NCBI GenBank assembly: GCA_028282585.1
Contig: JANQHR010000126.1
Location: forward strand, 32,001 to 96,000
Length of the DNA stretch: 64,000 nucleotides
Direction: 5' to 3'
Source: Bacteroidales bacterium
Lineage (GTDB): Bacteria; Bacteroidota; Bacteroidia; Bacteroidales; UBA12077
A program made the position numbers and the translations under genes. Below are positions 1-64,000 of the stretch, piece by piece. Positions within the stretch are counted from its first letter, which is position 1. The number at the start of each line of letters is the position of its first letter. Under the pieces are notes generated by a model. It was not told the DNA's origin, ran no database searches, and worked only from the letters and a program-made list of their open reading frames with translations.

Positions 1-223
1 ATTACCAATTATAGCGGCAAATGTAAAAGATTTGATGGATTTTGATTTTTCAGCTCAAAATTCAGTTTCGCTTACACCGTTAGTTATTGGTTTTTTCGCA
101 GCATTTTTATCCGGCTTATTAGCTTGTAGCTGGATGTTAAAAATAGTAAAGAGAGGCAAGTTAATTTACTTCGCAATATATTGTTTTATTGTTGGTTCAA
201 TAGCAATTATTGCTTCATTTTAA
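1..223 (+). CDS. uppP: Undecaprenyl-diphosphatase, C-terminal part (truncated by window edge)
   Basis: Hydrophobic C-terminus FFAAFLSGLLACSWMLKIVKRGKLIYFAIYC typical of BacA/UppP; lies upstream of truB. Confidence 0.8.
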   Translation, partial: LPIIAANVKDLMDFDFSAQNSVSLTPLVIGFFAAFLSGLLACSWMLKIVKRGKLIYFAIYCFIVGSIAIIASF

Positions 224-228
224 AGGAT

Positions 229-957
229 ATGTCAAAATTGGAAGTAAATAGCGTTGAGGATTTTCAGGAGGGGGTTGTTATTCCAATTAACAAACCATAT
301 GAATGGACATCTTTTGATGTTGTTAAAAAAGTTAAAAACCAAATTGGCAAGAAACTTCGTCAAACATTAAATATTAGATTAAAGAATTTTAAAGTTGGTC
401 ATGCAGGTACACTTGATCCTTTAGCTGAGGGCCTGGTTTTGGTATGCACTGGAAAGGCTACAAAAAAAATCAATGATTTAATGGCTGATGAAAAGGAGTA
501 TATAGCAACGATAGAGGTAGGAAGAACTACTCCGTCCTATGACCTGGAAACTGAATATGATAAGTCCTTTTCAACAGAACATATTAATGAAGAATTAGTA
601 AAAGAAGTGCTAAAATCTTTTATTGGTGAACAAGATCAGATTCCACCTGTTTACTCAGCTAAGAATGTTAATGGAAAAAGAGCATATGATTATGCTCGAC
701 AAGGAGAAGAAATTGAATTAAAAGCGAACAAAATCAACATTTATGAGTTAGAATTATTGGAGTATAAGTTTCCAATAATTAGGATTAAGATTGTTTGTAG
801 TAAGGGCACGTATATTCGCTCTTTGGCATACGATATAGGTAAAAAATTAAAAAGCGGAGCACATTTAGTTAGGTTAGTTAGAACAAGAATAGGAAGTTAT
901 AAGTTACATTCTTCGTTAACAATAAAAGAATTAGAAAAATTTTTAGCAATTTTGTAA
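229..957 (+). CDS. truB: tRNA pseudouridine(55) synthase
   Basis: KPYEWTSFDVV, KVGHAGTLDPLA, CSKGTYIRSLA motifs; ATG at 229 preferred over 181. Confidence 0.95.
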   Translation: MSKLEVNSVEDFQEGVVIPINKPYEWTSFDVVKKVKNQIGKKLRQTLNIRLKNFKVGHAGTLDPLAEGLVLVCTGKATKKINDLMADEKEYIATIEVGRTTPSYDLETEYDKSFSTEHINEELVKEVLKSFIGEQDQIPPVYSAKNVNGKRAYDYARQGEEIELKANKINIYELELLEYKFPIIRIKIVCSKGTYIRSLAYDIGKKLKSGAHLVRLVRTRIGSYKLHSSLTIKELEKFLAIL

Positions 958-1021
958 CTTTTTAAATATTGCCACGTATAAGCAGGTCATTTAAGTATAA
1001 TCATATAAATAGTTTGAATTA

Positions 1022-2071
1022 ATGAAGTTATCTCAGTTTAAGTTTAATCTCCAAAAAGAACTAATTGCCAAATTTCCAGCTGAAAGTAGAGACGAATCAA
1101 GATTGTTGGTCGTACATAAAGAATCAGGAAAACTAGAACATAAAGTTTTTAAGGACATCGTAGATTATGTTGATGATCAGGATGTAATGGTTTTTAATAA
1201 CACTAAGGTTTTTCCTGCACGTTTGTATGGAAATAAGGAAAAAACTGGCGCTAAAATTGAGGTTTTTCTTTTGAGAGAATTAAACCGTGAACAAAGATTA
1301 TGGGATGTTTTGGTTGATCCGGCTCGTAAAATAAGAATTGGAAATAAGCTTTATTTTGGTGAAGATGACTCTTTGGTAGCTGAAGTTATTGATAACACAA
1401 CTTCAAGAGGTAGAACTTTAAGGTTTTTATTCGATGGATCATATGAGGAATTTAAAAGGACGCTTTATGATTTAGGAGAAACTCCTCTACCAAAATTCAT
1501 TAATAGAGATGTTGAACCGGAAGATCGTGAACGATACCAGACAATTTATGCTAAGCACGAAGGTGCTGTTGCCGCTCCAACGGCAGGGATGCACTTTAGT
1601 CGTGAGTTAATGAAAAGATTAGAAATTAAGGGTGTTGATTTTGCAGAAATAACATTACATGTAGGTTTAGGAAATTTCAGAACCGTTGATGTTGAGGATT
1701 TAACAAAACATAAAATGGATTCTGAAAAGATTATCATTACTGATGAGGCAGTTAATAAGGTAAACGAGGCAAAAGATAAAAAGAAGAATGTTATTGCTGT
1801 AGGAACAACTGTTTTAAGAACTCTGGAATCATCAGTTTCAACAACCGGACATTTAAAGCCTTACGATGGATGGACTAATAAATTTATATTCCCTCCTTAC
1901 GAGGTTCAGGTTCCTAATATGATGGTGTCAAATTTCCATCTGCCGTATTCGACATTATTAATGATGGTATGTGCTTTTGGAGGTTATGATGCAGTAATTA
2001 ATGCTTATAAAACTGCCATAAAAGAAGAATATCGGTTTGGAACTTATGGCGATGCAATGTTGATTTTATAA
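1022..2071 (+). CDS. queA: SAM:tRNA ribosyltransferase-isomerase
   Basis: [42 protein letters not shown] motifs. Confidence 0.96.
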
Positions 2072-2098
2072 CGATAATATTATAAATAATAAAGCTAG

Positions 2099-2137
2099 AA
2101 AGGTTAGTTTCCGGTAGTAATCGGGCTAACCTTTTTT
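2099..2137. terminator. Hairpin terminator between convergent queA and UDG genes
   Basis: aaaggttag...ctaaccttt inverted repeat followed by T-run. Confidence 0.6.
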
Positions 2138-2139
2138 AA

Positions 2140-2724
2140 TTAGCAGTGAGCCGAATAATGATTCTCATTTATTAGTTCGCGATATTTTGAAACTACTTTT
2201 TTAAAATCCTCCCAGGCAGGACGCTTTAATTTTTCATTTCGAAGTAATGCAGATGGATGAAAAGTAGGCATAATAAGTCTTCCATTCCATTCCATCCACT
2301 CTCCACGAACTTTAGTAATTTTGGCATTAGGATCTATCAATCCCTTAAGAGCCGTTGCGCCCAAAAGAATTATAATTTTTGGGTCAATTAGTTCAATTTG
2401 TTTATATAAATATGGAATACAAGTTTCTCTTTCTTCTGGCAGAGGGTCACGGTTATTTGGTGGGCGGCATTTAACAATATTTCCAATAAAAACATGCTCT
2501 TTTCTATTAAAACCACAAACATCTAGTATTTTATCTAATAATTGACCGGATTTTCCAACAAAAGGACGTCCTTGCTGATCTTCATAATAACCGGGTCCTT
2601 CTCCGATACACATGATTTCTGCATGTCGAAATCCTTCACCAAAAACTACATTTGTTCTTGTTTTACTTAAAATGCATTGAGTGCATTGATTAGCTTCTTG
2701 TTTGAGTTGTTCGAAATCGTCCAT
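2140..2724 (-). CDS. Uracil-DNA glycosylase family 4 (Fe-S)
   Basis: CxxC N-terminus, GEGPG, GRPFVG, VKCRPPNNR, FHPS motifs. Confidence 0.92.
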   Translation of the reverse strand: MDDFEQLKQEANQCTQCILSKTRTNVVFGEGFRHAEIMCIGEGPGYYEDQQGRPFVGKSGQLLDKILDVCGFNRKEHVFIGNIVKCRPPNNRDPLPEERETCIPYLYKQIELIDPKIIILLGATALKGLIDPNAKITKVRGEWMEWNGRLIMPTFHPSALLRNEKLKRPAWEDFKKVVSKYRELINENHYSAHC

Positions 2725-2734
2725 AGGAAAGAAT

Positions 2735-3679
2735 TTAATTCATTACATTTTGAGGATTTCCATCAAGCCATTTATGAATATTTGCTACAACAATCTTTCC
2801 TCTTAATTCAATAGCTTCTTTTGTCGCATAACCAATATGCGGAAGTAAAATAACATTTGGAGCCTGGAATAAAGGATTATTTTCATCCAAAGGAGGCTCT
2901 TTTTCATAGACATCAAGTGCAGCTCCTGCAATTTTATTGGCTTCTAGTGCATTAATTAATGCAACATTGTCAACGATAGGTCCACGAGCAGTATTAATGA
3001 ATACTGAAGATGGTTTAACTAATTGTAATTTTTCTTTGTTAATTAGTTTTTTAGTATCATTAGTTAATGGAATATGCACTGAAATGATATCACTATTTTT
3101 TAAAAGATAATTTAAACTGGAAAACTCAACATTGGGAATGCTTTTAGAGCTTCTATTATATGCTAAAACTTTACATCCAAATGCATTAGCCAAACGAGCA
3201 ACTTCCATTCCAATTTGACCTGCTCCTATAATTCCAAAAGTCTTTCCATATAATTCTGACCCCAAAAATCCTGCTCTAGTTGAATATTTTCTGGTTTGAT
3301 TATCACTCCATATTATTTTTCTGTAAAGGCTTATTGCAGCTCCAATGGTTAATTCAGCTACTGCGTGATTTGAATACCCTGCAGCGTTAGATACAATTAT
3401 ATTCTTTTCACGGCATAAATTCATAGGGATGTGATCAACTCCTGCAAATGCTACCGAAATCATTTTTAAATTAGCACAATGGTTAATTACATTATCTGAA
3501 ATTGCGAGATTGCTTAAAATTATTATGTCTGAATTTTTGATTCTACTAATGATTTCTTCATCGTTTTTCGGTTTGTCATCATAAACGGCCAATCTATGAT
3601 TTAAAGCTTTAAAATCTGCTTTTATTTTTATTATTTCCTCAGGTTTATATCCAATAGGTTCAACTAATGTAATTTTCAT
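2735..3679 (-). CDS. D-isomer-specific 2-hydroxyacid dehydrogenase
   Basis: GIIGAGQIG Rossmann motif, INTARG, ALDVYEKEP, PHIG. Confidence 0.9.
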   Translation of the reverse strand: MKITLVEPIGYKPEEIIKIKADFKALNHRLAVYDDKPKNDEEIISRIKNSDIIILSNLAISDNVINHCANLKMISVAFAGVDHIPMNLCREKNIIVSNAAGYSNHAVAELTIGAAISLYRKIIWSDNQTRKYSTRAGFLGSELYGKTFGIIGAGQIGMEVARLANAFGCKVLAYNRSSKSIPNVEFSSLNYLLKNSDIISVHIPLTNDTKKLINKEKLQLVKPSSVFINTARGPIVDNVALINALEANKIAGAALDVYEKEPPLDENNPLFQAPNVILLPHIGYATKEAIELRGKIVVANIHKWLDGNPQNVMN

Positions 3680-3710
3680 TTAAACTATTTTTCCGATAAA
3701 ATTAAAAATA

Positions 3711-3737
3711 AAAAAGGGAGTTCAAAAATGAACTCCC
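3711..3737 (-). terminator. Intrinsic terminator of the rplM-rpsI-rpsB-tsf operon
   Basis: gggagttca-aaaa-tgaactccc perfect 9-bp stem with T-tract on the minus strand. Confidence 0.8.
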
Positions 3738-3760
3738 CAAATAAATATTGTAAAAATAAA

Positions 3761-4585
3761 TTATTGCTTGATAGAAAATCTTTTAAATTCAGTAACAGTT
3801 AAATCACCATTTGTTTGTTTCAGATACTGCTCAACAGACATTTTATTATCCTTAATAAAAGCTTGGCTTAATAAAGTATTTTCTTTAAAGAATTTACCTA
3901 ATTTACCCTGAGCAATTTTATCAACTAAATTTTCAGGTTTTCCTTCTGCTAATGCTTGATTTTTCCCTATTTCAAGTTCTTTGTCAATAGTTTCTTGAGG
4001 AACCTGATCTTTATTAACAGCTACCGGATCCATTGCAGCAACTTGCATTGCAACATCTTTACCAATTTGTTCTTCAATACCTGATTTATTTAAACCAACG
4101 AGTGTGGCCAATTTTTTATCGCTATGAATGTAAGCGGCTACCTGACCGGCCTCAACTTTATCATAATATTTTAGATCCAATTTTTCACCTATAACACCTG
4201 TTTGCTCTACAATCTTATCAGAGATTTTCATTCCATCAACCTCAAGATTATTTAAAGCTTCTAAATCTGCAGGTGAATTTTCTAATGCCTGATTTAAGAT
4301 TTTTTCGGCTAAAGCAACAAAATCTTCATTTTTAGCAACAAAATCAGTTTCGCAATTTAAAGAAATCATTGCGCCTTTGCTTCCGCTTGTTTTAGCTAAA
4401 ACAACGCCTTCACTTGCTTCTCTGTCAGAACGCTTATTTGCAACAGCCTGACCTTTTTCACGAATGATTTGTTGTGCTTTATCAAAATCACCTTCAGCTT
4501 CAACCAGAGCCTTTTTGCAATCCATCATGCCGGCACCAGTCATTTTTCTTAATTTGTTTACATCAGATGCAGTAATTTGAGCCAT
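3761..4585 (-). CDS. tsf: Elongation factor Ts
   Basis: LRKMTGAGMMDCKKAL, NCETDFVA motifs; downstream of rpsB. Confidence 0.98.
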   Translation of the reverse strand: MAQITASDVNKLRKMTGAGMMDCKKALVEAEGDFDKAQQIIREKGQAVANKRSDREASEGVVLAKTSGSKGAMISLNCETDFVAKNEDFVALAEKILNQALENSPADLEALNNLEVDGMKISDKIVEQTGVIGEKLDLKYYDKVEAGQVAAYIHSDKKLATLVGLNKSGIEEQIGKDVAMQVAAMDPVAVNKDQVPQETIDKELEIGKNQALAEGKPENLVDKIAQGKLGKFFKENTLLSQAFIKDNKMSVEQYLKQTNGDLTVTEFKRFSIKQ

Positions 4586-4601
4586 TTTTTTAATTTTTTA
4601 C

Positions 4602-4644
4602 GGCCTGCCTGTCAACTACCTTTTGGCAGACAGGGCAGACAAGG
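4602..4644. repeat. GC-rich REP-like palindrome (CCTGCC/GGCAG family)
   Basis: ggcctgcctgtc...ggcagacagggcagacaagg; shares cagggcagaca with the element at 44015-44052. Confidence 0.6.
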
Positions 4645-4655
4645 TTTGAATTTTA

Positions 4656-5552
4656 TTATTCTTGAGTTTCTTCGTTTTGAGCTTCAGCTGGTTCTTCTTT
4701 TACTTCTACATTGTCTTCAACTGGAGCATCCACGCCTGCCGGCTGGGCAGACTCTTTTCTTGCGCTGGTTTTTTTAGCATCGTTCCCGCCTTCTGACTGG
4801 GCAGGTTTAGCTTTTTTTGGACCTTTTTTAGCGTCCTTTGCCGGACCTTCTTTTTCCTTCTCCATCTTTCTTTCTTCTAAACCTTCTTGAATAGCTGCTG
4901 TAATCTTATCTAAAATTAATGAAATGGATTTTGAAGCATCATCATTAGCAGGAATTGGGAAATCAACAGGAGTTGGATCTGAGTTTGTATCTACAATCGC
5001 AAACAGAGGAATATTTAATCTTTTTGCTTCTCTTACTGCAATATGTTCTTTTGAAACGTCAACAATGAACATAGCTGCTGGAAGTCTTGTCATATCAGCA
5101 ATACTTCCTAACATTTTTTCTAATTTAGCTCTTTGACGTGTAATTTGTAATTTTTCTCTTTTTGCAAGATTGTTAAAAGTACCATCTTTTTCCATTTTAT
5201 CAATAGAAGCCATTTTCTTAACAGCTCTTCGTATGGTCGGGAAGTTAGTTAACATACCGCCTGGCCAACGTTCTGTTACATATGGCATTTGAGTACCTTT
5301 AACTTTTTCTGCAACTATATCTTTTGCTTGTTTTTTAGTAGCAACAAATAAAACCTTACGTCCAGATTTTGCAATTTGTTTTAATGCATTACAAGCTTCT
5401 TCTAATTTTGCTTCGGTTTTCTGTAAATCAATGATGTGAATTCCGTTGCGCTCCATAAAAATATAAGGAGCCATAGCAGGATTCCACTTTCTTTTCAAGT
5501 GTCCGAAATGAACACCTGCTTCTAACAATTCATTAAAGTTTGTTCTTGACAT
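4656..5552 (-). CDS. rpsB: 30S ribosomal protein S2 with long C-terminal tail
   Basis: LLEAGVHFGH, WNPAM, RWPGGMLTNF, PANDDA. Confidence 0.98.
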   Translation of the reverse strand: MSRTNFNELLEAGVHFGHLKRKWNPAMAPYIFMERNGIHIIDLQKTEAKLEEACNALKQIAKSGRKVLFVATKKQAKDIVAEKVKGTQMPYVTERWPGGMLTNFPTIRRAVKKMASIDKMEKDGTFNNLAKREKLQITRQRAKLEKMLGSIADMTRLPAAMFIVDVSKEHIAVREAKRLNIPLFAIVDTNSDPTPVDFPIPANDDASKSISLILDKITAAIQEGLEERKMEKEKEGPAKDAKKGPKKAKPAQSEGGNDAKKTSARKESAQPAGVDAPVEDNVEVKEEPAEAQNEETQE

Positions 5553-5568
5553 TTAACTAATTTTTTAA

Positions 5569-5643
5569 CGTTTACATTCTTTTTTAACAGTCAATTGCTG
5601 AGTAGCTCCATGCAGGACGTCTCAACAATTTAGATACTAAACG
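5569..5643 (-). promoter_or_regulatory. Candidate structured rpsB leader RNA
   Basis: Nested inverted repeats cgttta/taaacg and aattgctgag/ctcaacaatt directly upstream of the rpsB start. Confidence 0.45.
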
Positions 5644-5668
5644 GAATATTATCCAACAGAATAAAATT

Positions 5669-6055
5669 CTATCGTTTACTAAATTGAAACTTCTTGCGCG
5701 CTTTTGGTTGACCGGGTTTTTTACGTTCTACAGTTCTAGGATCACGAGTTAAGAATCCAGCTTTTTTCAAAGCATCCCTGTGTTCAGGATTTACTTCGAT
5801 CAATGCTCTTGAAATTCCTAATCTTACGGCTTCAGCTTGTCCTTTAATTCCACCACCAAAGATGTTAATTTTAAGGTCAAATTTACCTTCTGCTTCAACT
5901 AACTCTAATGGTTGTTTTACCACATACTGAAGTGGTTTTGTAGGGAAAAAATCTTCTAACTCTCTTCCATTAATTGAGATCTTTCCTTTTCCTTCACTTA
6001 AATAAACCCTTGCAACAGCAGCTTTTCTTCTTCCTAAAGTATTTATTACTTCCAT
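5669..6055 (-). CDS. rpsI: 30S ribosomal protein S9
   Basis: [35 protein letters not shown]. Confidence 0.98.
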
Positions 6056-6060
6056 TTTAA

Positions 6061-6516
6061 TTATTTAATTGAGTTTAAATCTACTTTTTTTGGTTTCTGT
6101 GCTTCATGAGCATGCTCGTTGCCTTCATAAACATAAAGGTTTCTAAATAATTCTCTTCCAAGACGATTCTTTGGTAGCATTCCTTTAATAGACTTTTCAA
6201 CAACTTCGGTAGGCTTTGTCGCTAACAATTTTTCCGGAGTAGTAACTCTTTGTCCTCCTGGATAACCTGTATGACGTACATATTGTTTGTCAGTCATTTT
6301 GTTACCTGTTAATTGAATTTGGCTTGCATTGATAACAATTACATTATCACCACAGTCAACATGAGGAGTAAAAGAAGGTTTATTTTTCCCTCTTAAAATC
6401 ATTGCAACTTTAGAAGCTAACCGGCCTAAAGTTTCGTCTTTCGCGTCAACAAGAATCCATTCTTTTTGAACAGTTTCCTTGTTTGCTGATACTGTTTTGT
6501 AACTTAATGTATCCAC
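6061..6516 (-). CDS. rplM: 50S ribosomal protein L13 (GTG start)
   Basis: [31 protein letters not shown]. Confidence 0.98.
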
Positions 6517-6580
6517 TTTAAAACTCCTAACTTTTTAATTAATACCTTAATACATTACTTTTCCTGTATTTTGCGGATTG

Positions 6581-6588
6581 CAAAAATA
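6581..6588 (-). promoter_or_regulatory. Bacteroidota -7 box (TATTTTTG) upstream of rplM; second candidate TATATTTG at 6695-6702
   Basis: Matches TAnnTTTG consensus. Confidence 0.5.
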
Positions 6589-6804
6589 CAATTATTTTTT
6601 ATAAATCAAGAAAATTAGTTATAAATAATTTGCTAATATCCTGACCTATAAATAATGATTAATGGTAATCGTAAAACACCGTAATTTTGAGCGGCAAATA
6701 TAGTTAATTTTTGAATTGATAAGCCATTAAAATAAGATTTTCAGTTAAATAAACACATTTTTTAACATTAAAATTTGTTTTTTATATTCTTACATTACTT
6801 TAAT

Positions 6805-6812
6805 TATCTTTG
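6805..6812 (+). promoter_or_regulatory. -7 box TATCTTTG upstream of the O-antigen ligase-like gene
   Basis: Matches TAnnTTTG, 20 nt before the ATG. Confidence 0.5.
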
Positions 6813-6832
6813 ACATTATAGATTTATGCATA

Positions 6833-8440
6833 ATGAGGAAAATATTTAATATTACTTTTAATCATAGTAAGCTATATTTTTTCGGACTAATTTTAACTGT
6901 TTTAAGTTTACCTCTTTCAAAATTTGCAGTGAGCGTTTCAATAATATTTTTGGTGTGTAATTGGATACTCGAACTAGATTTTAAGAGAAAATGGCATGAA
7001 TTAAAAACAAATAAATCAATTCTAATATTTATAGGATTTTTTTTTGTTCACCTATTATGGTTAATAAATACAGAAGATTTCCAATATGGTTTTAAAGACT
7101 TATCTAATAAAGCGAAATTTTTAGTATTCCCAATTATAATAGGAACAAGCAGAAAACTTTCATTTGATCAAATCAAAACAATACTTATTTGGTTTGCTCT
7201 AGCTTTATTATCATCAACAATAATTAGCACTTTGATATTAACTCAGGCTATTGATTATCCTGTTGAAAATATTAGAGACATTTCTCCCTTTATATCACAT
7301 ATTCGACTGAGCTTATTAATTAATGTTTCAATATTTTCATTAGGTTACATTATTGCTTCCAAAAAATTTAAAATAACAAAATTTGAGTTTTTTGCTTATT
7401 TAACTGTGATATTATGGTTTACATTATTCCTTTACTTATTAAGATCTTTAACTGGAATTGTAATATTCATAATCCTTCTTTTTTTTGTTTTAACTGTTCT
7501 TTCAGTTAAAATTAAGGTGTTAGTTCCAAGGCTGTTTTTACAGGTTTTTCTCATAGTTATATTTTTACTATTAGCATCAATTCTTGCTCATTCAATTTCA
7601 AAATTTTATTCAAAAGAATTTGTTGACTTTCAGAATCTCGAGGAATTTACTTTAAACGGGAATCCTTATAAACACTTTTTGAAGAGAGATCAAATAGAAA
7701 ATGGGAATTATTTATGGTTATACATTAGCGAGAAAGAACTCGAAAAAGAATGGAATGAGGTTAGCAAGATTGCATATTTAGATGAAGATAAAAAAGGACA
7801 AAAAATACAGTACACGTTATTAAGATATTTAACCTCAAAAGGATACAGGAAAGATTCAGTAGGGATCTCCAAACTTTCATTTCAAGATATCAGAAATATC
7901 GAAAATGGAATGGCAAACTATATTTATGAAAAAAAATATGCTCTTTATCCGATAATTTATGATATCATCTGGCAAATTGATGTATATAGGAAAGGTCTGA
8001 ATCCCGCTGGAAACTCTGTTACTTTGAGAATTGAACTTGCTAAAAACGGAATTGATATAATAAGAAATAACTTTTGGTTTGGAGTAGGAACAGGCGATGT
8101 GAAACAAACTATCAACGATCAGTTTGAAATAAATAACAGTAAATTACCTCAAAAATATAGATTGCGAGCGCATAATTTATATATTACTTTTTTTTTAACA
8201 TTCGGTTTAATTGGATCAATTTTAATTTGGTTTTGTATTTTTTATCCTGTTTTTAAATTAAAAGGATTCAGAAGATTTTTATTTACGATATTTTTTATAA
8301 TAGCTTTATTATCATTTGTTAATGAGGACACATTAGAAACACATATTGGAATAACATTTTTTTCTTATTTTTATTCGCTTTTTCTATTTGGAACAAATTT
8401 TAACAATAAAAACGAAGTGGAGTATGAGCAAGAATCATGA
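6833..8440 (+). CDS. O-antigen ligase family membrane protein
   Basis: Multiple TM helices, periplasmic loop, FGVGTG and AHNLY (WaaL-like HN motif). Confidence 0.75.
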   Translation: MRKIFNITFNHSKLYFFGLILTVLSLPLSKFAVSVSIIFLVCNWILELDFKRKWHELKTNKSILIFIGFFFVHLLWLINTEDFQYGFKDLSNKAKFLVFPIIIGTSRKLSFDQIKTILIWFALALLSSTIISTLILTQAIDYPVENIRDISPFISHIRLSLLINVSIFSLGYIIASKKFKITKFEFFAYLTVILWFTLFLYLLRSLTGIVIFIILLFFVLTVLSVKIKVLVPRLFLQVFLIVIFLLLASILAHSISKFYSKEFVDFQNLEEFTLNGNPYKHFLKRDQIENGNYLWLYISEKELEKEWNEVSKIAYLDEDKKGQKIQYTLLRYLTSKGYRKDSVGISKLSFQDIRNIENGMANYIYEKKYALYPIIYDIIWQIDVYRKGLNPAGNSVTLRIELAKNGIDIIRNNFWFGVGTGDVKQTINDQFEINNSKLPQKYRLRAHNLYITFFLTFGLIGSILIWFCIFYPVFKLKGFRRFLFTIFFIIALLSFVNEDTLETHIGITFFSYFYSLFLFGTNFNNKNEVEYEQES

Positions 8441-8897
8441 GGAGTTTATGCGAGAAGCGATCAGGTTATCTATTCAAAATGTAGATAAAAATGGAGGTCC
8501 TTTTGGAGCAGTGATAGTTAAAAATGGTGAGATAATTGCTACCGGAGTTAATCGTGTTACTTTAAATAATGACCCAACTGCACATGCTGAGATAAATGCA
8601 ATTCGCGAAGCTTCAAAAAAACTTGGAACATTTGATTTGCAAGGCTGTGAAATCTATTCTTCGTGCGAACCTTGCCCAATGTGTTTAGGTGCAATTTATT
8701 GGGCGCATATAGATAAATTGTATTTTGCAAATACGAAACAAGATGCAAAAGAAATTGACTTCGACGATTCTTTTATATACGAAGAATTGAAACTTTCAAT
8801 TGAAAACAGGAAAATACCTACTTCTCAAATGCTAAGAGTGGAAGCGCTTGAAGCATTCAGCAAATGGAGAAATAAAACTGACAAAATTGAATATTAA
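8424..8897 (+). CDS. Nucleoside/guanine deaminase (cytidine deaminase-like, GuaD type)
   Basis: GGPFGA, DPTAHAE, CEPCPMC Zn motifs; ATG at 8424. Confidence 0.9.
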   Translation: MSKNHEEFMREAIRLSIQNVDKNGGPFGAVIVKNGEIIATGVNRVTLNNDPTAHAEINAIREASKKLGTFDLQGCEIYSSCEPCPMCLGAIYWAHIDKLYFANTKQDAKEIDFDDSFIYEELKLSIENRKIPTSQMLRVEALEAFSKWRNKTDKIEY

Positions 8898-9418
8898 TGT
8901 CAAGAATCCAACGCAGTTTTTTTATAAGAGATGTTTTAGATGTAGCGTCTGACCTATTAGGTAAGATTCTGGTTCGAAAATTCGACGATGATTCTATTAA
9001 AAAATATTTAATTACAGAGGTTGAGGCGTATAGGGGGCAAGAGGATTTAGCATGTCATGCAAGTAAAGGAAGAACTTCTAGAACAGAAATTATGTTTCAT
9101 GAAGGTGGATATGTATATGTTTATCTAATTTACGGAATGTATTGGATGCTTAATTTTGTTACAGAAAAAAAGGATATTCCACAAGCAGTTTTGATTCGTG
9201 GTATAGAAGGATTTGATGGGCCAGGAAAATTGACCAAGAATTTGATGATAGATAAGTCATTTTACGGAGAAGATCTGATTTTTAGCAATAGATTATGGAT
9301 TGAGAACAGTGAGTTGTCAGAAGATTTTAAAATAAAAACTACACCAAGAATAGGAATTGATTATGCCGGTGACATTTATAAAAATAAATTATGGAGGTTT
9401 GTAATTGAAAAGGATTAA
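8897..9418 (+). CDS. mpg: DNA-3-methyladenine glycosylase (AAG/MPG type)
   Basis: ITEVEAY, YVYLIYGMY, GPGKL, PRIGI. Confidence 0.92.
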   Translation: MSRIQRSFFIRDVLDVASDLLGKILVRKFDDDSIKKYLITEVEAYRGQEDLACHASKGRTSRTEIMFHEGGYVYVYLIYGMYWMLNFVTEKKDIPQAVLIRGIEGFDGPGKLTKNLMIDKSFYGEDLIFSNRLWIENSELSEDFKIKTTPRIGIDYAGDIYKNKLWRFVIEKD

Positions 9419-9425
9419 AGTTCTT

Positions 9426-10538
9426 TCAGAAAAATCTATCATTAAATATAAACATTATTGCCCACGTATATTCAAGATTACTGCCCAATATATCATAAAA
9501 ACTTTCGAATCGGATATTTAGGTTAATTCCTTTTAAGACATTTTTGGTATAATCTATTTTCCCTATAGCAAGTTGCCTTAAAGGTTCTTCAACATAGAAT
9601 TTAGTTCTTGAATAGGATTCAAATAATGGATTTCCAATAGGCGCAATATATTGTTCTCCATGCCAATATCCAAAATCCAGATCGAATATTGGAGTTATTA
9701 TGTTCAAAGTTGTATAGCTTGCAATTCCATCAATAAACATTTGCTGCTTATTGGGAGAAAGATCCTCATAACTTACGACATAACTTGCTAAACTAAATTG
9801 TTTAATTAAATTATTATTCAATGGTTTAGACAATTTAATTCCGGTTGCATTATTAAAAATTGTAATTAGAGGTTTTGAAGTATTACTATTAATTTGTCCA
9901 CCTTCATGTCTAATTAAATTCTGGAACGGAATAAATAATTGAAAATTTTTCTTATCAATTATTAGAAATTTCGATGATAATCCTACATTAAACTGCTCTT
10001 GAAATGGATCTCCCTGCACAATTTGCTGTTCCCAATCTAACCATAAGTCTGCAAAAATTCGATCACTATTCCATAAAAACTGGATTCCATTTTCAATGCT
10101 TTTATTTAAATATCTCTCAAAATCAAAAAGAGGTTCAATCAATTTATGGTTTGTAGTTCCATATATGTTTCCAAGAATGAAATCTAAATTTTTATGAATT
10201 TTATATTGAAATGCTAATAATAATCTTGCCTCTACTTCATTTTCACGGCCATAATAGGAGAGAAAATTCCCCCCTAAACTCAATTTTAATTTTGCACTTG
10301 GCGTATAAATAAATCTTGGGGTAATATTAAAACCAAGTAGGGTATATCCTTCCGCAATGGGTCCAAAATACTCGTTGTTTTTAATAAAATTATTGTTATC
10401 AATATGAAGATATAGTTTTCCAGTATCGCTTTTATGAATTTTATAATCTTGAATTAAAATGGAGTCATTTTGCGAATAAGAATGTGCAAAAGTAAAAATA
10501 TTTAAAATGAGTATAGTAAGCGAAGTCTTAAAATTCAT
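9426..10538 (-). CDS. Hypothetical exported protein, probable outer-membrane beta-barrel
   Basis: Signal peptide, aromatic-rich alternating strands, C-terminal Phe. Confidence 0.55.
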   Translation of the reverse strand: MNFKTSLTILILNIFTFAHSYSQNDSILIQDYKIHKSDTGKLYLHIDNNNFIKNNEYFGPIAEGYTLLGFNITPRFIYTPSAKLKLSLGGNFLSYYGRENEVEARLLLAFQYKIHKNLDFILGNIYGTTNHKLIEPLFDFERYLNKSIENGIQFLWNSDRIFADLWLDWEQQIVQGDPFQEQFNVGLSSKFLIIDKKNFQLFIPFQNLIRHEGGQINSNTSKPLITIFNNATGIKLSKPLNNNLIKQFSLASYVVSYEDLSPNKQQMFIDGIASYTTLNIITPIFDLDFGYWHGEQYIAPIGNPLFESYSRTKFYVEEPLRQLAIGKIDYTKNVLKGINLNIRFESFYDILGSNLEYTWAIMFIFNDRFF

Positions 10539-10691
10539 GTAAAATTTTTATGAGTTCGAAAATAAGAAAAAACCCTTAAAAACAACTTTTTATATATCGA
10601 TAAATTCTTAATTAAGGTAAAATTTAAAATTAGATTTAACGTTATTTGTTTTAATTTAGGGCATTATTTTGATAAATCAATTTTACATAAA

Positions 10692-13600
10692 ATGAAAAAT
10701 TTCCGTTTATACAATATTGTTGTTGGCTGGATTTCATTCTTAATAGCTGCAATTGTTTATATGCTAACCATTGAACCAACTGCCAGTTTTTGGGATTGTG
10801 GAGAGTTTATAGCATCTGCATATAAATTAGAGATTGGTCACCCTCCTGGCGCACCGTTTTTTATGATATTAGGTAGGTTTTTTACAATTTTTACAGGATC
10901 TCCGGAAAATGCTGCAAAAATGGTTAATATATTATCAGGGTTGGCTAGTGCCTTTACAATATTGTTCTTATTTTGGACAATCACTCATTTTGTTCGTAAA
11001 ATTGTTATTAAAGCTGATAAAGATTATAGCACCGGGAATATTATAACTATTTTAGGTAGTGGATTGGTTGGTGCATTAGCTTATACTTTTTCAGATACTT
11101 TTTGGTTTTCAGCTGTTGAAGCAGAAGTTTATGCAACATCTTCATTATTTACTGCAGTAGTTTTCTGGGCAATTTTAAAATGGGAAAATGAATCGGACAG
11201 AAAATATGCTAATCGCTGGATTATTTTAATTGCTTATCTGATTGGACTTTCAATTGGTGTTCACCTGTTAAATTTATTGGCGATTCCCGCAATAGTTTTT
11301 GTTTATTATTTTAAAAAATACCCGGTAACTAAAAAAGGAGTATTTTATGCATTATTAATTTCCGGAATTTTATTAGGATCAATCATGTATATATTGATAC
11401 CAGGCATTGTAAAAGTAGCATCTTGGTTCGATTTGTTATTTGTAAATGGATTTGGATTACCATTTAATTCGGGAACAATATTTTACGTAGCTGTTTTAAT
11501 TTCATTGATTATTTGGGGAATAAAATATACTCAGCGAAAAGGTAAAGTTGTATTTAATACCATAATTTTGGGAATGACAGTAGTTTTAATAGGATACTCG
11601 TCTTACGCAATGATTATTATTCGATCATCTGCTGATCCACCAATGGATCAAAATAATCCTGATAATGCTTTTGACTTACTTTATTATTTAAATCGGGAAC
11701 AATATGGAGATAGACCTTTATTTTATGGTCAGACTTTTGATGCTCCCATGGTTGATAATAAAAAAACAAAGCCTGTCTACATAAAAAAAGGAGGTAAATA
11801 TATTATAGCAGATCATAAAATTGAAGTTGAATATGATGATCGATTTACTACGTTATTTCCAAGAATGTATAGTCCGGATAATAATCATGTAAATGAATAT
11901 AAAAAGTGGTCAAATCTTGATGGAGATGAAATTACAGTTAATTCAAGAGGAGGTCAGGTAGAGAAAAGGATTAAACCTTCTTTTGGAGATAATATAGGAT
12001 TCTTTATTAGATATCAGGTTGGCCATATGTATTTTAGATATTTTATGTGGAATTTCGCCGGGCGACAAAATGATATTCAAGGGCATGGAAATGTTTTAAA
12101 AGGAAATTGGTTAAGTGGAATTCCATTTATTGATAATGCAAGATTAGGAGATCAGGATTTGGTTCCCGAGCATTTGAAAAATAACCCTGCAAGAAATGAA
12201 TATTTTATGCTCCCATTTATATTAGGATTAGTTGGATTATTTTTTCATTACAAAAAGCAAAAATATGATTTTACAATAGTGCTAATGTTGTTTATTCTAA
12301 CAGGTTTGGCAATTGTTGTTTATTTGAATCAGTATCCGTTACAACCACGCGAACGGGATTATGCCTATGCAGGATCGTTTTATGCATTTTCAATTTGGCT
12401 GGGTTTAGGAGTTGCAGGATTAATTGATTTATTAAGTAAAAAGGCTCCAAAGGTAATGTCTGCCTCTTTAGTTACTTTAATAACCTTAATATTGGTACCT
12501 GGAATAATGGCATCTGAGAATTGGGATGATCATGATAGATCAGGACGTTATACCGCAAGAGATATGGCATATAATTACCTTAACTCATGTAAGGAGAATG
12601 CTATCTTATTTACAAATGGCGATAATGATACGTTTCCGCTTTGGTATGCTCAAGAAGTGGAAGGCATAAGAACAGACATAAAGGTTTGTAATCTGAGTTA
12701 TTTACGCGCAGCTTGGTATATAGATCAAATGAGCAGAAAATCATATGAATCGGAAAAACTTCCATTTTCATTAACTTATGAACAATACCATAAAGGGAAT
12801 CGCGATATTTTGCCAATTTACGATAGAGTAGGACAGGCAGTTGATGTAAAAGATGTAATGGAATTTATTGCAAGTGATGATCCAAAAACTAAAATTAAAT
12901 CACCTTTTGTCGCAAATGAAACAATTAATTACATCCCAACTGATAAGTTTAAACTGCAGATAAATGCTGAAGATGTGTTGAAAAAGGGTATTGTAAGTGA
13001 AAAATACGCAGATAGAATTGAAGATAAAATGGAATGGAGTTTTGGTCAGCGATATTTATATAAAGACGGATTAATGCTACTTGATATGTTAGCAACAAAT
13101 AATTGGGAGAGACCAATTTATTGGGCAATGACTGTTTCAAGTTCAAAGTATTTTAACCTGCAAAAGTATTTTAAAGTTGATGGGCTAACTTATCAGCTAG
13201 TGCCAGTATTGGCTGAGAATGAAAGATTTTACAGCGGAGAAGTAGATTCGGATGTAATGTATGATAATATAATGAATAAATTTCGTTGGGGTGGAATAGA
13301 AGAAAATGATATTTATTTTGACGAAAATAACATTCGAATGTTTTCTAATTTAAGAAGTAGTTTTGGTCGTTTAGCAGAAAAATTAATTAAAGAAAATAAG
13401 AGAGATTCTGCACTAAGAGTTCTTGATCGATGTATGGAGCTGTTTCCTGATCATAAAATACCTTACAATAATACTTTGATTTCAGTAATTTCAGCGTATT
13501 ATCATGCAGAAGCATATGAAACCGCAGATGATTTGGTACAGAAGCTTTCGGATAAAGTAAGTGTAGAATTAGACTATTATTTTAGTTTAGATCCGAAATA

Positions 13601-13757
13601 CATGATAGGAACTAAAGACATGTCAAAAGAAAAACAATTAAATTTATATATTCTACAGGAGCTATATAAAATTACCGCTGATAATAATCAAATTGAAAAG
13701 GCAAAGGATATTGAATTAAGGTTTATGAATTATATGCAGTTATATAATAGTTATTAA
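10692..13757 (+). CDS. DUF2723-type / TMEM260-like GT-C membrane glycosyltransferase
   Basis: SFWDCGEF, HPPGAP, AVEAEVY, PRERDY, NGDNDTFPLWY motifs. Confidence 0.85.
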   Translation: MKNFRLYNIVVGWISFLIAAIVYMLTIEPTASFWDCGEFIASAYKLEIGHPPGAPFFMILGRFFTIFTGSPENAAKMVNILSGLASAFTILFLFWTITHFVRKIVIKADKDYSTGNIITILGSGLVGALAYTFSDTFWFSAVEAEVYATSSLFTAVVFWAILKWENESDRKYANRWIILIAYLIGLSIGVHLLNLLAIPAIVFVYYFKKYPVTKKGVFYALLISGILLGSIMYILIPGIVKVASWFDLLFVNGFGLPFNSGTIFYVAVLISLIIWGIKYTQRKGKVVFNTIILGMTVVLIGYSSYAMIIIRSSADPPMDQNNPDNAFDLLYYLNREQYGDRPLFYGQTFDAPMVDNKKTKPVYIKKGGKYIIADHKIEVEYDDRFTTLFPRMYSPDNNHVNEYKKWSNLDGDEITVNSRGGQVEKRIKPSFGDNIGFFIRYQVGHMYFRYFMWNFAGRQNDIQGHGNVLKGNWLSGIPFIDNARLGDQDLVPEHLKNNPARNEYFMLPFILGLVGLFFHYKKQKYDFTIVLMLFILTGLAIVVYLNQYPLQPRERDYAYAGSFYAFSIWLGLGVAGLIDLLSKKAPKVMSASLVTLITLILVPGIMASENWDDHDRSGRYTARDMAYNYLNSCKENAILFTNGDNDTFPLWYAQEVEGIRTDIKVCNLSYLRAAWYIDQMSRKSYESEKLPFSLTYEQYHKGNRDILPIYDRVGQAVDVKDVMEFIASDDPKTKIKSPFVANETINYIPTDKFKLQINAEDVLKKGIVSEKYADRIEDKMEWSFGQRYLYKDGLMLLDMLATNNWERPIYWAMTVSSSKYFNLQKYFKVDGLTYQLVPVLAENERFYSGEVDSDVMYDNIMNKFRWGGIEENDIYFDENNIRMFSNLRSSFGRLAEKLIKENKRDSALRVLDRCMELFPDHKIPYNNTLISVISAYYHAEAYETADDLVQKLSDKVSVELDYYFSLDPKYMIGTKDMSKEKQLNLYILQELYKITADNNQIEKAKDIELRFMNYMQLYNSY

Positions 13758-14378
13758 ATGTTAAAAAAAGAACATATTGCAGCAAAAATTCTTAGAGATT
13801 TAACCTGGCATTTTGCAGGAAAAGACAATGAACTTTTCTTAACTTTTGATGATGGCCCTTCTCCTGAGATTACTCCATGGGTGCTATCTATATTAGCGGA
13901 GTATGACGCAAAGGCAACTTTTTTTTGTATAGGAGGCAAAGTAGATAGAAATCCGAGTTTGTATGAACAAATATTGAAAGAAGGACATTCCGTAGGAAAC
14001 CATGGATATTTGCACATGAATGGATGGAGAACAGGAACCGATAAGTATGTTAGAAATGTTTACAGAGCAGCACATTTTATAAATTCGGATTTATTCAGGC
14101 CTCCTTATGGGAGGATTCGTCCAAAACAAATTACTCAATTAAAAAAAGAGTTTAGAATTGTAATGTGGGATGTACTATCAGGTGATTACGATAAAAAAGT
14201 TAATGAAGTAAGGTGTTTGTACAATGTTCTATCTTATGCCGAATCAGGATCAATCATTGTTTTTCATGACAATATGAAGTCTGAGAAAAACCTAAAGTAT
14301 GTTTTACCAAAAGTGCTTGAGCATTTTACGAAAAAAGATTTTATATTTAATTCAATAGAGTATAAAAAAATAGATTAA
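13758..14378 (+). CDS. Polysaccharide deacetylase (NodB fold)
   Basis: LTFDDGP, GNHGYLH, FRPPYG, IVFHD. Confidence 0.92.
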   Translation: MLKKEHIAAKILRDLTWHFAGKDNELFLTFDDGPSPEITPWVLSILAEYDAKATFFCIGGKVDRNPSLYEQILKEGHSVGNHGYLHMNGWRTGTDKYVRNVYRAAHFINSDLFRPPYGRIRPKQITQLKKEFRIVMWDVLSGDYDKKVNEVRCLYNVLSYAESGSIIVFHDNMKSEKNLKYVLPKVLEHFTKKDFIFNSIEYKKID

Positions 14379-15544
14379 GATCTTTTATTAAAAAGGAACT
14401 TATAAATTAACAAAAAAGGTCTTAAAAAATAATAAATAAAAAATAGAGAGTCTTTTATTTTTACTATTTCCCAATCAGACAGATGTGTTCTAAGTCGAAA
14501 CAATAAATCCAGATAATATTTAGAATCTTTTTTAAGTTTTAGTCTGTAAAAAACAAACTTCAGTTTTCCTAAGATATTTTTTTGACTAATATCTTTGGTG
14601 TTTATAGAGTTTAAAGGCATTCTTATTAAGGCAGGTTTTATATTAAATTCGATAAAATTTATCTCTTTAGTATGATATATCTTATTCGAAAGCATACAAG
14701 CCTGAATAAATGTTTTATCTAGTTTTAATTTCTTAGATAGGTCGAAAGCAGATTTTAATTCATTTTCATTGCTTTTTGTAATTGAAACAGAAAAATCTTT
14801 TAACCAAAATAATCTATACCATTGATGAATACTTCCATGCGCAGCCTGATAAACTAAGTTTTCAGTTTTAGAGATATAAGGTAATTTGTAATTTGAAACC
14901 TTCAGGTTTTGTTTGTTAGAGATGATATTATTTGTTTCTAATCCTAAAAATGATTTAGGGTTAGTCATATTCCAATGCAGTTCAATTTCAATTCCTTGAA
15001 TTGAATGGACAAAATGATAATGATGACTTATGCCATAATTGATTTTTTTTTGTTTTTCTGTTAATTTTATAGAAGGATAGACACAGATAAAATTAAAGTC
15101 TTCAATGATTTTTTTTGCTCTTTCAGTATCGCTGTTTTTTACTAAAACATCAATATCCCTGAAATTTCTAAAACCGATATCATTGTATAAATCGATTGAA
15201 AGCAATGGACCTTTAAAGAAACAGTGCTCTATATTTTGTTTATTAAATTCCTCATGAATCCTTATCGCATGTATCGCAAAATTTAAAGCACGTTTTGAGT
15301 GTTCTAACCGGATTTCTATTAATTTTTCGTAAACAGGGATAGGTATTTTTTCTGCTAAAAAAGTAGAATGTTTTAATATATGTGATATGACTCTGTGTTT
15401 AATGGCAAGCTCAAAAAAGTCATCCCAATCAATTTTGGAAAGATCTAATTGATAGTCACTCTCTAATTTATTTTGTGTAAGGTAAATTATAAGTTTGAGT
15501 TCTTCTGAAAATTTTGAACTCATATAGCTTTTTATTTTATTCAT
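14375..15544 (-). CDS. Nucleotidyltransferase family protein (NTP_transf_5-like), lasso tailoring enzyme
   Basis: FKGPLLS...RNFRDIDVLV, IELHW, RLFWLKD; start overlaps the cyclase stop. Confidence 0.85.
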   Translation of the reverse strand: MNKIKSYMSSKFSEELKLIIYLTQNKLESDYQLDLSKIDWDDFFELAIKHRVISHILKHSTFLAEKIPIPVYEKLIEIRLEHSKRALNFAIHAIRIHEEFNKQNIEHCFFKGPLLSIDLYNDIGFRNFRDIDVLVKNSDTERAKKIIEDFNFICVYPSIKLTEKQKKINYGISHHYHFVHSIQGIEIELHWNMTNPKSFLGLETNNIISNKQNLKVSNYKLPYISKTENLVYQAAHGSIHQWYRLFWLKDFSVSITKSNENELKSAFDLSKKLKLDKTFIQACMLSNKIYHTKEINFIEFNIKPALIRMPLNSINTKDISQKNILGKLKFVFYRLKLKKDSKYYLDLLFRLRTHLSDWEIVKIKDSLFFIYYFLRPFLLIYKFLFNKRS

Positions 15545-17409
15545 TTAAACATGGTTGGATTATTTTCAATAAACAGAATTAATTTTAAATAGTTATAAAA
15601 TGCTCCGGGGTTTATATCCCGATATTTTTTTTCTGATCTTTTACGTAATTTATTAAACCATTGTTCGTATTTATTTACATCAATATATTGGGTAATTAAT
15701 TTATTTGATTTTGCCCTTGTAATAATTTCAAGAATTTGTTCCGAATCATTCATCATTCGCATATGAACAGTAGGAATTGTTGCCCCACTTTTATCATTTC
15801 TCCATTGAATTTTTTCAGGAACTATTCCTTCAAGTGATCTTCGAATCAGGTATCTGCCGATTCCGTTTCTAGCTTTCAACCTGGTTGGAACGGATAAATA
15901 ATATTCGATTAAACGGATATCAAGTAATGGATATCTATATTCGATACCATAGTTTCTTGCTATCAAAGAACAATATTCAAGACGCTGTGATACATGCTGA
16001 TGTGTAATTCTTTCAATATTTCTTTGTTGTAGTCCGGTTATATTTAATTTTTGATAATTAGAATAATATCTTTCCTTTATTTTATGTTTTTCTAAAAAAA
16101 ATGGATTGATTGCCAGGTTTTTAAATTTATAAGTCCACCAGGGTTTTTTAAATTTTAGTTTTAAAAGAATCGGGAAACGGGATTTTAAAAAAACTTTAAG
16201 ATACCTTTTTAGATAATTTAAATAATTGGGATATTGATTTTTGAGATCAACCTTAAGTTCTTTCCATTTTTTATTTGCAGCCAATTCATTTAAATATCCC
16301 GAAGATTTTGAGGTAACTACTTCATCGCCACCAAATCCAGAAAGTAAAACAGTTATATTTTCTTGCTTTGCTTTTTCGTATAACTGATCAGAAAATACAC
16401 CAAAATTTTGCTGAAACAAACTTCTGGTCTCACTTACATTTTGTTTTAATGTTTTGAGTAAAGATTTCTCTGATGTTATAAAATTTCGATTCTCTATTTT
16501 ACTATAATTCGCTAATAGATTTATAAAATCCCGTTCATCTTTAAAGGGATGAATTTTTCCAAATAAATGGTCTGGTAAAACATGAGAAAATGATTTAACT
16601 GGAAGAAAGTTTGAGGCTATAGCCATAACACAAGATGAGTCAATTCCACCGCTTAATTCTGCGCCAACCGATTCCACGTATTTGGTTCTGCAACTAACAG
16701 ATTCAAATAGCAAGTGTTTAAAATCGTTAATTATATCAACATCTTTTTTTTGAACTTCCCTTTTAGTGTTTAGTACCCAATATGATTTTATATCGAGCTT
16801 ATTATTTTTTAATATAAGAATGTGTGCCGGAGGTAATTTCTTAACTTCGGCATAAGTTGTTCGGAATTTTTCCGATTTTACAATAGAAATTGTATCGGCG
16901 ACTTGTTGATTGTCAATTGAAAAAACAAGATCGGTTTGTTCTAAAATGCTAGCGACATCGGTTGAAAAAACAAATGAGTCTTTATTAAAATAATAATGAA
17001 AGGGTTTTATTCCCAAATGATCACGAGCACAGAAAAGCTCTTCGTTTTTTGAATCCCAGATCGCGAAAGCAAAATCACCGATTAGGTAATTTACGCATTT
17101 ATTTCCCCATTTTATATATGCTTCTAAAATGATAAAATCATCACTGAGGCCTTTATTAATTTCTAAATCTCTGATGATTTCATTTCTATTGTAAATAACA
17201 GAATCAGAAACCAGGATAAAACCTGCATAATTTAAAATGGGTTGGTTTTCAAAAGGTGGGAAAAGTACTAGCCCAAAACCAGAGTGATTTTCTAGTGTAA
17301 ATTGAGATTTATTTTTTAAATAAACGGTAAGTTTTTTGATACTTTTCTTAAAAAGCTCTTGGTTTATAGGTTCTGTGTTAACGTTTACTCTTCCAAATAT
17401 AGACCGCAT
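15541..17409 (-). CDS. Lasso peptide cyclase (asparagine synthetase-like C protein)
   Basis: GDFAFAIWD, ARDHLGIKP, LSGGIDSS, LSGFGGDE, YPLLD; lacks the N-terminal glutaminase Cys; lasso gene context. Confidence 0.88.
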   Translation of the reverse strand: MRSIFGRVNVNTEPINQELFKKSIKKLTVYLKNKSQFTLENHSGFGLVLFPPFENQPILNYAGFILVSDSVIYNRNEIIRDLEINKGLSDDFIILEAYIKWGNKCVNYLIGDFAFAIWDSKNEELFCARDHLGIKPFHYYFNKDSFVFSTDVASILEQTDLVFSIDNQQVADTISIVKSEKFRTTYAEVKKLPPAHILILKNNKLDIKSYWVLNTKREVQKKDVDIINDFKHLLFESVSCRTKYVESVGAELSGGIDSSCVMAIASNFLPVKSFSHVLPDHLFGKIHPFKDERDFINLLANYSKIENRNFITSEKSLLKTLKQNVSETRSLFQQNFGVFSDQLYEKAKQENITVLLSGFGGDEVVTSKSSGYLNELAANKKWKELKVDLKNQYPNYLNYLKRYLKVFLKSRFPILLKLKFKKPWWTYKFKNLAINPFFLEKHKIKERYYSNYQKLNITGLQQRNIERITHQHVSQRLEYCSLIARNYGIEYRYPLLDIRLIEYYLSVPTRLKARNGIGRYLIRRSLEGIVPEKIQWRNDKSGATIPTVHMRMMNDSEQILEIITRAKSNKLITQYIDVNKYEQWFNKLRKRSEKKYRDINPGAFYNYLKLILFIENNPTMFK

Positions 17410-17423
17410 ATATTCGTTTTAAG

Positions 17424-17496
17424 CAAAGATAAGCAATTTACGCAAGTGTCTTTAAACAACTGAAAACAGGATTTTATCTGTTTTTCAATAAATTTG
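17424..17496. promoter_or_regulatory. Back-to-back promoters of the lasso cluster
   Basis: Minus-strand TATCTTTG at 17424-17431 and plus-strand TAAATTTG at 17489-17496, each 14-17 nt before the respective ATG. Confidence 0.55.
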
Positions 17497-17513
17497 TGTT
17501 AGTTTGCACTAAA

Positions 17514-18410
17514 ATGAAAAAGAAATTTACATATAAAGCATTTGGCTTAATTTTTAACTCGGATTTTGAAATTCCGGAACTCTTAACCGGATCAGGCGAT
17601 ACTGGCATAAAAATCGAGTTGGGGAAGACTCCAAATCAACTTCAAAAAATTACTAATAAAGGAGTAAAATATGAAGCAACTAAAAATGAATTTTTGCTTC
17701 AGGTTGATCACATAGCAAGATATTATGTTCAAGACGGCGAGAAAATAACCATAGAATTATTAAAAGATAAAGTTGATAAAGAAGTTAGGTTGTTTTTGTT
17801 AGGTTCTGCATTTGGTTCTCTTTTTCTTCAAAGGGGATTGCTGCCGATCCATGGGAGTAGTATTAAGTTCAAAAACTTTGCAACTATATTTACAGGCTTA
17901 AGCGGTGTTGGAAAATCAACTATAGCGGCACATTTTGTTAAACTATCTTATCAGGCTTTGGCAGATGACATTAGTGTTATAAATCACCAATTGCAAGTTG
18001 CGCCTGGTTTTCCAAGTTTGAAAATATGGAATGATGTTTTGGAAAAATTGGAAATTGACAGTGAAAAATTAAATCAAATAAGGCCAAATTTTAAAAAGTT
18101 TCGTGTACCGGTTAATGAGCAATATTATTCCGAACCAGTTCCATTGAAAAATATCGTGATTCTTAGCACAAAAAACTCTCCGGGATTTGAAATCGAGGAG
18201 TTAAACGGAATTAAAAAGTTTACTGCAATCAAGAATAATACCTATCGATATCGATTTGTTCAGGGGCTTGAAAAACAACTGGATCATTTTCAGATTCTTG
18301 ATAAGCTCTTGCCGAAAATAAAGGTTTATAAAGTTTCAAAACCACAGGCCCCATTATTGTTAGATGAATTAGGTGATTTTTTATTACAGAAAATTGAATT
18401 AAATGTCTAA
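17514..18410 (+). CDS. HPr-kinase-like lasso peptide kinase (PadeK-like)
   Basis: YKAFGL..SDFEIPEL N-terminus, LPIHGS, GLSGVGKST P-loop, LADD. Confidence 0.85.
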   Translation: MKKKFTYKAFGLIFNSDFEIPELLTGSGDTGIKIELGKTPNQLQKITNKGVKYEATKNEFLLQVDHIARYYVQDGEKITIELLKDKVDKEVRLFLLGSAFGSLFLQRGLLPIHGSSIKFKNFATIFTGLSGVGKSTIAAHFVKLSYQALADDISVINHQLQVAPGFPSLKIWNDVLEKLEIDSEKLNQIRPNFKKFRVPVNEQYYSEPVPLKNIVILSTKNSPGFEIEELNGIKKFTAIKNNTYRYRFVQGLEKQLDHFQILDKLLPKIKVYKVSKPQAPLLLDELGDFLLQKIELNV

Positions 18411-19269
18411 GAAAAATATCATATGGTTGGCTAGTTATCCGAAATCGGGAAATACTTGGTTTCGTATTTTTCTTACTAATTTGTTATACGAATCAGATGA
18501 TCCTGCGAATATCAATGATTTAGCTGAAACCTCCATTTCCAGTTCGCGAAAGATATTTGATGAATACACAGGCCTTTCATCTTCCGATTTAACTTTTGAG
18601 GAAATTGATACATTACGTCCTTATGTTTATCGTATACAATCAGAGGAAAGCAATGAGCTATTGTTTAAAAAAGCTCATGATAAGTTTTATAATGTGAATA
18701 AAAATCAACCCTTGTTTCCACCGGAAGTTTCAAAAGGAGTCATTTATTTTATTCGTAATCCATTGGACGTATTAGTTTCTTTTGCATATCACAGTGCTAA
18801 ACCTATTTCAAGAATGCTACCTTCACTAAATAATTCAAAATATGAATTTTGTGGAAGAGATAACAAATTACAAAATCAGTTAAGGCAAATACTAGGAAGC
18901 TGGTCTGGTCACGTTTGTAGTTGGATCAACCAGGATTTAATTCCGATTCATATCATGAGGTATGAAGATATGATCAATGATACTTTTAATACGTTTAAAC
19001 ATGCCGTACAATTTATTGGATTGAAAAAAACGGATAAACAAATAAAAACGGCCTTGGCAAAAAGTAGTTTTTCAGTTTTATCGAAACAGGAAAAAAAGGA
19101 TGGTTTTAGGGAAAAAATGATTCGCACAAAATTTTTTTTTCGTAAAGGTCAAATAGGTGATTGGAAAAACCATTTAAGTGAACGGGAGGTAGAAAAAATT
19201 GTTTTAAACAATAAAGAAATTATGTTGAAATTCAAATACTTGGACAGTAATTACAAACCTATATTTTAA
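18403..19269 (+). CDS. PAPS-dependent sulfotransferase
   Basis: ASYPKSGNTW (5'-PSB), RNPLDVLVS (3'-PB), FFRKGQIGDWKN. Confidence 0.92.
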   Translation: MSKKNIIWLASYPKSGNTWFRIFLTNLLYESDDPANINDLAETSISSSRKIFDEYTGLSSSDLTFEEIDTLRPYVYRIQSEESNELLFKKAHDKFYNVNKNQPLFPPEVSKGVIYFIRNPLDVLVSFAYHSAKPISRMLPSLNNSKYEFCGRDNKLQNQLRQILGSWSGHVCSWINQDLIPIHIMRYEDMINDTFNTFKHAVQFIGLKKTDKQIKTALAKSSFSVLSKQEKKDGFREKMIRTKFFFRKGQIGDWKNHLSEREVEKIVLNNKEIMLKFKYLDSNYKPIF

Positions 19270-19270
19270 A

Positions 19271-19561
19271 ATGGTTAAAATAAAATTAACGGAAAATACT
19301 TTAATAAAGAGAAAGAATAGTATTCTAGCCAGTGATTTGGATGGGGAAAAGGTTATGATGAGTATCCAAAAAGGTGAGTATTATGGTTTAGGGAAAACGG
19401 GAACTTTTATTTGGGATCACATTGAAAATTACATCTCAATTAGTGATTTAATAACTTTAATTACAGATAAGTATAATGTAAAGAAAGAGCAATGTTTAAA
19501 AGATATTATTCCTTTTATAACGGACCTTATTGAAAAAGAGCTTATTATTGCAACCAATTAG
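19271..19561 (+). CDS. Lasso B1 / PqqD-like RiPP recognition element
   Basis: DLDGEKVMMSIQKGEYYGLGKTGTFIW; 96 aa. Confidence 0.9.
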   Translation: MVKIKLTENTLIKRKNSILASDLDGEKVMMSIQKGEYYGLGKTGTFIWDHIENYISISDLITLITDKYNVKKEQCLKDIIPFITDLIEKELIIATN

Positions 19562-19592
19562 AGTTTTTTTACGTTTAAACTTGTGAACACGA

Positions 19593-20033
19593 ATGATGTT
19601 CAAACAGATAAAGAAATATTGCAGCTTAGATAAAACTGAACGTAAAATCTTGAATCGAACTTTTTTTTGGTTAATTTATGCTTTTGTACTGGTTCGATTA
19701 ATACCTTTAAAATGGTTTAATTCAATTTTAGGGGAATATAACAACGTGGTTGAAGTAACTTTAAACACAAAACAACTACAGTTAATTTTTGTGGTTAAAA
19801 AAAATATAAGAAGAGTAAAAAAACATTTACCCTGGAAAGTTAAGTGTTTTGAAGAAGCAATAACAGCAAAAAAATTACTGGAAATGGTTAATATAAAATC
19901 AACACTTTACTTAGGAGTCAGAAAAGGGAGTAAACAGACCTTAAAAGCTCACGCCTGGTTGAAAAGTGGAGATAAATTTGTTAGTGGAGAAAAAGGATAT
20001 AAAAGTTTTGTGACGGTTGGATTTTATACTTGA
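19593..20033 (+). CDS. Lasso B2 leader peptidase (transglutaminase-like)
   Basis: WKVKCFEEA (catalytic Cys), LYLGV, AHAWL (His). Confidence 0.9.
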   Translation: MMFKQIKKYCSLDKTERKILNRTFFWLIYAFVLVRLIPLKWFNSILGEYNNVVEVTLNTKQLQLIFVVKKNIRRVKKHLPWKVKCFEEAITAKKLLEMVNIKSTLYLGVRKGSKQTLKAHAWLKSGDKFVSGEKGYKSFVTVGFYT

Positions 20034-20059
20034 TTATATGACACTTATGGAAGATTATA

Positions 20060-20088
20060 AAATTTGCATTAAATTTGATTTAAATTTG
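20060..20088 (+). repeat. Three AAATTTG direct repeats at 11-bp period upstream of the precursor
   Basis: Copies at 20060, 20071, 20082; two form TAAATTTG -7 boxes. Confidence 0.55.
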
Positions 20089-20099
20089 AAAAAAGTGAG

Positions 20100-20258
20100 A
20101 TGATGAAAGAAAAGAATGTAAATAAGGAAACTAGTCAACCATGCAATAAACTTGAATGGGAAGCTCCAAGATTATATTGTTTAGATAAAGGAAAAACAGA
20201 AGGGGGAACCTTTAGCGGATATGCTGAAGGTGTAACATATAATGGTACAGCATCGTAA
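20100..20258 (+). CDS. Lasso peptide precursor, 52 aa (not in the ORF track)
   Basis: Hand translation: MMKEKNVNKETSQPCNKLEWEAPRLYCLDKGKTE|GGTFSGYAEGVTYNGTAS*; WxxPxL, Thr(-2), Gly1, Glu9, C-terminal Ser. Confidence 0.92.
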   Translation: MMKEKNVNKETSQPCNKLEWEAPRLYCLDKGKTEGGTFSGYAEGVTYNGTAS

Positions 20259-20270
20259 ATTTGTTTTATA

Positions 20271-23200
20271 ATGAGAAAAGTTTTATATTTCTTAGGCATC
20301 ATTCTTATTCCATTAAATTGTTTTAGTCAGGCATGGATTGTGTCTCAGCATCTAAAAAGTGATAATGATTTAAGAATCTTAGATATTAAAAAAGATGCTG
20401 GTAATAATGTTTATGTTACTGGTATTTTTAAAGGCACATATAATGGTAATACTTCTGAAGGTCTTTTTGATATATTTCTGGCAAAGTTTAATAGTGATTT
20501 AAATAAAGAGTGGATTCAAACGGTAGGAAGTTCATCTGTTGAATTCGACCCTAGGATTACTTTAGATGCAGCAAATAATATTTTTTTAACGGGCGCTTTT
20601 AGAGACAGCTGTGTTTTTGATGAAAATATATATTTAAAAAGTGACGGTAACTACGATATTTTTCTCGCAAAGTATTCGAATGTAGGAAATATTATATGGG
20701 CAAAAAATATTGCTAATTATCCAACGCAGCAAAATCCGACTGATATAGATGTTGATGGTAACAACGATCTAATAATAACAGGTCACTTTTCAGACTCTAC
20801 GTATCTTATAAATCAAAAAATAGTTAGTTCAGGAAGGAATAGTTTTTTTGCAAAAATTGATACCAGTGGAACTAAAATTTGGGTTAATTATGTGCCAGGA
20901 AATAATATATCTTCAAGAATTAATAATATTAAAGTGTACCAAGATGAATATTATTTTAATGGGTACTTTAGAGATGAGATGTACTTTGATATTGAAACAA
21001 TTACTAGCAATATACCAGGTCAACAGGATCTTTTTATTTATAAAACAGACATAAATGGCAATGGATTATGGATAAGAAGAACTTATGGTGATAATTTAGA
21101 TGCTACTGGTTCTATTGCTGGAGATAATTATGGTAATGTTTACTTTACAGGGTACTTTCAAAGCTCAACATTAGCGGTAGATTCAACTGATATTAGTTTA
21201 TCTAGTCAGATTTTAACCAATAATAATGATTTTGATATTTTCATATTAAAGTACAATAAAAATGGTAACCTACAGTGGAATAAACAATTTGGACTAAATG
21301 GTCGTGATTACGGTGTTGATGTGAATGTCAATAATGATATTTTATACATGTCAGGTTATTTTAGCGATACTATAGCTTTTGGTGAATATTCACTTGAATC
21401 GACAGGAACAGGGGATAGAGATATGTTTATAACTGTTATGGATCTAAATGCGAAGACTTTTAATTCCATATCTCTGGGAGGGATTGATGGCAATGACCTT
21501 GCTGCTGGCGCTTTGGTTTTAGAAGACGGAGATGCAATCATTAGTGGTTATTTTCAATCATCCAGTATTTCTGTTGGAGATAGCTTATTCATGAATGCTT
21601 CACCTGGTTTTAGGGATGGAATAGTTGCAGAATATAGGCCACCATTATCTGCAGTTTTTTCAAACGTTGAAAATATTGCCTGTAATTCAGATAATGATGG
21701 AGAGCTTACAATAACTGCTGAGTTTGGACAAAAGCCTTATACGTATTCCTGGAGTCATGATGGAGGTTTAACCGATTCTACTGCAATAGGGCTTTCTGCT
21801 GCAACTTATACAGTTACAGTTACAGATGCTGTTGACTCAACGGCGGTGGTAAGTTACGATTTAACTGAACCGGATGAAATTACGTTTAATCCATTGGTTA
21901 CCCAGGTAAGTCAATGCAGTTACTCAAAAGAAGGAGTTATTGATTTAAATGCAGCAGGAGGAAATGGAGGATATACATATCAATGGCAGGCGAGCGAAGG
22001 AGGAGATGGTATTGTGTTAAGCGCAGAAGACCAATCAGGTTTAGCTATTGGTAGATACGATGTAACAATAACTGACACAGAATTATGTACAAATGATACT
22101 ATAACTTACATTACCGGACCGGCACCAATTACGTTTGGAGGTTCTGTTGTAACTGATTCTTCGGGGATAGGTCCCGGAGCTATTGATTTATCATATACTG
22201 GTGGATCTGGAAGTCCTGCTTCTTTTACATTTGATTGGATTGGCCCATCAGGTCCTCCAGCTACTCATTCTGAAGATACTTCCAACTTGAGTCCTGGAAA
22301 TTATAGTGTTACTGTTACAGATGTTCATCTTTGTGAGTTTGATACAACCTTTAATGTTGCAAATTTGGATACATTTTATATATTTATTTCAGACCAAAAA
22401 GATGCTTGTTTAGGAACTATTAATGGTAATGCAACGGTTAGCTTTTCTTCACCTAAAGGACATACGTTAATTAACTATTTATGGGATGTAAATGCAGGAA
22501 GCCAAACAACGGCAAAAGCAACTAATTTAGCTCCCGGGAGATATTATAAAGTTACTGTTACTGATACTGAGAATACGCCGAATACAACTTTAGTTGATAG
22601 TGTATATATAGATGAGTTAATATATAATTTGGCAGGTTCATTGTCAGGTACAACAACACTGGATTGTTACGGTGATACGGATGGTTATATTGATTTAACC
22701 ATAACCATAGCTGGAGAGTTGCCCTATACTTATAATTGGAGTACAGGTTCAAACTTACAGGATATTACCGATCTTGGAATAGGAAATTATAGTGTTACAG
22801 TTACTGATGATAATGAGTGTACTTTTTCAATTACAAACTATGCTATAAACCAGCCGGAACTTTTAACAGCTTCTGCTGAAATTATAAACGAACCTTCTTG
22901 TAACGGGGATTTTGATGGTGAAGTAACTGTTGATAGAAACGGAGGGACAGCACCTTACACGTACCAATGGGATGACCCCGGATTTCAAGATACCCGCAAT
23001 GCAGATGGATTAGATGCTGGCTATTACACTGTAACTGTTACGGATGTAAATAATTGTATGACATTATCTGGAATTAATTTAACCGAACCAGATGTAGTTT
23101 CAATTAGTAAAGTAATAAGTGATGAGATATGTAATTCAGCAGGAGAAGGAGCAGTTACATTAACAACAACGGGAGGTACGGATCCTTTTGGCTATTCTTG

Positions 23201-24584
23201 GACTACAACTGATGGTTCAGGATTAATATCTTCTAATAAAAATCAGACCGGGCTTACAGCAGGGAAATATTATTTTACAGCAACCGATAATAATGGTTGT
23301 GCTTTTATGGATAGTGCTGAGATAACGGAACCTGAATTACTTCAAATTACCAATGAATCCAAAACAGATGTGAATACCTGTAATGGTGATAACACTGGTA
23401 CCATAACAATCGCAGCATCAGGAGGTACAGGTATTTTAACTTATACATTAAATCCTGGAAATATTCAAACAAATAATACAGGGGCATTTACAAGTCTTGG
23501 TGCTGGTAATTATACAGTAAATGTTGAAGATGAAAATGCATGTGCAGTAGCTTCAAGTTCTCTGAGTATAGCAGAACCGGCTTTATTAATAATTACTAGG
23601 AATGATGTAAATGATGCAACTTGTTATGGAATTAATAATGGGAATATTGACATTAATGTGTCCGGAGGAACAATTTCATCAGGATATACTTTTAATTGGA
23701 CAACTTCGGATGGTTCTGGACTAGTTGCAGGTTCAGAAGATCAGCCAAGTTTAGGAAATGGGACCTATGATTTAACTGTAACTGATGATAATTTATGTTC
23801 GGATAATACAAGCTTTGTGTTAACAGAACCTGAAGCTATTATAGTTAATAAAACAGTGTATGAGCCATCATGCAATGATGATAATGATGGAACTGTAATA
23901 GTTACACATTCTGGAGGAACTTTACCTTTTTCGTATTTTTGGACAACAACAGATGGAAGTGGCTTAGATCCGGTTTATCGAAACCAAGGTGGATTAAGCC
24001 CGGGAACGTATTATTTAGAAATTACAGATGCTTTAGATTGTATAATTAACGAAGCTGTTACAATTACAGCGCCATCTATAATTACTATAGATTCTCAGAG
24101 CTCTACTGATGCAACCGATTTTAATACTGCTGACGGAACAATTTCAGTAACTGCATCCGGAGGTACAAGTACATTGACTTATGTATTAAGACCAGACGAT
24201 ATTTCGAACCAAACCGGTACTTTCAATTCATTATTACCTGGTGAATATGTAATAGAAGTTGATGATATTTATTTTTGTGGACCAATAACAACAGATACTA
24301 TTACTATTGGAGCAATTAATTCAGTTAATTTAATTTTTGCAGGAGATTTTATTAAAGTGTTTCCTAATCCAACATCAAGTAAAGTATTCGTGGAAATAGA
24401 TATGAATGCTACCTTTAAATTAGAACTCGCTAGTATGTCTGGACAAATCTTATATCAGGATGAAATAATCACAAATGGATTTATGAAAGAAGAGATTGAT
24501 CTTTCCTCATTTACAAAAGGGATTTATTTGCTGAGAATATATAATAATGAATATTACTTAACAGATAAGCTTATATTGCAGTGA
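20271..24584 (+). CDS. T9SS-secreted protein: N-terminal beta-propeller, SprB-like repeats, type A sorting domain
   Basis: Signal peptide; repeated D.xGNVYxTGxF/DIFLAK blades; GGTxPYTYxW...GL..G.Y.VTVTD repeats; VFPNP...GIYLLRI...KLIL C-terminal domain. Confidence 0.88.
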   Translation: MRKVLYFLGIILIPLNCFSQAWIVSQHLKSDNDLRILDIKKDAGNNVYVTGIFKGTYNGNTSEGLFDIFLAKFNSDLNKEWIQTVGSSSVEFDPRITLDAANNIFLTGAFRDSCVFDENIYLKSDGNYDIFLAKYSNVGNIIWAKNIANYPTQQNPTDIDVDGNNDLIITGHFSDSTYLINQKIVSSGRNSFFAKIDTSGTKIWVNYVPGNNISSRINNIKVYQDEYYFNGYFRDEMYFDIETITSNIPGQQDLFIYKTDINGNGLWIRRTYGDNLDATGSIAGDNYGNVYFTGYFQSSTLAVDSTDISLSSQILTNNNDFDIFILKYNKNGNLQWNKQFGLNGRDYGVDVNVNNDILYMSGYFSDTIAFGEYSLESTGTGDRDMFITVMDLNAKTFNSISLGGIDGNDLAAGALVLEDGDAIISGYFQSSSISVGDSLFMNASPGFRDGIVAEYRPPLSAVFSNVENIACNSDNDGELTITAEFGQKPYTYSWSHDGGLTDSTAIGLSAATYTVTVTDAVDSTAVVSYDLTEPDEITFNPLVTQVSQCSYSKEGVIDLNAAGGNGGYTYQWQASEGGDGIVLSAEDQSGLAIGRYDVTITDTELCTNDTITYITGPAPITFGGSVVTDSSGIGPGAIDLSYTGGSGSPASFTFDWIGPSGPPATHSEDTSNLSPGNYSVTVTDVHLCEFDTTFNVANLDTFYIFISDQKDACLGTINGNATVSFSSPKGHTLINYLWDVNAGSQTTAKATNLAPGRYYKVTVTDTENTPNTTLVDSVYIDELIYNLAGSLSGTTTLDCYGDTDGYIDLTITIAGELPYTYNWSTGSNLQDITDLGIGNYSVTVTDDNECTFSITNYAINQPELLTASAEIINEPSCNGDFDGEVTVDRNGGTAPYTYQWDDPGFQDTRNADGLDAGYYTVTVTDVNNCMTLSGINLTEPDVVSISKVISDEICNSAGEGAVTLTTTGGTDPFGYSWTTTDGSGLISSNKNQTGLTAGKYYFTATDNNGCAFMDSAEITEPELLQITNESKTDVNTCNGDNTGTITIAASGGTGILTYTLNPGNIQTNNTGAFTSLGAGNYTVNVEDENACAVASSSLSIAEPALLIITRNDVNDATCYGINNGNIDINVSGGTISSGYTFNWTTSDGSGLVAGSEDQPSLGNGTYDLTVTDDNLCSDNTSFVLTEPEAIIVNKTVYEPSCNDDNDGTVIVTHSGGTLPFSYFWTTTDGSGLDPVYRNQGGLSPGTYYLEITDALDCIINEAVTITAPSIITIDSQSSTDATDFNTADGTISVTASGGTSTLTYVLRPDDISNQTGTFNSLLPGEYVIEVDDIYFCGPITTDTITIGAINSVNLIFAGDFIKVFPNPTSSKVFVEIDMNATFKLELASMSGQILYQDEIITNGFMKEEIDLSSFTKGIYLLRIYNNEYYLTDKLILQ

Positions 24585-24600
24585 TAAAATAACATATTTG

Positions 24601-24631
24601 AAAAAAGCTCTCACCATGAGAGCTTTTTTTT
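24601..24631 (+). terminator. Intrinsic terminator after the T9SS gene
   Basis: aaaaaagctctca-cca-tgagagctttttt. Confidence 0.85.
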
Positions 24632-24691
24632 ATTGTAATTTGTAGTCCAACTCTTAGATGATTATCTTTGTTTTCTTTAAAACTTAAAATT

Positions 24692-25966
24692 ATGAATATA
24701 CTTTTACTTGGTACAGGGGGGCGCGAACACGCGTTAGCATGGAAAATTGATCAAAGTAATAAAGTTAAGAATCTATACATAGCGCCAGGTAATGCTGGGA
24801 CTTCTGATATTGGTGAGAACATAAACATTAGTTTGTCAGATTTTGAAGCAGTAAAGAAAGTAGTTATTGATAAGGAAGTAGATTTAGTAGTGGTAGGTCC
24901 AGAACAACCATTGGTTGATGGGATTGTTGATTTCTTCGCTTTAGATTCGGATATAAAAAATATCCCGATTATTGGACCGTCAAAGTTAGGTGCTAAGTTG
25001 GAGGGTAGCAAAGATTTTGCTAAAGCATTTATGCAAAAATACCAAATACCTACGGCAAGGTATCAATCTTTTAATAAAAAAACTATCGTTGATGGAAAGA
25101 GATTCCTTGAAACTTTGTCGGCCCCTTATGTATTGAAAGCAGATGGTCTGGCTGCAGGCAAGGGAGTGTTAATTTTAGATGACTTAGAACAAGCTCAAAC
25201 CTCACTGGAAAATATGCTTAATGGTCAGTTTGGAGAAGCAAGCAAAACAGTAGTTATTGAGGAATTTTTAAAAGGTATAGAACTTTCCGTATTTATTGTT
25301 ACAGATGGAAAATCGTATAAATTATTACCGGAAGCAAAAGATTATAAGCGAATAGGAGAAGGTGATACCGGATTAAATACAGGTGGAATGGGCGCTGTAT
25401 CTCCTGTTCCATTTGCAGATAAGGAGTTTTTATCAAAAGTTGAAGAAAGAGTAATTAAACCTACTATTGACGGTTTAATAAAAGAAAATATAAAATACAA
25501 AGGATTTATATTTTTTGGCCTAATGAATGTTAAAGGAGATCCATATGTAATTGAATACAATGTGCGTATGGGAGATCCGGAAACAGAAGTTGTCATACCA
25601 CGTATAAAATCTGATTTAGTTGACTTGTTTGTACATACAGCTAATAGTACACTGGAAAATGCGGAATTAATTATTGATGAAAATTTTTGCACGACGGTAA
25701 TGTTAGTATCTGAAGGATATCCTGAAAAATATGAAAAAGGCAAAAAAATAACTAACCTGGAAAAAGTAAAGGAATCCATCATATTTCACGCGGGAACTAT
25801 TAATAAAGATGATCATGTTTATACAAATGGAGGGAGAGTTATAGCAATTTCTTCGTATGGTGAAAATATGGATGCTGCATTGCTAAAGTCATATAGGAAT
25901 ATTGACGCTATTAAATTTGAAGGAAAAAATTACAGAAAAGATATTGGATTTGATCTAAAAGAATAA
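24692..25966 (+). CDS. purD: Phosphoribosylamine-glycine ligase
   Basis: GTGGREHAL, LEGSKDFAK, KADGLAAGKGV, NTGGMG, GDPE; TATCTTTG box at 24663-24670. Confidence 0.97.
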   Translation: MNILLLGTGGREHALAWKIDQSNKVKNLYIAPGNAGTSDIGENINISLSDFEAVKKVVIDKEVDLVVVGPEQPLVDGIVDFFALDSDIKNIPIIGPSKLGAKLEGSKDFAKAFMQKYQIPTARYQSFNKKTIVDGKRFLETLSAPYVLKADGLAAGKGVLILDDLEQAQTSLENMLNGQFGEASKTVVIEEFLKGIELSVFIVTDGKSYKLLPEAKDYKRIGEGDTGLNTGGMGAVSPVPFADKEFLSKVEERVIKPTIDGLIKENIKYKGFIFFGLMNVKGDPYVIEYNVRMGDPETEVVIPRIKSDLVDLFVHTANSTLENAELIIDENFCTTVMLVSEGYPEKYEKGKKITNLEKVKESIIFHAGTINKDDHVYTNGGRVIAISSYGENMDAALLKSYRNIDAIKFEGKNYRKDIGFDLKE

Positions 25967-25968
25967 CT

Positions 25969-26982
25969 ATGTTGGTAAATACACTTAAAAGCAATCAACC
26001 ATATGTTATAGTATTAATAATTTTTGTAAGTGCAGCATTATGGTTATTTTCATTTGTTAATCCGATCGGAATTAGTATTTCAACAGATACTTTTTATTCA
26101 CCATTTTATAGTTTAATTGTTAAGATCATTGAGTATAAAACATCTTTTTCTGTGTTTTTAACATTGTTAATTGTTGTATTGCAAGCTTTTTTGCTTGTTT
26201 TTTTTAATAAAACATATATTTTAATTAATTACAGGACTTATTTACCTGCTTTTTTTTATATTATAATTGCCAGTAGTTTTGTTCAATTACAGAGAATAAA
26301 CCCAGTAATCTTAGGTGCAATTTTTATATTTATTTCTATAAATAACTTATTTAGCATATATAGATCGGATTATACTTTAAACAAGCTTTATTTAGCAGGT
26401 TTTTTTATAGCAATTGCATCTCTATTTTGGACTCCATTTATCTTTTTTGTTATATTAATCTGGATTTCACTTCTCGTTTTAAGACCATTTATTGGAAGAG
26501 AATGGTTGGTAGGTTTATTAGGATTTTTGACTCCCTACCTATTCGTATTCGTATATTATTTTGTTTTTACATCAGGAGATCAAATAGAAATGCTAATAGC
26601 CTCTTTACAACAAAGCTTAAAAATTAATATAAACCTTAATTTTCTTCATTTTTCTTACTACATATTATATGGATTTCTTTTTCTTTTATTAATACTTGCT
26701 AGTTATACTATAATAGCCAATTTTCAGAAAAAAAAGATAAGAAACAGAAAATATTTTGAAATTAACTGGTGGATTTTTTTTATTAGTTTTGGGTTATTGG
26801 TATTTTTTGAGTCTGTTGGTTATGAGATTATATATGTATTATGTATTCCTTTATCCTTTTTACTTACTGATTACTTTTATACAATAAGAAAATCTTGGTT
26901 CTTAAATTTATTATTAGTTGTATTTTACTTATCAATTATATATATACAAATAACAGCTCATCAATTTGATGAGCTGTTATAA
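25969..26982 (+). CDS. Polytopic membrane protein (DUF6427-like)
   Basis: Many hydrophobic helices; 2 nt after purD. Confidence 0.6.
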   Translation: MLVNTLKSNQPYVIVLIIFVSAALWLFSFVNPIGISISTDTFYSPFYSLIVKIIEYKTSFSVFLTLLIVVLQAFLLVFFNKTYILINYRTYLPAFFYIIIASSFVQLQRINPVILGAIFIFISINNLFSIYRSDYTLNKLYLAGFFIAIASLFWTPFIFFVILIWISLLVLRPFIGREWLVGLLGFLTPYLFVFVYYFVFTSGDQIEMLIASLQQSLKININLNFLHFSYYILYGFLFLLLILASYTIIANFQKKKIRNRKYFEINWWIFFISFGLLVFFESVGYEIIYVLCIPLSFLLTDYFYTIRKSWFLNLLLVVFYLSIIYIQITAHQFDELL

Positions 26983-26997
26983 TTTTATATTTAAAAA

Positions 26998-27450
26998 TTA
27001 AAATCTTTCAACAAAGGAAAGTAATGCAATTGCTAAACCTTGTTCTCCTTCCTTAAAGTTAACCCAAATATGGTAAACTCCTGTTTGTGTACATTTAAAA
27101 TCAACGCTAGGATAGCTTTTACCTGTAGCTACAATATATGTTGTTCCTAATAAACGGTTATTATCATAAATTTGCAGAATTGCTTCTCCAGCAAAATCCT
27201 TGGAATTACAAATCGAGAAACGGTATTTAGTATTTTTACTAAGCACAACCGAATGTCTGGCAACAGGGGGCTCTTCACCTGGTTTTGCTGCTTCAAGTTT
27301 AATTTGGAAATCTTTGAGATACGTAGCATCTTCACCTGCTACCATATTACATATATCTACTAACTCTTGACCAGATTGAGCTAATAACTTATTACTATTT
27401 CCTAATATTAAAATTGCAAATAGGGTAAAAATTATATATACGTTTCTCAT
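26998..27450 (-). CDS. Hypothetical secreted protein
   Basis: Signal peptide ending LLAQ; beta-rich, 3 Cys. Confidence 0.7.
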   Translation of the reverse strand: MRNVYIIFTLFAILILGNSNKLLAQSGQELVDICNMVAGEDATYLKDFQIKLEAAKPGEEPPVARHSVVLSKNTKYRFSICNSKDFAGEAILQIYDNNRLLGTTYIVATGKSYPSVDFKCTQTGVYHIWVNFKEGEQGLAIALLSFVERF

Positions 27451-27452
27451 AT

Positions 27453-28364
27453 TTACAACTGTATTACATTATTACGAACTTCAACAGTTTTTTCTATAAT
27501 CTTAAATAATGTTTCATTCGAGATTTCAATATACTGTTTGTCGTTTTGTTTAATAACCAACATCCCATCTTCTTCAACTGCCTCTGGTTCTCCCTTTTCG
27601 TAAGTTATTGTAACTTCTTTGTAAAGTTCTTGTATTTCTGCTAACTGATCAATTAGTTCTTTAAATTTTGGATCTCGTTCATAGTTTTTAAGTAATAACA
27701 TCAAATTACTTAAAATGATTTTTTGTTCTCCGATCTTTTCCGAAAGTTCAGCATTTGGTGATTCCTTAATAACTTCGCTTAACAAATACATACTTTCAAT
27801 CCAAACTCCGGCTACAATTAGTGAACTTAAATTACTTCGGTTATTTTCTCTTAAATAACGATCCATTTGATTAAAATTTTGCACAGAAATGTACATCAAC
27901 GAATCAAGATTTTGATTATTTGTAGCTAATCTTTTGAGTGTTGTGAAGTCAAAGAACTGTCCAACTCGTATTTCATCTGCAAGAGTTTTAATAGCGGATA
28001 TATAGTCAATTACTCCTCCAGTTTTATTATACATATTTTGATAACCTAAATCAGCGCCAAATATACCTAAACTAAGAGCTTGTTTAAAGCTTGTATTATA
28101 GCTGTCAACATAATCGGTAGTTGCGAGATAATCTTTAGAATAAGGTACTCCGACTGCTTTAATTAATGCGGCAATTTCAACCGGAGATGAAATATTTTGT
28201 ACAATTTCATCAATCGCCTGTTCTGAAATTTCTAAATCACCTTCATATATCACAGAATCAGGAACTTCAAATTCTTTTGAGAAGTCTGTATCCTTTGATT
28301 TATCAGAACGACAAGCTGCAAAAATTAATAAAGGTAATAATATGTATATCAATCTTTTGCTCAT
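27453..28364 (-). CDS. Hypothetical helical lipoprotein
   Basis: Start at 28364 gives MSKRLIYILLPLLIFAAC lipobox. Confidence 0.75.
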   Translation of the reverse strand: MSKRLIYILLPLLIFAACRSDKSKDTDFSKEFEVPDSVIYEGDLEISEQAIDEIVQNISSPVEIAALIKAVGVPYSKDYLATTDYVDSYNTSFKQALSLGIFGADLGYQNMYNKTGGVIDYISAIKTLADEIRVGQFFDFTTLKRLATNNQNLDSLMYISVQNFNQMDRYLRENNRSNLSSLIVAGVWIESMYLLSEVIKESPNAELSEKIGEQKIILSNLMLLLKNYERDPKFKELIDQLAEIQELYKEVTITYEKGEPEAVEEDGMLVIKQNDKQYIEISNETLFKIIEKTVEVRNNVIQL

Positions 28365-28445
28365 AGTCAATTGTGTTGATTTCCAATTATATTGCAAATT
28401 TAACATATCACATAAAGATATAAAAATATTCAATATCACGAAATA

Positions 28446-31400
28446 TTATTTTTTAATCTTAACCTTTTCGAGAAGATCAAGTAGTTTCTTTATCTTAATT
28501 TTTTCAGGTAAATCCAAAAGCTTTTTCAGCCATTCATAATAAAGTGCTACATAGAAAAATAGTGTCATTACCCAAATAAAAATGAGATTAAACCAATAAG
28601 TATCATGATATGCTCCGGCAAAGTACTTTCTTGGGGCATAAAAGTGCGATCTAAAATTAAAGAATCCTTCAATGTCAGGGTCTCTATAAATTGGATCTAC
28701 TTGTTGTACAAGTTCATCTTTATACTGAATAATTTTATTTTTTTCAAAAACCTTTTTTACTTGATCCTCGACGCTCTCGTTATGAAAAGCGTTTCTTTTC
28801 ATTCGATATAATTCAGGGTTAGTTTTTAGAAGATATCGAATAATATTTTCTTTCTCATTATTAGCTTTTTGGAATATCATTCCATAATAAGAATATAACT
28901 TCTCAAGAAACTCATTGGTTTTACCCAATACCAATTCGTTGAAATTAGAAGTATCTAACTGATGAGCAACTTCAAAAGGAATACCAGTTCTGGTTTCTTC
29001 TTTTGGTAGTTCTGTTTTAAGCAATCGAAGATCTCTTGTAATTTTTTCCTTTACTTCCGGATCTGTATCAAATTTATACCAATTATCTTCCATATATTCA
29101 ACTCGCTTTTCAAGTTCAGGAAGATAGTAGACCTGTTTAAAGTCGGCATTACTTTCACGCTTCTCTATTTCGTAAAAATTCTTTTCAAATTTATTATTTT
29201 TAAACTGATTTACCATTAAAGCTTCAAATGACCATTTTGTTGGCATAAATTCAGCAACTAAAGGTACTTTCTTTACACTACCTATCGCTCTATTCATTTT
29301 ATCGAATGGAAACATTGCCCCACTTAATATCATCATAGGAATCATTAGTAATGGAATCAAAATATATATGGTTACAGCCGAATTAAAGGATGCTGACACA
29401 TTTAAACCCATCATATTCGCAAATGCAGCGGTAGTAAAAAGGGCAAACCAATATTCAAAAGTCATCGCTCGAATTCCTAAAATATTGTTTGCGATAAGTA
29501 CAAAAAATATGGATTGTATCGCTGATATAGTAAATAAAATAAATATTTTCGAAATCAAATAACTGGATCTACTTAAATTTAAAAAGGCTTCTCGTTTTAA
29601 AATTTTCCTATCCCGGAAAATTTCTTCGGCACTAACCGTTAAGCCTAGGAACAGGGCTACAATTAGCCCCATGAATATATATATATGGATGTTTTCGTTT
29701 TCTCTAAAAATATAAACCTTTGAGTTAGGATCGGCAATATAGCGAATAATATAAGAAAGAATAAATCCTAAAATTGGTGATTCAAGTAAGTTAAGCGCAA
29801 TATATTGTTTATTGCTTATTTTAGACAAGAAATCTCTAATAGTATAGATTTTTAATTGTCTTAACCATGAAGGGATTTTTAAGGTAGAAGGAGGAGGATC
29901 TTTAACCTCTTCCACTTCTTCCATTTTTATATTTTCTTTAAAATTTTCTTCCCATTTTACAGGTGAAATTTTCCTTTTTGGAGTGTACTTTCCGTATTCG
30001 TCAACTACTTTGGCTTCTATAATGTTAAAAATAAGTTCTGGATTAACATTACCACAAGTAGGACATTCTCCAACATCACTGTTAATTTGAGCATCTAGCC
30101 TTTTAAAATACATAACTCCTTCAACAGGGTTTCCATAATAAATCATATAGCCGCCTGTATCAAGAATTATCATATTATCAAACATTTTATAAATGTCTGA
30201 CGATGGTTGGTGTATTACCACAAAAATAAGTTTTCCTTTAAGAGCAAGTTCTCTTAAGAGGTCCATAACATTTTCTGAATCTCTTGATGAAAGTCCTGAG
30301 GTCGGTTCATCAACTAATAAAATAGATGGTTCACGTATTAACTCTAAAGCGATATTAAGTCTTTTTCTTTGTCCACCACTAATCATTTTGTTCATTGGTG
30401 AACCTACTTTTAAGTCCTTACGCTCATATAATCCAAGATTTGTTAAAGTTTTGTTTACTAGTTCAACGATTTCTTCTTCAGTTTTATCGTTGAAACATAA
30501 TTTTGCATTATAATATAAATTTTGAAAAACTGTTAATTCTTCAATCAATAAGTCATCTTGAGGAATATAGCCAATTACTCCTTCAAGCTTTTCTTTTTCT
30601 TTATGAAGATTAACCCCATTAATTAGTATTTCACCCGAAGTTGGTTCGTTTAAACCTGTAAGAACATTAAGCAAAGTTGTTTTCCCAGCTCCACTAGCAC
30701 CCATTAGACCAATGAGTTTACCTTGGTCTTCGGAGAAACTAATATTTCTTAATCCAACTCCACCATTTGGAAATACATAGCCAATATTTTCAGCAGTATA
30801 AGAAATCCGCGTCGTGGTGCTATCTGCAAGATAATGAGCAACAACATCACTGTAATATATAGGTTTTCCTTTAGGAAGCTTTATAGTCCCTCCGCTCGCA
30901 AATAGGTAGATTCGGTTGTTATTAACTGGTAAGCCATTCAAAAATAAGTCTTCATTTCCAGTGTAACGCATAAAGTAAAGGTCAACACTTTTAACCTGAA
31001 GGATAAATAGGTTTCCACCCAAAGCTTCAACCTGAATATGTTTGGCTTCTTTACTCTGATTTTTCCGATCGTTTATGATTAAATTTCCTGGATTATCAAT
31101 TTCTGTAATTTCATTATGAATTACAAAGCTTTCGATATTTCTAAATTCGTCGCGGGTAAGTTTAAATACTTCAGAAACCGTATGAATGATGGCCATTCGT
31201 TGTTCTGAGAACTTTCTATCTGCATTTACTAACTCAAAAAGTCTTACCAGAACAATAATTTTCTGTTTTTGGGTAAGTGTTTTATTAATCTTTTTACAGA
31301 TTCCCAAGATTCTTACAGAATCCTTAACAGAAGTTAATTTTACCTTATCACTTTTTCCTGAATTGTCATTTAATCCGGCTTTTTCATCAAAAAGAGCCAT

Positions 31401-31541
31401 ATATTCAGGAATAGCTTCATCATTTAATTGCTGAGTTAAGAAATTTTGCACATATTCCCTTTCGCTGGATTCAACCCCTTCGTCTTGTTTTGCTATAATG
31501 GCAAACAATTGCATAAGGGCTTTTAAAATCTCTTCACTCAT
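28446..31541 (-). CDS. ABCG/White-like fused ABC transporter with N-terminal TerB-like domain
   Basis: GASGAGKTT, ISGGQRKR, LVDEPTSGL, IHQP, followed by ABC2-type TM domain; N-terminal helical domain resembling TerB. Confidence 0.85.
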   Translation of the reverse strand: MSEEILKALMQLFAIIAKQDEGVESSEREYVQNFLTQQLNDEAIPEYMALFDEKAGLNDNSGKSDKVKLTSVKDSVRILGICKKINKTLTQKQKIIVLVRLFELVNADRKFSEQRMAIIHTVSEVFKLTRDEFRNIESFVIHNEITEIDNPGNLIINDRKNQSKEAKHIQVEALGGNLFILQVKSVDLYFMRYTGNEDLFLNGLPVNNNRIYLFASGGTIKLPKGKPIYYSDVVAHYLADSTTTRISYTAENIGYVFPNGGVGLRNISFSEDQGKLIGLMGASGAGKTTLLNVLTGLNEPTSGEILINGVNLHKEKEKLEGVIGYIPQDDLLIEELTVFQNLYYNAKLCFNDKTEEEIVELVNKTLTNLGLYERKDLKVGSPMNKMISGGQRKRLNIALELIREPSILLVDEPTSGLSSRDSENVMDLLRELALKGKLIFVVIHQPSSDIYKMFDNMIILDTGGYMIYYGNPVEGVMYFKRLDAQINSDVGECPTCGNVNPELIFNIIEAKVVDEYGKYTPKRKISPVKWEENFKENIKMEEVEEVKDPPPSTLKIPSWLRQLKIYTIRDFLSKISNKQYIALNLLESPILGFILSYIIRYIADPNSKVYIFRENENIHIYIFMGLIVALFLGLTVSAEEIFRDRKILKREAFLNLSRSSYLISKIFILFTISAIQSIFFVLIANNILGIRAMTFEYWFALFTTAAFANMMGLNVSASFNSAVTIYILIPLLMIPMMILSGAMFPFDKMNRAIGSVKKVPLVAEFMPTKWSFEALMVNQFKNNKFEKNFYEIEKRESNADFKQVYYLPELEKRVEYMEDNWYKFDTDPEVKEKITRDLRLLKTELPKEETRTGIPFEVAHQLDTSNFNELVLGKTNEFLEKLYSYYGMIFQKANNEKENIIRYLLKTNPELYRMKRNAFHNESVEDQVKKVFEKNKIIQYKDELVQQVDPIYRDPDIEGFFNFRSHFYAPRKYFAGAYHDTYWFNLIFIWVMTLFFYVALYYEWLKKLLDLPEKIKIKKLLDLLEKVKIKK

Positions 31542-31578
31542 AATTTAAAATATATGATAATAAAAGGTAAGCTGATAA

Positions 31579-31959
31579 TTATAAGGTATAACTTACTTGC
31601 TCAAAAGGAACATCAACGATATCTGCATATTCTTCACCTGCTTCTTCCATATCTTCATCATCTTCCGGGAAATACCACTTAATTAGAACACTCTTTCCAT
31701 TTTCATGCATTTCTTCTAGCTTCATTAAAATATCAAGAATTAATTTTGAAGATGCAGTGTTGAAATATACTAATTTAAAGGAAAATACTGTTTGGTCATT
31801 TGCCTCTTCCTGATAATCTTCCAGCCAATTTAAGATAGGCTCATAAAAAGTTGTTACGTCTTCAGGAAGCGATCTGCCTGAAATTTCAAAAATCCCATTT
31901 TCTTTGTCTAGAATAATGGTAGGAGTATCGTCAGTACCTTTAATCTTTATTACTTCCAT
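31579..31959 (-). CDS. SiaC family phosphoprotein (DUF1987)
   Basis: TP, ISGRSLPED, FYEP, YFNTASSK, W.Y..DDEDM.E.GE pattern. Confidence 0.88.
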   Translation of the reverse strand: MEVIKIKGTDDTPTIILDKENGIFEISGRSLPEDVTTFYEPILNWLEDYQEEANDQTVFSFKLVYFNTASSKLILDILMKLEEMHENGKSVLIKWYFPEDDEDMEEAGEEYADIVDVPFEQVSYTL

Positions 31960-31973
31960 GATATAATTATAAT

Positions 31974-32549
31974 TTATGCGTTTCTTGAAATTGAAGATGT
32001 TAATAGAAAGAATGAACTTCCTTCATCAATTGGAAGAAAATGAAATTCCAGTTTATTTCCAGTTTTACGAGCGATATCGATAAAACCTAAACCGGCACCA
32101 CCTTTCTCTGAAAGTCTTCCTTCTTTCATCTGGCTTTTATAAAGTTGCTTTAGACCCTCTTTGTCTAAGCTGTTAATATGGTTGAGCATTTCAGTAAGTT
32201 CTTCAATTTTATCATTTTCAATTACATTACCAGTTGTAACATGATAATCTGTTTTTCCTTTACTTACCATAAAAATGCCTCGGCCTGCAAATAAGAAATC
32301 ATCCGATCCAAAAGAATCGGCATGTTTACTTATATTCTGCAAGCATTCAACCATAACATGGAACACCTTCTTCTGAACTGAATTGGCTTCTGATTCTTTA
32401 GCCATGTTCGATTCAGTTAGAGAAGTAAATGCTTTGGTAATTTGGTGAGTAATTTCTCCCTCATATACCAAAGTAATTTCGTGCGCTTTCATGGACCGGT
32501 AAAAATCATAAACAAACTCCAGAAAGCCTTTTACATTACTTTTATCCAT
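31974..32549 (-). CDS. SiaB family protein kinase
   Basis: YEGEI, VECLQNISKH, TGN, GAGLGFIDIARK (GHKL-like). Confidence 0.88.
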   Translation of the reverse strand: MDKSNVKGFLEFVYDFYRSMKAHEITLVYEGEITHQITKAFTSLTESNMAKESEANSVQKKVFHVMVECLQNISKHADSFGSDDFLFAGRGIFMVSKGKTDYHVTTGNVIENDKIEELTEMLNHINSLDKEGLKQLYKSQMKEGRLSEKGGAGLGFIDIARKTGNKLEFHFLPIDEGSSFFLLTSSISRNA

Positions 32550-32587
32550 AGGTTGTAAAATTAATATTTATTAAAAATAATAAAAAA

Positions 32588-35212
32588 TTAAAATTCTATT
32601 CCAATTAATAATACATCATCGATCTGTTTTTGCTTTCCTTTCCAGTTTTTAAAATCAGTAGCAAATAAATTTGAAAACTGTTGCATAGAAAGATCCTTGT
32701 TTTCAGTAATATGTGATCGAATTCGTTGAGGAGAGTATTTTCTTCCCTCAGGTCCGCCAATCTGGTCCGGCATTCCATCTGAGAAAATAAATATTTTATC
32801 TCCTTTTTTTATTTCTATAATATGATTAATGAAATCCTTTTCTGCTTTTTTTCTATGTGGTATACCTCCAATAGCTTTTCGGTTTCCCTTATATTCTAAT
32901 AACTCACCATCTCTTAACAGATATAATGGTCTATGAGCTCCGGAGAATTGTAACTCTTTCTTTTTAAGATTAATTCGGCAAAATGCTATATCCATTCCAT
33001 CCCTTGCATCAGCATCTATTCTGTCTTGCTTTAAGGTTGTTCTTACACCGAAATGTAACTTATCAAGTATTTGGCCGGCGGTATAATTTACATCGTGGTC
33101 GACAATATTGTTTAATTGGAAATATCCGATAAATGATAAGAGAGCACCTGGAACACCATGACCAGTGCAGTCAACCGCCGAGATATATAAGATATCATCC
33201 TTTTTAAAGAACCAAGGAAAATCACCACTAACAACATCACGAGGTAAATAAAAAATAAATGATTTTGGCAAATATTCCTGAATTATTGCCGTATTAGGTA
33301 AAATTGAAGATTGAATGCGTTGTGCATAGTTAATACTTTCATTGATTTTTTTATTCTTATCTTTAATTTCAAGCTCAATCTGTTTAGCCTCAGTAATATC
33401 ATGACCTACAAAAAGAATAGTTTCAAGTTCATTTTCGTTAAATTCAGGTATAGCATTGAAATTCATAATGCGTTCACCCAAATGTGCTGTTGGCATGTTT
33501 AGTTCTTCATTCAGCTTTTGATTTGATTTGCGTATTTTCTTGATTGATTCCCTAAAGAAACTTACTAAAACAGGTTCAACGTCTAATTCATCAATTCGAC
33601 TATTAATAATATCTTTTGATTTTACTCCAAGATAATCATCAACCATTGGATTAGCGTAAAAAAACTGGCCTTTTGTATTCATACGCAATATTAGATCGGG
33701 AGAATTTTCCGATAATGATTGCATTTTACTTTTCATTCTTTCCTCTTTTTCGGCTCTCTTTCTTTCTGTAATATCTTGAGAATTAAGAATGATACCATTT
33801 ATGGCAGGATCATTTAATAAATTTCGTCCTGTTGTTTCAATATGAATTTTTTTACCATCTTTCTTTATATAAGTATATTGAATTGCTCGCGGAGTATGTG
33901 AATCTTCCAATAACTGCTCAAACATTTCTTTCATAGCAGCTTCACCTTTGGCTGTTAATCGGTCCATATCTTTACCACTCATCATTTCTTCAGGAGTATA
34001 TCCTAGGATTTTAGTGACAGAAGGACTCTGGTAAATAAGTTTTAGCTCATTATTATAAATTGAGATTACCTCGGATGCATTTTCAAGAAGTGAATGAAGT
34101 CGTTTTTGTGCATTTTCAACTTCTTTTATTTGTGTTTCAAGCTTTTTATTGGATATTTCAAGCTCTTCCTGAGTGGCCCTCATTTCTTCAGCATTCTGAC
34201 GAAGTTGCTCTTCATTTGCTTTAAGCTCCGTAGTCATTTCTTGTGACTCTTTGAGTAACTTCTCTGTTTTCTGATTCATTTTCAGGTTATACAGAGTACG
34301 AGCTATAATTTCTCCCAATTCTTTAAGGAAAATAATGGTGAGTTCCGGGAATCGGTCTTTTATTGATGCAAATTCAATTACACCTTGTAACTTTTCTTCA
34401 GTTATTAAAGGAACAATTAGAATACTGCAAGGCTTTTTATCACCTAAAATCCCGGATGTAATCGACGCATAATCTTCCGGAATCTCAGTTCTGTAAACTA
34501 TGTCATGCTCATATGCGCACTGCCCAATTAGACCTTCTCCAACTTTGAATTCTTGGTTTATATATCTTTTTCTATTATAAGCATAGGTACCAAGATTTAT
34601 GATTTTATTTTCTTGATCGTTGTATAAATAAAAAGATCCTTGAATTACATCAATATATTTTATTAATTCAACAAGAACTTCATATGCAAGTTCTTCAATA
34701 TTGTTATGCATTCGAAGTATTCCCGAAATTAAATCTTTACCTTCAGATATCCAGTTTTGTTCTTTCTCTTTTTTACTATTTGCGAGAAGGTTATCGCGCA
34801 TAACAATTAATGACTTTCCAATTATATCGTCTTCATCAATAAGATCATCTTTGTCATCATATATTCCTTCGCCAATTTTTTTTGCGAATCTTGCATTTCT
34901 GTTAATGTCTTGATCACGTTGCTGAATGATTCTTTCAAACGCAGATTTATCTCGTTCTCTCTTCTTTATTGAAAAATAGATTACTACAACAACAATAATT
35001 GGTAATGAATCGATCAACCAATGTATAGGATTTGTTTTATGAATATGAACTATTGTTTGAAAAGATATACTTTGATTATTTAATAAAATATCAATAATCC
35101 ATGAAAAGAATAAAAAGAGCAATGAAACACCAGCTCCAATTAATAAATCGTTGTATGAAATTACACCTAATTTGCTTTTCTGTTTTCTAACAGCCATATA
35201 TTCATTAAACAT
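32588..35212 (-). CDS. Membrane GAF-coiled coil-PAS-PAS-SpoIIE (PP2C) phosphatase, SiaA-like
   Basis: 2 TM, GAF, two PAS, SINYAQRIQ, VSGDF, DCTGHGVPGA, DGMD, SDG..DQ.GG, QIDDV. Confidence 0.9.
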   Translation of the reverse strand: MFNEYMAVRKQKSKLGVISYNDLLIGAGVSLLFLFFSWIIDILLNNQSISFQTIVHIHKTNPIHWLIDSLPIIVVVVIYFSIKKRERDKSAFERIIQQRDQDINRNARFAKKIGEGIYDDKDDLIDEDDIIGKSLIVMRDNLLANSKKEKEQNWISEGKDLISGILRMHNNIEELAYEVLVELIKYIDVIQGSFYLYNDQENKIINLGTYAYNRKRYINQEFKVGEGLIGQCAYEHDIVYRTEIPEDYASITSGILGDKKPCSILIVPLITEEKLQGVIEFASIKDRFPELTIIFLKELGEIIARTLYNLKMNQKTEKLLKESQEMTTELKANEEQLRQNAEEMRATQEELEISNKKLETQIKEVENAQKRLHSLLENASEVISIYNNELKLIYQSPSVTKILGYTPEEMMSGKDMDRLTAKGEAAMKEMFEQLLEDSHTPRAIQYTYIKKDGKKIHIETTGRNLLNDPAINGIILNSQDITERKRAEKEERMKSKMQSLSENSPDLILRMNTKGQFFYANPMVDDYLGVKSKDIINSRIDELDVEPVLVSFFRESIKKIRKSNQKLNEELNMPTAHLGERIMNFNAIPEFNENELETILFVGHDITEAKQIELEIKDKNKKINESINYAQRIQSSILPNTAIIQEYLPKSFIFYLPRDVVSGDFPWFFKKDDILYISAVDCTGHGVPGALLSFIGYFQLNNIVDHDVNYTAGQILDKLHFGVRTTLKQDRIDADARDGMDIAFCRINLKKKELQFSGAHRPLYLLRDGELLEYKGNRKAIGGIPHRKKAEKDFINHIIEIKKGDKIFIFSDGMPDQIGGPEGRKYSPQRIRSHITENKDLSMQQFSNLFATDFKNWKGKQKQIDDVLLIGIEF

Positions 35213-35977
35213 TTAATACTTCAATACTACCTGTGCAATTTGCTCTGCCATGCCTTCAAATAAATCAATAAAATTTGATTTAAATTCTTTAAAAGATGCT
35301 AATTCTATAATTGCATGTGTTTTGTTTTCCCAAACTATTGGGATTATTATAACGTGGTCTGGCGAACTGCTTCCTAATCCAGACAGTATGGTAACATAAT
35401 TTTCAGGAATTTCTTCTAAAATTAAAGCCTTTTTGTTTTTTGCAACCTGCCCTGATAATGTTTCACCAATATTAAAGCTTTTTGGTTCTTCTTCACCAAA
35501 GTAAGCATATTTTCCAGTAATATTATAGATGTCTTTGTTTTTTTCTTTTACAAAGAATAACCCCTGGACAATATCAAATTCTTTTGCAATATTTGAAAGA
35601 ATTTTCTCGGTTAATTTTATTATATCGGTTTTGGCGTTTGCTTTAGGTATTATCTTTTTTAAATAATATTCAACATCAAAAGATTCTTCCCGGCCAGATT
35701 CATCTTCAAAGTCCATTTTTTTAGTATCTTCTTCAATTTCAGCAAGCTTATTGCGATTGTATTTATCATTGGAACCGTTGCTATATGTAGCTAAAATTGA
35801 GATGATAAATAAAGCTACTGTTAATATGGAAGCTAGTCCCAATAACAAATAAAGGTTTCGGGAATAACTATAGCTTTCAATTATGTTTTGAAGATGTCCA
35901 AAAAGTATAAAAAAGATGATTAGTTCGGAAAGAAGAACTGTAAAAGCAATGATTTTATATAAACTAGTTTTATTCAT
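35213..35977 (-). CDS. Membrane-anchored stand-alone GAF-domain protein
   Basis: 2 TM, then GETLSGQVA, IPENY..I.SGLG, IIELAS. Confidence 0.8.
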   Translation of the reverse strand: MNKTSLYKIIAFTVLLSELIIFFILFGHLQNIIESYSYSRNLYLLLGLASILTVALFIISILATYSNGSNDKYNRNKLAEIEEDTKKMDFEDESGREESFDVEYYLKKIIPKANAKTDIIKLTEKILSNIAKEFDIVQGLFFVKEKNKDIYNITGKYAYFGEEEPKSFNIGETLSGQVAKNKKALILEEIPENYVTILSGLGSSSPDHVIIIPIVWENKTHAIIELASFKEFKSNFIDLFEGMAEQIAQVVLKY

Positions 35978-35986
35978 ACAAATTGA

Positions 35987-36544
35987 TCATGTTATTTTTT
36001 GCAGGAATTTAATAATTTGATCTGTTGTAAATATGTGATCTACAGTTGTTAATTTAAGTGATGCTTCCGTCATTGTTTTTACCTGGCACTCATTTGGGTC
36101 TTGAACAATAGTTAAACCACCAGCTTGTTTTAATTTTTTAAGGCCGTATGCTCCATCTCGATTAGCTCCGGATAAGATGATACCAATTAATTTATTTCGA
36201 TATGCTTGTGCCGCTGTTTCAAACGTAAGATCGATAGACGGACGTGAATGATTTACAGGCTCTTCGGTTGACAATGCAATTCGCTTATTTAGTTCAATAT
36301 ACATATGGTAATTTGCTGGTGCAAGATAACCTTTTCCTGGTTTAATAGTTTCTTTATCGTAAGGTTCCACAATTGGAATTGTTGATTTAATAGATAAAGC
36401 TTCAACGAATCCGGAACGTACATGCTTTAACCTATGTAAGCTTAATAAAACAGGTAATGGAAAATTTTTAGGTAAAGAACTTAATATTTTTGTAATTACC
36501 TGAAAACTCCCGGCTGATCCTCCTATAACAACGGCTTTATACAT
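35987..36544 (-). CDS. cheB: CheB-type methylesterase (no receiver domain)
   Basis: GGSAG (Ser), LHR (His), RPSID, GANRDGA (Asp), VQDP. Confidence 0.9.
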   Translation of the reverse strand: MYKAVVIGGSAGSFQVITKILSSLPKNFPLPVLLSLHRLKHVRSGFVEALSIKSTIPIVEPYDKETIKPGKGYLAPANYHMYIELNKRIALSTEEPVNHSRPSIDLTFETAAQAYRNKLIGIILSGANRDGAYGLKKLKQAGGLTIVQDPNECQVKTMTEASLKLTTVDHIFTTDQIIKFLQKIT

Positions 36545-36549
36545 TTAAA

Positions 36550-37380
36550 TTACGATAGTTTCTTTTTATATATACTTTCATCTTTATTAACTACAGAAAA
36601 ATCTTTTTCTGAATTCCAGTATTCGATCTTTTCATTGTTTCCAACAATAAAATGTCCTCCCGGAACCATGCTGTTATAAATAATTTTTATAAACCGTTCC
36701 TGCAAAATTTGATTATAATATATCATTTGATTTCGGAACAATACTAATTTTATCCCTTTCGGATAATCATCAAATATAATATTTTGTTTGATAAATTTAG
36801 TATTCTCTATTAAAGAAGTATCCCATCGGGCTTTATCTCCATCAATTTTATAAAAACCAGAGAGGTTTGCATCACTAAAAACTCTTTTAAAGTTAGCATC
36901 GTTAACTTCTGATTTTTTCGGATCAAAAATACCCTGTTTGGTCTTATCGATATGAAGTTCACTAATGCTTGATGCTATAAGTTGCACTTTATCCAGTAGA
37001 TTAAGTTTTTTAAGAACTATTGCTGCCGAAAATAATTCATCTCCGGAAGAAACCTCAGGAAACCAAATTTTAAAACTTGTACTTCCTTTTATATTTTTAG
37101 GAAATATTTCTTCTCTTAATAATCTCCATAATGACGGATCACGGAAAGCTTCAGTATTTTCTACGCAAATTTCCTGAAGAAATAATTCAAAAAAATTTTT
37201 TTCCAGTTCAATTTTACGAATAAAGCCATCCGCATCTTTTAATTTATGATTAATGATAATTTTTTCAACACTTCGTTTAAAAAAAGTAAGTGCATAATTT
37301 TTAAAGTCATAATTATAAACATCTTGTAATGTTTTAATTATGTTCCTGGTATCTACTATGCCTAGTTCGTATTTAATCAT
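36550..37380 (-). CDS. CheR-like protein with degenerate SAM-binding motifs
   Basis: YDFKNY, TEAFRDP, WFPEVSSGDELFS, FRNQMIYY. Confidence 0.8.
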   Translation of the reverse strand: MIKYELGIVDTRNIIKTLQDVYNYDFKNYALTFFKRSVEKIIINHKLKDADGFIRKIELEKNFFELFLQEICVENTEAFRDPSLWRLLREEIFPKNIKGSTSFKIWFPEVSSGDELFSAAIVLKKLNLLDKVQLIASSISELHIDKTKQGIFDPKKSEVNDANFKRVFSDANLSGFYKIDGDKARWDTSLIENTKFIKQNIIFDDYPKGIKLVLFRNQMIYYNQILQERFIKIIYNSMVPGGHFIVGNNEKIEYWNSEKDFSVVNKDESIYKKKLS

Positions 37381-37401
37381 TCATTTTACCTTTTTACATC
37401 T

Positions 37402-38241
37402 TTATTTTTTTCTATATGCCTGACCTTTTTTTTCAAATTTTGAAGTTATTTCACCCAGCATAGTCTCGTGCATTCCAAGAACTAAATACCCATTCGTATA
37501 AAGATGATCGTGAAAAAGTTTAAATACCTTGTTTTGTAAACTGTATTTAAAATAAATAATAACATTTCTGCATAAAATCAGATCAAATTTTGCAAAGTAC
37601 AAATTCCCTCCCTGAACTAAATCATGTTGTCTGAAAATAGGTTTTTGCCTAAGGAAGTCATTCATCTGGATTGAATCCGATACCTTATCAATTTTAAAAT
37701 ATTTTGAATAAGGTACGTCATTATATTCCTCATAATTATAAGGATTTTCTTTAATTACTTTGTCAAAATTGTCGAGGTACCCAATGTTAAAACGATATTT
37801 GTAATTTCCTTTTTTAGCAGCATTAAGGGCATCAGTATTTAAATCACTCGCAAATATTTTTGCTTTATCTAAAAGTTCGAGTTCATTTAGTAAGATCATC
37901 ATGGAATAAACTTCTTGACCAGTTGAGCATCCTGCATGCCAAATATTAATATTTCTGTTTTCAGAAAATTTCGGTAAAATCCTATATCGTAAAGTTTGCC
38001 AAATTTGAGGATCTCTGAAAAGTTCAGTAGTATTTACTGTAATATCTTTTACAGTTTGTTCCAGAAATTCTTTATTTGTTTTTAATTTGTTGATTAAAGT
38101 AACAAGATCAGAATTGTTATCAATAAGTATTTTTTGTAAACGTCGCTTAAGTGATTTTTCGGAATATTCACTAAAATCGTACCCAGAGGTATTTTTAATT
38201 GTATTTACAAAAAATTGAACTTCTTGATCTGATAAAATCAT
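37402..38241 (-). CDS. cheR: CheR protein-glutamate methyltransferase
   Basis: GYDFSEY, TELFRDP, WHAGCSTGQEVYS, DLILCRNVIIYF, LVLG..E. Confidence 0.92.
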   Translation of the reverse strand: MILSDQEVQFFVNTIKNTSGYDFSEYSEKSLKRRLQKILIDNNSDLVTLINKLKTNKEFLEQTVKDITVNTTELFRDPQIWQTLRYRILPKFSENRNINIWHAGCSTGQEVYSMMILLNELELLDKAKIFASDLNTDALNAAKKGNYKYRFNIGYLDNFDKVIKENPYNYEEYNDVPYSKYFKIDKVSDSIQMNDFLRQKPIFRQHDLVQGGNLYFAKFDLILCRNVIIYFKYSLQNKVFKLFHDHLYTNGYLVLGMHETMLGEITSKFEKKGQAYRKK

Positions 38242-38310
38242 TCTGAGTCTTCAATTAAATAATGATATACTTGATACGCTAATTTAGTAAAATAGTTTGT
38301 TTTGAATGTG

Positions 38311-38318
38311 CAAAAATA
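38311..38318 (-). promoter_or_regulatory. -7 box TATTTTTG upstream of cheR
   Basis: Matches TAnnTTTG. Confidence 0.45.
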
Positions 38319-38391
38319 ACCAATAAACTTATATCCAAAAATTAAGCATATTAAAATAAACTTAAATTCTATTAATTATTTATATAATAAT

Positions 38392-40059
38392 GTGTTAGAA
38401 AATATGATTTCAAATTTATCAAAACCTACTTTAGCAATCTATGGAATTAAAGATATAAAAAATTCCGGATATCCTGTATTTGCGCATGATCATAATATCT
38501 CTTTTTTTGATAAAGGAAGAATATTAAAATATGTACAATTGGAAAGAGTTACACGAAAGAAATATGATAATTTGTTTGATAAAGAAATTCACGATTTGTT
38601 AAAATCAGAAAAACTTATTGACAAAGACTTTGATATTGTATTTGTAGATAATATTATTGGTAGAGCATTTATAAGTAGTGATGGAGAAATTCGTTTTGAA
38701 GCTCCTTTAAATAATGATTTAACTAATAGCTTGGAGAAAGGCAAATGTTGGTGGTACGGTAAAGAGAGAAATGCTTATGTTTTGAATCATGAATTAGCTC
38801 ATATTTACAGTTGTTTACCTTTTTTTGGAAATTTTAAAGAAAACAGCCTGTTGATTCATTTTGATGGTGGTGCTAGTCTAAGTAATTTTTCGACATGGAT
38901 TTATAAAAATAATTCACTAAAAAAATTCCAACATCATTGGGATTTAAAATATCTCTCATCATTATTTAATGCAAATGCGCTCGCATTTGCAATTATAGGA
39001 GCAAAAGAGTTTGACCAACATTCGGTTCCTGGTAAACTTATGGGTTTTGCTTCATACGGAGAATATTCAGTTGAACTAGAAAATTGGTTAATTGAAAACG
39101 ATTATTTCCAGAATATTTGGGGTAAAAAATCAATTTTTTTTGAAAAAACTAAAAAAGATTGGAATATCGAATTAAATAGCTTTGATCAACACAATTCATT
39201 TTTACAAAATATTGCAGCTACTTTTCAGTATATTTTTCAGAGGGATTTCATAAAAAAGATAGAAGAATTACAGGTAAAGACTTCTACTAATTATCTTTAT
39301 CTTTCGGGAGGTTCAGCATTAAACATTTTGGCCAATACTGAAATAATTAGCAAAGAAATTTTCAAGGAAGTTTATATCCCACCTTGCACAAATGATTCGG
39401 GCCTATCATTAGGAGCTGGAGCATTCATGGAGCACATGAAACATGGAAAAGTTAAAATTCATTCGCCTTATTTAAATAATTGGAACCTAAAAGAAATATT
39501 AGTTAAATACAGAAATGATGATATCTCGGAGGTTGTAAATCAGCTAATTAAGGGCAAGGTAATTGCTATATGTAATGGATTAGGAGAATCCGGACCAAGG
39601 GCTTTAGGAAATAGAAGTATTTTGGCTCTGGCAAATTCTAAAAAACTTGCTAAAAAAGTAAGCGAAGAGCACAAAAAAAGAGAATGGTACAGACCTGTAG
39701 CTCCCATAATGCTAGAAAAGAATGCAAAATATTATACAGGATTAGACGAGATACATCATTTAAGTAAGTATATGCTGCTAGATTTTAAAGTTTTAGAAAA
39801 TAAGATGAAAGAAATTGAAGGAGTTGTTCATGTAGATGGAACATCAAGAATTCAAACCATATTTATTAGAGAGGAGAATCCATATATGTTTGATTTGTTA
39901 AAAGAATTAGATCAAAAATATGAAAAAAAAGCACTAATCAATACCTCATTTAATATTAAGGGAGAACCTATCGTACATTCAATCAAAGATGCATTGAGAT
40001 CTGCCAGAAATATGAGGTTAGATGGGGTGGTTATTAATGGTAAATTACAAATGCTCTAG
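38392..40059 (+). CDS. Carbamoyltransferase (NodU/CmcH/TobZ family)
   Basis: LER.TR.K, NHELAH, GKLMG.A.YG, GPRALGNRS, KREWYRPVAP, HVDGTSRIQT, LINTSFN. Confidence 0.9.
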   Translation: MLENMISNLSKPTLAIYGIKDIKNSGYPVFAHDHNISFFDKGRILKYVQLERVTRKKYDNLFDKEIHDLLKSEKLIDKDFDIVFVDNIIGRAFISSDGEIRFEAPLNNDLTNSLEKGKCWWYGKERNAYVLNHELAHIYSCLPFFGNFKENSLLIHFDGGASLSNFSTWIYKNNSLKKFQHHWDLKYLSSLFNANALAFAIIGAKEFDQHSVPGKLMGFASYGEYSVELENWLIENDYFQNIWGKKSIFFEKTKKDWNIELNSFDQHNSFLQNIAATFQYIFQRDFIKKIEELQVKTSTNYLYLSGGSALNILANTEIISKEIFKEVYIPPCTNDSGLSLGAGAFMEHMKHGKVKIHSPYLNNWNLKEILVKYRNDDISEVVNQLIKGKVIAICNGLGESGPRALGNRSILALANSKKLAKKVSEEHKKREWYRPVAPIMLEKNAKYYTGLDEIHHLSKYMLLDFKVLENKMKEIEGVVHVDGTSRIQTIFIREENPYMFDLLKELDQKYEKKALINTSFNIKGEPIVHSIKDALRSARNMRLDGVVINGKLQML

Positions 40060-40785
40060 CTAAAAGTTAAATCCAAAATTTATGAACATTGAATTTGTTG
40101 AAGGGTTCGTTACAATTGAAGCACGAACTGGCAATTGAAATGATTTTCTAATTTTAATATTTCTAGAAGCTGTTACACCGGCATTAATAATGCCAAATTT
40201 TTCCCCATAATAACTTTCAAAAGTGTTAAGCCCTACAAAAAGGTCAAGAGAGCTTTTGTCAACTTGTGTACTATAACCAAACTCCAAATATGTTGAGTAA
40301 TAATTCTTATTTGTCTCGGGATTAATATCATCGCCATAAACCATAGTTGCAACAAGAACTTCAAAGGGAAACTGGGTTGTACCACTAAAACTTAAATTCA
40401 ATTCAATTGTGTGCTTAGTTGTATTTCTATCGTAATTGGTTATTTCATTACTAGTTTCAATGGAAGTTGGGCAGTAATAATCATAAATGGTAAATGAAAA
40501 ATTCTTGTGATTATATGTATAATAAAGATCAATCTCAGTATATTCACCATCTATGCTTTGTGCAAACCAAATTCCTGTTGTTGAATTGTTTCTGGTAATT
40601 TCAAACGAAGGTTTAAATGTAGGTACATTACTAGTAGCACTACCGCGCCAAATATGCATAGTGCTAAAATCAAGATTAATATTTGTATTTAACAATTTGT
40701 TTTCTCCATTAGCAAAAACAACCTGCACAATAAGGCTAATAAAAACCGTTAAAAAAAACTTATATAAAATGATACCTGATTTCAT
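40060..40785 (-). CDS. Exported outer-membrane protein (TorF-like putative porin)
   Basis: Signal peptide, HIWRG, EIDLY, C-terminal FGFNF; TACATTTG box at 40807-40814 supports the ATG at 40785. Confidence 0.6.
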   Translation of the reverse strand: MKSGIILYKFFLTVFISLIVQVVFANGENKLLNTNINLDFSTMHIWRGSATSNVPTFKPSFEITRNNSTTGIWFAQSIDGEYTEIDLYYTYNHKNFSFTIYDYYCPTSIETSNEITNYDRNTTKHTIELNLSFSGTTQFPFEVLVATMVYGDDINPETNKNYYSTYLEFGYSTQVDKSSLDLFVGLNTFESYYGEKFGIINAGVTASRNIKIRKSFQLPVRASIVTNPSTNSMFINFGFNF

Positions 40786-40853
40786 AAACCCCTTATTTTG
40801 AAGCCGCAAATGTATATAAAATCAGGTATATTTTAATGCTTTATTGTTAAATT

Positions 40854-41906
40854 TTAATAAAATTTAAATTTCGATATAACAGCTTGATGATCAGAATATT
40901 TGAAGTCTTGATCTTTCACTTTTACATCAATTGGGAATATGTTTGGTGACATCAAATAAAAATCTATAATAGGGGTAATTGTTTTTCCTTTTTCATAAGG
41001 AGTATTTAAATACCTATTTGTAGGAGTGTTTTTATCATATACCCATGTCCAATCTTTAGGTAAATAATCAGATTTTATTGGATTTAAAACAAAGCGTTTG
41101 GATGGAGAATTTTCTTTAATACCAGAATAATTTACTTCAGGAGGATTTTGATTCCAATCACCTCCTACAATAATATAATTTCCTTTATTATACTCTTCAG
41201 TTAAGAACGTTTTGAGGTGCTCCATTTGTTGTTTTTTTAACGAACCATCATCATATGCTGAGTTATGCGTATTTATAATAATTAATTCCTTTTTATTACT
41301 TGTTGGAAACCGTTTTACTAAAAAACACCGGTCAAGCATAAATAATTTAATAGGCCATGAATAATTTCCCGGGAATGAATATCTGATGACAGTTTTAGGA
41401 TTGTATTTAGAATAACTTACTAATCCTGATTTTACTCTACCTAACGGATTTGTTACTGGAGACGGAACGAATGTTACATCATAGTTTTTTCCTAAAAAGC
41501 TCTTAAAATTAGGCAAAATCAAATTGAAACTATCGAGCTGGTTTAGATAATAGCTTCTTTTTGATTTAATATCAACTTCTTGCAAAAGTAAGAAATCTAG
41601 CGTGTCATTACTTTGTAATTCCGTTTTCACAAACTCGAAATTCTCATAAACATTCTTTTTTGATGTTCTTACCTGTTCTCCTCCATCATAAAAGAAATCC
41701 ATATCATCACTTAATCCACAATAACCAATATTCCAGATCATTATGCTAAGTTTACTGTTAACATCTATGGTATCCGGATTTTCTGATTTATATACAATTT
41801 CTGTAGGTGCGGGTTTATAATCTGAAAGTGTAGCATACAATACAAACAAAACAAAAAGAGTAATTACAACACTAATTATTTTTAGAATAAACTTTATGAT
41901 TTTCAT
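40854..41906 (-). CDS. Endonuclease/exonuclease/phosphatase family protein
   Basis: WNIGY, LQEVD, NTH, GGDWN, IDF, SDH. Confidence 0.88.
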   Translation of the reverse strand: MKIIKFILKIISVVITLFVLFVLYATLSDYKPAPTEIVYKSENPDTIDVNSKLSIMIWNIGYCGLSDDMDFFYDGGEQVRTSKKNVYENFEFVKTELQSNDTLDFLLLQEVDIKSKRSYYLNQLDSFNLILPNFKSFLGKNYDVTFVPSPVTNPLGRVKSGLVSYSKYNPKTVIRYSFPGNYSWPIKLFMLDRCFLVKRFPTSNKKELIIINTHNSAYDDGSLKKQQMEHLKTFLTEEYNKGNYIIVGGDWNQNPPEVNYSGIKENSPSKRFVLNPIKSDYLPKDWTWVYDKNTPTNRYLNTPYEKGKTITPIIDFYLMSPNIFPIDVKVKDQDFKYSDHQAVISKFKFY

Positions 41907-42141
41907 AATAAATTATTTTGGTAGATGACTAAAATAAAAATTTTATTTAGTAAGCATTTAACCTGATGTATTAATAAATATTAAAATTTTCAATATTTAT
42001 GAATTAGTTAGGTTAAAGTAGAATTTAATTATTTGTTCAGGATATGAAATAATTATATCTTTGAGAAGAAATTAAATTATCTGAACTGGTTTAATTTCCT
42101 GTATTTCAATTAATTTATCGTTTTATTCAAAAACCATTCAA

Positions 42142-42837
42142 ATGAAATTTGGAGTAGTTATTTTCCCAGGCTCAAATTGTGATCAGGACATGATTTATGT
42201 ACTTCGTAATATTATGCAACAAGAAGTAGTGGAGCTTTGGCACAAAGATACTGATTTACAAGGTGTAGAGGCAATTGTTTTACCGGGAGGTTTTTCTTAT
42301 GGAGATTATTTACGTTCCGGCGCTATCGCACGTTACTCTCCAATTATGGAAAAAGTGATTGAGTTTGCAAACGATGGTGGTTTTGTGTTCGGAGTATGTA
42401 ATGGATTCCAAATTCTTTGCGAATCTGGTTTATTGCCTGGAGCACTTTTACATAATGATAATCAAAAGTTCATTTGCAAGAATATTTACATAGTGCCTGA
42501 TAATGACACAAACACTATTACCGCAGTACTCGATAATCAAAAGCCTTTAAAGATTCCGATAGCACATGGCGAAGGAAGGTATTTTGCAAAAAAAGAGACC
42601 TTACAGGAAATGCGCCAAAACGGTCAAATTTTATTTAGATATTGTGATGAACATGGGGACATTTCATCAGAATCAAACCCAAATGGTTCTATTGAAAATA
42701 TAGCGGGCGTTTGTAACGCGACAAAGAATGTGTTTGGAATGATGCCACATCCCGAAAGAGCGGCCGACGATGAATTAGGAAATACAGATGGAAGATTGAT
42801 TTTCGAATCAATGATTTCAATTTTAGCTAGTAAGTAA
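42142..42837 (+). CDS. purQ: Phosphoribosylformylglycinamidine synthase glutaminase subunit
   Basis: FPGSNCD, PGGFSYGDYLRSG, GVCNGFQIL, AHGEG, MMPHPER; TATCTTTG box at 42056-42063. Confidence 0.97.
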   Translation: MKFGVVIFPGSNCDQDMIYVLRNIMQQEVVELWHKDTDLQGVEAIVLPGGFSYGDYLRSGAIARYSPIMEKVIEFANDGGFVFGVCNGFQILCESGLLPGALLHNDNQKFICKNIYIVPDNDTNTITAVLDNQKPLKIPIAHGEGRYFAKKETLQEMRQNGQILFRYCDEHGDISSESNPNGSIENIAGVCNATKNVFGMMPHPERAADDELGNTDGRLIFESMISILASK

Positions 42838-42859
42838 GATTTAATAATAAAAATAGATG

Positions 42860-42889
42860 AGGCCCGGGAGTTATATTCTCGGGCTTTTT
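42860..42889 (+). terminator. Intrinsic terminator after purQ
   Basis: gcccgggag...tctcgggc followed by T-run. Confidence 0.75.
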
Positions 42890-42972
42890 GTTTAATATTC
42901 AAAAACAAATTGTAAATTGATTTGTTGGGTAATAAATTCTTATATTTAACACTAATTTAAAACTGCATAATT

Positions 42973-43590
42973 ATGGATTTGAAACAAGCTGTCGAGAAAA
43001 GAGCTAGCATTCGCAATTTTACCGAAGAAAAAGTACCCGTTAAAGATTTAAAAGAAATGGTTAGAAGGGCAGGTTTGGCACCAAGCGTTAACAATAGCCA
43101 ACCATGGAAATTCTATGTTGTAACTAACAAAGATGTTCTTACTAAAATGGCCATTAGGGTTAGTGAGAAGATTAAAGAGTTGCCTGCCAACAAATCTATA
43201 GCTTCAAAAAATGTTAAATCTCAGGTTGAATGGTTTGCTACTTTTTTTGAAAACGCCCCAGCGGTTATAGTAATGACAATGGAAGATTATGAATCAGTAT
43301 TGGAGAAGGGAGTTAATTTAAGCCATGATGAAATCAATAAATTACGAAACTTTCCTGATATGCAAAGTGCTGGTGCTGCAATTCAAAATATTTTATTATC
43401 TGCAGTTGATTTGGGTTACGGAGCTTGCTGGTTAAGCGCGCCTATGATGGCAAAAGAATCTTTGGAAAAGATTTTAGATATTGAAAGTCCGTATCATTTA
43501 ATAGCATTTGTTGCCGTAGGGAAAGCATCAAGAGATTTACAACCGAGATCCAAAAAGCCTTTAGATGAAATATTTAAATTAATTGAATAA
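42973..43590 (+). CDS. Nitroreductase family protein
   Basis: RASIRNF, APSVNNSQPWKF, QNILLSA..LGYGACW. Confidence 0.9.
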   Translation: MDLKQAVEKRASIRNFTEEKVPVKDLKEMVRRAGLAPSVNNSQPWKFYVVTNKDVLTKMAIRVSEKIKELPANKSIASKNVKSQVEWFATFFENAPAVIVMTMEDYESVLEKGVNLSHDEINKLRNFPDMQSAGAAIQNILLSAVDLGYGACWLSAPMMAKESLEKILDIESPYHLIAFVAVGKASRDLQPRSKKPLDEIFKLIE

Positions 43591-43591
43591 T

Positions 43592-43939
43592 ATGGTTTAT
43601 AAAATTTACCACAACACCAGATGTAAAAAAAGTCGGGGGGGCTTGCTATATTTAGAAGAAAAAGGAATTCAACCAGAAATTTCAGAATATTTAAAAGATA
43701 AGCCTTTTACTGAAGAAACGCTGGCAAATCTTATTATTAAACTTAGAATTACACCACAAGATTTAATTAGAACACAGGAAACTGATTATAAACAAAACTA
43801 CAAGGGTAAAGAGTTTTCCGATAAAGAATGGATAAAAATTATGGTCGATAATCCAAAACTTATCCGCCGCCCAATCATTGAAAAAGGGGATAAAGCAGTA
43901 CTTGGAGATATTGTAGAACATATTGATGCCTTGCTTTAA
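43592..43939 (+). CDS. ArsC/Spx/MgsR family protein
   Basis: IYHNTRCKKSR, PKLIRRPI. Confidence 0.88.
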   Translation: MVYKIYHNTRCKKSRGGLLYLEEKGIQPEISEYLKDKPFTEETLANLIIKLRITPQDLIRTQETDYKQNYKGKEFSDKEWIKIMVDNPKLIRRPIIEKGDKAVLGDIVEHIDALL

Positions 43940-44014
43940 TTTTTGTATCTTTTGAAATCCATTTTTCAGGTAATTTTAATTACCTGATATTTTATTAATC
44001 TAAATTACAAACCA

Positions 44015-44052
44015 GCCTGTCACCTGCCTGACAGCAATCAGGGCAGACAGGC
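44015..44052. repeat. REP-like GC-rich hairpin upstream of the class I fumarase
   Basis: gcctgt..ctgcctga-cagcaa-tcagggcag-acaggc. Confidence 0.6.
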
Positions 44053-44067
44053 CTAAACTAAACAATT

Positions 44068-45684
44068 ATGCCTACTCCCGAATTTAATTATCAGGAACCT
44101 TTTCCAATTGGAAAAGATGAAACCGAATATTATTTACTTACAAAAGATCATGTATCTGTTGCTGAGTTTGAAGGCGAAAAAATACTAAAAGTTGAACCCG
44201 AAGGATTAACAAAATTAGCGAATGCTGCACTTCGTGATACTTCATTCATGTTACGAAAAAACCATTTAGAGCAAGTGGCTGGAATTTTGCATGACCCTGA
44301 GGCAAGTGAAAATGATAAATTCGTAGCATTAACCATGCTTCGTAATGCTGAAGTATCTGTAAAAGGTAAATTACCTTTTTGCCAGGATACAGGAACAGCC
44401 ACAATTGTTGCAAAAAAAGGACAAAAGGTGTGGACCGGAGGTAAGGATGAAGAGGCTTTATCATTAGGAGTTTACAAAACTTATACTGAAGAATATTTAC
44501 GTTATTCTCAAACTATCCCTTTGGATATGTATAAGGAAAAAAATTCTGGAACCAACCTGCCCGCTCAAATTGATATTCATGCGACAAACGACGATGAGTA
44601 TAAATTCCTTTTCATGGCAAAAGGAGGCGGCTCAGCAAATAAGACAGCTTTATATCAACAAACAAAAGCGTTATTAAATCCAGAGAAATTAGAAAGTTTC
44701 TTAGTTGAGAAACTTAAATCTTTAGGTACTGCGGCATGCCCTCCGTATCATGTTGCTTTTGTGGTTGGAGGAACTTCGGCTGAGGTTACTTTAAAAACAG
44801 TAAAATTAGCATCCGCCAAATACCTGGATAATTTACCAACTGTAGGAAATGAAGCTGGACAGGCATTTCGAGATATTGAATTGGAAAAGAAAGTTCTGGA
44901 TGCTTCCTATAAAGCTGGAATTGGTGCACAGTTTGGAGGAAAGTATTTAGCATTAGATATTAGAATAGTACGATTACCGAGACATGGAGCATCTTGCCCT
45001 GTAGGTATGGGAGTATCTTGTTCGGCAGACAGAAATATTAAAGCAAAAATCAATAAAGATGGTATCTGGGTAGAAAAAATGGAAGATAATCCAGGAAGAT
45101 TAATTCCGGAGGAATTACGTAAACCAGACGAAAAAGGTGCAATTGTTATTGATCTTAATAAACCTATGAAGGAAATTTTAGCAGAGTTAACCAAGCATCC
45201 GGTTGGTCAGAGATTATCACTGAATGGAACCATTATAGTTGGTCGTGATATTGCACATGCTAAGTTAAAAGAAAGAATCGAAAGTGGTGAAGGATTACCG
45301 CAATATATAAAAGACCATCCGATTTATTATGCAGGTCCGGCTAAAACTCCGGAAGGAATGCCATCAGGCTCCTTTGGGCCTACAACTGCGGGGCGTATGG
45401 ACCCATATGTTGATTTATTCCAAAGCCATGGTGGAAGTATGATCATGATTGCGAAAGGTAACCGAAGCCAGGTTGTTACGGATGCTTGTAACAAGCACGG
45501 TGGATTTTATTTAGGAAGTATTGGAGGGCCGGCCGCAATTCTGGCACAGGAAAATATTACAAAGGTTGAGTTGCTTGAATATCCGGAATTAGGAATGGAA
45601 GCAATATACAAAATAGAAGTGAAAGATTTTCCAGCGTTTATCTTGGTTGATGACAAAGGAAACGATTTTTATAGTATGCCATAG
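44068..45684 (+). CDS. fumA: Fumarate hydratase class I (Fe-S)
   Basis: [42 protein letters not shown]. Confidence 0.95.
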
Positions 45685-45709
45685 CTGTTAAATAAAGTAA
45701 ATAATTAGT

Positions 45710-45740
45710 TAGCCTTCTGAATATTTCAGGAGGCTATTTT
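45710..45740 (+). terminator. Intrinsic terminator after fumA
   Basis: tagccttctgaa-tat-ttcaggaggcta followed by T-run. Confidence 0.7.
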
Positions 45741-45775
45741 ATTTAATTATGTACTTTTGTTAAGATTTTTAATTA

Positions 45776-46309
45776 ATGGGAATTCAAGATATCATATCAA
45801 AAGCATTCAAAGAACATTATGCATCTTTAATTCTTTATGCACTGAAGTGGGTAAAGGATGAAGATATAGCCAAAGATATGATTCAAACTGTTTTTATAAA
45901 TCTTTTAGAAAGGTCAGATAATAGCATAATTAAGGATTATCGCGCATATTTATTTCAATCTGTAAGAAACCAGTGTATTAATAATCTAAAAAAAAACTCT
46001 GGTAAAACTGATCAATTAGAAAAACCAGGGATTAAAGAATATGGATATTTTAATGATCCTATTGAAGAGGCAGAATTTGAATCTTATGTTTTTAATTTAA
46101 TTGATAAACTACCACCTGCAACACAAAATATTTTTAAGCTAAACAGATTTGAAGGGTTGTCGAACCAAGAGATTGCCGATAAACTTAATATTTCAAAACG
46201 CACTGTAGAACTTCAAATAAGTAATGCATTAAAATTCCTTAGAGAAAAACTATTTGATCAGGATAATCAAGAATCAATGTATTCTCAATTTTTATTTTTG
46301 TTATTTTAA
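45776..46309 (+). CDS. ECF RNA polymerase sigma factor
   Basis: AKDMIQ.VF, YLFQSVRN, LP....IF.L.R.EGLS..EIA..L.IS..TV. Confidence 0.9.
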   Translation: MGIQDIISKAFKEHYASLILYALKWVKDEDIAKDMIQTVFINLLERSDNSIIKDYRAYLFQSVRNQCINNLKKNSGKTDQLEKPGIKEYGYFNDPIEEAEFESYVFNLIDKLPPATQNIFKLNRFEGLSNQEIADKLNISKRTVELQISNALKFLREKLFDQDNQESMYSQFLFLLF

Positions 46310-46416
46310 TCTGATAATCAAAAATTTAAAGAAGTTCTATTAGATTTTGTATAATTTTTTTCAAAATCTAATATGTGTGAGTAGCTGATTTTTTGTCTTA
46401 TAAAAAAGGCAACATT

Positions 46417-47379
46417 ATGGATAATCTTTATTTATTAATTAAATATTATCAGAAAAGAGTTAATGCAGATGAAAAATTATTAATTGAAAACTGGCTTTCC
46501 GAATCAGATTCGAATAAGAAAAAATATGAGCAGTATATAGAAGTTTGGAATGCATCAAATAAAGTGAAGTTCTTAAAGAACATTAATTATGAGTCCGAAT
46601 GGGAATATATAATAAACAAAGCTAAAGTTAAACGGATTTCATTAAAGAAAACGTATGGATTTTGGTTACGAATTGCTGCTGTAATTGCGTTTATGCTTGG
46701 ATCATACTGGATTTTGCAGGATAAACTATTTGAACAGAAATATTTGATGGTTCAAAACGATTCAAAAGATGAATTAAAATTAGTTACCCTTGAAGATGGA
46801 ACGAAAGTTACGCTAAACTATCAGGCAAACTTCTATTACCCAAAACATTTCAAGAAAAAAAACAGGAAAGTTAAATTAGAAGGTAATGCTTTTTTCAGTG
46901 TAGCTAAAAATAAAGAAAAGCCTTTTTCTATCGAAACCGAAATGACGTTAATCGAAGTTCTCGGAACTTCGTTCGATGTTCAGGCAGATCAAAAGAAAAC
47001 CATAGTAACCGTTGCAACTGGAAAGGTTAGAGTCTTTAATAAATCAGATAAAAATATTTTTGTTGAATTAATACCAAATGAACAGGCCATTCAAGAAGGA
47101 GATGAAATTCAAAAAAACTTGATATATGGAGAAAACTATTTTGGTTCGAAAACAGGAAGTTTTAGGTTTAAAGATCATTCATTAATTGAGGTGATGAATA
47201 TTCTGGAAAGACGTTTCCATTTTAATTATCATTTTGAAAATGAAGATTTAAAATTGCGGGAGTTGACAGCTGATTTTAATGGTGAAACCCTTGATGATAT
47301 TATTGAGATTATTCAATTAAGTTGCCAGGTAAGAATTAATCTTAAGTCAAATCAGTTAATTATTAGTGAAAATGAGTAG
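46417..47379 (+). CDS. FecR-family anti-sigma factor
   Basis: Single TM, LEDGTKVTLN, LEGNAFFSVAK, VLGTSF. Confidence 0.9.
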   Translation: MDNLYLLIKYYQKRVNADEKLLIENWLSESDSNKKKYEQYIEVWNASNKVKFLKNINYESEWEYIINKAKVKRISLKKTYGFWLRIAAVIAFMLGSYWILQDKLFEQKYLMVQNDSKDELKLVTLEDGTKVTLNYQANFYYPKHFKKKNRKVKLEGNAFFSVAKNKEKPFSIETEMTLIEVLGTSFDVQADQKKTIVTVATGKVRVFNKSDKNIFVELIPNEQAIQEGDEIQKNLIYGENYFGSKTGSFRFKDHSLIEVMNILERRFHFNYHFENEDLKLRELTADFNGETLDDIIEIIQLSCQVRINLKSNQLIISENE

Positions 47380-50020
47380 TATCCAGAAAGGGCTACTAAT
47401 GCTTTTAGCGATTAATACATTTCATTTCTCGCTGAATGCACAGGAATCCTTATTGTCGAAGAAAGTAACTATTAGATGTGAGCAATGCACTTTAGAAAAG
47501 TTGATGGGCGATGTAACCGAACAAACAAAAATAAAATTTGCTTACAGTAGGTCACAAATTAATGTAGATCAAAAAATTGAAATAAACTTAAAAGAAAAGG
47601 AGGTAGAATATTTATTAAAAACTTTTAAAGAAAAATATCATATCAATTATAAACTAATTGGAAATACAATATCATTGTTTCCCGAAAAGCCAAATAACAA
47701 GCGTCAATCCAAAGTAATCGTTAGTGGTTATATAGAAGATAAATTATCTGGAGAACGCCTAATTGGAGCGAATGTTTATTTTCCTGAAAGTTATATTGGA
47801 ACCGTATCAAATGATTATGGATTCTTTTCACTTCCTGTAGGAGTTAATGCAACTGAAATTGTATGTTCTTTTGTTGGGTATCAAAACAAAATTATTCCAA
47901 TAGATTTTTTGAAAGATACATTAATAAGAATCGAATTAAGCCCAAGCATTGAACTAGAAGAAGTTGTTATTCGTGCAACAAGAGATGAAGTTATTGATAA
48001 AAAGATGCCGATTGGGATGATACGTGTTCCAATGGCTAAAATAGAATCAACACCTGTAATTTTGGGCGAAACGGATGTTTTAAAAGTTGCACAATTATTA
48101 CCTGGTGTATCGGAAGGGAGTGAAGGAAATAGCGGATTATATATTCGTGGTGGTAGCGCCGACCAGAATTTGATTTTATTGGATGGTATTACGGTATATA
48201 ACCCTAATCATTTATTTGGATTCTTTTCCGTTTTCAATGCTGATGCAATTAAAGATTTTAAGATCATTAAAGGCGGGTTCCCTGCTCGTTATGGAGGGCG
48301 CCTTTCATCAGTTGTTGATTTACGTATGAGAGAAGGAAATATGAAAAAATTTTCAGGAAGCGTTTCCATTGGTTTAATTTCTAGTAAGGCTTACATTGAG
48401 GGCCCAATTGTTAAAGACAAAACTTCGTTTTTTATTTCTGCACGTAGAACTTATATTGACTTAATTGCGGGGAACCTGGTTGGCAACTTTACCGATTTCG
48501 ATGAATCGAACTATTATTTCTATGATATTAATGCTAAAGTAAACCATAAGTTCTCTGATAAACATAGGTTATACTTAAGTTATTACCAGGGGCGTGATAA
48601 CGGGGATTCAGAAGATAGGAATGAAGGTAGTGATGCTAAATTGAGATCAGAAGAAATAAGCAAATTATCTTGGGGAAATTCCATTTATGGATTGAGATGG
48701 AATTGGTTAATGGGCTCCAACTTATTTTTGAATACTACAATAGCTTACAGTACCTATGATTATTTAAACGAAGAGATTTTTAAGAATCAGTATATTGTTG
48801 ATGACGACTGGACAAATAAAGAATATTCAACAGAAGTGCAGTCAGGAATTGATATTTTTTCTTCAGGGTTAGATTTCAACTGGATTCCGTCAGCTAACCA
48901 CCAGGTAAGGTTTGGAGTTAAATATTTTTATCACACATTCAATACTGGCATGGAATCTAAGAAATTTATATCTGCCGATGATACGAATGAGCAGGTATAT
49001 GAGGAAGAGAGAATCTATGCTAACGAAGGGAATATTTTTATTGAGGATGAAATGCGATTAAGTTCGAAGTTTTCAGCTAATCTGGGTTTACATTATTCAA
49101 TGTTTCTGGTAAATGACAAAACCTATAATTCCTTTGAACCAAGGTTATCTTTAAAATTTGATATTACAGATAAAATCCAGTTGAATGCTGGAGGAGCCAT
49201 TATGCAACAATACACTCAATTGTTATCATTTTCAAGAATCACGCTGTCGTCAGATATTTGGGTACCTGCAACTGAAAATATTGTTCCTGCAAAATCTCAA
49301 CAGGGTTCTTTAGGTGCTCGTTGGTCGATTAACGATAATTGGTCATGCTCTGTTGAAGGATATTATAAAAAAATGGCTGAGTTATTGGAATACTCTGAAA
49401 GCGCATCTTTTTTTGAAGATGATTCATGGCAAGATAGGGTTGAGCAAGGCGATGGGGAAAGTTATGGATTAGAATTTTTGCTTGAGCGAAGTAACGGAAA
49501 ATTAACTGGTTGGCTAGCATATACCTTAGCCGAAAGCACAAGGCAATTTGATAATATAAATAATGGAGAAACTTTTCCTTATAAATATGATAAACGGCAT
49601 GATCTAAATATTGTAGTAGATTATAAATTAACAAAGCATTGGTCTGTTAATGCTGTATGGACCTACAAAACGGGAAATGCAGAAACTTTAGGAGTAATTA
49701 AATATCCATCGAACCTGGGCTTTTTTGGAGATAACAGTACAAGTTTTGACGATATTATTTACCAAAAAAGGAATGATTACCGAATGCCTGCTTACCACCG
49801 CTTGGATATTTCTGTTAACTGGAAAAAGCAAAAAGAAAAAGTAGAACACCAGGTAGCATTGGGCGTCTATAACGCTTACAATAGAGATAACCCATATAAA
49901 ATTTCATTGTTTGATGGTTCCGTTAAAACATCGGATGAAGGGTATATAGACACTAAAGTGATTAAAGAAAAAAGCTTATTTGGCATTTTACCGGCAATAA
50001 CATATACAATTAATTTTTAG
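47366..50020 (+). CDS. TonB-dependent receptor with N-terminal signalling and carboxypeptidase-like domains
   Basis: GE.DV.K..QLLPGV, IRGGSADQN, GGFPARYGGRLSSV, YHRLD, C-terminal F. Confidence 0.9.
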   Translation: MKMSSIQKGLLMLLAINTFHFSLNAQESLLSKKVTIRCEQCTLEKLMGDVTEQTKIKFAYSRSQINVDQKIEINLKEKEVEYLLKTFKEKYHINYKLIGNTISLFPEKPNNKRQSKVIVSGYIEDKLSGERLIGANVYFPESYIGTVSNDYGFFSLPVGVNATEIVCSFVGYQNKIIPIDFLKDTLIRIELSPSIELEEVVIRATRDEVIDKKMPIGMIRVPMAKIESTPVILGETDVLKVAQLLPGVSEGSEGNSGLYIRGGSADQNLILLDGITVYNPNHLFGFFSVFNADAIKDFKIIKGGFPARYGGRLSSVVDLRMREGNMKKFSGSVSIGLISSKAYIEGPIVKDKTSFFISARRTYIDLIAGNLVGNFTDFDESNYYFYDINAKVNHKFSDKHRLYLSYYQGRDNGDSEDRNEGSDAKLRSEEISKLSWGNSIYGLRWNWLMGSNLFLNTTIAYSTYDYLNEEIFKNQYIVDDDWTNKEYSTEVQSGIDIFSSGLDFNWIPSANHQVRFGVKYFYHTFNTGMESKKFISADDTNEQVYEEERIYANEGNIFIEDEMRLSSKFSANLGLHYSMFLVNDKTYNSFEPRLSLKFDITDKIQLNAGGAIMQQYTQLLSFSRITLSSDIWVPATENIVPAKSQQGSLGARWSINDNWSCSVEGYYKKMAELLEYSESASFFEDDSWQDRVEQGDGESYGLEFLLERSNGKLTGWLAYTLAESTRQFDNINNGETFPYKYDKRHDLNIVVDYKLTKHWSVNAVWTYKTGNAETLGVIKYPSNLGFFGDNSTSFDDIIYQKRNDYRMPAYHRLDISVNWKKQKEKVEHQVALGVYNAYNRDNPYKISLFDGSVKTSDEGYIDTKVIKEKSLFGILPAITYTINF

Positions 50021-50024
50021 TAAG

Positions 50025-50954
50025 ATGATGAAAAAGATATATATCGTAGCAACGTTATTTACAATAGTATTCTTTTCATGCGAAGAGGAGGTTGATATAC
50101 AATATAACCAGTATGTGGTTAACTCATTTTTTTCGGAAAGTGTACCGTTTTTAATACAAACAACAAATACGGTTTCTGTTTTTGATACTGCAACATACTT
50201 TTCAATAAAGGATATGCAAGGCGAATTATACGAAGATGGCGAACTGGTTGGGGATTTAGTATTTCAGGATTCTTATTATAGAGAAGGGCTCCCAGGTGAA
50301 GTGCCGGAAGGATATTCAATTGACGGTTTTACTCCACAACCAGGTAAAGAATATAGTTTTGAATTAAAGCATGGAGACATTACAATTACCGGGTCTGATA
50401 TGATTCCTTATCCCGTTGATTTTACAATTACGGATACAACTACTGTATTAGACGAGTATGATTTAACGTATAAAGGGATTGAATGCCAGATTAATTTCAT
50501 TGATCCGGCTAATGAAGATAATTATTACCTATTAACATATAATGTGACTGAATATCTTGATGAGGATGATGATATAGGTTGGACACAGGCTGGTGGCTGG
50601 ATGAACTCCGATGACCCTGCAATAGAGAATTATTATTATCAACAGGGATTATTATATACTGGTTATCGTTTTATTTTCTCTGATCAATATTTTAATGGTA
50701 AGGAATATACCATACCAGTAAGTTATTTTGTTGGGCATACCAGCCCCCGAAGAAAGGACTTGAATATTTATTTAATTTCTATTAGCGAGCAATATTACAA
50801 TTATGTAACATCAGCAATTAACCAACAGGAAAATAATGATGATTATTATGCCGAACCGACCCAGGTTTATAACAATATAATTAATGGTTTTGGGATTTTT
50901 GCCGGATTTAGTGTTAGCGAATATGTAATGGAATTCGGAGTTATAAACAAATAA
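50025..50954 (+). CDS. DUF4249-like lipoprotein
   Basis: Lipobox FFSC; F.DP..E.NYY, EP.QVYNNI.NGFGIFAG. Confidence 0.8.
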   Translation: MMKKIYIVATLFTIVFFSCEEEVDIQYNQYVVNSFFSESVPFLIQTTNTVSVFDTATYFSIKDMQGELYEDGELVGDLVFQDSYYREGLPGEVPEGYSIDGFTPQPGKEYSFELKHGDITITGSDMIPYPVDFTITDTTTVLDEYDLTYKGIECQINFIDPANEDNYYLLTYNVTEYLDEDDDIGWTQAGGWMNSDDPAIENYYYQQGLLYTGYRFIFSDQYFNGKEYTIPVSYFVGHTSPRRKDLNIYLISISEQYYNYVTSAINQQENNDDYYAEPTQVYNNIINGFGIFAGFSVSEYVMEFGVINK

Positions 50955-50972
50955 TATAAAAACCTAAAATGT

Positions 50973-51005
50973 AAGGTGATTAGTTATAGCTAATCACCTT
51001 TTTTT
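50973..51005 (+). terminator. Intrinsic terminator
   Basis: aaggtgattag-ttatag-ctaatcacctt followed by T-run. Confidence 0.8.
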
Positions 51006-51050
51006 GTAAACTAATTTTAACTTAGCTTGTTTTATGAGAAAAGGAATGAA

Positions 51051-52430
51051 ATGAATAGAAAAGAATATGATACAATGGGCGAAGTTTTGGTTCCCGAAGG
51101 AAAATTATGGGGAGCACAAACTCAACGGTCGATACAAAATTTTAAAATAGGTAATAATCTCATGCCAAATGAAATAATTCGTGCATATGGCTATCTTAAA
51201 AAGGCTGCTGCAATAACTAATAATAAACTTGGAGTTTTATCCGATGAAAAAATGAAAGCCATTACTCAAGTCTGTGATGAAATCACTGAAGGTAAGTTAA
51301 ATGATCAGTTTCCTTTGGTGGTTTGGCAAACAGGATCGGGAACGCAGACCAATATGAATATAAATGAAGTAATTTCAAATCGGGCTCATATTATGGCGGG
51401 TAATGAATTAGGAGTTGGAGAAAAGAAAATTCATCCAAACGATGATGTGAATAAATCACAATCTTCAAATGATACTTTTCCTACTGCAATGCATATAGCG
51501 GCAAAAACAATATTAATTAACCTTACTATTCCGGCAATTGTAAAGCTAAAAGAAGCTTTACAAGAAAAAAGCAATGCATGGCAAGCTATTATTAAGATGG
51601 GGCGAACACATTTGATGGATGCTACCGTTTTATCTTTAGGACAAGAGTTTTCGGGCTATGTTTCTATGTTGGATCATGGAATAAAAGCCTTAAAAAATAC
51701 ATTGCCACATTTATCTGAAATTGCATTAGGAGGAACAGCAGTTGGAACTGGATTAAATGCACCGGAAGGTTATTCGGAACAAGTGGCAACAGAAATTTCT
51801 AACCTTACAGGATTAGAATTTGTTTCATCTGAAAATAAATTCAGATCATTAGCTTCTCATGATACTATGGTTGAAACACACGGAGCATTAAAAACTTTAG
51901 CAGTAAGTTTAATGAAAATTGCTAACGATATTCGTTTATTAGGATCAGGTCCAAGAGGAGGAATCGGGGAATTAAAGTTACCAGCCAACGAACCAGGGTC
52001 ATCAATAATGCCAGGAAAAGTAAATCCAACACAAATTGAAGCACTAACAATGGTTTGTGCTCAAGTTATGGGGAATGATGTTACTATTAATATTGCTGGT
52101 TCAAATGGACATTTGGAACTAAATGTATTTAAACCGGTTATTATTAAAAACTTTTTAGAATCAGCCAGGCTGTTAGGCGATGCAGTAATTTCATTTACAA
52201 AAAATACAGTTCGTGGATTAGAACCAAATATCGAAAATATAAATAAGCATGTAAATAATTCTTTAATGCTAGTTACTGCTCTTAATACACATATTGGATA
52301 TGAGAAATCAGCAGAGATTGTAAAAAAAGCATTTTCAGAAAATACTACTTTAAAGAAAGCGGCTATCCAGTTAGGTTATTTAACGGAAAAAGAGTTTGAA
52401 CAATGGGTAGATCCCCAAAAAATGATTTAA
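51051..52430 (+). CDS. fumC: Fumarate hydratase class II
   Basis: [44 protein letters not shown]. Confidence 0.95.
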
Positions 52431-52485
52431 TAATTGATTCTTAAGATATAGATTTGTTAAGTTTGCTTTTTTACAAAAAGAAGCT

Positions 52486-54444
52486 ATGCAACAAAATATT
52501 CGAAATGTTGGAATCTTGGCTCATGTTGATGCCGGTAAAACAACGATTACTGAAAACTTTCTTTATTTAAGCGGACAATCAAAAAAACTGGGAAGTGTTG
52601 ATGATGGAACGACTCAAACCGATTTTCTGGATGTAGAAAGAGAGCGAGGTATATCAGTTCGGTCGTCAAATACAACATTTTACTGGAAAGATATGAAAAT
52701 CAATTTGATTGATACTCCTGGGCACGTTGATTTTTCGGCTGATGTAGAAAGAGTTCTTCGCGTATTAGATTGTGCAGTTCTTGTAATTTCAGCGGTTGAA
52801 GGTGTTCAGGCACATACCGAAACATTATGGACAGCTTTACAAAATCTGAAAATACCTACAACCATTTTTATTAATAAAATAGATAGAGCTGGAGCAGATA
52901 CCGAATTAGTTATTCAAGAAATCCAAACGGAGTTAACAGATAAATTGGTATTACTTCAAGAAATTTCTGATGAAACATCAAATGATGCTAATATAAAGTC
53001 GGTTTGGAACAACGAAGGTATTGATGGAAATGTTGTAGAAGCAATTGCTAATACAAATGAATCAATTTTAGAAAAATACTTGGAAGAGCAACCTATAGTT
53101 TTTTCAGAATTAGATGAAAATCTCATAAATGCAGTTCATCAACATCAATTATTTCCTGTTTTAATGGGGTCAGCAAAAAACTCAATTGGAGTTGAGGAAT
53201 TATTAAATGCTGTTATACATTACTTACCAGGGCCAGATGTTAACACTAGTAAACAATTGTCAGCATTAGTTTATAGTATTTCGCATGATAAAACCATGGG
53301 TAAAGTTGCACATGTAAAAGTTTACCAGGGAGCAATAAATAATCGTGAATTAATAAAAAACGCAAGCCAACAAATTGAAGAAAAGGTAACTCAAGTAAGA
53401 AAATTAATTGCTAACAAATATGAGGACTTAGGATTAGTTGAAGTTGGAGATATTGCAGGAATTTGTGGTTTACAAAATGCAAGAGTCGGTGATGTTTTGG
53501 GTGAGTTTTCAGATTTATTGCCTGATGATATTAGCTTGCGGGTTCCTTTACTAACAGTTCAGGTCAAGGCAGATAATGATAAAGATTATTCGAGACTAGC
53601 AGAAGCTTTGCAAGAACTTTCATTCGAAGATCCAACCTTAGATTTTGAATGGTTAAAAGACGATAAGGAACTTCATGTTAAAATTATGGGTTGGATTCAG
53701 ATCGAAGTTTTGGAAAGAGTTATAGAAAACCGTTTTGGAATAAAAGCTAAATTCGATTCACCTACCGTGATATATAAGGAAACTCCAAGTCAGAAAGGAG
53801 AAGGCTTTGTAAAATACTGGATGCCAAAACCTTGCTGGGCGATTTTAAAATTTATGATTGAACCGGGAGAAAGAGGGAGTGGTGTAGTTTATGAATCTAA
53901 AATTAGCGTAGATGATGTTCACCGGAAATACCAAAATGAGGTAGAACGAACCATCCCAAATGCATTGAAACAAGGTATCAAAGGATGGGAAGTAACAGAT
54001 TTGAAAATTACTTTAATTGAAGGGGAAGATCATGAGATTCATTCACGTCCGGGAGATTTTATTGTTGCCACTCCAATGGGAATTATGAATGGACTTGTAA
54101 ATACCGAAACTACTTTATTAGAACCATTAATATCATTTAAAATTTCTGCAACCGAAGATTTATTAGGAGCTATTACAAGTGATATTACACAAATGAGAGG
54201 AAAATTTGATAGCCCCGAAATGGAGAATGGGAGATTTATTTTATCCGGAATTTTACCTGTTGCTACATCATTAGACTTTCCGGTTCGGTTAAGCTCTCGT
54301 TCGGGTGGGAAAGCAAAAATCTCGACTAAGTTTTATGGTTACCAGGAGTGTGATGAAGAACTTGGACAAACGCGAGATTATAAAGGGATAAGCCCACTGG
54401 ATACTTCAAAATGGATATTGAAAGCACGAAAAGCCTTACAATAA
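52486..54444 (+). CDS. TetM/TetO-like translational GTPase (ribosomal protection protein-like)
   Basis: GILAHVDAGKTT, GSVDDGTT.TD, ERERGIS, DTPGH, NKID, GWEVTD.K, TLLEP; 652 aa. Confidence 0.82.
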   Translation: MQQNIRNVGILAHVDAGKTTITENFLYLSGQSKKLGSVDDGTTQTDFLDVERERGISVRSSNTTFYWKDMKINLIDTPGHVDFSADVERVLRVLDCAVLVISAVEGVQAHTETLWTALQNLKIPTTIFINKIDRAGADTELVIQEIQTELTDKLVLLQEISDETSNDANIKSVWNNEGIDGNVVEAIANTNESILEKYLEEQPIVFSELDENLINAVHQHQLFPVLMGSAKNSIGVEELLNAVIHYLPGPDVNTSKQLSALVYSISHDKTMGKVAHVKVYQGAINNRELIKNASQQIEEKVTQVRKLIANKYEDLGLVEVGDIAGICGLQNARVGDVLGEFSDLLPDDISLRVPLLTVQVKADNDKDYSRLAEALQELSFEDPTLDFEWLKDDKELHVKIMGWIQIEVLERVIENRFGIKAKFDSPTVIYKETPSQKGEGFVKYWMPKPCWAILKFMIEPGERGSGVVYESKISVDDVHRKYQNEVERTIPNALKQGIKGWEVTDLKITLIEGEDHEIHSRPGDFIVATPMGIMNGLVNTETTLLEPLISFKISATEDLLGAITSDITQMRGKFDSPEMENGRFILSGILPVATSLDFPVRLSSRSGGKAKISTKFYGYQECDEELGQTRDYKGISPLDTSKWILKARKALQ

Positions 54445-54446
54445 AT

Positions 54447-54479
54447 ATCTGTCAAGCGGATATAAACCGCTTGACAGAT
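54447..54479. terminator. Perfect 13-bp hairpin between convergent genes
   Basis: atctgtcaagcgg-atataaa-ccgcttgacagat. Confidence 0.7.
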
Positions 54480-54490
54480 TATGGATTAAC

Positions 54491-55189
54491 CTACTTGGCT
54501 TTTCTTATAAAAATATCACCACTAATGGTTTCAAGGAAAATTCTAGTTCCTCCATTATTTAGACGTTTCGATAATTCGTTTTTTCCATAATGATGATAAC
54601 CATCGCTTTTTTCACGATTAAATTCAAAATCACTGTACATTCCTCCTGTGATTGTGCTTAATTCGAGGTCGGCATCATAATTGTCTGGTAATGACAAATC
54701 GATAAAACCACTAATGGTATTAATATCCATTCTTGTTTGAATATCTTTAATTTCTATGTCACCACTAATTGTTTCAATTTCGAGTTTGTTATTTTTTGGA
54801 ATCCTTACTTCGAAATATAGATCCATATTTACCGAGCAGTCATAAATTATGGTTCTTCCATCTTCTTCATCTTTAACAATTCTTCTAGATCTATGTAAGT
54901 CTTTAATATCTTCAATCTCAGATTCAATCTTGATTCCTGTTGATCTTTGTTTTTGAGTAAGAGTGAATTTATCATTATCATTATTATCATTAATATTTAC
55001 TACAACCTTAACATAAACTTCGTTTTTATCCCAACTTGTTACTTTAATATCTTCGGCAAACTGGAAGTCAAGGCTAATTTCATCAGAGTTTGATACCGGA
55101 TAGGTTTTTTCGATTACTTTTTGGCTATATACCTGGTTTGAAATTGATATAAGAATTGCCAGAACAAATGTGAATACACTGTTTTTCAT
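54491..55189 (-). CDS. DUF4097 family exported protein
   Basis: Signal peptide; repeated TISG/TITG beta motifs. Confidence 0.75.
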   Translation of the reverse strand: MKNSVFTFVLAILISISNQVYSQKVIEKTYPVSNSDEISLDFQFAEDIKVTSWDKNEVYVKVVVNINDNNDNDKFTLTQKQRSTGIKIESEIEDIKDLHRSRRIVKDEEDGRTIIYDCSVNMDLYFEVRIPKNNKLEIETISGDIEIKDIQTRMDINTISGFIDLSLPDNYDADLELSTITGGMYSDFEFNREKSDGYHHYGKNELSKRLNNGGTRIFLETISGDIFIRKAK

Positions 55190-55312
55190 GATCTTGTAAT
55201 TTTAAATTTAGTTAATCGGAGTAGAAAAAGGCTGTTTATGGATTAACTATGAAAGCACATTTATCGATAGTTTAAAAACAAAATTCGAGATTCCAAAAAC
55301 AGCCAGTTAGCG

Positions 55313-56101
55313 TTATTTCTTACGTAGATAAACATTATCATTAATGGTTACTAGTTTGATATCAACCCCGCCACCATTAATTGTTCCTTTAATTTTCTGT
55401 CCACCACCAATATAGCTTAAGCCATCTTTTTCTTTCTTATCGAAATCAATATCAAAATTGGTAAAAATCTCGCCGTTTATGGTACTCATTGAAATATTTG
55501 CCGGAGTATTTGCAGGAAGAGAAATATCAATTATTCCATTTGTTGCATGAAGTGATATGGGAGAGTTTTGGTTTACTGCTCCAAAATCAATATCAATATC
55601 TCCATTTGTTAAGTTAAGGATAACTGGACCTGTAACGTTTTCTAGCACTATACTCGGATTTAAAATGGATACTTCCAGTTCGCTACTAAAGTTTTTAACT
55701 TTAACATCATCGCCTGCAAACGGACTTCTATAATCTAATTTAAAGTTTATTCCTTTAGGTACTTTAAAAGTATAATAGGCGTCTTCTGCTTGTTTACTAG
55801 CACCTACAACTTCAATTACACTTCCATTCATTTCAACCTGAAGGCCAACTCCGGTATTATCTTCTGCTCCAGAACCATATAAAGACCTTAAGCCATCGGC
55901 TCTTTCTGGTCTTTTTTCAAATTTTCTTGTTTCGATTATTAATTGCGTTCCTGTAGTTTCCTCGATGCTAATTCCTCCGGAGAAATTCTTTACAAATATC
56001 TGGTTTGCCTGTTTAACATCGTATGTAAATTCTTGTGCATAGCTTGTACTTATTGCAAGTATTAAACATGCTGTTATTAAAATTGAATTTATTGTTTTCA
56101 T
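55313..56101 (-). CDS. DUF4097 family exported protein
   Basis: Signal peptide; TNG/TING repeats; INGGG end motif. Confidence 0.75.
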   Translation of the reverse strand: MKTINSILITACLILAISTSYAQEFTYDVKQANQIFVKNFSGGISIEETTGTQLIIETRKFEKRPERADGLRSLYGSGAEDNTGVGLQVEMNGSVIEVVGASKQAEDAYYTFKVPKGINFKLDYRSPFAGDDVKVKNFSSELEVSILNPSIVLENVTGPVILNLTNGDIDIDFGAVNQNSPISLHATNGIIDISLPANTPANISMSTINGEIFTNFDIDFDKKEKDGLSYIGGGQKIKGTINGGGVDIKLVTINDNVYLRKK

Positions 56102-56173
56102 GATTTTTAAATTTTAAATTAACTGACATTTTTATTCGTCTGTCTGTTGACAGATATGTTTGCGCGCGATTTT

Positions 56174-56968
56174 TTATATAAAAACTTTTAATCCCTCTTG
56201 TGCCTGCTCTTTTACAACAGGTATGGTTTGGTCATTATTAATTATATTCTCAAATGTTTCTTTTGCTCTTTCTTCTTGAATTTGGGTCAAGAGATTTATT
56301 AAAGTAATTTGCATTGCTGCATCTTCTTCTTTTTCTAAAACTTCGAGAAAAGCATTACGTACTTCCTTACTTTCCGAATATTTAGATAATGCATTTGCTG
56401 CCGCCATTCGGACGTTTACATTATCATCACTTTTGAATGTATTGATCAAAAGAGCGATGGTTTTCATATCTAATTTAATTTGCTCATCAATTGCATTAAC
56501 TGCCTTTAGTCTCTGACTTGCAGTTGGTTGACTTAATGAAGCTAAAGAGGCAGATTGTTGCATCGAATATAATTCGGCGCGTAATTGTGAAATTTCAGAA
56601 TTTTGTTTCGATTGTATTTGTACATTTCTACCTAATAAAAATCCAAATCCAAGTAAAATAATTGCACTAGCCGCATATTTTAAAAAGCCCCAATTTGTTT
56701 TTTTGGAATGGATTACAATATCATTTGAGTTGTGTTGGATATTTTCTTTTTCTTCTTCAAGCATCGAATAAAAATCTTCCTTTAATTGAAGAGCAGGGGC
56801 TTCGTCTACAAGGATACTCATTTCATCTAATAGTTGACGTGTTTGCTTGTGTTCTGTTCTACACTTTTCACACGTGAGCAAATGTTCTTCAATTTGAACT
56901 TTAATATCTTCAGAAATATTTCCTTCGATAAAATCAATTAGTATGTTTTTTATGTTATTGCATTCCAT
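56174..56968 (-). CDS. Zn-finger (HxxxCxxC) anti-sigma factor with HEAT repeats
   Basis: HLLTCEKC, single TM, DDNVNVRMAAANAL. Confidence 0.85.
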   Translation of the reverse strand: MECNNIKNILIDFIEGNISEDIKVQIEEHLLTCEKCRTEHKQTRQLLDEMSILVDEAPALQLKEDFYSMLEEEKENIQHNSNDIVIHSKKTNWGFLKYAASAIILLGFGFLLGRNVQIQSKQNSEISQLRAELYSMQQSASLASLSQPTASQRLKAVNAIDEQIKLDMKTIALLINTFKSDDNVNVRMAAANALSKYSESKEVRNAFLEVLEKEEDAAMQITLINLLTQIQEERAKETFENIINNDQTIPVVKEQAQEGLKVFI

Positions 56969-56978
56969 AATTTCCGTT

Positions 56979-57521
56979 TTATGCTAGTTCAAAATAAAGT
57001 TCTCTTAACTTATGCATTGCCCGGTGTACTTTTACTTTTATAGCAGTAACCGAATTCCCGGTTATTTCAGATATTTTCTGATACTTCAGTCCTTGGAAAC
57101 GACTTAATTCAATTATCTCTCGTTGTTCCGGACTTAACTTATTTAGTGCTTCGTACAAAGTACTTTTTTTAGATTCCATGTCCATTTCTTCTAAAGCTGA
57201 TTTCGTGTCTATTTCTAATTTTTCCGTTTCATGAAAATCAGATTTTAAAAATTTATTCTTCTGATAATGTTTTAAATGAACGTTACGTGCAATTTGATAC
57301 ATCCATGATTTAAAGTTCCATTTATTATCATACGACTCGCGATACAATATAATTCTACGAAAAACATTTTGTGTTAAATCTTTACTTATATCCTTACTTT
57401 GAGTTAACCGCAGAAAGAAATTGTAAAGTCTTACATGATACTTTTCAAACAATGGAGCTAGAGAATCTAAATCTCCATTTTTTACTTTCTGCATTAATTG
57501 TTCGTCGTTGAACTGTTCCAC
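56979..57521 (-). CDS. ECF RNA polymerase sigma factor
   Basis: DLTQNVF, FKSWMYQIARN, LSPEQRE, VKVHRA. Confidence 0.92.
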   Translation of the reverse strand: MEQFNDEQLMQKVKNGDLDSLAPLFEKYHVRLYNFFLRLTQSKDISKDLTQNVFRRIILYRESYDNKWNFKSWMYQIARNVHLKHYQKNKFLKSDFHETEKLEIDTKSALEEMDMESKKSTLYEALNKLSPEQREIIELSRFQGLKYQKISEITGNSVTAIKVKVHRAMHKLRELYFELA

Positions 57522-57639
57522 AAATTGCTTTTTTACTTTTTGATTCTGTATTGGGTATCTCGAAAAATGAAAAAGGTTACAAGCTAAAGTAAAAATAATA
57601 TATTTATTTTGACAATATTTTGTATTTCAGTTTATTATA

Positions 57640-57672
57640 AAAAAGAAAGGCGCTCATGTTGAACGCCTTTCT
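57640..57672 (-). terminator. Intrinsic terminator after sppA
   Basis: agaaaggcg...cgcctttct stem with T-tract on the minus strand. Confidence 0.7.
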
Positions 57673-57691
57673 AAAATTATTTTTTAAATAA

Positions 57692-59458
57692 TTAATAAAT
57701 TTCAACTTTGTAAGGAATTCTTGCCTGAATACCGTCTTGATTAACAATATTTTGTAAGGCTTGATAATATTTATATTCTTCTCCAAGTTCATTTTTCAGA
57801 ATTGAAACTCTTACATTACCTTGTAATTCTTCTATAATTTGTTCGAATGGATCTTTTAGTTTAGGATATCCGACAGTTCTGTAAGTTTCAAGATTTGCAG
57901 CTTCAGCAGCCATTGCGATAGCATCTTCCAAACCCCCAAATCCATCAATTAATCCAATCTCTAAAGCATTAGTACCACTCCATACACGTCCTTGTCCAAT
58001 TTCATCAACTTCTTCTTTGGTCATTCCACGACCTTCTGCTACATGTGTGATAAATGTTTCGTATATTTCTTCAATGCTAAATTGGATCACTTCTCTTTCT
58101 TGCGCCGTAAGTCTTCTGTTAAATGTTCCTATATCTGCAAAGTCATTGGTTTTTACGACATCAACATGAACTCCTAATTTATCATTTAAAAGTTCTTTAC
58201 CATTAAATAAAAGACCAAACACTCCAATTGAACCGGTAATAGTATTTGGGCTTGCTATGATTTTTTGTGCTGGGGCAACTATATAATAACCTCCTGACGC
58301 AGCAACATCGCCTAAAGAAGCAATTACTGGTTTAACTTCTTGTGCAAGCTTTACTTCACGCCAAATTACTTCCGATGCTAAAGCACTTCCACCACCAGAA
58401 TTTACTCTGAAAACAATTGCCTTAACAGATGAATCTTTTCTGGCTTTTCGAATAGCTCTGGAGATACGATCAGAACCAATAGTACCTTCCTCACCTTCAC
58501 CCATAATTACAGATCCGCTTGCATAAACAACAGCAATTTTATCTTTTTCCAGTTTTTTACGTTTTTTGTCTGGCACCTTGGTATATTTGCCTAATTTGAT
58601 ATGTTCAATATCTTTTTCATTTTCTTTACCAGTTAATTCAGCAAGTTCAGCTATAATCTCATCTTTATATTTTAATTCATCAATTAAGCCATTTTCTACT
58701 GCTAATTCTGCATTTTTTAAAGCGAGGTCATCTGCTAATTCATTTAGTTTTTTGATGCTTATATTTCTTTCATCTGATATTCCTTTTAATATGTGATTCC
58801 AAATTGAACCTATATAAGTCATAATCTGCTCACGATTTTCATCACTCATTTTAGTATACATGAATGGCTCTACAGCACTTTTGAATTTTCCATGTCGTAT
58901 AATCTGAGGTTCAATTCCTAATTTTTCCATAGCTTCCTTAAAGAACATAATTTCGGAACGTAAACCTACAAACATTAATAATCCTTCAGGGTTCATGTAA
59001 ACTTTATCAGCAACAGTTGCCAAATAATATGATGGTTGTGTATAATTATCGCTATAACTTATAATGAATTTGCCCGATTCCTTAAAATCAATTAAAGCAT
59101 TTCTAATTTCCTCAATGGTAGCAATTCCTGTAGGTATTGCTGTTAAATCAAGATAAATACCATCAATATTCGGATCAGATTTTGCTTTTTTCAGATTCTT
59201 TAAAATATCATCTAAACCTATTTTAGTAACAGGTTGGAAAGATGGAAAATCAAAATCACCGAATGGATTTTTATCACTCCTGTCGGTAATTACCTGGTTT
59301 AACTTCATGTGTAGAATGGTATGTTCTTTAATTTTTACTGGTTCATCTTGCGAAGCAACCATAGCACTAATTACTCCAATTGTTATAAAAAACATTAAAA
59401 TACTTGCGAGGATTAAACCAAGCATAGTAGCTAAAACATACTTAAAAAAACTCTTCAT
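57692..59458 (-). CDS. sppA: Signal peptide peptidase SppA (67K type)
   Basis: GKFKSAVEPF, RVNSGGGSALASE, AASGGYY, TGSIGV, GRVWSG. Confidence 0.95.
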   Translation of the reverse strand: MKSFFKYVLATMLGLILASILMFFITIGVISAMVASQDEPVKIKEHTILHMKLNQVITDRSDKNPFGDFDFPSFQPVTKIGLDDILKNLKKAKSDPNIDGIYLDLTAIPTGIATIEEIRNALIDFKESGKFIISYSDNYTQPSYYLATVADKVYMNPEGLLMFVGLRSEIMFFKEAMEKLGIEPQIIRHGKFKSAVEPFMYTKMSDENREQIMTYIGSIWNHILKGISDERNISIKKLNELADDLALKNAELAVENGLIDELKYKDEIIAELAELTGKENEKDIEHIKLGKYTKVPDKKRKKLEKDKIAVVYASGSVIMGEGEEGTIGSDRISRAIRKARKDSSVKAIVFRVNSGGGSALASEVIWREVKLAQEVKPVIASLGDVAASGGYYIVAPAQKIIASPNTITGSIGVFGLLFNGKELLNDKLGVHVDVVKTNDFADIGTFNRRLTAQEREVIQFSIEEIYETFITHVAEGRGMTKEEVDEIGQGRVWSGTNALEIGLIDGFGGLEDAIAMAAEAANLETYRTVGYPKLKDPFEQIIEELQGNVRVSILKNELGEEYKYYQALQNIVNQDGIQARIPYKVEIY

Positions 59459-59584
59459 AATGTATTGGGTTTAAAATTATTTTTATTGATAAAGGATAAA
59501 TTTATATTATTAAAATCATACTTACAACAAATTAGTAGAATGATGGTTAAATTTGTTACATAATAATGTAATTTTTTTTATTAA

Positions 59585-60070
59585 ATGTTTAACGAAGTAT
59601 ATTTATTAATTGGCGGAAATATAGGTGATCGATTTAAACTGCTTGAACAAGCTAAAAGAGCAATAAGCAAGAAAATAGGAGAAATTAAAAATGAATCATC
59701 GATATATGAAACTGCCCCCTGGGGATTTAAAGCTGAGCAAAGTTTTCTGAATCAGGTTGTTAAAATTAGCACAAAGCTTTCTCCACAGAAGATACTAAAA
59801 TTTTGCTTTGAAATTGAGGATGGGTTAGGTAGAGAAAGAAAATCCAATCAATATGAATCCAGAACAATGGATATTGATATTCTTTTTTATAATGATGAAA
59901 TCGTTAATGAACCGGGTTTAATTATTCCACACCCCAAATTACATCTGCGTAGATTTACTTTAGTACCTTTAACTGAAATAGAGCCTGGTTTTGTTCATCC
60001 TGTTTTTAAGAAAACATCGGCAGTACTTTTAGAAAATTGCAATGATAATTCTAAAGTACAGAAGTTGTAA
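59585..60070 (+). CDS. folK: 2-amino-4-hydroxy-6-hydroxymethyldihydropteridine diphosphokinase
   Basis: GGNIGDR, YET.PWG, FLNQV, RTMDIDIL, PHP..H.RRF.L.PL. Confidence 0.95.
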   Translation: MFNEVYLLIGGNIGDRFKLLEQAKRAISKKIGEIKNESSIYETAPWGFKAEQSFLNQVVKISTKLSPQKILKFCFEIEDGLGRERKSNQYESRTMDIDILFYNDEIVNEPGLIIPHPKLHLRRFTLVPLTEIEPGFVHPVFKKTSAVLLENCNDNSKVQKL

Positions 60071-60143
60071 TTTATTTCTTTTGAAGCTTAGTTCAATCAT
60101 TTTTATATAGTTTTCGCGTGGCTATATAAAGTTTTTACGACCA

Positions 60144-60761
60144 CTAAATTAAGAAACCTACAATGCTGTAAGAAAGTATATTTGCTAACCCATGCGAAAT
60201 CCAGCTTGGAATAATACTTCCGTTTCCAACTTTTTCATTAAGATATGTTGAAATATATGCTCCAACCGAGGGAACAGTAAAAATAACCAGTAAGAAAAAA
60301 ATATTGGTGGTTATCATTGCAAATAATGCAGTATGAATAATTCCAAATATTATTGATTGTATTATATTTCCTTTTTGATACCCCATAATACTGATGAGTC
60401 TTTTTGCTATAAATCCTCTAAACAATATTTCCTCTGCAAAAGAGGTTTTGAATACCGCAACTATAATCAGAATAAATATCGAATTTAATCCAATACCCAT
60501 TTGTCTGAACTTTCCGGTTACGCTTGTTGGGTTAAACATTATTTCTTTGAAATCTGTACTTATCAGTGTTAAAATCAGGATTGGTATGGCAAATAATAGA
60601 CAAGCAAGAATAGCAAGACAATTTGCTTTTCTTGTAGATTTTTTCAGCCCTATATATCTCAAAAAACCTTTTGTAGATTTCTTTTTGATCACGTAAACCA
60701 AAAAGGGGATTAAGGTCAAAATAATGATTTGCAGTATAGCCCCTATTGTTTCGTTTATCAT
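60144..60761 (-). CDS. CPBP (Abi) intramembrane metalloprotease
   Basis: EEILFRG, FGIIH, HGLAN. Confidence 0.88.
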   Translation of the reverse strand: MINETIGAILQIIILTLIPFLVYVIKKKSTKGFLRYIGLKKSTRKANCLAILACLLFAIPILILTLISTDFKEIMFNPTSVTGKFRQMGIGLNSIFILIIVAVFKTSFAEEILFRGFIAKRLISIMGYQKGNIIQSIIFGIIHTALFAMITTNIFFLLVIFTVPSVGAYISTYLNEKVGNGSIIPSWISHGLANILSYSIVGFLI

Positions 60762-60836
60762 AAATGATGACCTTTTAAATTATTTACTAACTATGTTTTT
60801 AACAAATATAGTTAAAATGTAAAATTGATAAGAACC

Positions 60837-61487
60837 TTACATTTTACTTCCGAAAGCTAAATCTCCAGCATCGCCCAATCCAGGAACAATATAAGATTTT
60901 GAAGTTAATTCATCATCTACGTCACCAGCCCAAATGGTAACATTTTTCATATTAATATGTTTTTTTACGTAATTAATTCCCTGGTTGCTGGCAATAATAG
61001 TTACAATATGAGTATGTTTAGGAGTTCCTCTTTCTATTATGGCTTTATATGATATCTCCATAGATGCGCCTGACGCTAACATGGGGTCAGACAATATTAA
61101 AACCTTGCCCTCAATATCAGGGCTTGAAAGGTGTTCGAACTGAATGGTAAATGTTCCGTCTTTGTGATATTTTCTGTGTGCAGAAATAAAAGCATTTTCG
61201 GAATTATCGAAATAATTTAGAATTCCATTATGAAAGGGTAATCCTGCTCTTAAAATAGTTGCATTTACTACCTTCGAAATGGGCAGGTTCATTTTAGATA
61301 TTCCAAGTGGTGTAGTAATTTCACTTGATTTATATTCAAAAGTTTTACTTATTTCATATGCAATAATTTCTCCAATTCTTTCCATATTTCGTCTAAACCG
61401 CATACTATCTTTTTGAATCTCATTATCACGTAATTCAGCGATAAATTGATTCATTAATGAGTTCTTTTGAGCTAGAATATGTACCAT
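60837..61487 (-). CDS. upp: Uracil phosphoribosyltransferase
   Basis: ILRAG, DPMLASG, YIVPGLGDAGD. Confidence 0.95.
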   Translation of the reverse strand: MVHILAQKNSLMNQFIAELRDNEIQKDSMRFRRNMERIGEIIAYEISKTFEYKSSEITTPLGISKMNLPISKVVNATILRAGLPFHNGILNYFDNSENAFISAHRKYHKDGTFTIQFEHLSSPDIEGKVLILSDPMLASGASMEISYKAIIERGTPKHTHIVTIIASNQGINYVKKHINMKNVTIWAGDVDDELTSKSYIVPGLGDAGDLAFGSKM

Positions 61488-61495
61488 TTTTTAAT

Positions 61496-62416
61496 TTATT
61501 TAATAATGAATCGATATAATAACGGTAAATTATTAGTATAATATTGTTGAAATTTATACTCTTTTGCACCTAATCCGGAAAAAAAATCCTGGTTATTATT
61601 CGATATAATATTCTCAATACTCAAAGTTAAATCTTTTTCAGAATGAACCTCAATATATTTATCAATAAGTAGATGAAAAGCTTTATTTGCGATTCCATTT
61701 TTACTATTAGCAGCAAAAAGAAGGTGTAACTTTCTTTTTGATTTTATAAAAAAACCAGCTGCTTGCAAATTATTATGAGATCCATAAGCACAATAAGTGT
61801 CTCCCAAACTATATCTCATACAATAAGCAATTATCATGCGTAATTTCTGAATCTCTGAGGGTTTTAGTTTTGGTTGCGACAAAACGTCTTTTCTTTGCGA
61901 GAAATTTATTAACTCGTTTGGTAAAAGACCCTTTACAATTGAAATTTTATTTCTTTTGGCGGTTTCCAAATCCTTTTGAAAATGATTGGTATAATTCTCT
62001 GCAATACGTTTATGTGATTTTATCAAGTCAATTGCATAAGTTGAATTGCTTTTTATGTTTTTTGATTCTAATTGATTAAAAACGTTCAGGGAGATATTTA
62101 TAACCGAATTCTTTTTTGGAATAGCATCAATGAATTTTTGAACAATTTTTTCTGTTAATAGCTTATTGGAGAAAACTCCTAAACGAACTCCTAATTTTGA
62201 TGTATAGTAAGTATTTTTATTGAATCGTGTTTTGCGAAATAGCGGCATCACATATTCATAATTTCCCAGAACCAAAGCTTCCCAGTTTTCACAAAGAATA
62301 TTTAAATACCAGGAATAAGCAAATACATTTCCATTAACAGCATTGTTTATGCAATTATCCCATCTGATAAAATTAACATCACTATTATTTAAATGCTTAA
62401 TATTCAAAACATACAA
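61496..62416 (-). CDS. Hypothetical protein, GNAT/FemAB-like fold
   Basis: WD.CI...YSWYL...W.ALV...Y..VMPL N-terminus; FF.GLGA near the C-terminus. Confidence 0.6.
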   Translation of the reverse strand: MYVLNIKHLNNSDVNFIRWDNCINNAVNGNVFAYSWYLNILCENWEALVLGNYEYVMPLFRKTRFNKNTYYTSKLGVRLGVFSNKLLTEKIVQKFIDAIPKKNSVINISLNVFNQLESKNIKSNSTYAIDLIKSHKRIAENYTNHFQKDLETAKRNKISIVKGLLPNELINFSQRKDVLSQPKLKPSEIQKLRMIIAYCMRYSLGDTYCAYGSHNNLQAAGFFIKSKRKLHLLFAANSKNGIANKAFHLLIDKYIEVHSEKDLTLSIENIISNNNQDFFSGLGAKEYKFQQYYTNNLPLLYRFIIK

Positions 62417-62422
62417 TTGATT

Positions 62423-63118
62423 TTATAATTTTCCCTCATCAGCATAACTGAAATATTCAATATCTGCAATAATGATATGATCAAGTACTAGTATATCTAA
62501 AAGTTGGCCACCTTGCTTTAATTTGTTTGTTATTGAATCATCAGAGTTACTAGGATTTTTGTTTCCTGACGGATGATTGTGACATAAAATTACAGAAGAA
62601 GCTAATTTTTCAACAGCCTGCTTTAAAATTATCTTTACATCTATTACCGTTCCGGAAATTCCACCTTGACTTATTTTTATTTTTTCAATAATTCGGTTTG
62701 AACGATTTAATAGTAAGATCCAAAATTCTTCATGAGGTAAATCGCCAATTACTGGTTGAAATAGTTCATAAACATCCTTGCTTTGAGTAATTTTTCTTTT
62801 GGTTAAAACGTCAGAGATCTTTCTTCTTCTTCCAAGCTCAAGAGCTGCAAGAATAGTAATAGCCTTTGCCTCACCAATTCCTTTCATTTTAGTTAGCTCG
62901 GGAATATGAAGTTTTCCTAATTCATTTAGATTATTATTTGCTGATTTTAGAACTTTTTTTGATAATTCAACTGCTGATTCATTACGAGTTCCGGATCCTA
63001 TTAATAATGCAATTATTTCAGCATCGCTTAAGCTCTGGACACCTTTTTTAAGGAGTTTTTCACGAGGTCGATCCTCGATAGCCCAATCTTTGATGGTTAA
63101 ATTAGAGTATTCTTCCAT
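62423..63118 (-). CDS. radC: RadC/JAB domain protein
   Basis: DRPREKL, GIGEAKA, HNHPSG...PS..D, LDHIII. Confidence 0.95.
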   Translation of the reverse strand: MEEYSNLTIKDWAIEDRPREKLLKKGVQSLSDAEIIALLIGSGTRNESAVELSKKVLKSANNNLNELGKLHIPELTKMKGIGEAKAITILAALELGRRRKISDVLTKRKITQSKDVYELFQPVIGDLPHEEFWILLLNRSNRIIEKIKISQGGISGTVIDVKIILKQAVEKLASSVILCHNHPSGNKNPSNSDDSITNKLKQGGQLLDILVLDHIIIADIEYFSYADEGKL

Positions 63119-63175
63119 TATTAAATAACATTAAATACAGATTTTGGCTTAAGTTACTAAAATTAGGTGAATCCA

Positions 63176-63207
63176 ATAAAAAAGGCATGGGTAATTTTCC
63201 ATGCCTT
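63176..63207 (-). terminator. Intrinsic terminator after trxA
   Basis: aaggcatgg...ccatgcctt stem with T-tract on the minus strand. Confidence 0.7.
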
Positions 63208-63233
63208 GAATTTATTTTTACTAAAAGGACTGA

Positions 63234-63551
63234 CTATAAAAGCGGTTTTAATTTAGCTTCCAAATTACTTTTTGGAACTGCACCAACTTGTTTGTCAACA
63301 ATTTCACCATCTTTAAAAAATAAAATAGTTGGTATATTTCTGATACCGTAATTTGACGCAACGCCCGGACTACTATCTACATCAAGTTTTGTACAAACAA
63401 CCTGATCTTTATAATCTTCTGATAATTCTTCAATAATAGGACCGATCATTCTACAAGGCCCACACCATTCTGCCCAAAAATCAACAATTACAGGTTTGTC
63501 AGATTTTAAAACTAATTCTTCGAAATTTGAGTCGTTAACTTCTACTGTCAT
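63234..63551 (-). CDS. trxA: Thioredoxin
   Basis: DFWAEWCGPC, IPT. Confidence 0.97.
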   Translation of the reverse strand: MTVEVNDSNFEELVLKSDKPVIVDFWAEWCGPCRMIGPIIEELSEDYKDQVVCTKLDVDSSPGVASNYGIRNIPTILFFKDGEIVDKQVGAVPKSNLEAKLKPLL

Positions 63552-63623
63552 AATTGTGTTATTTTATGTTTTTAATAAATTTAATTTCAAATAAAATATG
63601 GTACAAATTTAATTATAAAAAGT

Positions 63624-64000
63624 TTAATAAACGGAATATTGAATCTCAGAATTTTGCTGTAAATAATTAACCAGTTTATCAGTAATTAAAATACCTTTCG
63701 ATCTGGAAATGAAGTCAACTGAAGCATTCGCTTCTCTATCTATTACTTTTATTTTGATTAAAGTACTTCCTTCTTTTTCATATGTGCACTCTTTAAGCTC
63801 ATTGATAAGTTTTTCATTAACAATTTCATATGGTAGAGTAAATGTAATGCCTTTTACCATTTCTTCACGAACCTGGCTAAGCATCATCATATTTTTTATT
63901 TTAAATTCCAGTTCCTGATCATTATACGGTCGAGGCTGTATTCTTCCTTTTATTAAGAGTGGATAATCAAGGTAACAATACTTTCTAAAGTTTTCATAAT
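63624..64000 (-). CDS. dnaE: DNA polymerase III alpha subunit, C-terminal end (truncated by window edge)
   Basis: Frame open to the edge (YENFRKY...LLIKGRIQPRPYN..ELEFKI, OB-fold-like); dnaE-trxA adjacency is typical of Bacteroidota. Confidence 0.7.
   Translation of the reverse strand, partial: YENFRKYCYLDYPLLIKGRIQPRPYNDQELEFKIKNMMMLSQVREEMVKGITFTLPYEIVNEKLINELKECTYEKEGSTLIKIKVIDREANASVDFISRSKGILITDKLVNYLQQNSEIQYSVY

Follow-up and report, generated by a model that had tools for sequence, protein, structure and literature searches.

A lasso-peptide gene cluster with kinase, sulfotransferase and nucleotidyltransferase genes in an uncultured Bacteroidales bacterium

The closest described relatives of the locus analysed here are lasso-peptide clusters with tailoring kinases. 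As described in PMC8498205, lasso kinases phosphorylate the linear precursor at its C-terminal Ser, and a characteristic His-Lys-Asp-Asp set is attributed to these enzymes in PMC9266682. The pseudomycoidin account in PMC6993621 adds that a hexose on the phosphate requires the nucleotidyltransferase PsmN, and that the PsmN double mutant D134A/D136A is inactive. PMC8498205 also mentions that lasso clusters of Firmicutes can contain sulfotransferase and nucleotidyltransferase genes, citing a 2016 study (Zhu et al.) for the sulfotransferase; the kinase-type clusters concerned carry the putative sulfotransferase gene, whose product is uncharacterised, at the cluster start. A sulfated lasso peptide was not found in the literature searched, in agreement with a first-pass annotation of this DNA, which knew of no well-characterised one.

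The window (the whole stretch of DNA analysed) comprises 64,000 nucleotides. ORF and family searches recover all seven genes of the first-pass annotation (N, C, K, S, B1, B2 and A) where it had placed them, each intact (Table 1), and sequence analysis confirms the locus as a predicted, intact lasso-peptide gene cluster of an uncultured Bacteroidales bacterium. Split B1/B2 genes, a WxxP leader and a C-terminal Ser mark it as being of the paeninodin/pseudomycoidin kind. With the paeninodin cluster (Paenibacillus dendritiformis C454, kinase PadeK) it shares these traits and an HprK-like kinase bearing the His-Lys-Asp-Asp residues, but it differs in (i) belonging to another phylum, (ii) carrying no ABC exporter, (iii) possessing an additional sulfotransferase and NTP_transf_5 gene, (iv) the divergent transcription of C-N, and (v) the presence of a type-IX-secreted protein after the precursor. 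With pseudomycoidin (Bacillus pseudomycoides, PsmK/PsmN) it has in common a kinase, an uncharacterised NTP transferase and the C-terminal Ser; PsmN, however, is encoded between B2 and D; in the present cluster N overlaps C, and S is additional. The Firmicutes sulfotransferase clusters likewise hold such a gene within a kinase-type lasso cluster, but here S shares nucleotides with the kinase gene, and modelling predicts that its product binds K. Finally, the clusters for linear polyphosphorylated peptides (LPP) in Bacillota (PMC13381572, 2026) resemble it in their HprK-like kinase, NTP transferase and discrete RRE; as that source describes them, they use a signal-peptidase-like leader peptidase and a YxxP leader and have no cyclase, in contrast to the B2, C and WxxP found here.

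Table 1. Predicted features of the locus, with positions counted from the first letter of the window
Feature	Position	Strand	Description
N, NTP_transf_5 nucleotidyltransferase, PsmN-like family	14375..15544	-	389 aa; PF14907 E 9.7e-46
C, lasso macrolactam cyclase, asparagine-synthase fold	15541..17409	-	622 aa; NF033535, PF00733
Divergent C/K intergenic region, candidate promoters	17410..17513	.	104-nt gap
K, HprK-like lasso-peptide kinase	17514..18410	+	298 aa; weak PF07475, TIGR00679; alternative GTG at 17496
S, PAPS-type sulfotransferase	18403..19269	+	288 aa; PF00685 Sulfotransfer_1 E 6.2e-28
B1, PqqD-type RiPP recognition element	19271..19561	+	96 aa; NF033536, PF05402
B2, lasso leader peptidase, transglutaminase core	19593..20033	+	146 aa; NF033537, PF13471
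A, precursor	20100..20258	+	52 aa, C-terminal Ser; leader with WEAPRL, ending ...KGKTE(G)
d1, secreted protein	20271..24584	+	1437 aa; signal peptide, SBBP beta-propeller, SprB repeats, type-IX-secretion C-terminal sorting domain
Terminator-like hairpin	24600..24630	+	14 pairs + T run, after d1

All seven genes occur in identical order and orientation in 15 of 80 related loci, with further contigs ending inside the cluster; since these loci are related by descent, their counts exaggerate the independent support. Because the same order and orientation recurs, the arrangement is, by this comparison, not due to chance. In uncultured Bacteroidales the chromosomal location of the cluster is fixed, and its flanks are syntenic too. 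Judged from the gene orders of relatives, three modules are separable: C-N, K-S and B1-B2-A-d1. Neither an exporter nor an immunity gene was found within the cluster, and the nearest ABC transporter (28446-31541) is part of the syntenic flank. With no exporter present, the first-pass description of the cluster as complete is true of the biosynthesis genes only.

The enzymes of the lasso core were assigned as follows. The top NCBIfam match of C is the lasso cyclase profile NF033535 (385.7 bits, E 4.5e-115, under the curated 525), compared with 238 bits for asn_synth_AEB and 110 bits for AsnB (PRK09431); the PF00733 match has an E value of 1.4e-43. C fits the lasso cyclase profile far better than the AsnB one and so, by score, does not group with true AsnB, the outcome that would have spoken against the first-pass assignment. 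C starts with MRSIF and hence lacks Cys2, and its SGGxDS motif (253-258) is conserved across 42 sequences. B1 scores 96.3 bits against NF033536 lasso_PqqD_Bac (cut-off 80; PF05402 E 1.4e-15), and B2 72.3 bits against NF033537 (cut-off 33). B2 is a single-copy gene in the genome, and its C85 and H120 show at least 95% conservation among 40 sequences. N overlaps C by 4 nt, still adjoins it where the cluster is split, and is the sole PF14907 gene of the genome. Among 32 sequences, its residues K111, G112, D130 and D132 each reach at least 95% conservation, and the D130/D132 pair would match the catalytic Asp-x-Asp of PsmN (D134/D136), an enzyme likened to N through its description in the literature. 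Family match and Asp pair together favour the proposed pseudomycoidin-type nucleotidyltransferase.

K matches the HPr kinase profile PF07475 at 23.4 bits, beneath the gathering score of 33.3. Its homologues number 846, mostly from Bacteroidales MAGs, and were found in 34 of the 201 genomes that sampled the order and in 28 of 401 in the phylum sample. Because these homologues are mostly 298 aa long, translation likely starts at the ATG at 17514. Across 22 sequences, H113, K134 and D152 never vary and D151 shows at least 90% conservation; with this set kept, and with Ser as the last residue of 22/22 close precursors, the C-terminal Ser is the probable target of K, as the first reading of the locus had it.

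These 22 close precursors form a family with a conserved leader and a hypervariable, acidic core. The Trp of WxxP, a motif given as nearly invariant among paeninodin-like leaders in PMC13381572, is found in every one. Translation of A gives a core of GGTFSGYAEGVTYNGTAS (18 aa), or one of 17 aa if its first Gly is excluded. For the 18-aa core, the cyclised mass previously calculated by hand at about 1719.74 Da was reproduced (1719.7376 Da, Gly1-Glu9 ring), but the cleavage site, and the mass with it, may lie one Gly further on. The second residue past Thr-Glu is Gly in 22/22 close precursors, while the residue directly past Thr-Glu varies (G or N in close precursors; D, T or S in more distant ones), and therefore the core may be of 17 aa (1662.72 Da unmodified, Gly1-Glu8 ring). 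The 18-aa peptide, with a canonical Thr at -2, is a serious contender to which we give slightly under an even chance. It keeps the penultimate Thr described in PMC10368454 as a conserved rule of lasso leaders, against which the 17-aa reading puts Thr at -3, and it gives a ring of 8 or 9 residues for 18/22 precursors. Counted from the residue after Thr-Glu, however, the acceptor Glu stands at position 8, 9 or 10 in 2, 16 and 4 precursors, respectively (using the aligned Glu in two that also carry Glu7), such that four would require a 10-membered ring; two would start with Asn. Natural lasso rings have 7-9 residues in the account of PMC8498205, which mentions a ring of 10 residues solely for an in-vitro analogue. 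Numbered from the invariant Gly of the 17-aa reading, the acceptor falls at position 7, 8 or 9 throughout the 22 precursors.

Whichever Gly is first, a product that is branched-cyclic or otherwise unthreaded, or linear and polyanionic, is an unlikely alternative to a threaded lasso. Tails extend only 6-12 residues past the acceptor Glu in the 22 precursors, pseudomycoidin without kinase and PsmN is reported in PMC6993621 not to be threaded, and the linear polyphosphorylated peptides of Bacillota use the same kinase/NTP-transferase set (PMC13381572). Set against this are the intact C, B1 and B2 genes by the precursor, with conserved catalytic residues, and an aromatic residue, a possible plug, in the tail of 21/22 precursors. 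The threaded lasso is the form assumed below.

S carries the cofactor and catalytic motifs expected of the PAPS sulfotransferase that the first-pass annotation had predicted: PKSGNTW (13-19), H92, R118/N119/P120 and FFRxGxxGxW (245-254) are invariant in 22 sequences. The genome encodes an APS kinase, and therefore PAPS can be made. Matches among PDB sequences include the cytosolic SULTs, Teg12, Teg14 and StaL, with E values from 1.6e-17 (a SULT2A-type enzyme) to ~5e-10 (Teg12); S shares their fold family and cofactor motifs. The closest solved relatives sulfate small molecules, while Teg12, Teg14 and StaL sulfate peptide phenols. Distinct from the solved SULTs, S has its own conserved segment within residues 37-110, which gave no alignment to any of them.

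Several observations couple S to K. The two genes overlap by 8 nt; the coordinates of this overlap are the same in 13 close loci, and more distant loci still show a small overlap or gap. Of 69 classifiable loci from several phyla, 54 have S and K side by side, and adjacent pairs are seen in Chloroflexota, Xanthomonadaceae, Ancylobacter and a delta-proteobacterial MAG. Models of the K-S complex gave ipSAE values of 0.91, 0.91 and 0.92 (best of three controls, 0.01), on a scale whose calibration mark is reached by 58/80 solved complexes and 2/110 mismatched pairs, and which holds only roughly for K-S because own alignments were used. Contacts agree to at least 97%, with partner pLDDT of at least 87. 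The modelled contact surface for K on S is formed by residues 49-78, inside the family-specific segment. On the K side, among distant K proteins, interface conservation is 0.67 in the 31 whose gene adjoins S versus 0.52 in the 15 without S (for example G50 0.90/0.27, V51 0.81/0.13 and R190 0.94/0.33), compared with 0.52 versus 0.48 at non-interface positions. The modelling supports a heterocomplex of K and S.

It is conceivable, if rather improbable, that the lasso cluster is real but that S acts on another substrate, K-S being a separate travelling module for a small molecule, glycan or protein. In seven loci K-S stands alone, >10 kb from any lasso gene and beside unrelated neighbours such as SiaC/DUF6272, BipA or LiaF/LytTR. 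Tail Tyr is present in 18/22 close cores and absent from several more distant clusters with S, leaving the C-terminal Ser as the sole universal residue in cores of S-bearing clusters; the small-molecule substrates of the closest solved relatives point the same way. However, a lasso B2 gene lies elsewhere in 5/5 searched genomes with stand-alone K-S, in three of them adjoining a precursor with a terminal Ser. Furthermore, both in the window and in relatives S is placed within the operon, with K on one side and B1 on the other, the PDB matches of S include the peptide-phenol enzymes named above, and phosphorylation of a peptide's C-terminal Ser is documented for the K family in PMC8498205. We retain a peptide substrate for S. 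That the whole cluster is an inactive relic is very improbable: although C-N is absent from the locus in some relatives and IS200-like insertions lie between S and B1 in some, the missing C-N pairs are located elsewhere in the same genomes, the seven ORFs are intact with conserved catalytic residues, and many genera keep the cluster, at 50-85% identity, the leader being conserved while the core diversifies.

We propose the following path. B1 would bind the leader motif WEAPRL, and K would use ATP to phosphorylate the linear precursor on the side chain of its invariant C-terminal Ser. S, held on K as a heterocomplex, would then transfer sulfate from PAPS to a hydroxyl of the acidic, hydroxyl-rich tail; the candidate acceptors are, in order, a tail Tyr, Ser/Thr, and the group already on the C-terminus. 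N may add a hexose onto the phosphate, the step for which PsmN is needed in pseudomycoidin. Lastly, B2 would cut off the leader and C would close the Gly1-Glu macrolactam. The product, to which we infer the addition of phosphate, sulfate and possibly a sugar, would be a very acidic lasso of 17-18 aa, whose short tail may be locked by bulky anionic C-terminal groups. As far as sequence can test it, the earlier idea of a phosphorylated, sulfated and possibly glycosylated lasso is supported. A functional, kinase-tailored lasso cluster is highly likely; a functional, chromosomally inherited cluster of the paeninodin/pseudomycoidin kind together with the full path is likely; and for an S-dependent sulfated peptide produced through the K-S complex, we consider the chances evenly balanced.

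Candidate promoter elements in the C/K intergenic region are a TAAATTTG box at 17489 (+) and TAnnTTTG boxes at 17431 and 17401 (-), a motif that we take to be the Bacteroidota -7 element and whose TAAATTTG form occurs across the window at chance level. Downstream, d1 begins 12 nt past A, with no terminator-like hairpin between the two. Its matches include PF13573 SprB (E 7.6e-59), PF18962 (E 2.2e-12), a partial NF047494 SBBP (E 7.7e-27; propeller at about residues 20-450) and TIGR04183. d1 follows the precursor in 29/30 Bacteroidales loci, 29/29 propeller matches have a precursor upstream, and the two remain paired in three or more cluster architectures, including B2-A-d1 and C-A-d1. A is probably co-transcribed with this type-IX-secreted SBBP/SprB surface protein, and the functional unit probably extends to position 24630, including d1 and the hairpin behind it.

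Every gene that the first-pass annotation assigned to the lasso cluster was confirmed by the ORF list and by Pfam and NCBIfam scans: a nucleotidyltransferase (N), a lasso cyclase (C), an HprK-like kinase (K), a sulfotransferase (S), an RRE protein (B1), a peptidase (B2) and a 52-residue precursor (A). The cluster is real and intact. Neighbouring genes overlap by 4 nt (N/C) and 8 nt (K/S), or are separated by spacers of 1 nt (S-B1), 31 nt (B1-B2) and 66 nt (B2-A); a search of the genome returned a single B2 gene and a single PF14907 gene. Judged by sequence-level criteria, the locus appears to belong to the kinase-tailored, paeninodin-like lasso family in all respects but one: an in-cluster ABC exporter (D) is a criterion for paeninodin-like clusters, whereas the window cluster is without one. 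The ORF list and family scans revealed no exporter, immunity gene or isopeptidase in the cluster, and no transporter between positions 14375 and 24630; the nearest ABC transporter is part of the conserved flank.

Features of the lasso cluster and its surroundings in the window
Feature	Position	Strand	Assignment
TMEM260-like gene and deacetylase	10692-14378		TMEM260-like protein of 1021 aa (putative O-mannosyltransferase) and polysaccharide deacetylase; spacer 0 nt
N	14375-15544	-	NTP_transf_5, PF14907, E 9.7e-46
C	15541-17409	-	asparagine-synthase fold; NF033535, 385.7 bits, E 4.5e-115
K	17514-18410	+	weak HPr-kinase matches, PF07475 23.4 bits
S	18403-19269	+	Sulfotransfer_1, E 6.2e-28
B1	19271-19561	+	lasso PqqD model NF033536, 96.3 bits (cut-off 80)
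B2	19593-20033	+	NF033537, 72.3 bits (cut-off 33)
A	20100-20258	+	52-aa peptide, C-terminal residue Ser
d1	20271-24584	+	SBBP-propeller/SprB protein, 1437 aa; starts 12 nt after A
Hairpin	24600-24630		strong terminator-like hairpin of 14 pairs, 3' of d1
ABC transporter	28446-31541	-	N-terminal TerB domain

Catalytic residues are kept in the alignments of the enzymes, which supports the first-pass lasso interpretation as a hypothesis. Grouping of C with true AsnB would have spoken against that annotation; the lasso model NF033535 stands far ahead of all other NCBIfam models, scoring 385.7 bits (below its curated cut-off of 525) against 238 bits (asn_synth_AEB) and 110 bits for the asparagine synthase models. 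C has a conserved SGGxDS PP-loop at residues 253-258 (alignment, n=42), and its N-terminus, MRSIF, is without Cys2, the mark of glutamine-hydrolysing asparagine synthases. The B function is split between a discrete PqqD-like RRE (B1) and a transglutaminase-core peptidase (B2), in which C85 and H120 are conserved (n=40).

Across 22 aligned K sequences, H113, K134 and D152 do not vary and D151 is kept in at least 90%; in a separate alignment of 24 sequences, none of the four varies. The same His-Lys-Asp-Asp set is reported for lasso kinases in an account in PMC9266682. The best solved-structure match of K in a PDB sequence search has an E-value of 0.056. N combines the PF14907 fold with an Asp-x-Asp motif, the pattern of NTP transferases of the type of PsmN from the pseudomycoidin cluster: K111, G112, D130 and D132 are conserved (n=32), the two aspartates at 95% or more. 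According to the relevant part of PMC6993621, a PsmN D134A/D136A mutant is inactive, and PsmN is needed for the hexose on the pseudomycoidin phosphoserine, an activity known only from in-vivo MS. The PDB sequence search with N gave no match at E-values up to 1.

S has the motif pattern of a putative PAPS-dependent Sulfotransfer_1 enzyme. Such enzymes are expected to carry a 5'-phosphosulfate loop, a 3'-phosphate motif and a catalytic His; in S, PKSGNTW (13-19), H92, R118/N119/P120 and F245/F246/R247/G249/G252/W254 are invariant (n=22). The last of these blocks, FFRKGQIGDWKNH in the window protein, lines up with its counterpart in solved cytosolic SULTs, and the PDB sequence search also matched S to the glycopeptide sulfotransferases Teg12, Teg14 and StaL. 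PAPS could be supplied through an APS kinase, the gene for which lies elsewhere in the window genome. That genome (G000) carries four more Sulfotransfer_1 genes (C19:11696-12493, C91:41461-42084, C6:23096-23875 and C116:55464-56252), none of them beside a kinase homologue and one of them about 8 kb before the window on the same contig.

The precursor was compared with those of 21 close loci (n=22 in all). A conserved leader, approximately L-x-W-E-x-P-K-L-x-x-L-D-K-G-K-T-E, precedes a hypervariable core, as is typical of modified peptides. The cores are acidic, with 1-5 Asp/Glu, 0-2 Lys/Arg and 2-7 Ser/Thr. All 22 leaders carry the Trp of WxxP, which fits the description in a section of PMC13381572 of a nearly invariant Trp in paeninodin-like leaders. 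The window precursor itself reads WEAPRL, then ...KTE(G)|G, with a Glu at position 8 or 9; it thus has the expected [Y/W]xxPx[L/V/I] motif, a Thr near the cleavage site, a small first residue and an Asp/Glu at 7-9. All 22 close precursors end in Ser. More distant precursors were sought with a pattern (an ATG-started ORF of 25-110 aa with a Ser end and [YWF]xxPx[LIVMF]), and false matches, within other genes or distant from lasso genes, were removed by eye; the Ser end of these distant precursors is by construction, because the search demanded it. No convincing precursor was obtained with this pattern in L127 and L128 (Lxxx handles denote related loci from other genomes), or in several B1/B2-bearing loci such as L057, L058, L061, L076 and L084, and these loci were omitted from precursor counts.

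Two cleavage sites are conceivable. Counting from the residue after Thr-Glu, the acceptor Glu lies at position 9 in 16 precursors (two of which have a second Glu at position 7), at position 10 in four and at position 8 in two. The first residue after Thr-Glu is Gly in 20/22 and Asn in 2/22, while the second is Gly in 22/22; in more distant Bacteroidales precursors, a variable residue (D, T or S) is likewise followed by Gly. Cleavage at the usual place, with Thr penultimate, would give the window an 18-aa core (cyclised mass 1719.738 Da; the value of about 1719.74 Da put forward in the first pass was reproduced, at 1719.7376 Da), and would leave a 10-membered ring in four precursors and an Asn start in two. 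Taking the invariant Gly as residue 1 instead, which moves Thr from -2 to -3, gives rings of 7-9 members in all 22, and 7-9 is the natural range of lasso rings as stated in part of PMC8498205. Because the invariant Gly keeps every ring within that range, we lean towards a core of 17 aa whose ring is closed between Gly1 and Glu8 (1662.716 Da cyclised), and hold the 18-aa core to be somewhat less probable.

The locus is a member of a large, conserved Bacteroidales family. Database searches with K returned 846 relatives at E <=0.001, and those with names are mostly Bacteroidales or Marinilabiliales MAGs. A scan of one genome per species yielded 80 loci, in which gene content was determined by tblastn with the window proteins. 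The order and orientation N, C, K, S, B1, B2, A of the window recur in 15/80 loci, at ~46-85% identity, and further contigs end inside the cluster. K homologues (E <=1e-10) occur in 34/201 sampled genomes of the order and 28/401 of a phylum sample, the window genome being included in both counts; S homologues occur in only 5/401 phylum genomes, adjacent to K in two of the five. The flanking housekeeping genes are syntenic (the TMEM260-like gene and deacetylase upstream; purD and others downstream), so the cluster has a constant place in the chromosome with which it is inherited, and is not the cargo of a mobile element. The deacetylase (13758-14378) was considered as an eighth cluster gene and rejected: it is syntenic, but moves with the upstream TMEM260-like gene in the inverted loci L064 and L087, and the two travel as a unit outside the lasso block in relatives.

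Three units stay together across the related loci: (i) C-N, (ii) K-S, and (iii) B1-B2-A with the next gene, d1. Four loci (L050 and L053-L055) keep K-S-B1-B2-A and have housekeeping genes in place of C-N; cyclase loss was ruled out by adjacent C-N pairs elsewhere in the same four genomes. K-S stands alone in seven loci (L062, L071, L074, L075, L077, L081 and L082), and in 5/5 such genomes searched B2 was found elsewhere, in three of them beside a precursor. Across the ten genomes of split-cluster relatives that were searched, the absent parts were located elsewhere (B2 in 5/5, a cyclase-like gene in 5/5). Inserts between S and B1 were also considered as tailoring enzymes, and this was ruled out: the two scanned (L039:11905-12675 and L086:11846-12394) are IS200-like Y1 transposases. 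Inserts of similar size occupy the same position in L038 and L052.

S lies directly after K in 54 of the 80 loci; 15 have no S despite at least 1.5 kb of downstream sequence, and 11 are unclassifiable. The overlap between the K stop and the S start has identical coordinates in 13 close loci, and more distant ones retain a small overlap or gap. Among the contigs with an S-bearing pair are ones labelled Chloroflexota/Anaerolineae, Pseudoxanthomonas, Pseudomarimonas, Ancylobacter and delta-proteobacterium. A K-S complex was modelled with a 22-row alignment per chain, with rows in matched order, alongside three controls. The K-S runs gave ipSAE values of 0.91, 0.91 and 0.92, against 0.01 for the best control; contacts agree to at least 97% between runs, and partner pLDDT is at least 87. 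In the calibration of the tool, the mark reached by K-S was also reached by 58/80 solved complexes and 2/110 mismatched pairs, counts that apply only roughly here because custom alignments were used. The model supports, rather than demonstrates, binding of K to S. Among solved structures, no comparable complex of a kinase with a sulfotransferase is known to us, and PDB sequence searches with K and S returned none.

On the K side, the modelled interface comprises residues 49-53, 62-65 and 93-98 together with the catalytic face (P-loop 129-133, D152, K170 and 172-175); on the S side, it comprises 49-78, 152-158 and 234-238. Mean conservation of the K interface is 0.67 in 31 distant K proteins with an adjacent S versus 0.52 in 15 without (remaining positions: 0.52 versus 0.48), with G50, V51, R190 and N221 standing out; this contrast is suggestive only, because related Bacteroidales make up most of the S-bearing set. 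In the PDB sequence search, S residues 37-110 aligned to no solved sulfotransferase, and many positions in this stretch are invariant among K-linked S proteins. Sulfotransferases without a K link have a different segment at the position of the modelled interface, but their overall divergence is so high that the comparison discriminates little; the unlinked set consisted of the other Sulfotransfer_1 genes of the window genome and unlinked relatives, and its L115 entry is a wrong ORF.

Gene linkage and the modelled K-S complex suggest the lasso peptide as the acceptor for S. The lasso kinase family, as characterised in part of PMC8498205, works on the precursor while it is still linear and needs hardly more than the C-terminal Ser for recognition. 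S, which is without a recognition domain of its own, would ride on K and sulfate a hydroxyl close to the C-terminal end. A universal sulfation site at Tyr is unsupported: a tail Tyr, often preceded by acidic residues, is present in 18/22 close cores and missing from the other 4/22, and several distant S-bearing clusters have none.

The protein encoded by d1 carries a signal peptide and, in its N-terminal part, a beta-propeller of the SBBP type; SprB repeats and a sorting domain for type IX secretion are also present. No terminator-like site was found in the gap between A and d1. A homologue of the first 440 residues of d1 begins 2-285 nt after the precursor in 29/30 Bacteroidales loci with a recognised precursor, and in 0/13 loci from other phyla; L132 has only a weak propeller-like match downstream of its precursor. 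Conversely, 29/29 propeller matches in the related loci have a precursor-like ORF just upstream, a count that is biased because the loci were fetched through lasso genes.

A less biased check started from the propeller. The domain was found in 52/201 genomes of the order sample, often in several copies, and the DNA upstream of 20 matches was inspected (12 from kinase-bearing genomes and eight from genomes without a kinase match). Among the 12, a precursor lies directly upstream in six, which span two architectures other than that of the window (B2-A-d1 separated from K-S, and C-A-d1). A further one has a B2 match at the contig end. The matches of the other five sampled genomes (G592, G570, G432, G594 and G463), most of which hold several paralogues, have no precursor upstream. 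Lasso genes or a convincing precursor beside the propeller were found for 0/8 of the matches from genomes without a kinase match. Although propellers of this family are widespread, one member has stayed linked to the lasso precursor across several rearrangements, among them the inverted blocks of L064 and L087. A receptor/ligand relation of the d1 protein to the peptide is speculation. The fixed pairing of a precursor with a type-IX, propeller-adhesin-like protein, together with the missing export and immunity genes, hints at a physiological rather than an antibiotic role for the peptide.

In the literature searched, we found no sulfated lasso peptide, and no product or assigned role for lasso-cluster sulfotransferases; in a 2022 review on unusual modifications of lasso peptides, no word starts with 'sulf'. 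Lasso clusters of Firmicutes were described in 2016 as containing genes for sulfotransferases and NTP transferases, as mentioned in a portion of PMC8498205. Literature searches on Bacteroidetes/Bacteroidota listed no characterised lasso peptide of this type from the phylum, and Bacteroidetes are named as an underexplored source by Tietz et al., as given in an excerpt of PMC7533575. Clusters like this one have likely been listed earlier in genome-mining tables; what goes beyond routine genome mining is that K and S probably form a complex, that the cleavage site is proposed to be shifted, and that a surface protein of the type-IX kind is constantly linked to the cluster. With seven genes in ~6 kb, the locus offers a compact system in which to test (i) lasso sulfation and its site, (ii) whether K and S work as a complex, and (iii) whether an anionic C-terminus locks a short tail. 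The fullest reading of these data, which we consider improbable as a whole, is that K and S form an obligate heterodimer that equips the invariant C-terminal Ser, or its immediate surroundings, with two distinct anionic groups—the sulfate perhaps even on the phosphate or on an N-added hexose—yielding the first sulfated lasso peptide, with a bulky, charged C-terminus that locks an unusually short tail, and with the peptide serving not as an exported antibiotic but as a partner (e.g., a ligand) of the co-transcribed SBBP-propeller/SprB type-IX surface protein.

Promoter-like boxes were examined across the plus-strand operon. Five TAAATTTG boxes (17489, 19973, 20070, 20081 and 20256, all on the plus strand) fall within 17489-20263, a span of 2.8 kb; two form a tandem immediately ahead of the precursor, and another covers part of the precursor stop codon. 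The box fits TAnnTTTG, the Bacteroidota -7 promoter element. As promoters the boxes were set aside: the window total of 15 copies against 16.7 expected is at chance level, and the interpretation is post hoc.

Some minor observations concern the surroundings and the relatives. In the window, positions 28446-35212 of the minus strand hold the TerB-ABC transporter followed by SiaC, DUF6272 and a PAS/GAF/SpoIIE phosphatase, a partner-switch-like set; stand-alone K-S pairs sit directly beside DUF6272 and SiaC in three relatives (L077:8846-9776, L081 and L075), an arrangement that may be a remnant of rearranged synteny or a functional link. A locus labelled Thiohalospira sp. (gammaproteobacterial; L048) carries K-S-B1-B2-A-d1 at 50-70% identity to the window and has Bacteroidales-type content; its contig may have been misbinned. 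Listed beside it is a locus labelled Pseudomarimonas sp. (L073). A search of sequencing runs gave one that contains the window, and no RNA run; that one is labelled as a coral metagenome, which may be its source.

Follow-up and report, generated by a model that had tools for sequence, protein, structure and literature searches.

The great stability of lasso peptides makes them valued scaffolds, and several act as antibiotics or enzyme inhibitors. The characterised examples in the literature searched come from Firmicutes, Proteobacteria and Actinobacteria only, none of them from Bacteroidales, and the available portions of the sources describe ring sizes of 7-9 residues. For paeninodin, the accessible part of the published description names an N-terminal Ala, an inner Asp to which the ring is closed, and a C-terminal Ser that is phosphorylated. 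[quoted passage not shown] The characterised lasso kinase BsfK acts on core Ser3, and not on the C-terminal Ser, in a system where B1 helps the kinase as well as B2 (PMC10368454). Some lasso clusters also include a sulfotransferase, whose function is stated to be unknown in the available portions of two reports (PMC8498205, PMC4289311).

Paeninodin and pseudomycoidin are the closest characterised relatives of the peptide encoded by a short open reading frame (ORF) in a 64-kb stretch of DNA from a Bacteroidales bacterium, hereafter the window. The ORF (20100-20258) is one member of a large uncharacterised Bacteroidales lasso family. The literature search returned no description of a Bacteroidales lasso peptide or of a sulfated lasso peptide, and the lasso cluster of Amoebophilus is of another, proteobacteria-like kind.

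The lasso gene set and the precursor family

The genes ahead of the precursor encode a nucleotidyltransferase, a cyclase, an HprK-like kinase, a sulfotransferase, B1 and B2, and the catalytic residues of the cluster enzymes are invariant across 17-28 homologues each. The lasso cyclase, an asparagine-synthetase-like macrolactam synthetase on the minus strand (15541-17409), matches PF00733 at 1.4e-43 and NF033535 at 4.5e-115, the latter below the model's cut-off; its S253-G-G-x-D257 motif is invariant among homologues. B1 (19271-19561, plus strand) is a PqqD-like RiPP recognition element (RRE) that matches PF05402 at 1.4e-15 and NF033536 with 96.3 bits against a cut-off of 80, and its matches in the PDB include the lasso PqqD chaperone 9x90_B (1.2e-17) and TbiB1 (7e-8). 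The transglutaminase-like leader peptidase B2 (19593-20033, plus strand) is recognised by PF13471 at 8e-17 and NF033537 at 4.8e-20; a comparison with the PDB returned nothing meaningful, and all 28 homologues retain Cys85 and His120.

With its stop codon, the B2 ORF reaches to 20033, and a spacer of 66 nt (20034-20099) separates it from the precursor ORF (20100-20258, plus strand), which encodes 52 amino acids counted from 20100, with its stop at 20256-20258 and the translation MMKEKNVNKETSQPCNKLEWEAPRLYCLDKGKTEGGTFSGYAEGVTYNGTAS. The first-pass annotation had described an ORF of this length at this position, and the window translation bears it out. Two neighbouring ATGs, at 20100 and 20103, stand at its beginning, and it is the second that is conserved when the DNA of 20 homologous loci is aligned, so translation probably starts at 20103 and yields a product of 51 amino acids. 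No Pfam or NCBIfam model matched the peptide, and comparison of the precursor with the PDB gave chance-level matches to retinol-binding proteins only, with E values of 0.67 and above. The predicted core had no match in the texts or sequence libraries searched, in keeping with the earlier statement that it was not recognised as a known peptide, and a leader string likewise had no match in the papers searched.

The leader peptide comprises 34 amino acids (20100-20201, plus strand). As had been noted at first reading, it contains the motif WEAPRL (residues 20-25, 20157-20174) and a Thr at what would be the penultimate position, Thr33 (codon 20196-20198, plus strand), which is followed by Glu34 and then by Gly35-Gly36. 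The pattern W-x2-P-x-[LIVM]-x7-T-x is common to all 120 listed homologues, and in an alignment of 22 family members (A4) the W, P, L and T are invariant, the Thr lying two residues ahead of a Gly-Gly pair at a predicted cut position. Translated in all six frames (127,996 residues), the window has a single instance of this pattern, in the precursor ORF. Relative to the proposed cut, the W, P and L of WEAPRL are at -15, -12 and -10. The YxxPxL motif has been described at -17 to -12 (PMC10368454), and this difference in distance to the cut was counted against the reading of the ORF as a lasso precursor.

From this conservation and from known RRE biology, B1 would be expected to bind the leader through W-E-A-P-R-L. 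A predicted complex of B1 with the precursor scored 0.52, compared with 0.02 for the best control; the pLDDT of the partner was at least 53, and the runs agreed in at least 93% of contacts. Of 80 solved complexes, 58 attain the mark set for this score, as do 2 of 110 mismatched pairs, and scores of 0.60 or less are found in only 7 of the 80 solved complexes and in both passing mismatches. The prediction lends weak support to binding of the precursor by B1, and the pass may reflect likeness only, because similar RRE-leader complexes have been solved.

A profile search placed at least 155 protein clusters in the family at E <= 0.01, of which 120 were listed and compared; where named, the listed members are 'hypothetical protein' entries from uncultured Bacteroidales or Bacteroidota only. 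The 120 members have 117 distinct cores, which are hypervariable compared with the conserved leader. Related loci were searched for with an alignment of 6 closer homologues as query. In the 26 loci tabulated, some of them on contigs that are cut off, the precursor lies in a cluster with lasso enzymes, in most cases with B2 directly before it. The family is common: its kinase turned up in 54 of the 401 genomes sampled from the order (42 of 236 genera). Among 40 further kinase loci, plausible precursors were identified by the motif in 9 and by a looser pattern in 3 more, with none in the rest. Some of the kinase loci that lack a precursor match are on truncated contigs, and other precursors may be too divergent.

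Core sequence and tailoring enzymes

The predicted core, GGTFSGYAEGVTYNGTAS, has 18 residues (20202-20255, plus strand), with Gly1 at 20202-20204, Glu9 at 20226-20228, Tyr13 at 20238-20240, and Ser18 at 20253-20255. As first described, the core in this proposed register starts with Gly1, has Glu9 as its sole acidic residue, and ends in Ser18; Tyr is found at positions 7 and 13. The earlier assignment to class II also holds, because the core has no Cys.

The HprK-like lasso-tailoring kinase (17496-18410, plus strand) has a weak match to PF07475 (4.7e-5). Its 26 homologues all retain His119, Lys140, Asp157 and Asp158, Lys140 being part of a P-loop (G134-x2-G137-x-G139-K140), and the window enzyme thus has the His-Lys-Asp-Asp set of paeninodin-type systems. 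A C-terminal Ser is found in 116 of the 117 distinct listed cores and in 22 of the 26 tabulated genomic loci. The conserved kinase residues and this near-invariant Ser support the initial proposal of Ser18 as the kinase target; by analogy with PadeK, ThcoK and PsmK, the enzyme would phosphorylate Ser18 on the linear precursor, an outcome that we consider probable. The Ser3 target of BsfK was counted against phosphorylation at the C-terminal Ser18. A PsmN-like nucleotidyltransferase of the NTP_transf_5 type (14375-15544, minus strand; PF14907 at 9.7e-46), in which Asp130 and Asp132 are invariant among 17 homologues, may then extend the Ser18 phosphate, by analogy with the hexose of pseudomycoidin.

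The gene for the PAPS-type sulfotransferase (18403-19269, plus strand; PF00685 at 6e-28) overlaps the kinase gene by 8 nt. Among solved structures, this enzyme is nearest to cytosolic SULTs (1.6e-17) and to the sulfotransferases of glycopeptides Teg12, Teg14 and StaL. An APS kinase gene elsewhere in the genome indicates that PAPS can be made, and the PAPS-dependent enzyme would place a sulfate on a hydroxyl group, for which Tyr13 is the best single candidate. Tyr7 and Tyr13 had both been put forward as candidate sulfation sites, and Tyr13, with Asn14, also as a candidate plug. The proposal for Tyr7 finds little support in comparison, as this residue occurs in 1 of the 26 tabulated loci, the window's own. 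For Tyr13 the conservation stands (a Tyr four residues past the ring acid, acid+4, is present in 76 of the 117 distinct listed cores), and the residue may be a plug or a sulfation site.

Sulfation at a Tyr cannot be obligatory in the family, because 11 of the 117 distinct listed cores contain no Tyr at all and 4 of the 26 loci (L043, L046, L047 and L051) combine a Tyr-free core with a retained sulfotransferase. These cases favour a reading, to which we assign slightly less than even probability, in which Tyr13 is conserved as a steric plug and the sulfotransferase acts on a non-Tyr hydroxyl, such as a tail Ser or Thr or the sugar on phospho-Ser, or on a substrate other than the peptide. The kinase and sulfotransferase genes are moreover adjacent in nearly every locus, and overlapping in the window, an arrangement that fits both enzymes working on the same C-terminal site, and the nearest solved relatives of the sulfotransferase sulfate alcohols and steroids as well as phenols. 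This reading must be set against the standing of the acid+4 Tyr as the commonest landmark of the listed cores after Gly2 and the terminal Ser, and against the acidic residues that adjoin this Tyr in many of them; acidic neighbours favour Tyr sulfation. Teg12, Teg14 and StaL, which are among the matches, likewise sulfate phenolic groups of peptide antibiotics. Among relatives without the sulfotransferase, a plausible precursor was found in one locus only, L098, and it contains no Tyr, a single case being too few for a comparison of cores. We judge sulfation of the peptide at any position to be an even call, and sulfation specifically on Tyr13 to be doubtful.

Threading, cleavage register and the reality of the precursor

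The tail past Tyr13 reads N-G-T-A-S and has no bulky side chain, so the C-terminal modifications may serve as a lower lock, a function that has been proposed for those of pseudomycoidin. According to the available portion of that report, wild-type pseudomycoidin was found to be unthreaded after purification, behaving as a branched cycle, and its authors proposed phosphate plus hexose as the lock; threading of the window product can therefore not be assumed. A mature product that is branched-cyclic and unthreaded, or one whose lasso fold depends entirely on the C-terminal modifications, would agree with the pseudomycoidin result and with the small residues of the tail. Tyr13 itself may be the lower plug, with a short loop, and we regard an unthreaded or modification-held product as a minority prospect beside a threaded one.

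With regard to ring formation, B2 would cut after Thr33-Glu34, and the cyclase would join the amine of Gly1 to the side chain of Glu9, closing a ring of 9 residues through which the tail is threaded. The Gly1-Glu9 ring had been proposed at the outset and is supported by the family, an acidic residue being present at core position 9 in 91 of 117 distinct listed cores, and by the characterised relatives, whose rings join residue 1 to Asp9; we take it to be reasonably likely. In a smaller number of listed cores the acid is displaced: 8 of the 117 have one at position 8 and none at 9, and in 17 of the 117 the only acid within ring range is at position 10, as in the cores of L056 and L063. With the Thr at -2, the latter would need a 10-residue ring, and cuts before Gly1 and before Gly2 were both considered for this reason.

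If B2 cut one residue later, after Thr-Glu-Gly, the core would be GTFSGYAEGVTYNGTAS, with an 8-residue Gly-Glu ring and a computed monoisotopic macrolactam mass of 1662.72 Da, versus 1719.74 Da in the Gly1 register. The rings of the family would then have 8 residues (91 cores), 9 (17) or 7 (8), all inside the described range of 7-9, with the 10-residue rings avoided, and the second Gly is indeed the invariant one, occupying position 2 in all 117 distinct listed cores, whereas position 1 varies (G in 105, N in 6, S in 5, T in 1). The later cut nevertheless appears rather unlikely. It would remove the Thr, invariant in the family, from the penultimate leader position, at which Thr is a recognition element in nearly all studied precursors (PMC10368454); the matched ranges of the paeninodin model, if the match is ungapped, put the first Gly at the core start of that family; and pseudomycoidin, in the accessible part of its description, has the same x1-G2...acid9 pattern, with A1-G2 and a ring to D9. 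The cut before Gly1 is the register taken here as the more likely.

That the ORF arose by chance or has decayed and goes untranslated, as its shortness and its being known here from DNA alone might suggest, is very improbable, because it trails a lasso gene set in which every enzyme gene is intact, and because its leader motif and open frame are kept in 120 of 120 listed homologues, its place after B2 is conserved across loci, its start codon and upstream box are conserved, and its leader motif is unique within the window. The first-pass identification of a lasso precursor is thus sustained by its position directly after B1 and B2 in a complete gene set and by the pairing of a conserved leader with a hypervariable core: the ORF is almost certainly a real lasso precursor, and it is likely to encode a true precursor from which a tailored class II lasso peptide akin to paeninodin is made.

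Genomic neighbourhood and comparison with known systems

The spacer between B2 and the precursor contains a promoter-like element (20058-20089, plus strand) made up of AAAATTTGCAT followed by two TAAATTTG boxes (20070-20077 and 20081-20088), which can be read as the Bacteroidetes -7 box. An exact TAnnTTTG is present in this spacer in 16 of 26 loci, and in the DNA alignment of 20 loci conservation extends over the block TA..TTTGCAt.A.tTTTGA. A sigma-70 scan of 19500-20700 gave 3 promoter-like sites against 6.0 expected, with a model that does not cover Bacteroidetes promoters, and a terminator scan of the same interval found no terminator-like site. The precursor may thus be transcribed from its own element in the spacer, probably together with the gene downstream. 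That gene (20271-24584, plus strand) starts 12 nt past the precursor stop and encodes a protein of 1437 amino acids with SprB repeats (PF13573, 9 stretches) and a type IX secretion (T9SS) sorting tail (PF18962). Its adjacency to the precursor is kept in all 19 loci of one set and in further loci, and survives rearrangement in L041, L086 and L091, which suggests that the SprB-repeat protein is part of the lasso system.

No ABC transporter was found among the scanned ORFs between 10692 and 26982, and the ABC gene nearest to the lasso cluster encodes an ABC-2/TerB protein (28446-31541). Together with orf150 and orf328, this 1031-aa transporter (Pfam ABC_tran, ABC2_membrane and TerB) forms a block on the minus strand (26998-31541) that, on grounds of synteny, is a candidate exporter module; in L086, a rearranged locus, it directly adjoins the lasso cluster, and in L082 and L067 it is near by. 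In more distant relatives that lack the SprB-type neighbour, an ABC gene is found beside the nucleotidyltransferase.

Many genera keep these neighbours beside the family's genes, a hint that the family has a physiological role. One joint reading would make it an old, largely vertically inherited Bacteroidales system whose product is a triply tailored lasso peptide (phosphate, a group added by the nucleotidyltransferase, and sulfate) produced with no classical exporter; its gene would share a transcript with that of a giant SprB-repeat surface protein secreted by the type IX system, and the peptide would act in concert with this protein or the neighbouring ABC-2/TerB module and not as a conventional antibiotic; the family would then give the first sulfated lasso peptide (sulfo-Tyr13) and, in about 15% of its members, the first 10-residue rings. 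Taken as a whole, this combination is improbable. The product probably carries extra chemical groups, and sulfate, a candidate among these, is not known to have been demonstrated on a lasso peptide. The window ORF offers a short and concrete substrate with predicted masses, accompanied by the 117 listed natural core variants, and the family makes it possible to test the role of the sulfotransferase, the leader cut, 10-residue rings, and the operation of Bacillus kinase and nucleotidyltransferase chemistry in another phylum. The monoisotopic masses computed for the Gly1-register macrolactam (1719.7376 Da; 1662.7162 Da in the Gly2 register) are 1799.7040 Da when it bears phosphate, 1799.6944 Da when it bears sulfate, a difference of 9.5 mDa, 1961.7568 Da for phosphate plus hexose, and 2041.7136 Da for all three groups.

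Among described systems, BsfA/BsfK of Bradymonas sediminis resembles the window system in being a phosphorylated lasso from a Gram-negative host with a YxxPxL leader, and differs in the phosphorylation of Ser3, in an Ile at -2, in a Gly1-Asp8 ring, and in the placement of YxxPxL at -17 to -12 as against -15 to -10 in the window (PMC10368454). The Firmicutes lasso clusters with a sulfotransferase (Zhu et al. 2016 in PMC8498205; Letzel et al. 2014, PMC4289311) share, in the available portions of these sources, a sulfotransferase that adjoins kinase and lasso genes, whereas phylum, gene order and neighbours differ from those of the window; the literature searched describes no product for them.

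The likeness to paeninodin of Paenibacillus dendritiformis (PadeA, PadeK) extends to the split B1/B2, the cyclase, the HprK-like kinase with His-Lys-Asp-Asp, the C-terminal Ser of the precursor, and a ring from residue 1 to an acid at position 9. The residues joined are Gly1 and Glu9 in the window and Ala1 and Asp9 in paeninodin, and the host is a member of the Bacteroidales in one case and of the Firmicutes in the other. The window cluster, in contrast to that of paeninodin, has no D-type ABC exporter inside it, includes both a sulfotransferase and a nucleotidyltransferase, and has its precursor directly upstream of the SprB-repeat T9SS gene. The window peptide does not match NF033524, the model of paeninodin family lasso peptides, even at E <= 10, and sub-threshold matches are confined to 4 of the 22 members of alignment A4 and to L044, the best reaching 22.9 bits against a cut-off of 27. 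For L034 and L043 the stretch matched is equally long in peptide and model, as an ungapped match would give, and puts the W at model position 4, the T at 17 and the GG at 19-20; this is what a common spacing of W/Y-x2-P-x-L-x7-T-x in the two families would produce. The window peptide is thus described as working like the paeninodin family and is not filed in NF033524, because it has no match to the model and its relatives stay under the cut-off.

Pseudomycoidin of Bacillus pseudomycoides (PsmK, PsmN) has a core sequence unrelated to that of the window, and in the available portion of its report PsmN lies beside an ABC exporter and no sulfotransferase is mentioned for the psm cluster. The two systems share a kinase together with an NTP_transf_5-type nucleotidyltransferase with a D-x-D pair, a ring pattern of A1-G2...D9 that parallels G1-G2...E9 in the window, and a tail of small residues ending in a C-terminal Ser, which in pseudomycoidin is phosphorylated and then receives a hexose.

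The precursor gene and its relatives

Translation of positions 20100-20258 on the forward strand gives MMKEKNVNKETSQPCNKLEWEAPRLYCLDKGKTEGGTFSGYAEGVTYNGTAS followed by a stop, and bears out the features that the first-pass annotation had read in this ORF: a WEAPRL leader motif, Thr-Glu preceding Gly-Gly, a C-terminal Ser, and a core (the last 18 residues) with its sole acidic residue at position 9 and Tyr at positions 7 and 13. Two adjacent ATGs lie at the start; the second (20103) is the one that lines up with the conserved ATG when 20 homologous loci are aligned as DNA. The preceding ORF, encoding the leader peptidase B2, ends at 20033, leaving a 66-nt spacer that carries a conserved block, TA..TTTGCAt.A.tTTTGA. 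The exact sequence TAnnTTTG, which we take to be a Bacteroidetes -7 promoter box, is found in the spacer of 16 of the 26 tabulated loci and twice in the window (20070-20077 and 20081-20088). A terminator scan found no terminator-like site 3′ of the precursor, and the next gene begins 12 nt past its stop.

A six-frame translation of the whole window, 127,996 residues in all, contains the strict motif W..P.[LIVM].{7}T. a single time, at the precursor ORF; permitting Y or F adds two matches, both unrelated. The leader motif lies at -15 to -10, as compared with the -17 to -12 described in PMC10368454. A profile of 22 precursors retrieved 155 proteins at E <= 0.01 from a collection of 5.8 billion, and the strict motif is present in all 120 relatives among the matches listed, whose source names, where shown, are all ‘hypothetical protein’. 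A leader that is conserved, attached to a core that is hypervariable apart from a few landmarks, is the pattern expected when a RiPP precursor is under selection.

Searching with the single sequence turned up three metagenomic homologues, two of them one residue off the window core, and a peptide search of 401 genomes of the same order gave clear matches in the genus's three other genomes and in several other families. The kinase is present in 54 of the 401 sampled genomes (42 of 236 genera), and the cluster type is therefore common in the order. A pattern scan of a species-level genome collection yielded 19 loci, three of which coincide with loci already in the set; 17 are from MAGs or SAGs labelled Bacteroidales, Bacteroidetes or Bacteroidota. 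The remaining two (L055 and L056) are short contigs from MAGs labelled Calditrichia and Thiohalospira that carry a Bacteroidales-type cluster despite these labels, which looks like binning error rather than transfer. One genome (G087) has extra lasso-like precursors adjoining cyclase genes at two loci, L037 and L042; kinase and sulfotransferase were not detected in these stretches, and the contig of L042 carries a kinase-sulfotransferase pair elsewhere.

The lasso gene set and its neighbourhood

Pfam and NCBIfam models identify an NTP_transf_5 nucleotidyltransferase (14375-15544, reverse strand; PF14907), an Asn-synthetase-like lasso cyclase (15541-17409, reverse; NF033535 at 4.5e-115, under the model cut-off), an HprK-like kinase (17496-18410, forward; a weak match to PF07475), a Sulfotransfer_1 enzyme (18403-19269, forward; PF00685), the PqqD-like protein B1 (19271-19561, forward; NF033536, 96 bits against a cut-off of 80) and B2 (19593-20033, forward; NF033537). 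Alignment of each enzyme to homologues from related loci revealed invariance at the expected catalytic residues: His119, P-loop Lys140 and Asp157/Asp158 in the kinase, the same set as the His-Lys-Asp-Asp of PadeK-type kinases in the available text of PMC9266682. Also invariant are Asp130/Asp132 of the nucleotidyltransferase, Cys85/His120 of B2 and S-G-G-x-D of the cyclase; pseudomycoidin requires D134/D136 of PsmN, according to the accessible portion of PMC6993621. An 8-nt overlap (18403-18410, forward) joins the kinase gene to the sulfotransferase gene, and the two are same-strand neighbours in nearly all related loci. Some loci with the kinase, a minority (L093, L094, L096 and L098 among them), have no sulfotransferase.

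Searching the ORFs of related loci with the window proteins gave a recurrent order of TMEM260-like protein, polysaccharide deacetylase, nucleotidyltransferase (reverse), cyclase (reverse), kinase, sulfotransferase, B1, B2, precursor, SprB-repeat protein and PurD, which is rearranged in more distant genomes. The SprB-repeat protein (about 1000-1700 aa with a type IX secretion tail; 20271-24584, forward) is encoded directly 3′ of the precursor, as it is in loci L031-L036, L039, L041, L043-L063, L079, L085, L088, L090 and L091. The two ORFs are 12 nt apart in the window and 2-72 nt apart in 16 loci whose ORF calls do not overlap, and the adjacency is kept in L041, L086 and L091 although the rest of the cluster is rearranged. 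In distant clusters without an SprB-type neighbour (L080, L095, L097, L098 and L099), an ABC transporter homologue adjoins the nucleotidyltransferase.

Three genes at 26998-31541 (reverse) form a module of two ORFs, of 150 and 328 aa, and an ABC-2 transporter of 1031 aa that contains a TerB domain. The module is syntenic with the lasso cluster in close relatives; it adjoins the nucleotidyltransferase in the rearranged L086 and lies close to the cluster in L082 and L067. It is a candidate for the exporter that the cluster otherwise lacks. The lasso genes are also flanked by a 1021-aa TMEM260-like (GT-C type O-mannosyltransferase-like) protein and a polysaccharide deacetylase (10692-14378, forward). 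This pair recurs in many genera of the order, at times adjoining the kinase, and represents either pathway members or merely a conserved neighbourhood.

Core landmarks and ring size

Between them, the 120 listed relatives have 117 different cores, each 14-20 residues long. All 117 carry G at position 2 and 116 end in Ser; position 1 is mostly G (105 cores), otherwise N (6), S (5) or T (1). An acidic residue stands at position 9 in 91 cores, at 8 without 9 in 8, solely at 10 in 17 and solely at 7 in 1; Tyr follows four residues after the ring-range acid in 76. Counted from the residue after Thr-x, the acid-only-at-10 relatives include L033, L056, L059 and L063, again with Tyr at +4.

With Thr at -2, these 17 of 117 relatives would need a 10-residue ring, and the available parts of PMC6993621 and PMC10368454 give lasso rings of 7-9 residues. 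This leaves two readings: rings of 10 residues in the acid-at-10 relatives, or cleavage throughout the family one residue past the Thr(-2) prediction. The later cut would bring all family rings within 7-9 and make the invariant Gly residue 1, giving the window peptide an 8-residue ring, but it would leave Thr at -3. The Thr rule and the paeninodin/pseudomycoidin pattern favour a 9-residue ring, which we consider the probable form of the window peptide, with the 8-residue ring the less likely alternative.

Proposed maturation and relation to known lasso peptides

The observed gene content and conservation patterns, read by analogy, suggest a pathway in which B1 would bind the leader, the kinase would phosphorylate Ser18 on the linear peptide, the nucleotidyltransferase would extend that phosphate, the sulfotransferase would sulfate some hydroxyl, B2 would cut after Thr-Glu and the cyclase would join Gly1 to Glu9. 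A predicted B1-precursor complex scored 0.52 (best control 0.02), with a partner pLDDT of at least 53 and contact agreement between runs of at least 93%. The mark that it weakly passed is attained by 58 of 80 solved complexes and 2 of 110 mismatched pairs, and scores of 0.60 or below comprise seven of the 80 solved complexes plus both passing mismatches. Since solved RRE-leader complexes exist, the modelled score indicates at most a likeness to them.

Ser18 had been put forward as the kinase target. The characterised kinase BsfK modifies Ser3 (PMC10368454), but position 3 varies in this family and the terminal Ser is nearly invariant, so that Ser18 is the favoured predicted site. The first-pass proposal of sulfation at Tyr7 or Tyr13 holds up less evenly: Tyr13 is conserved, whereas of the 26 tabulated loci the window alone has Tyr7, and 11 of the 117 distinct cores lack Tyr altogether. 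Four Tyr-free loci keep the sulfotransferase, which is nearest to cytosolic SULTs and also matches the glycopeptide sulfotransferases Teg12, Teg14 and StaL. PAPS supply is plausible, as the genome encodes an APS kinase at another site. The tail below Tyr13 has small residues only; the accessible portion of PMC6993621 describes wild-type pseudomycoidin as unthreaded once purified.

The literature searched held no match to the window core or a leader string, and no characterised sulfated or Bacteroidetes/Bacteroidota/Bacteroidales lasso product of this kind was found there; some family precursors may figure as predictions in RODEO/MIBiG. Features of the family are more unusual than the peptide itself, among them the SprB adjacency, the ABC-2/TerB module, the acid-at-10 cores and the kinase-sulfotransferase pairing.

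The window peptide has no family-model match. Sub-threshold matches to the paeninodin model NF033524 were obtained for 4 of the 22 aligned relatives and for the related locus L044; the best reached 22.9 bits, short of the cut-off of 27. In L034 and L043 the match spans as many positions of the protein as of the model, so that W falls on model position 4, the invariant T on 17 and Gly-Gly on 19-20, which fits an ungapped match. In the available parts of PMC8498205, PMC9266682 and PMC6993621, lasso kinases target the C-terminal Ser of the linear precursor and may add multiple phosphates, PsmN adds one or two hexoses after the kinase, and sulfotransferase genes are seen in such clusters with no function given, as likewise in PMC4289311 (2014). 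As far as the accessible text of PMC6993621 extends, the ring of paeninodin is formed by its N-terminal Ala and an inner Asp, and its C-terminal Ser is phosphorylated; in pseudomycoidin A1 is linked to D9, with G in position 2. The pattern x1-G2...acid9...Ser(C-terminus) is thus common to these peptides, as there described, and the window family, and the window peptide probably belongs with the paeninodin-like tailored lasso peptides, a known type.
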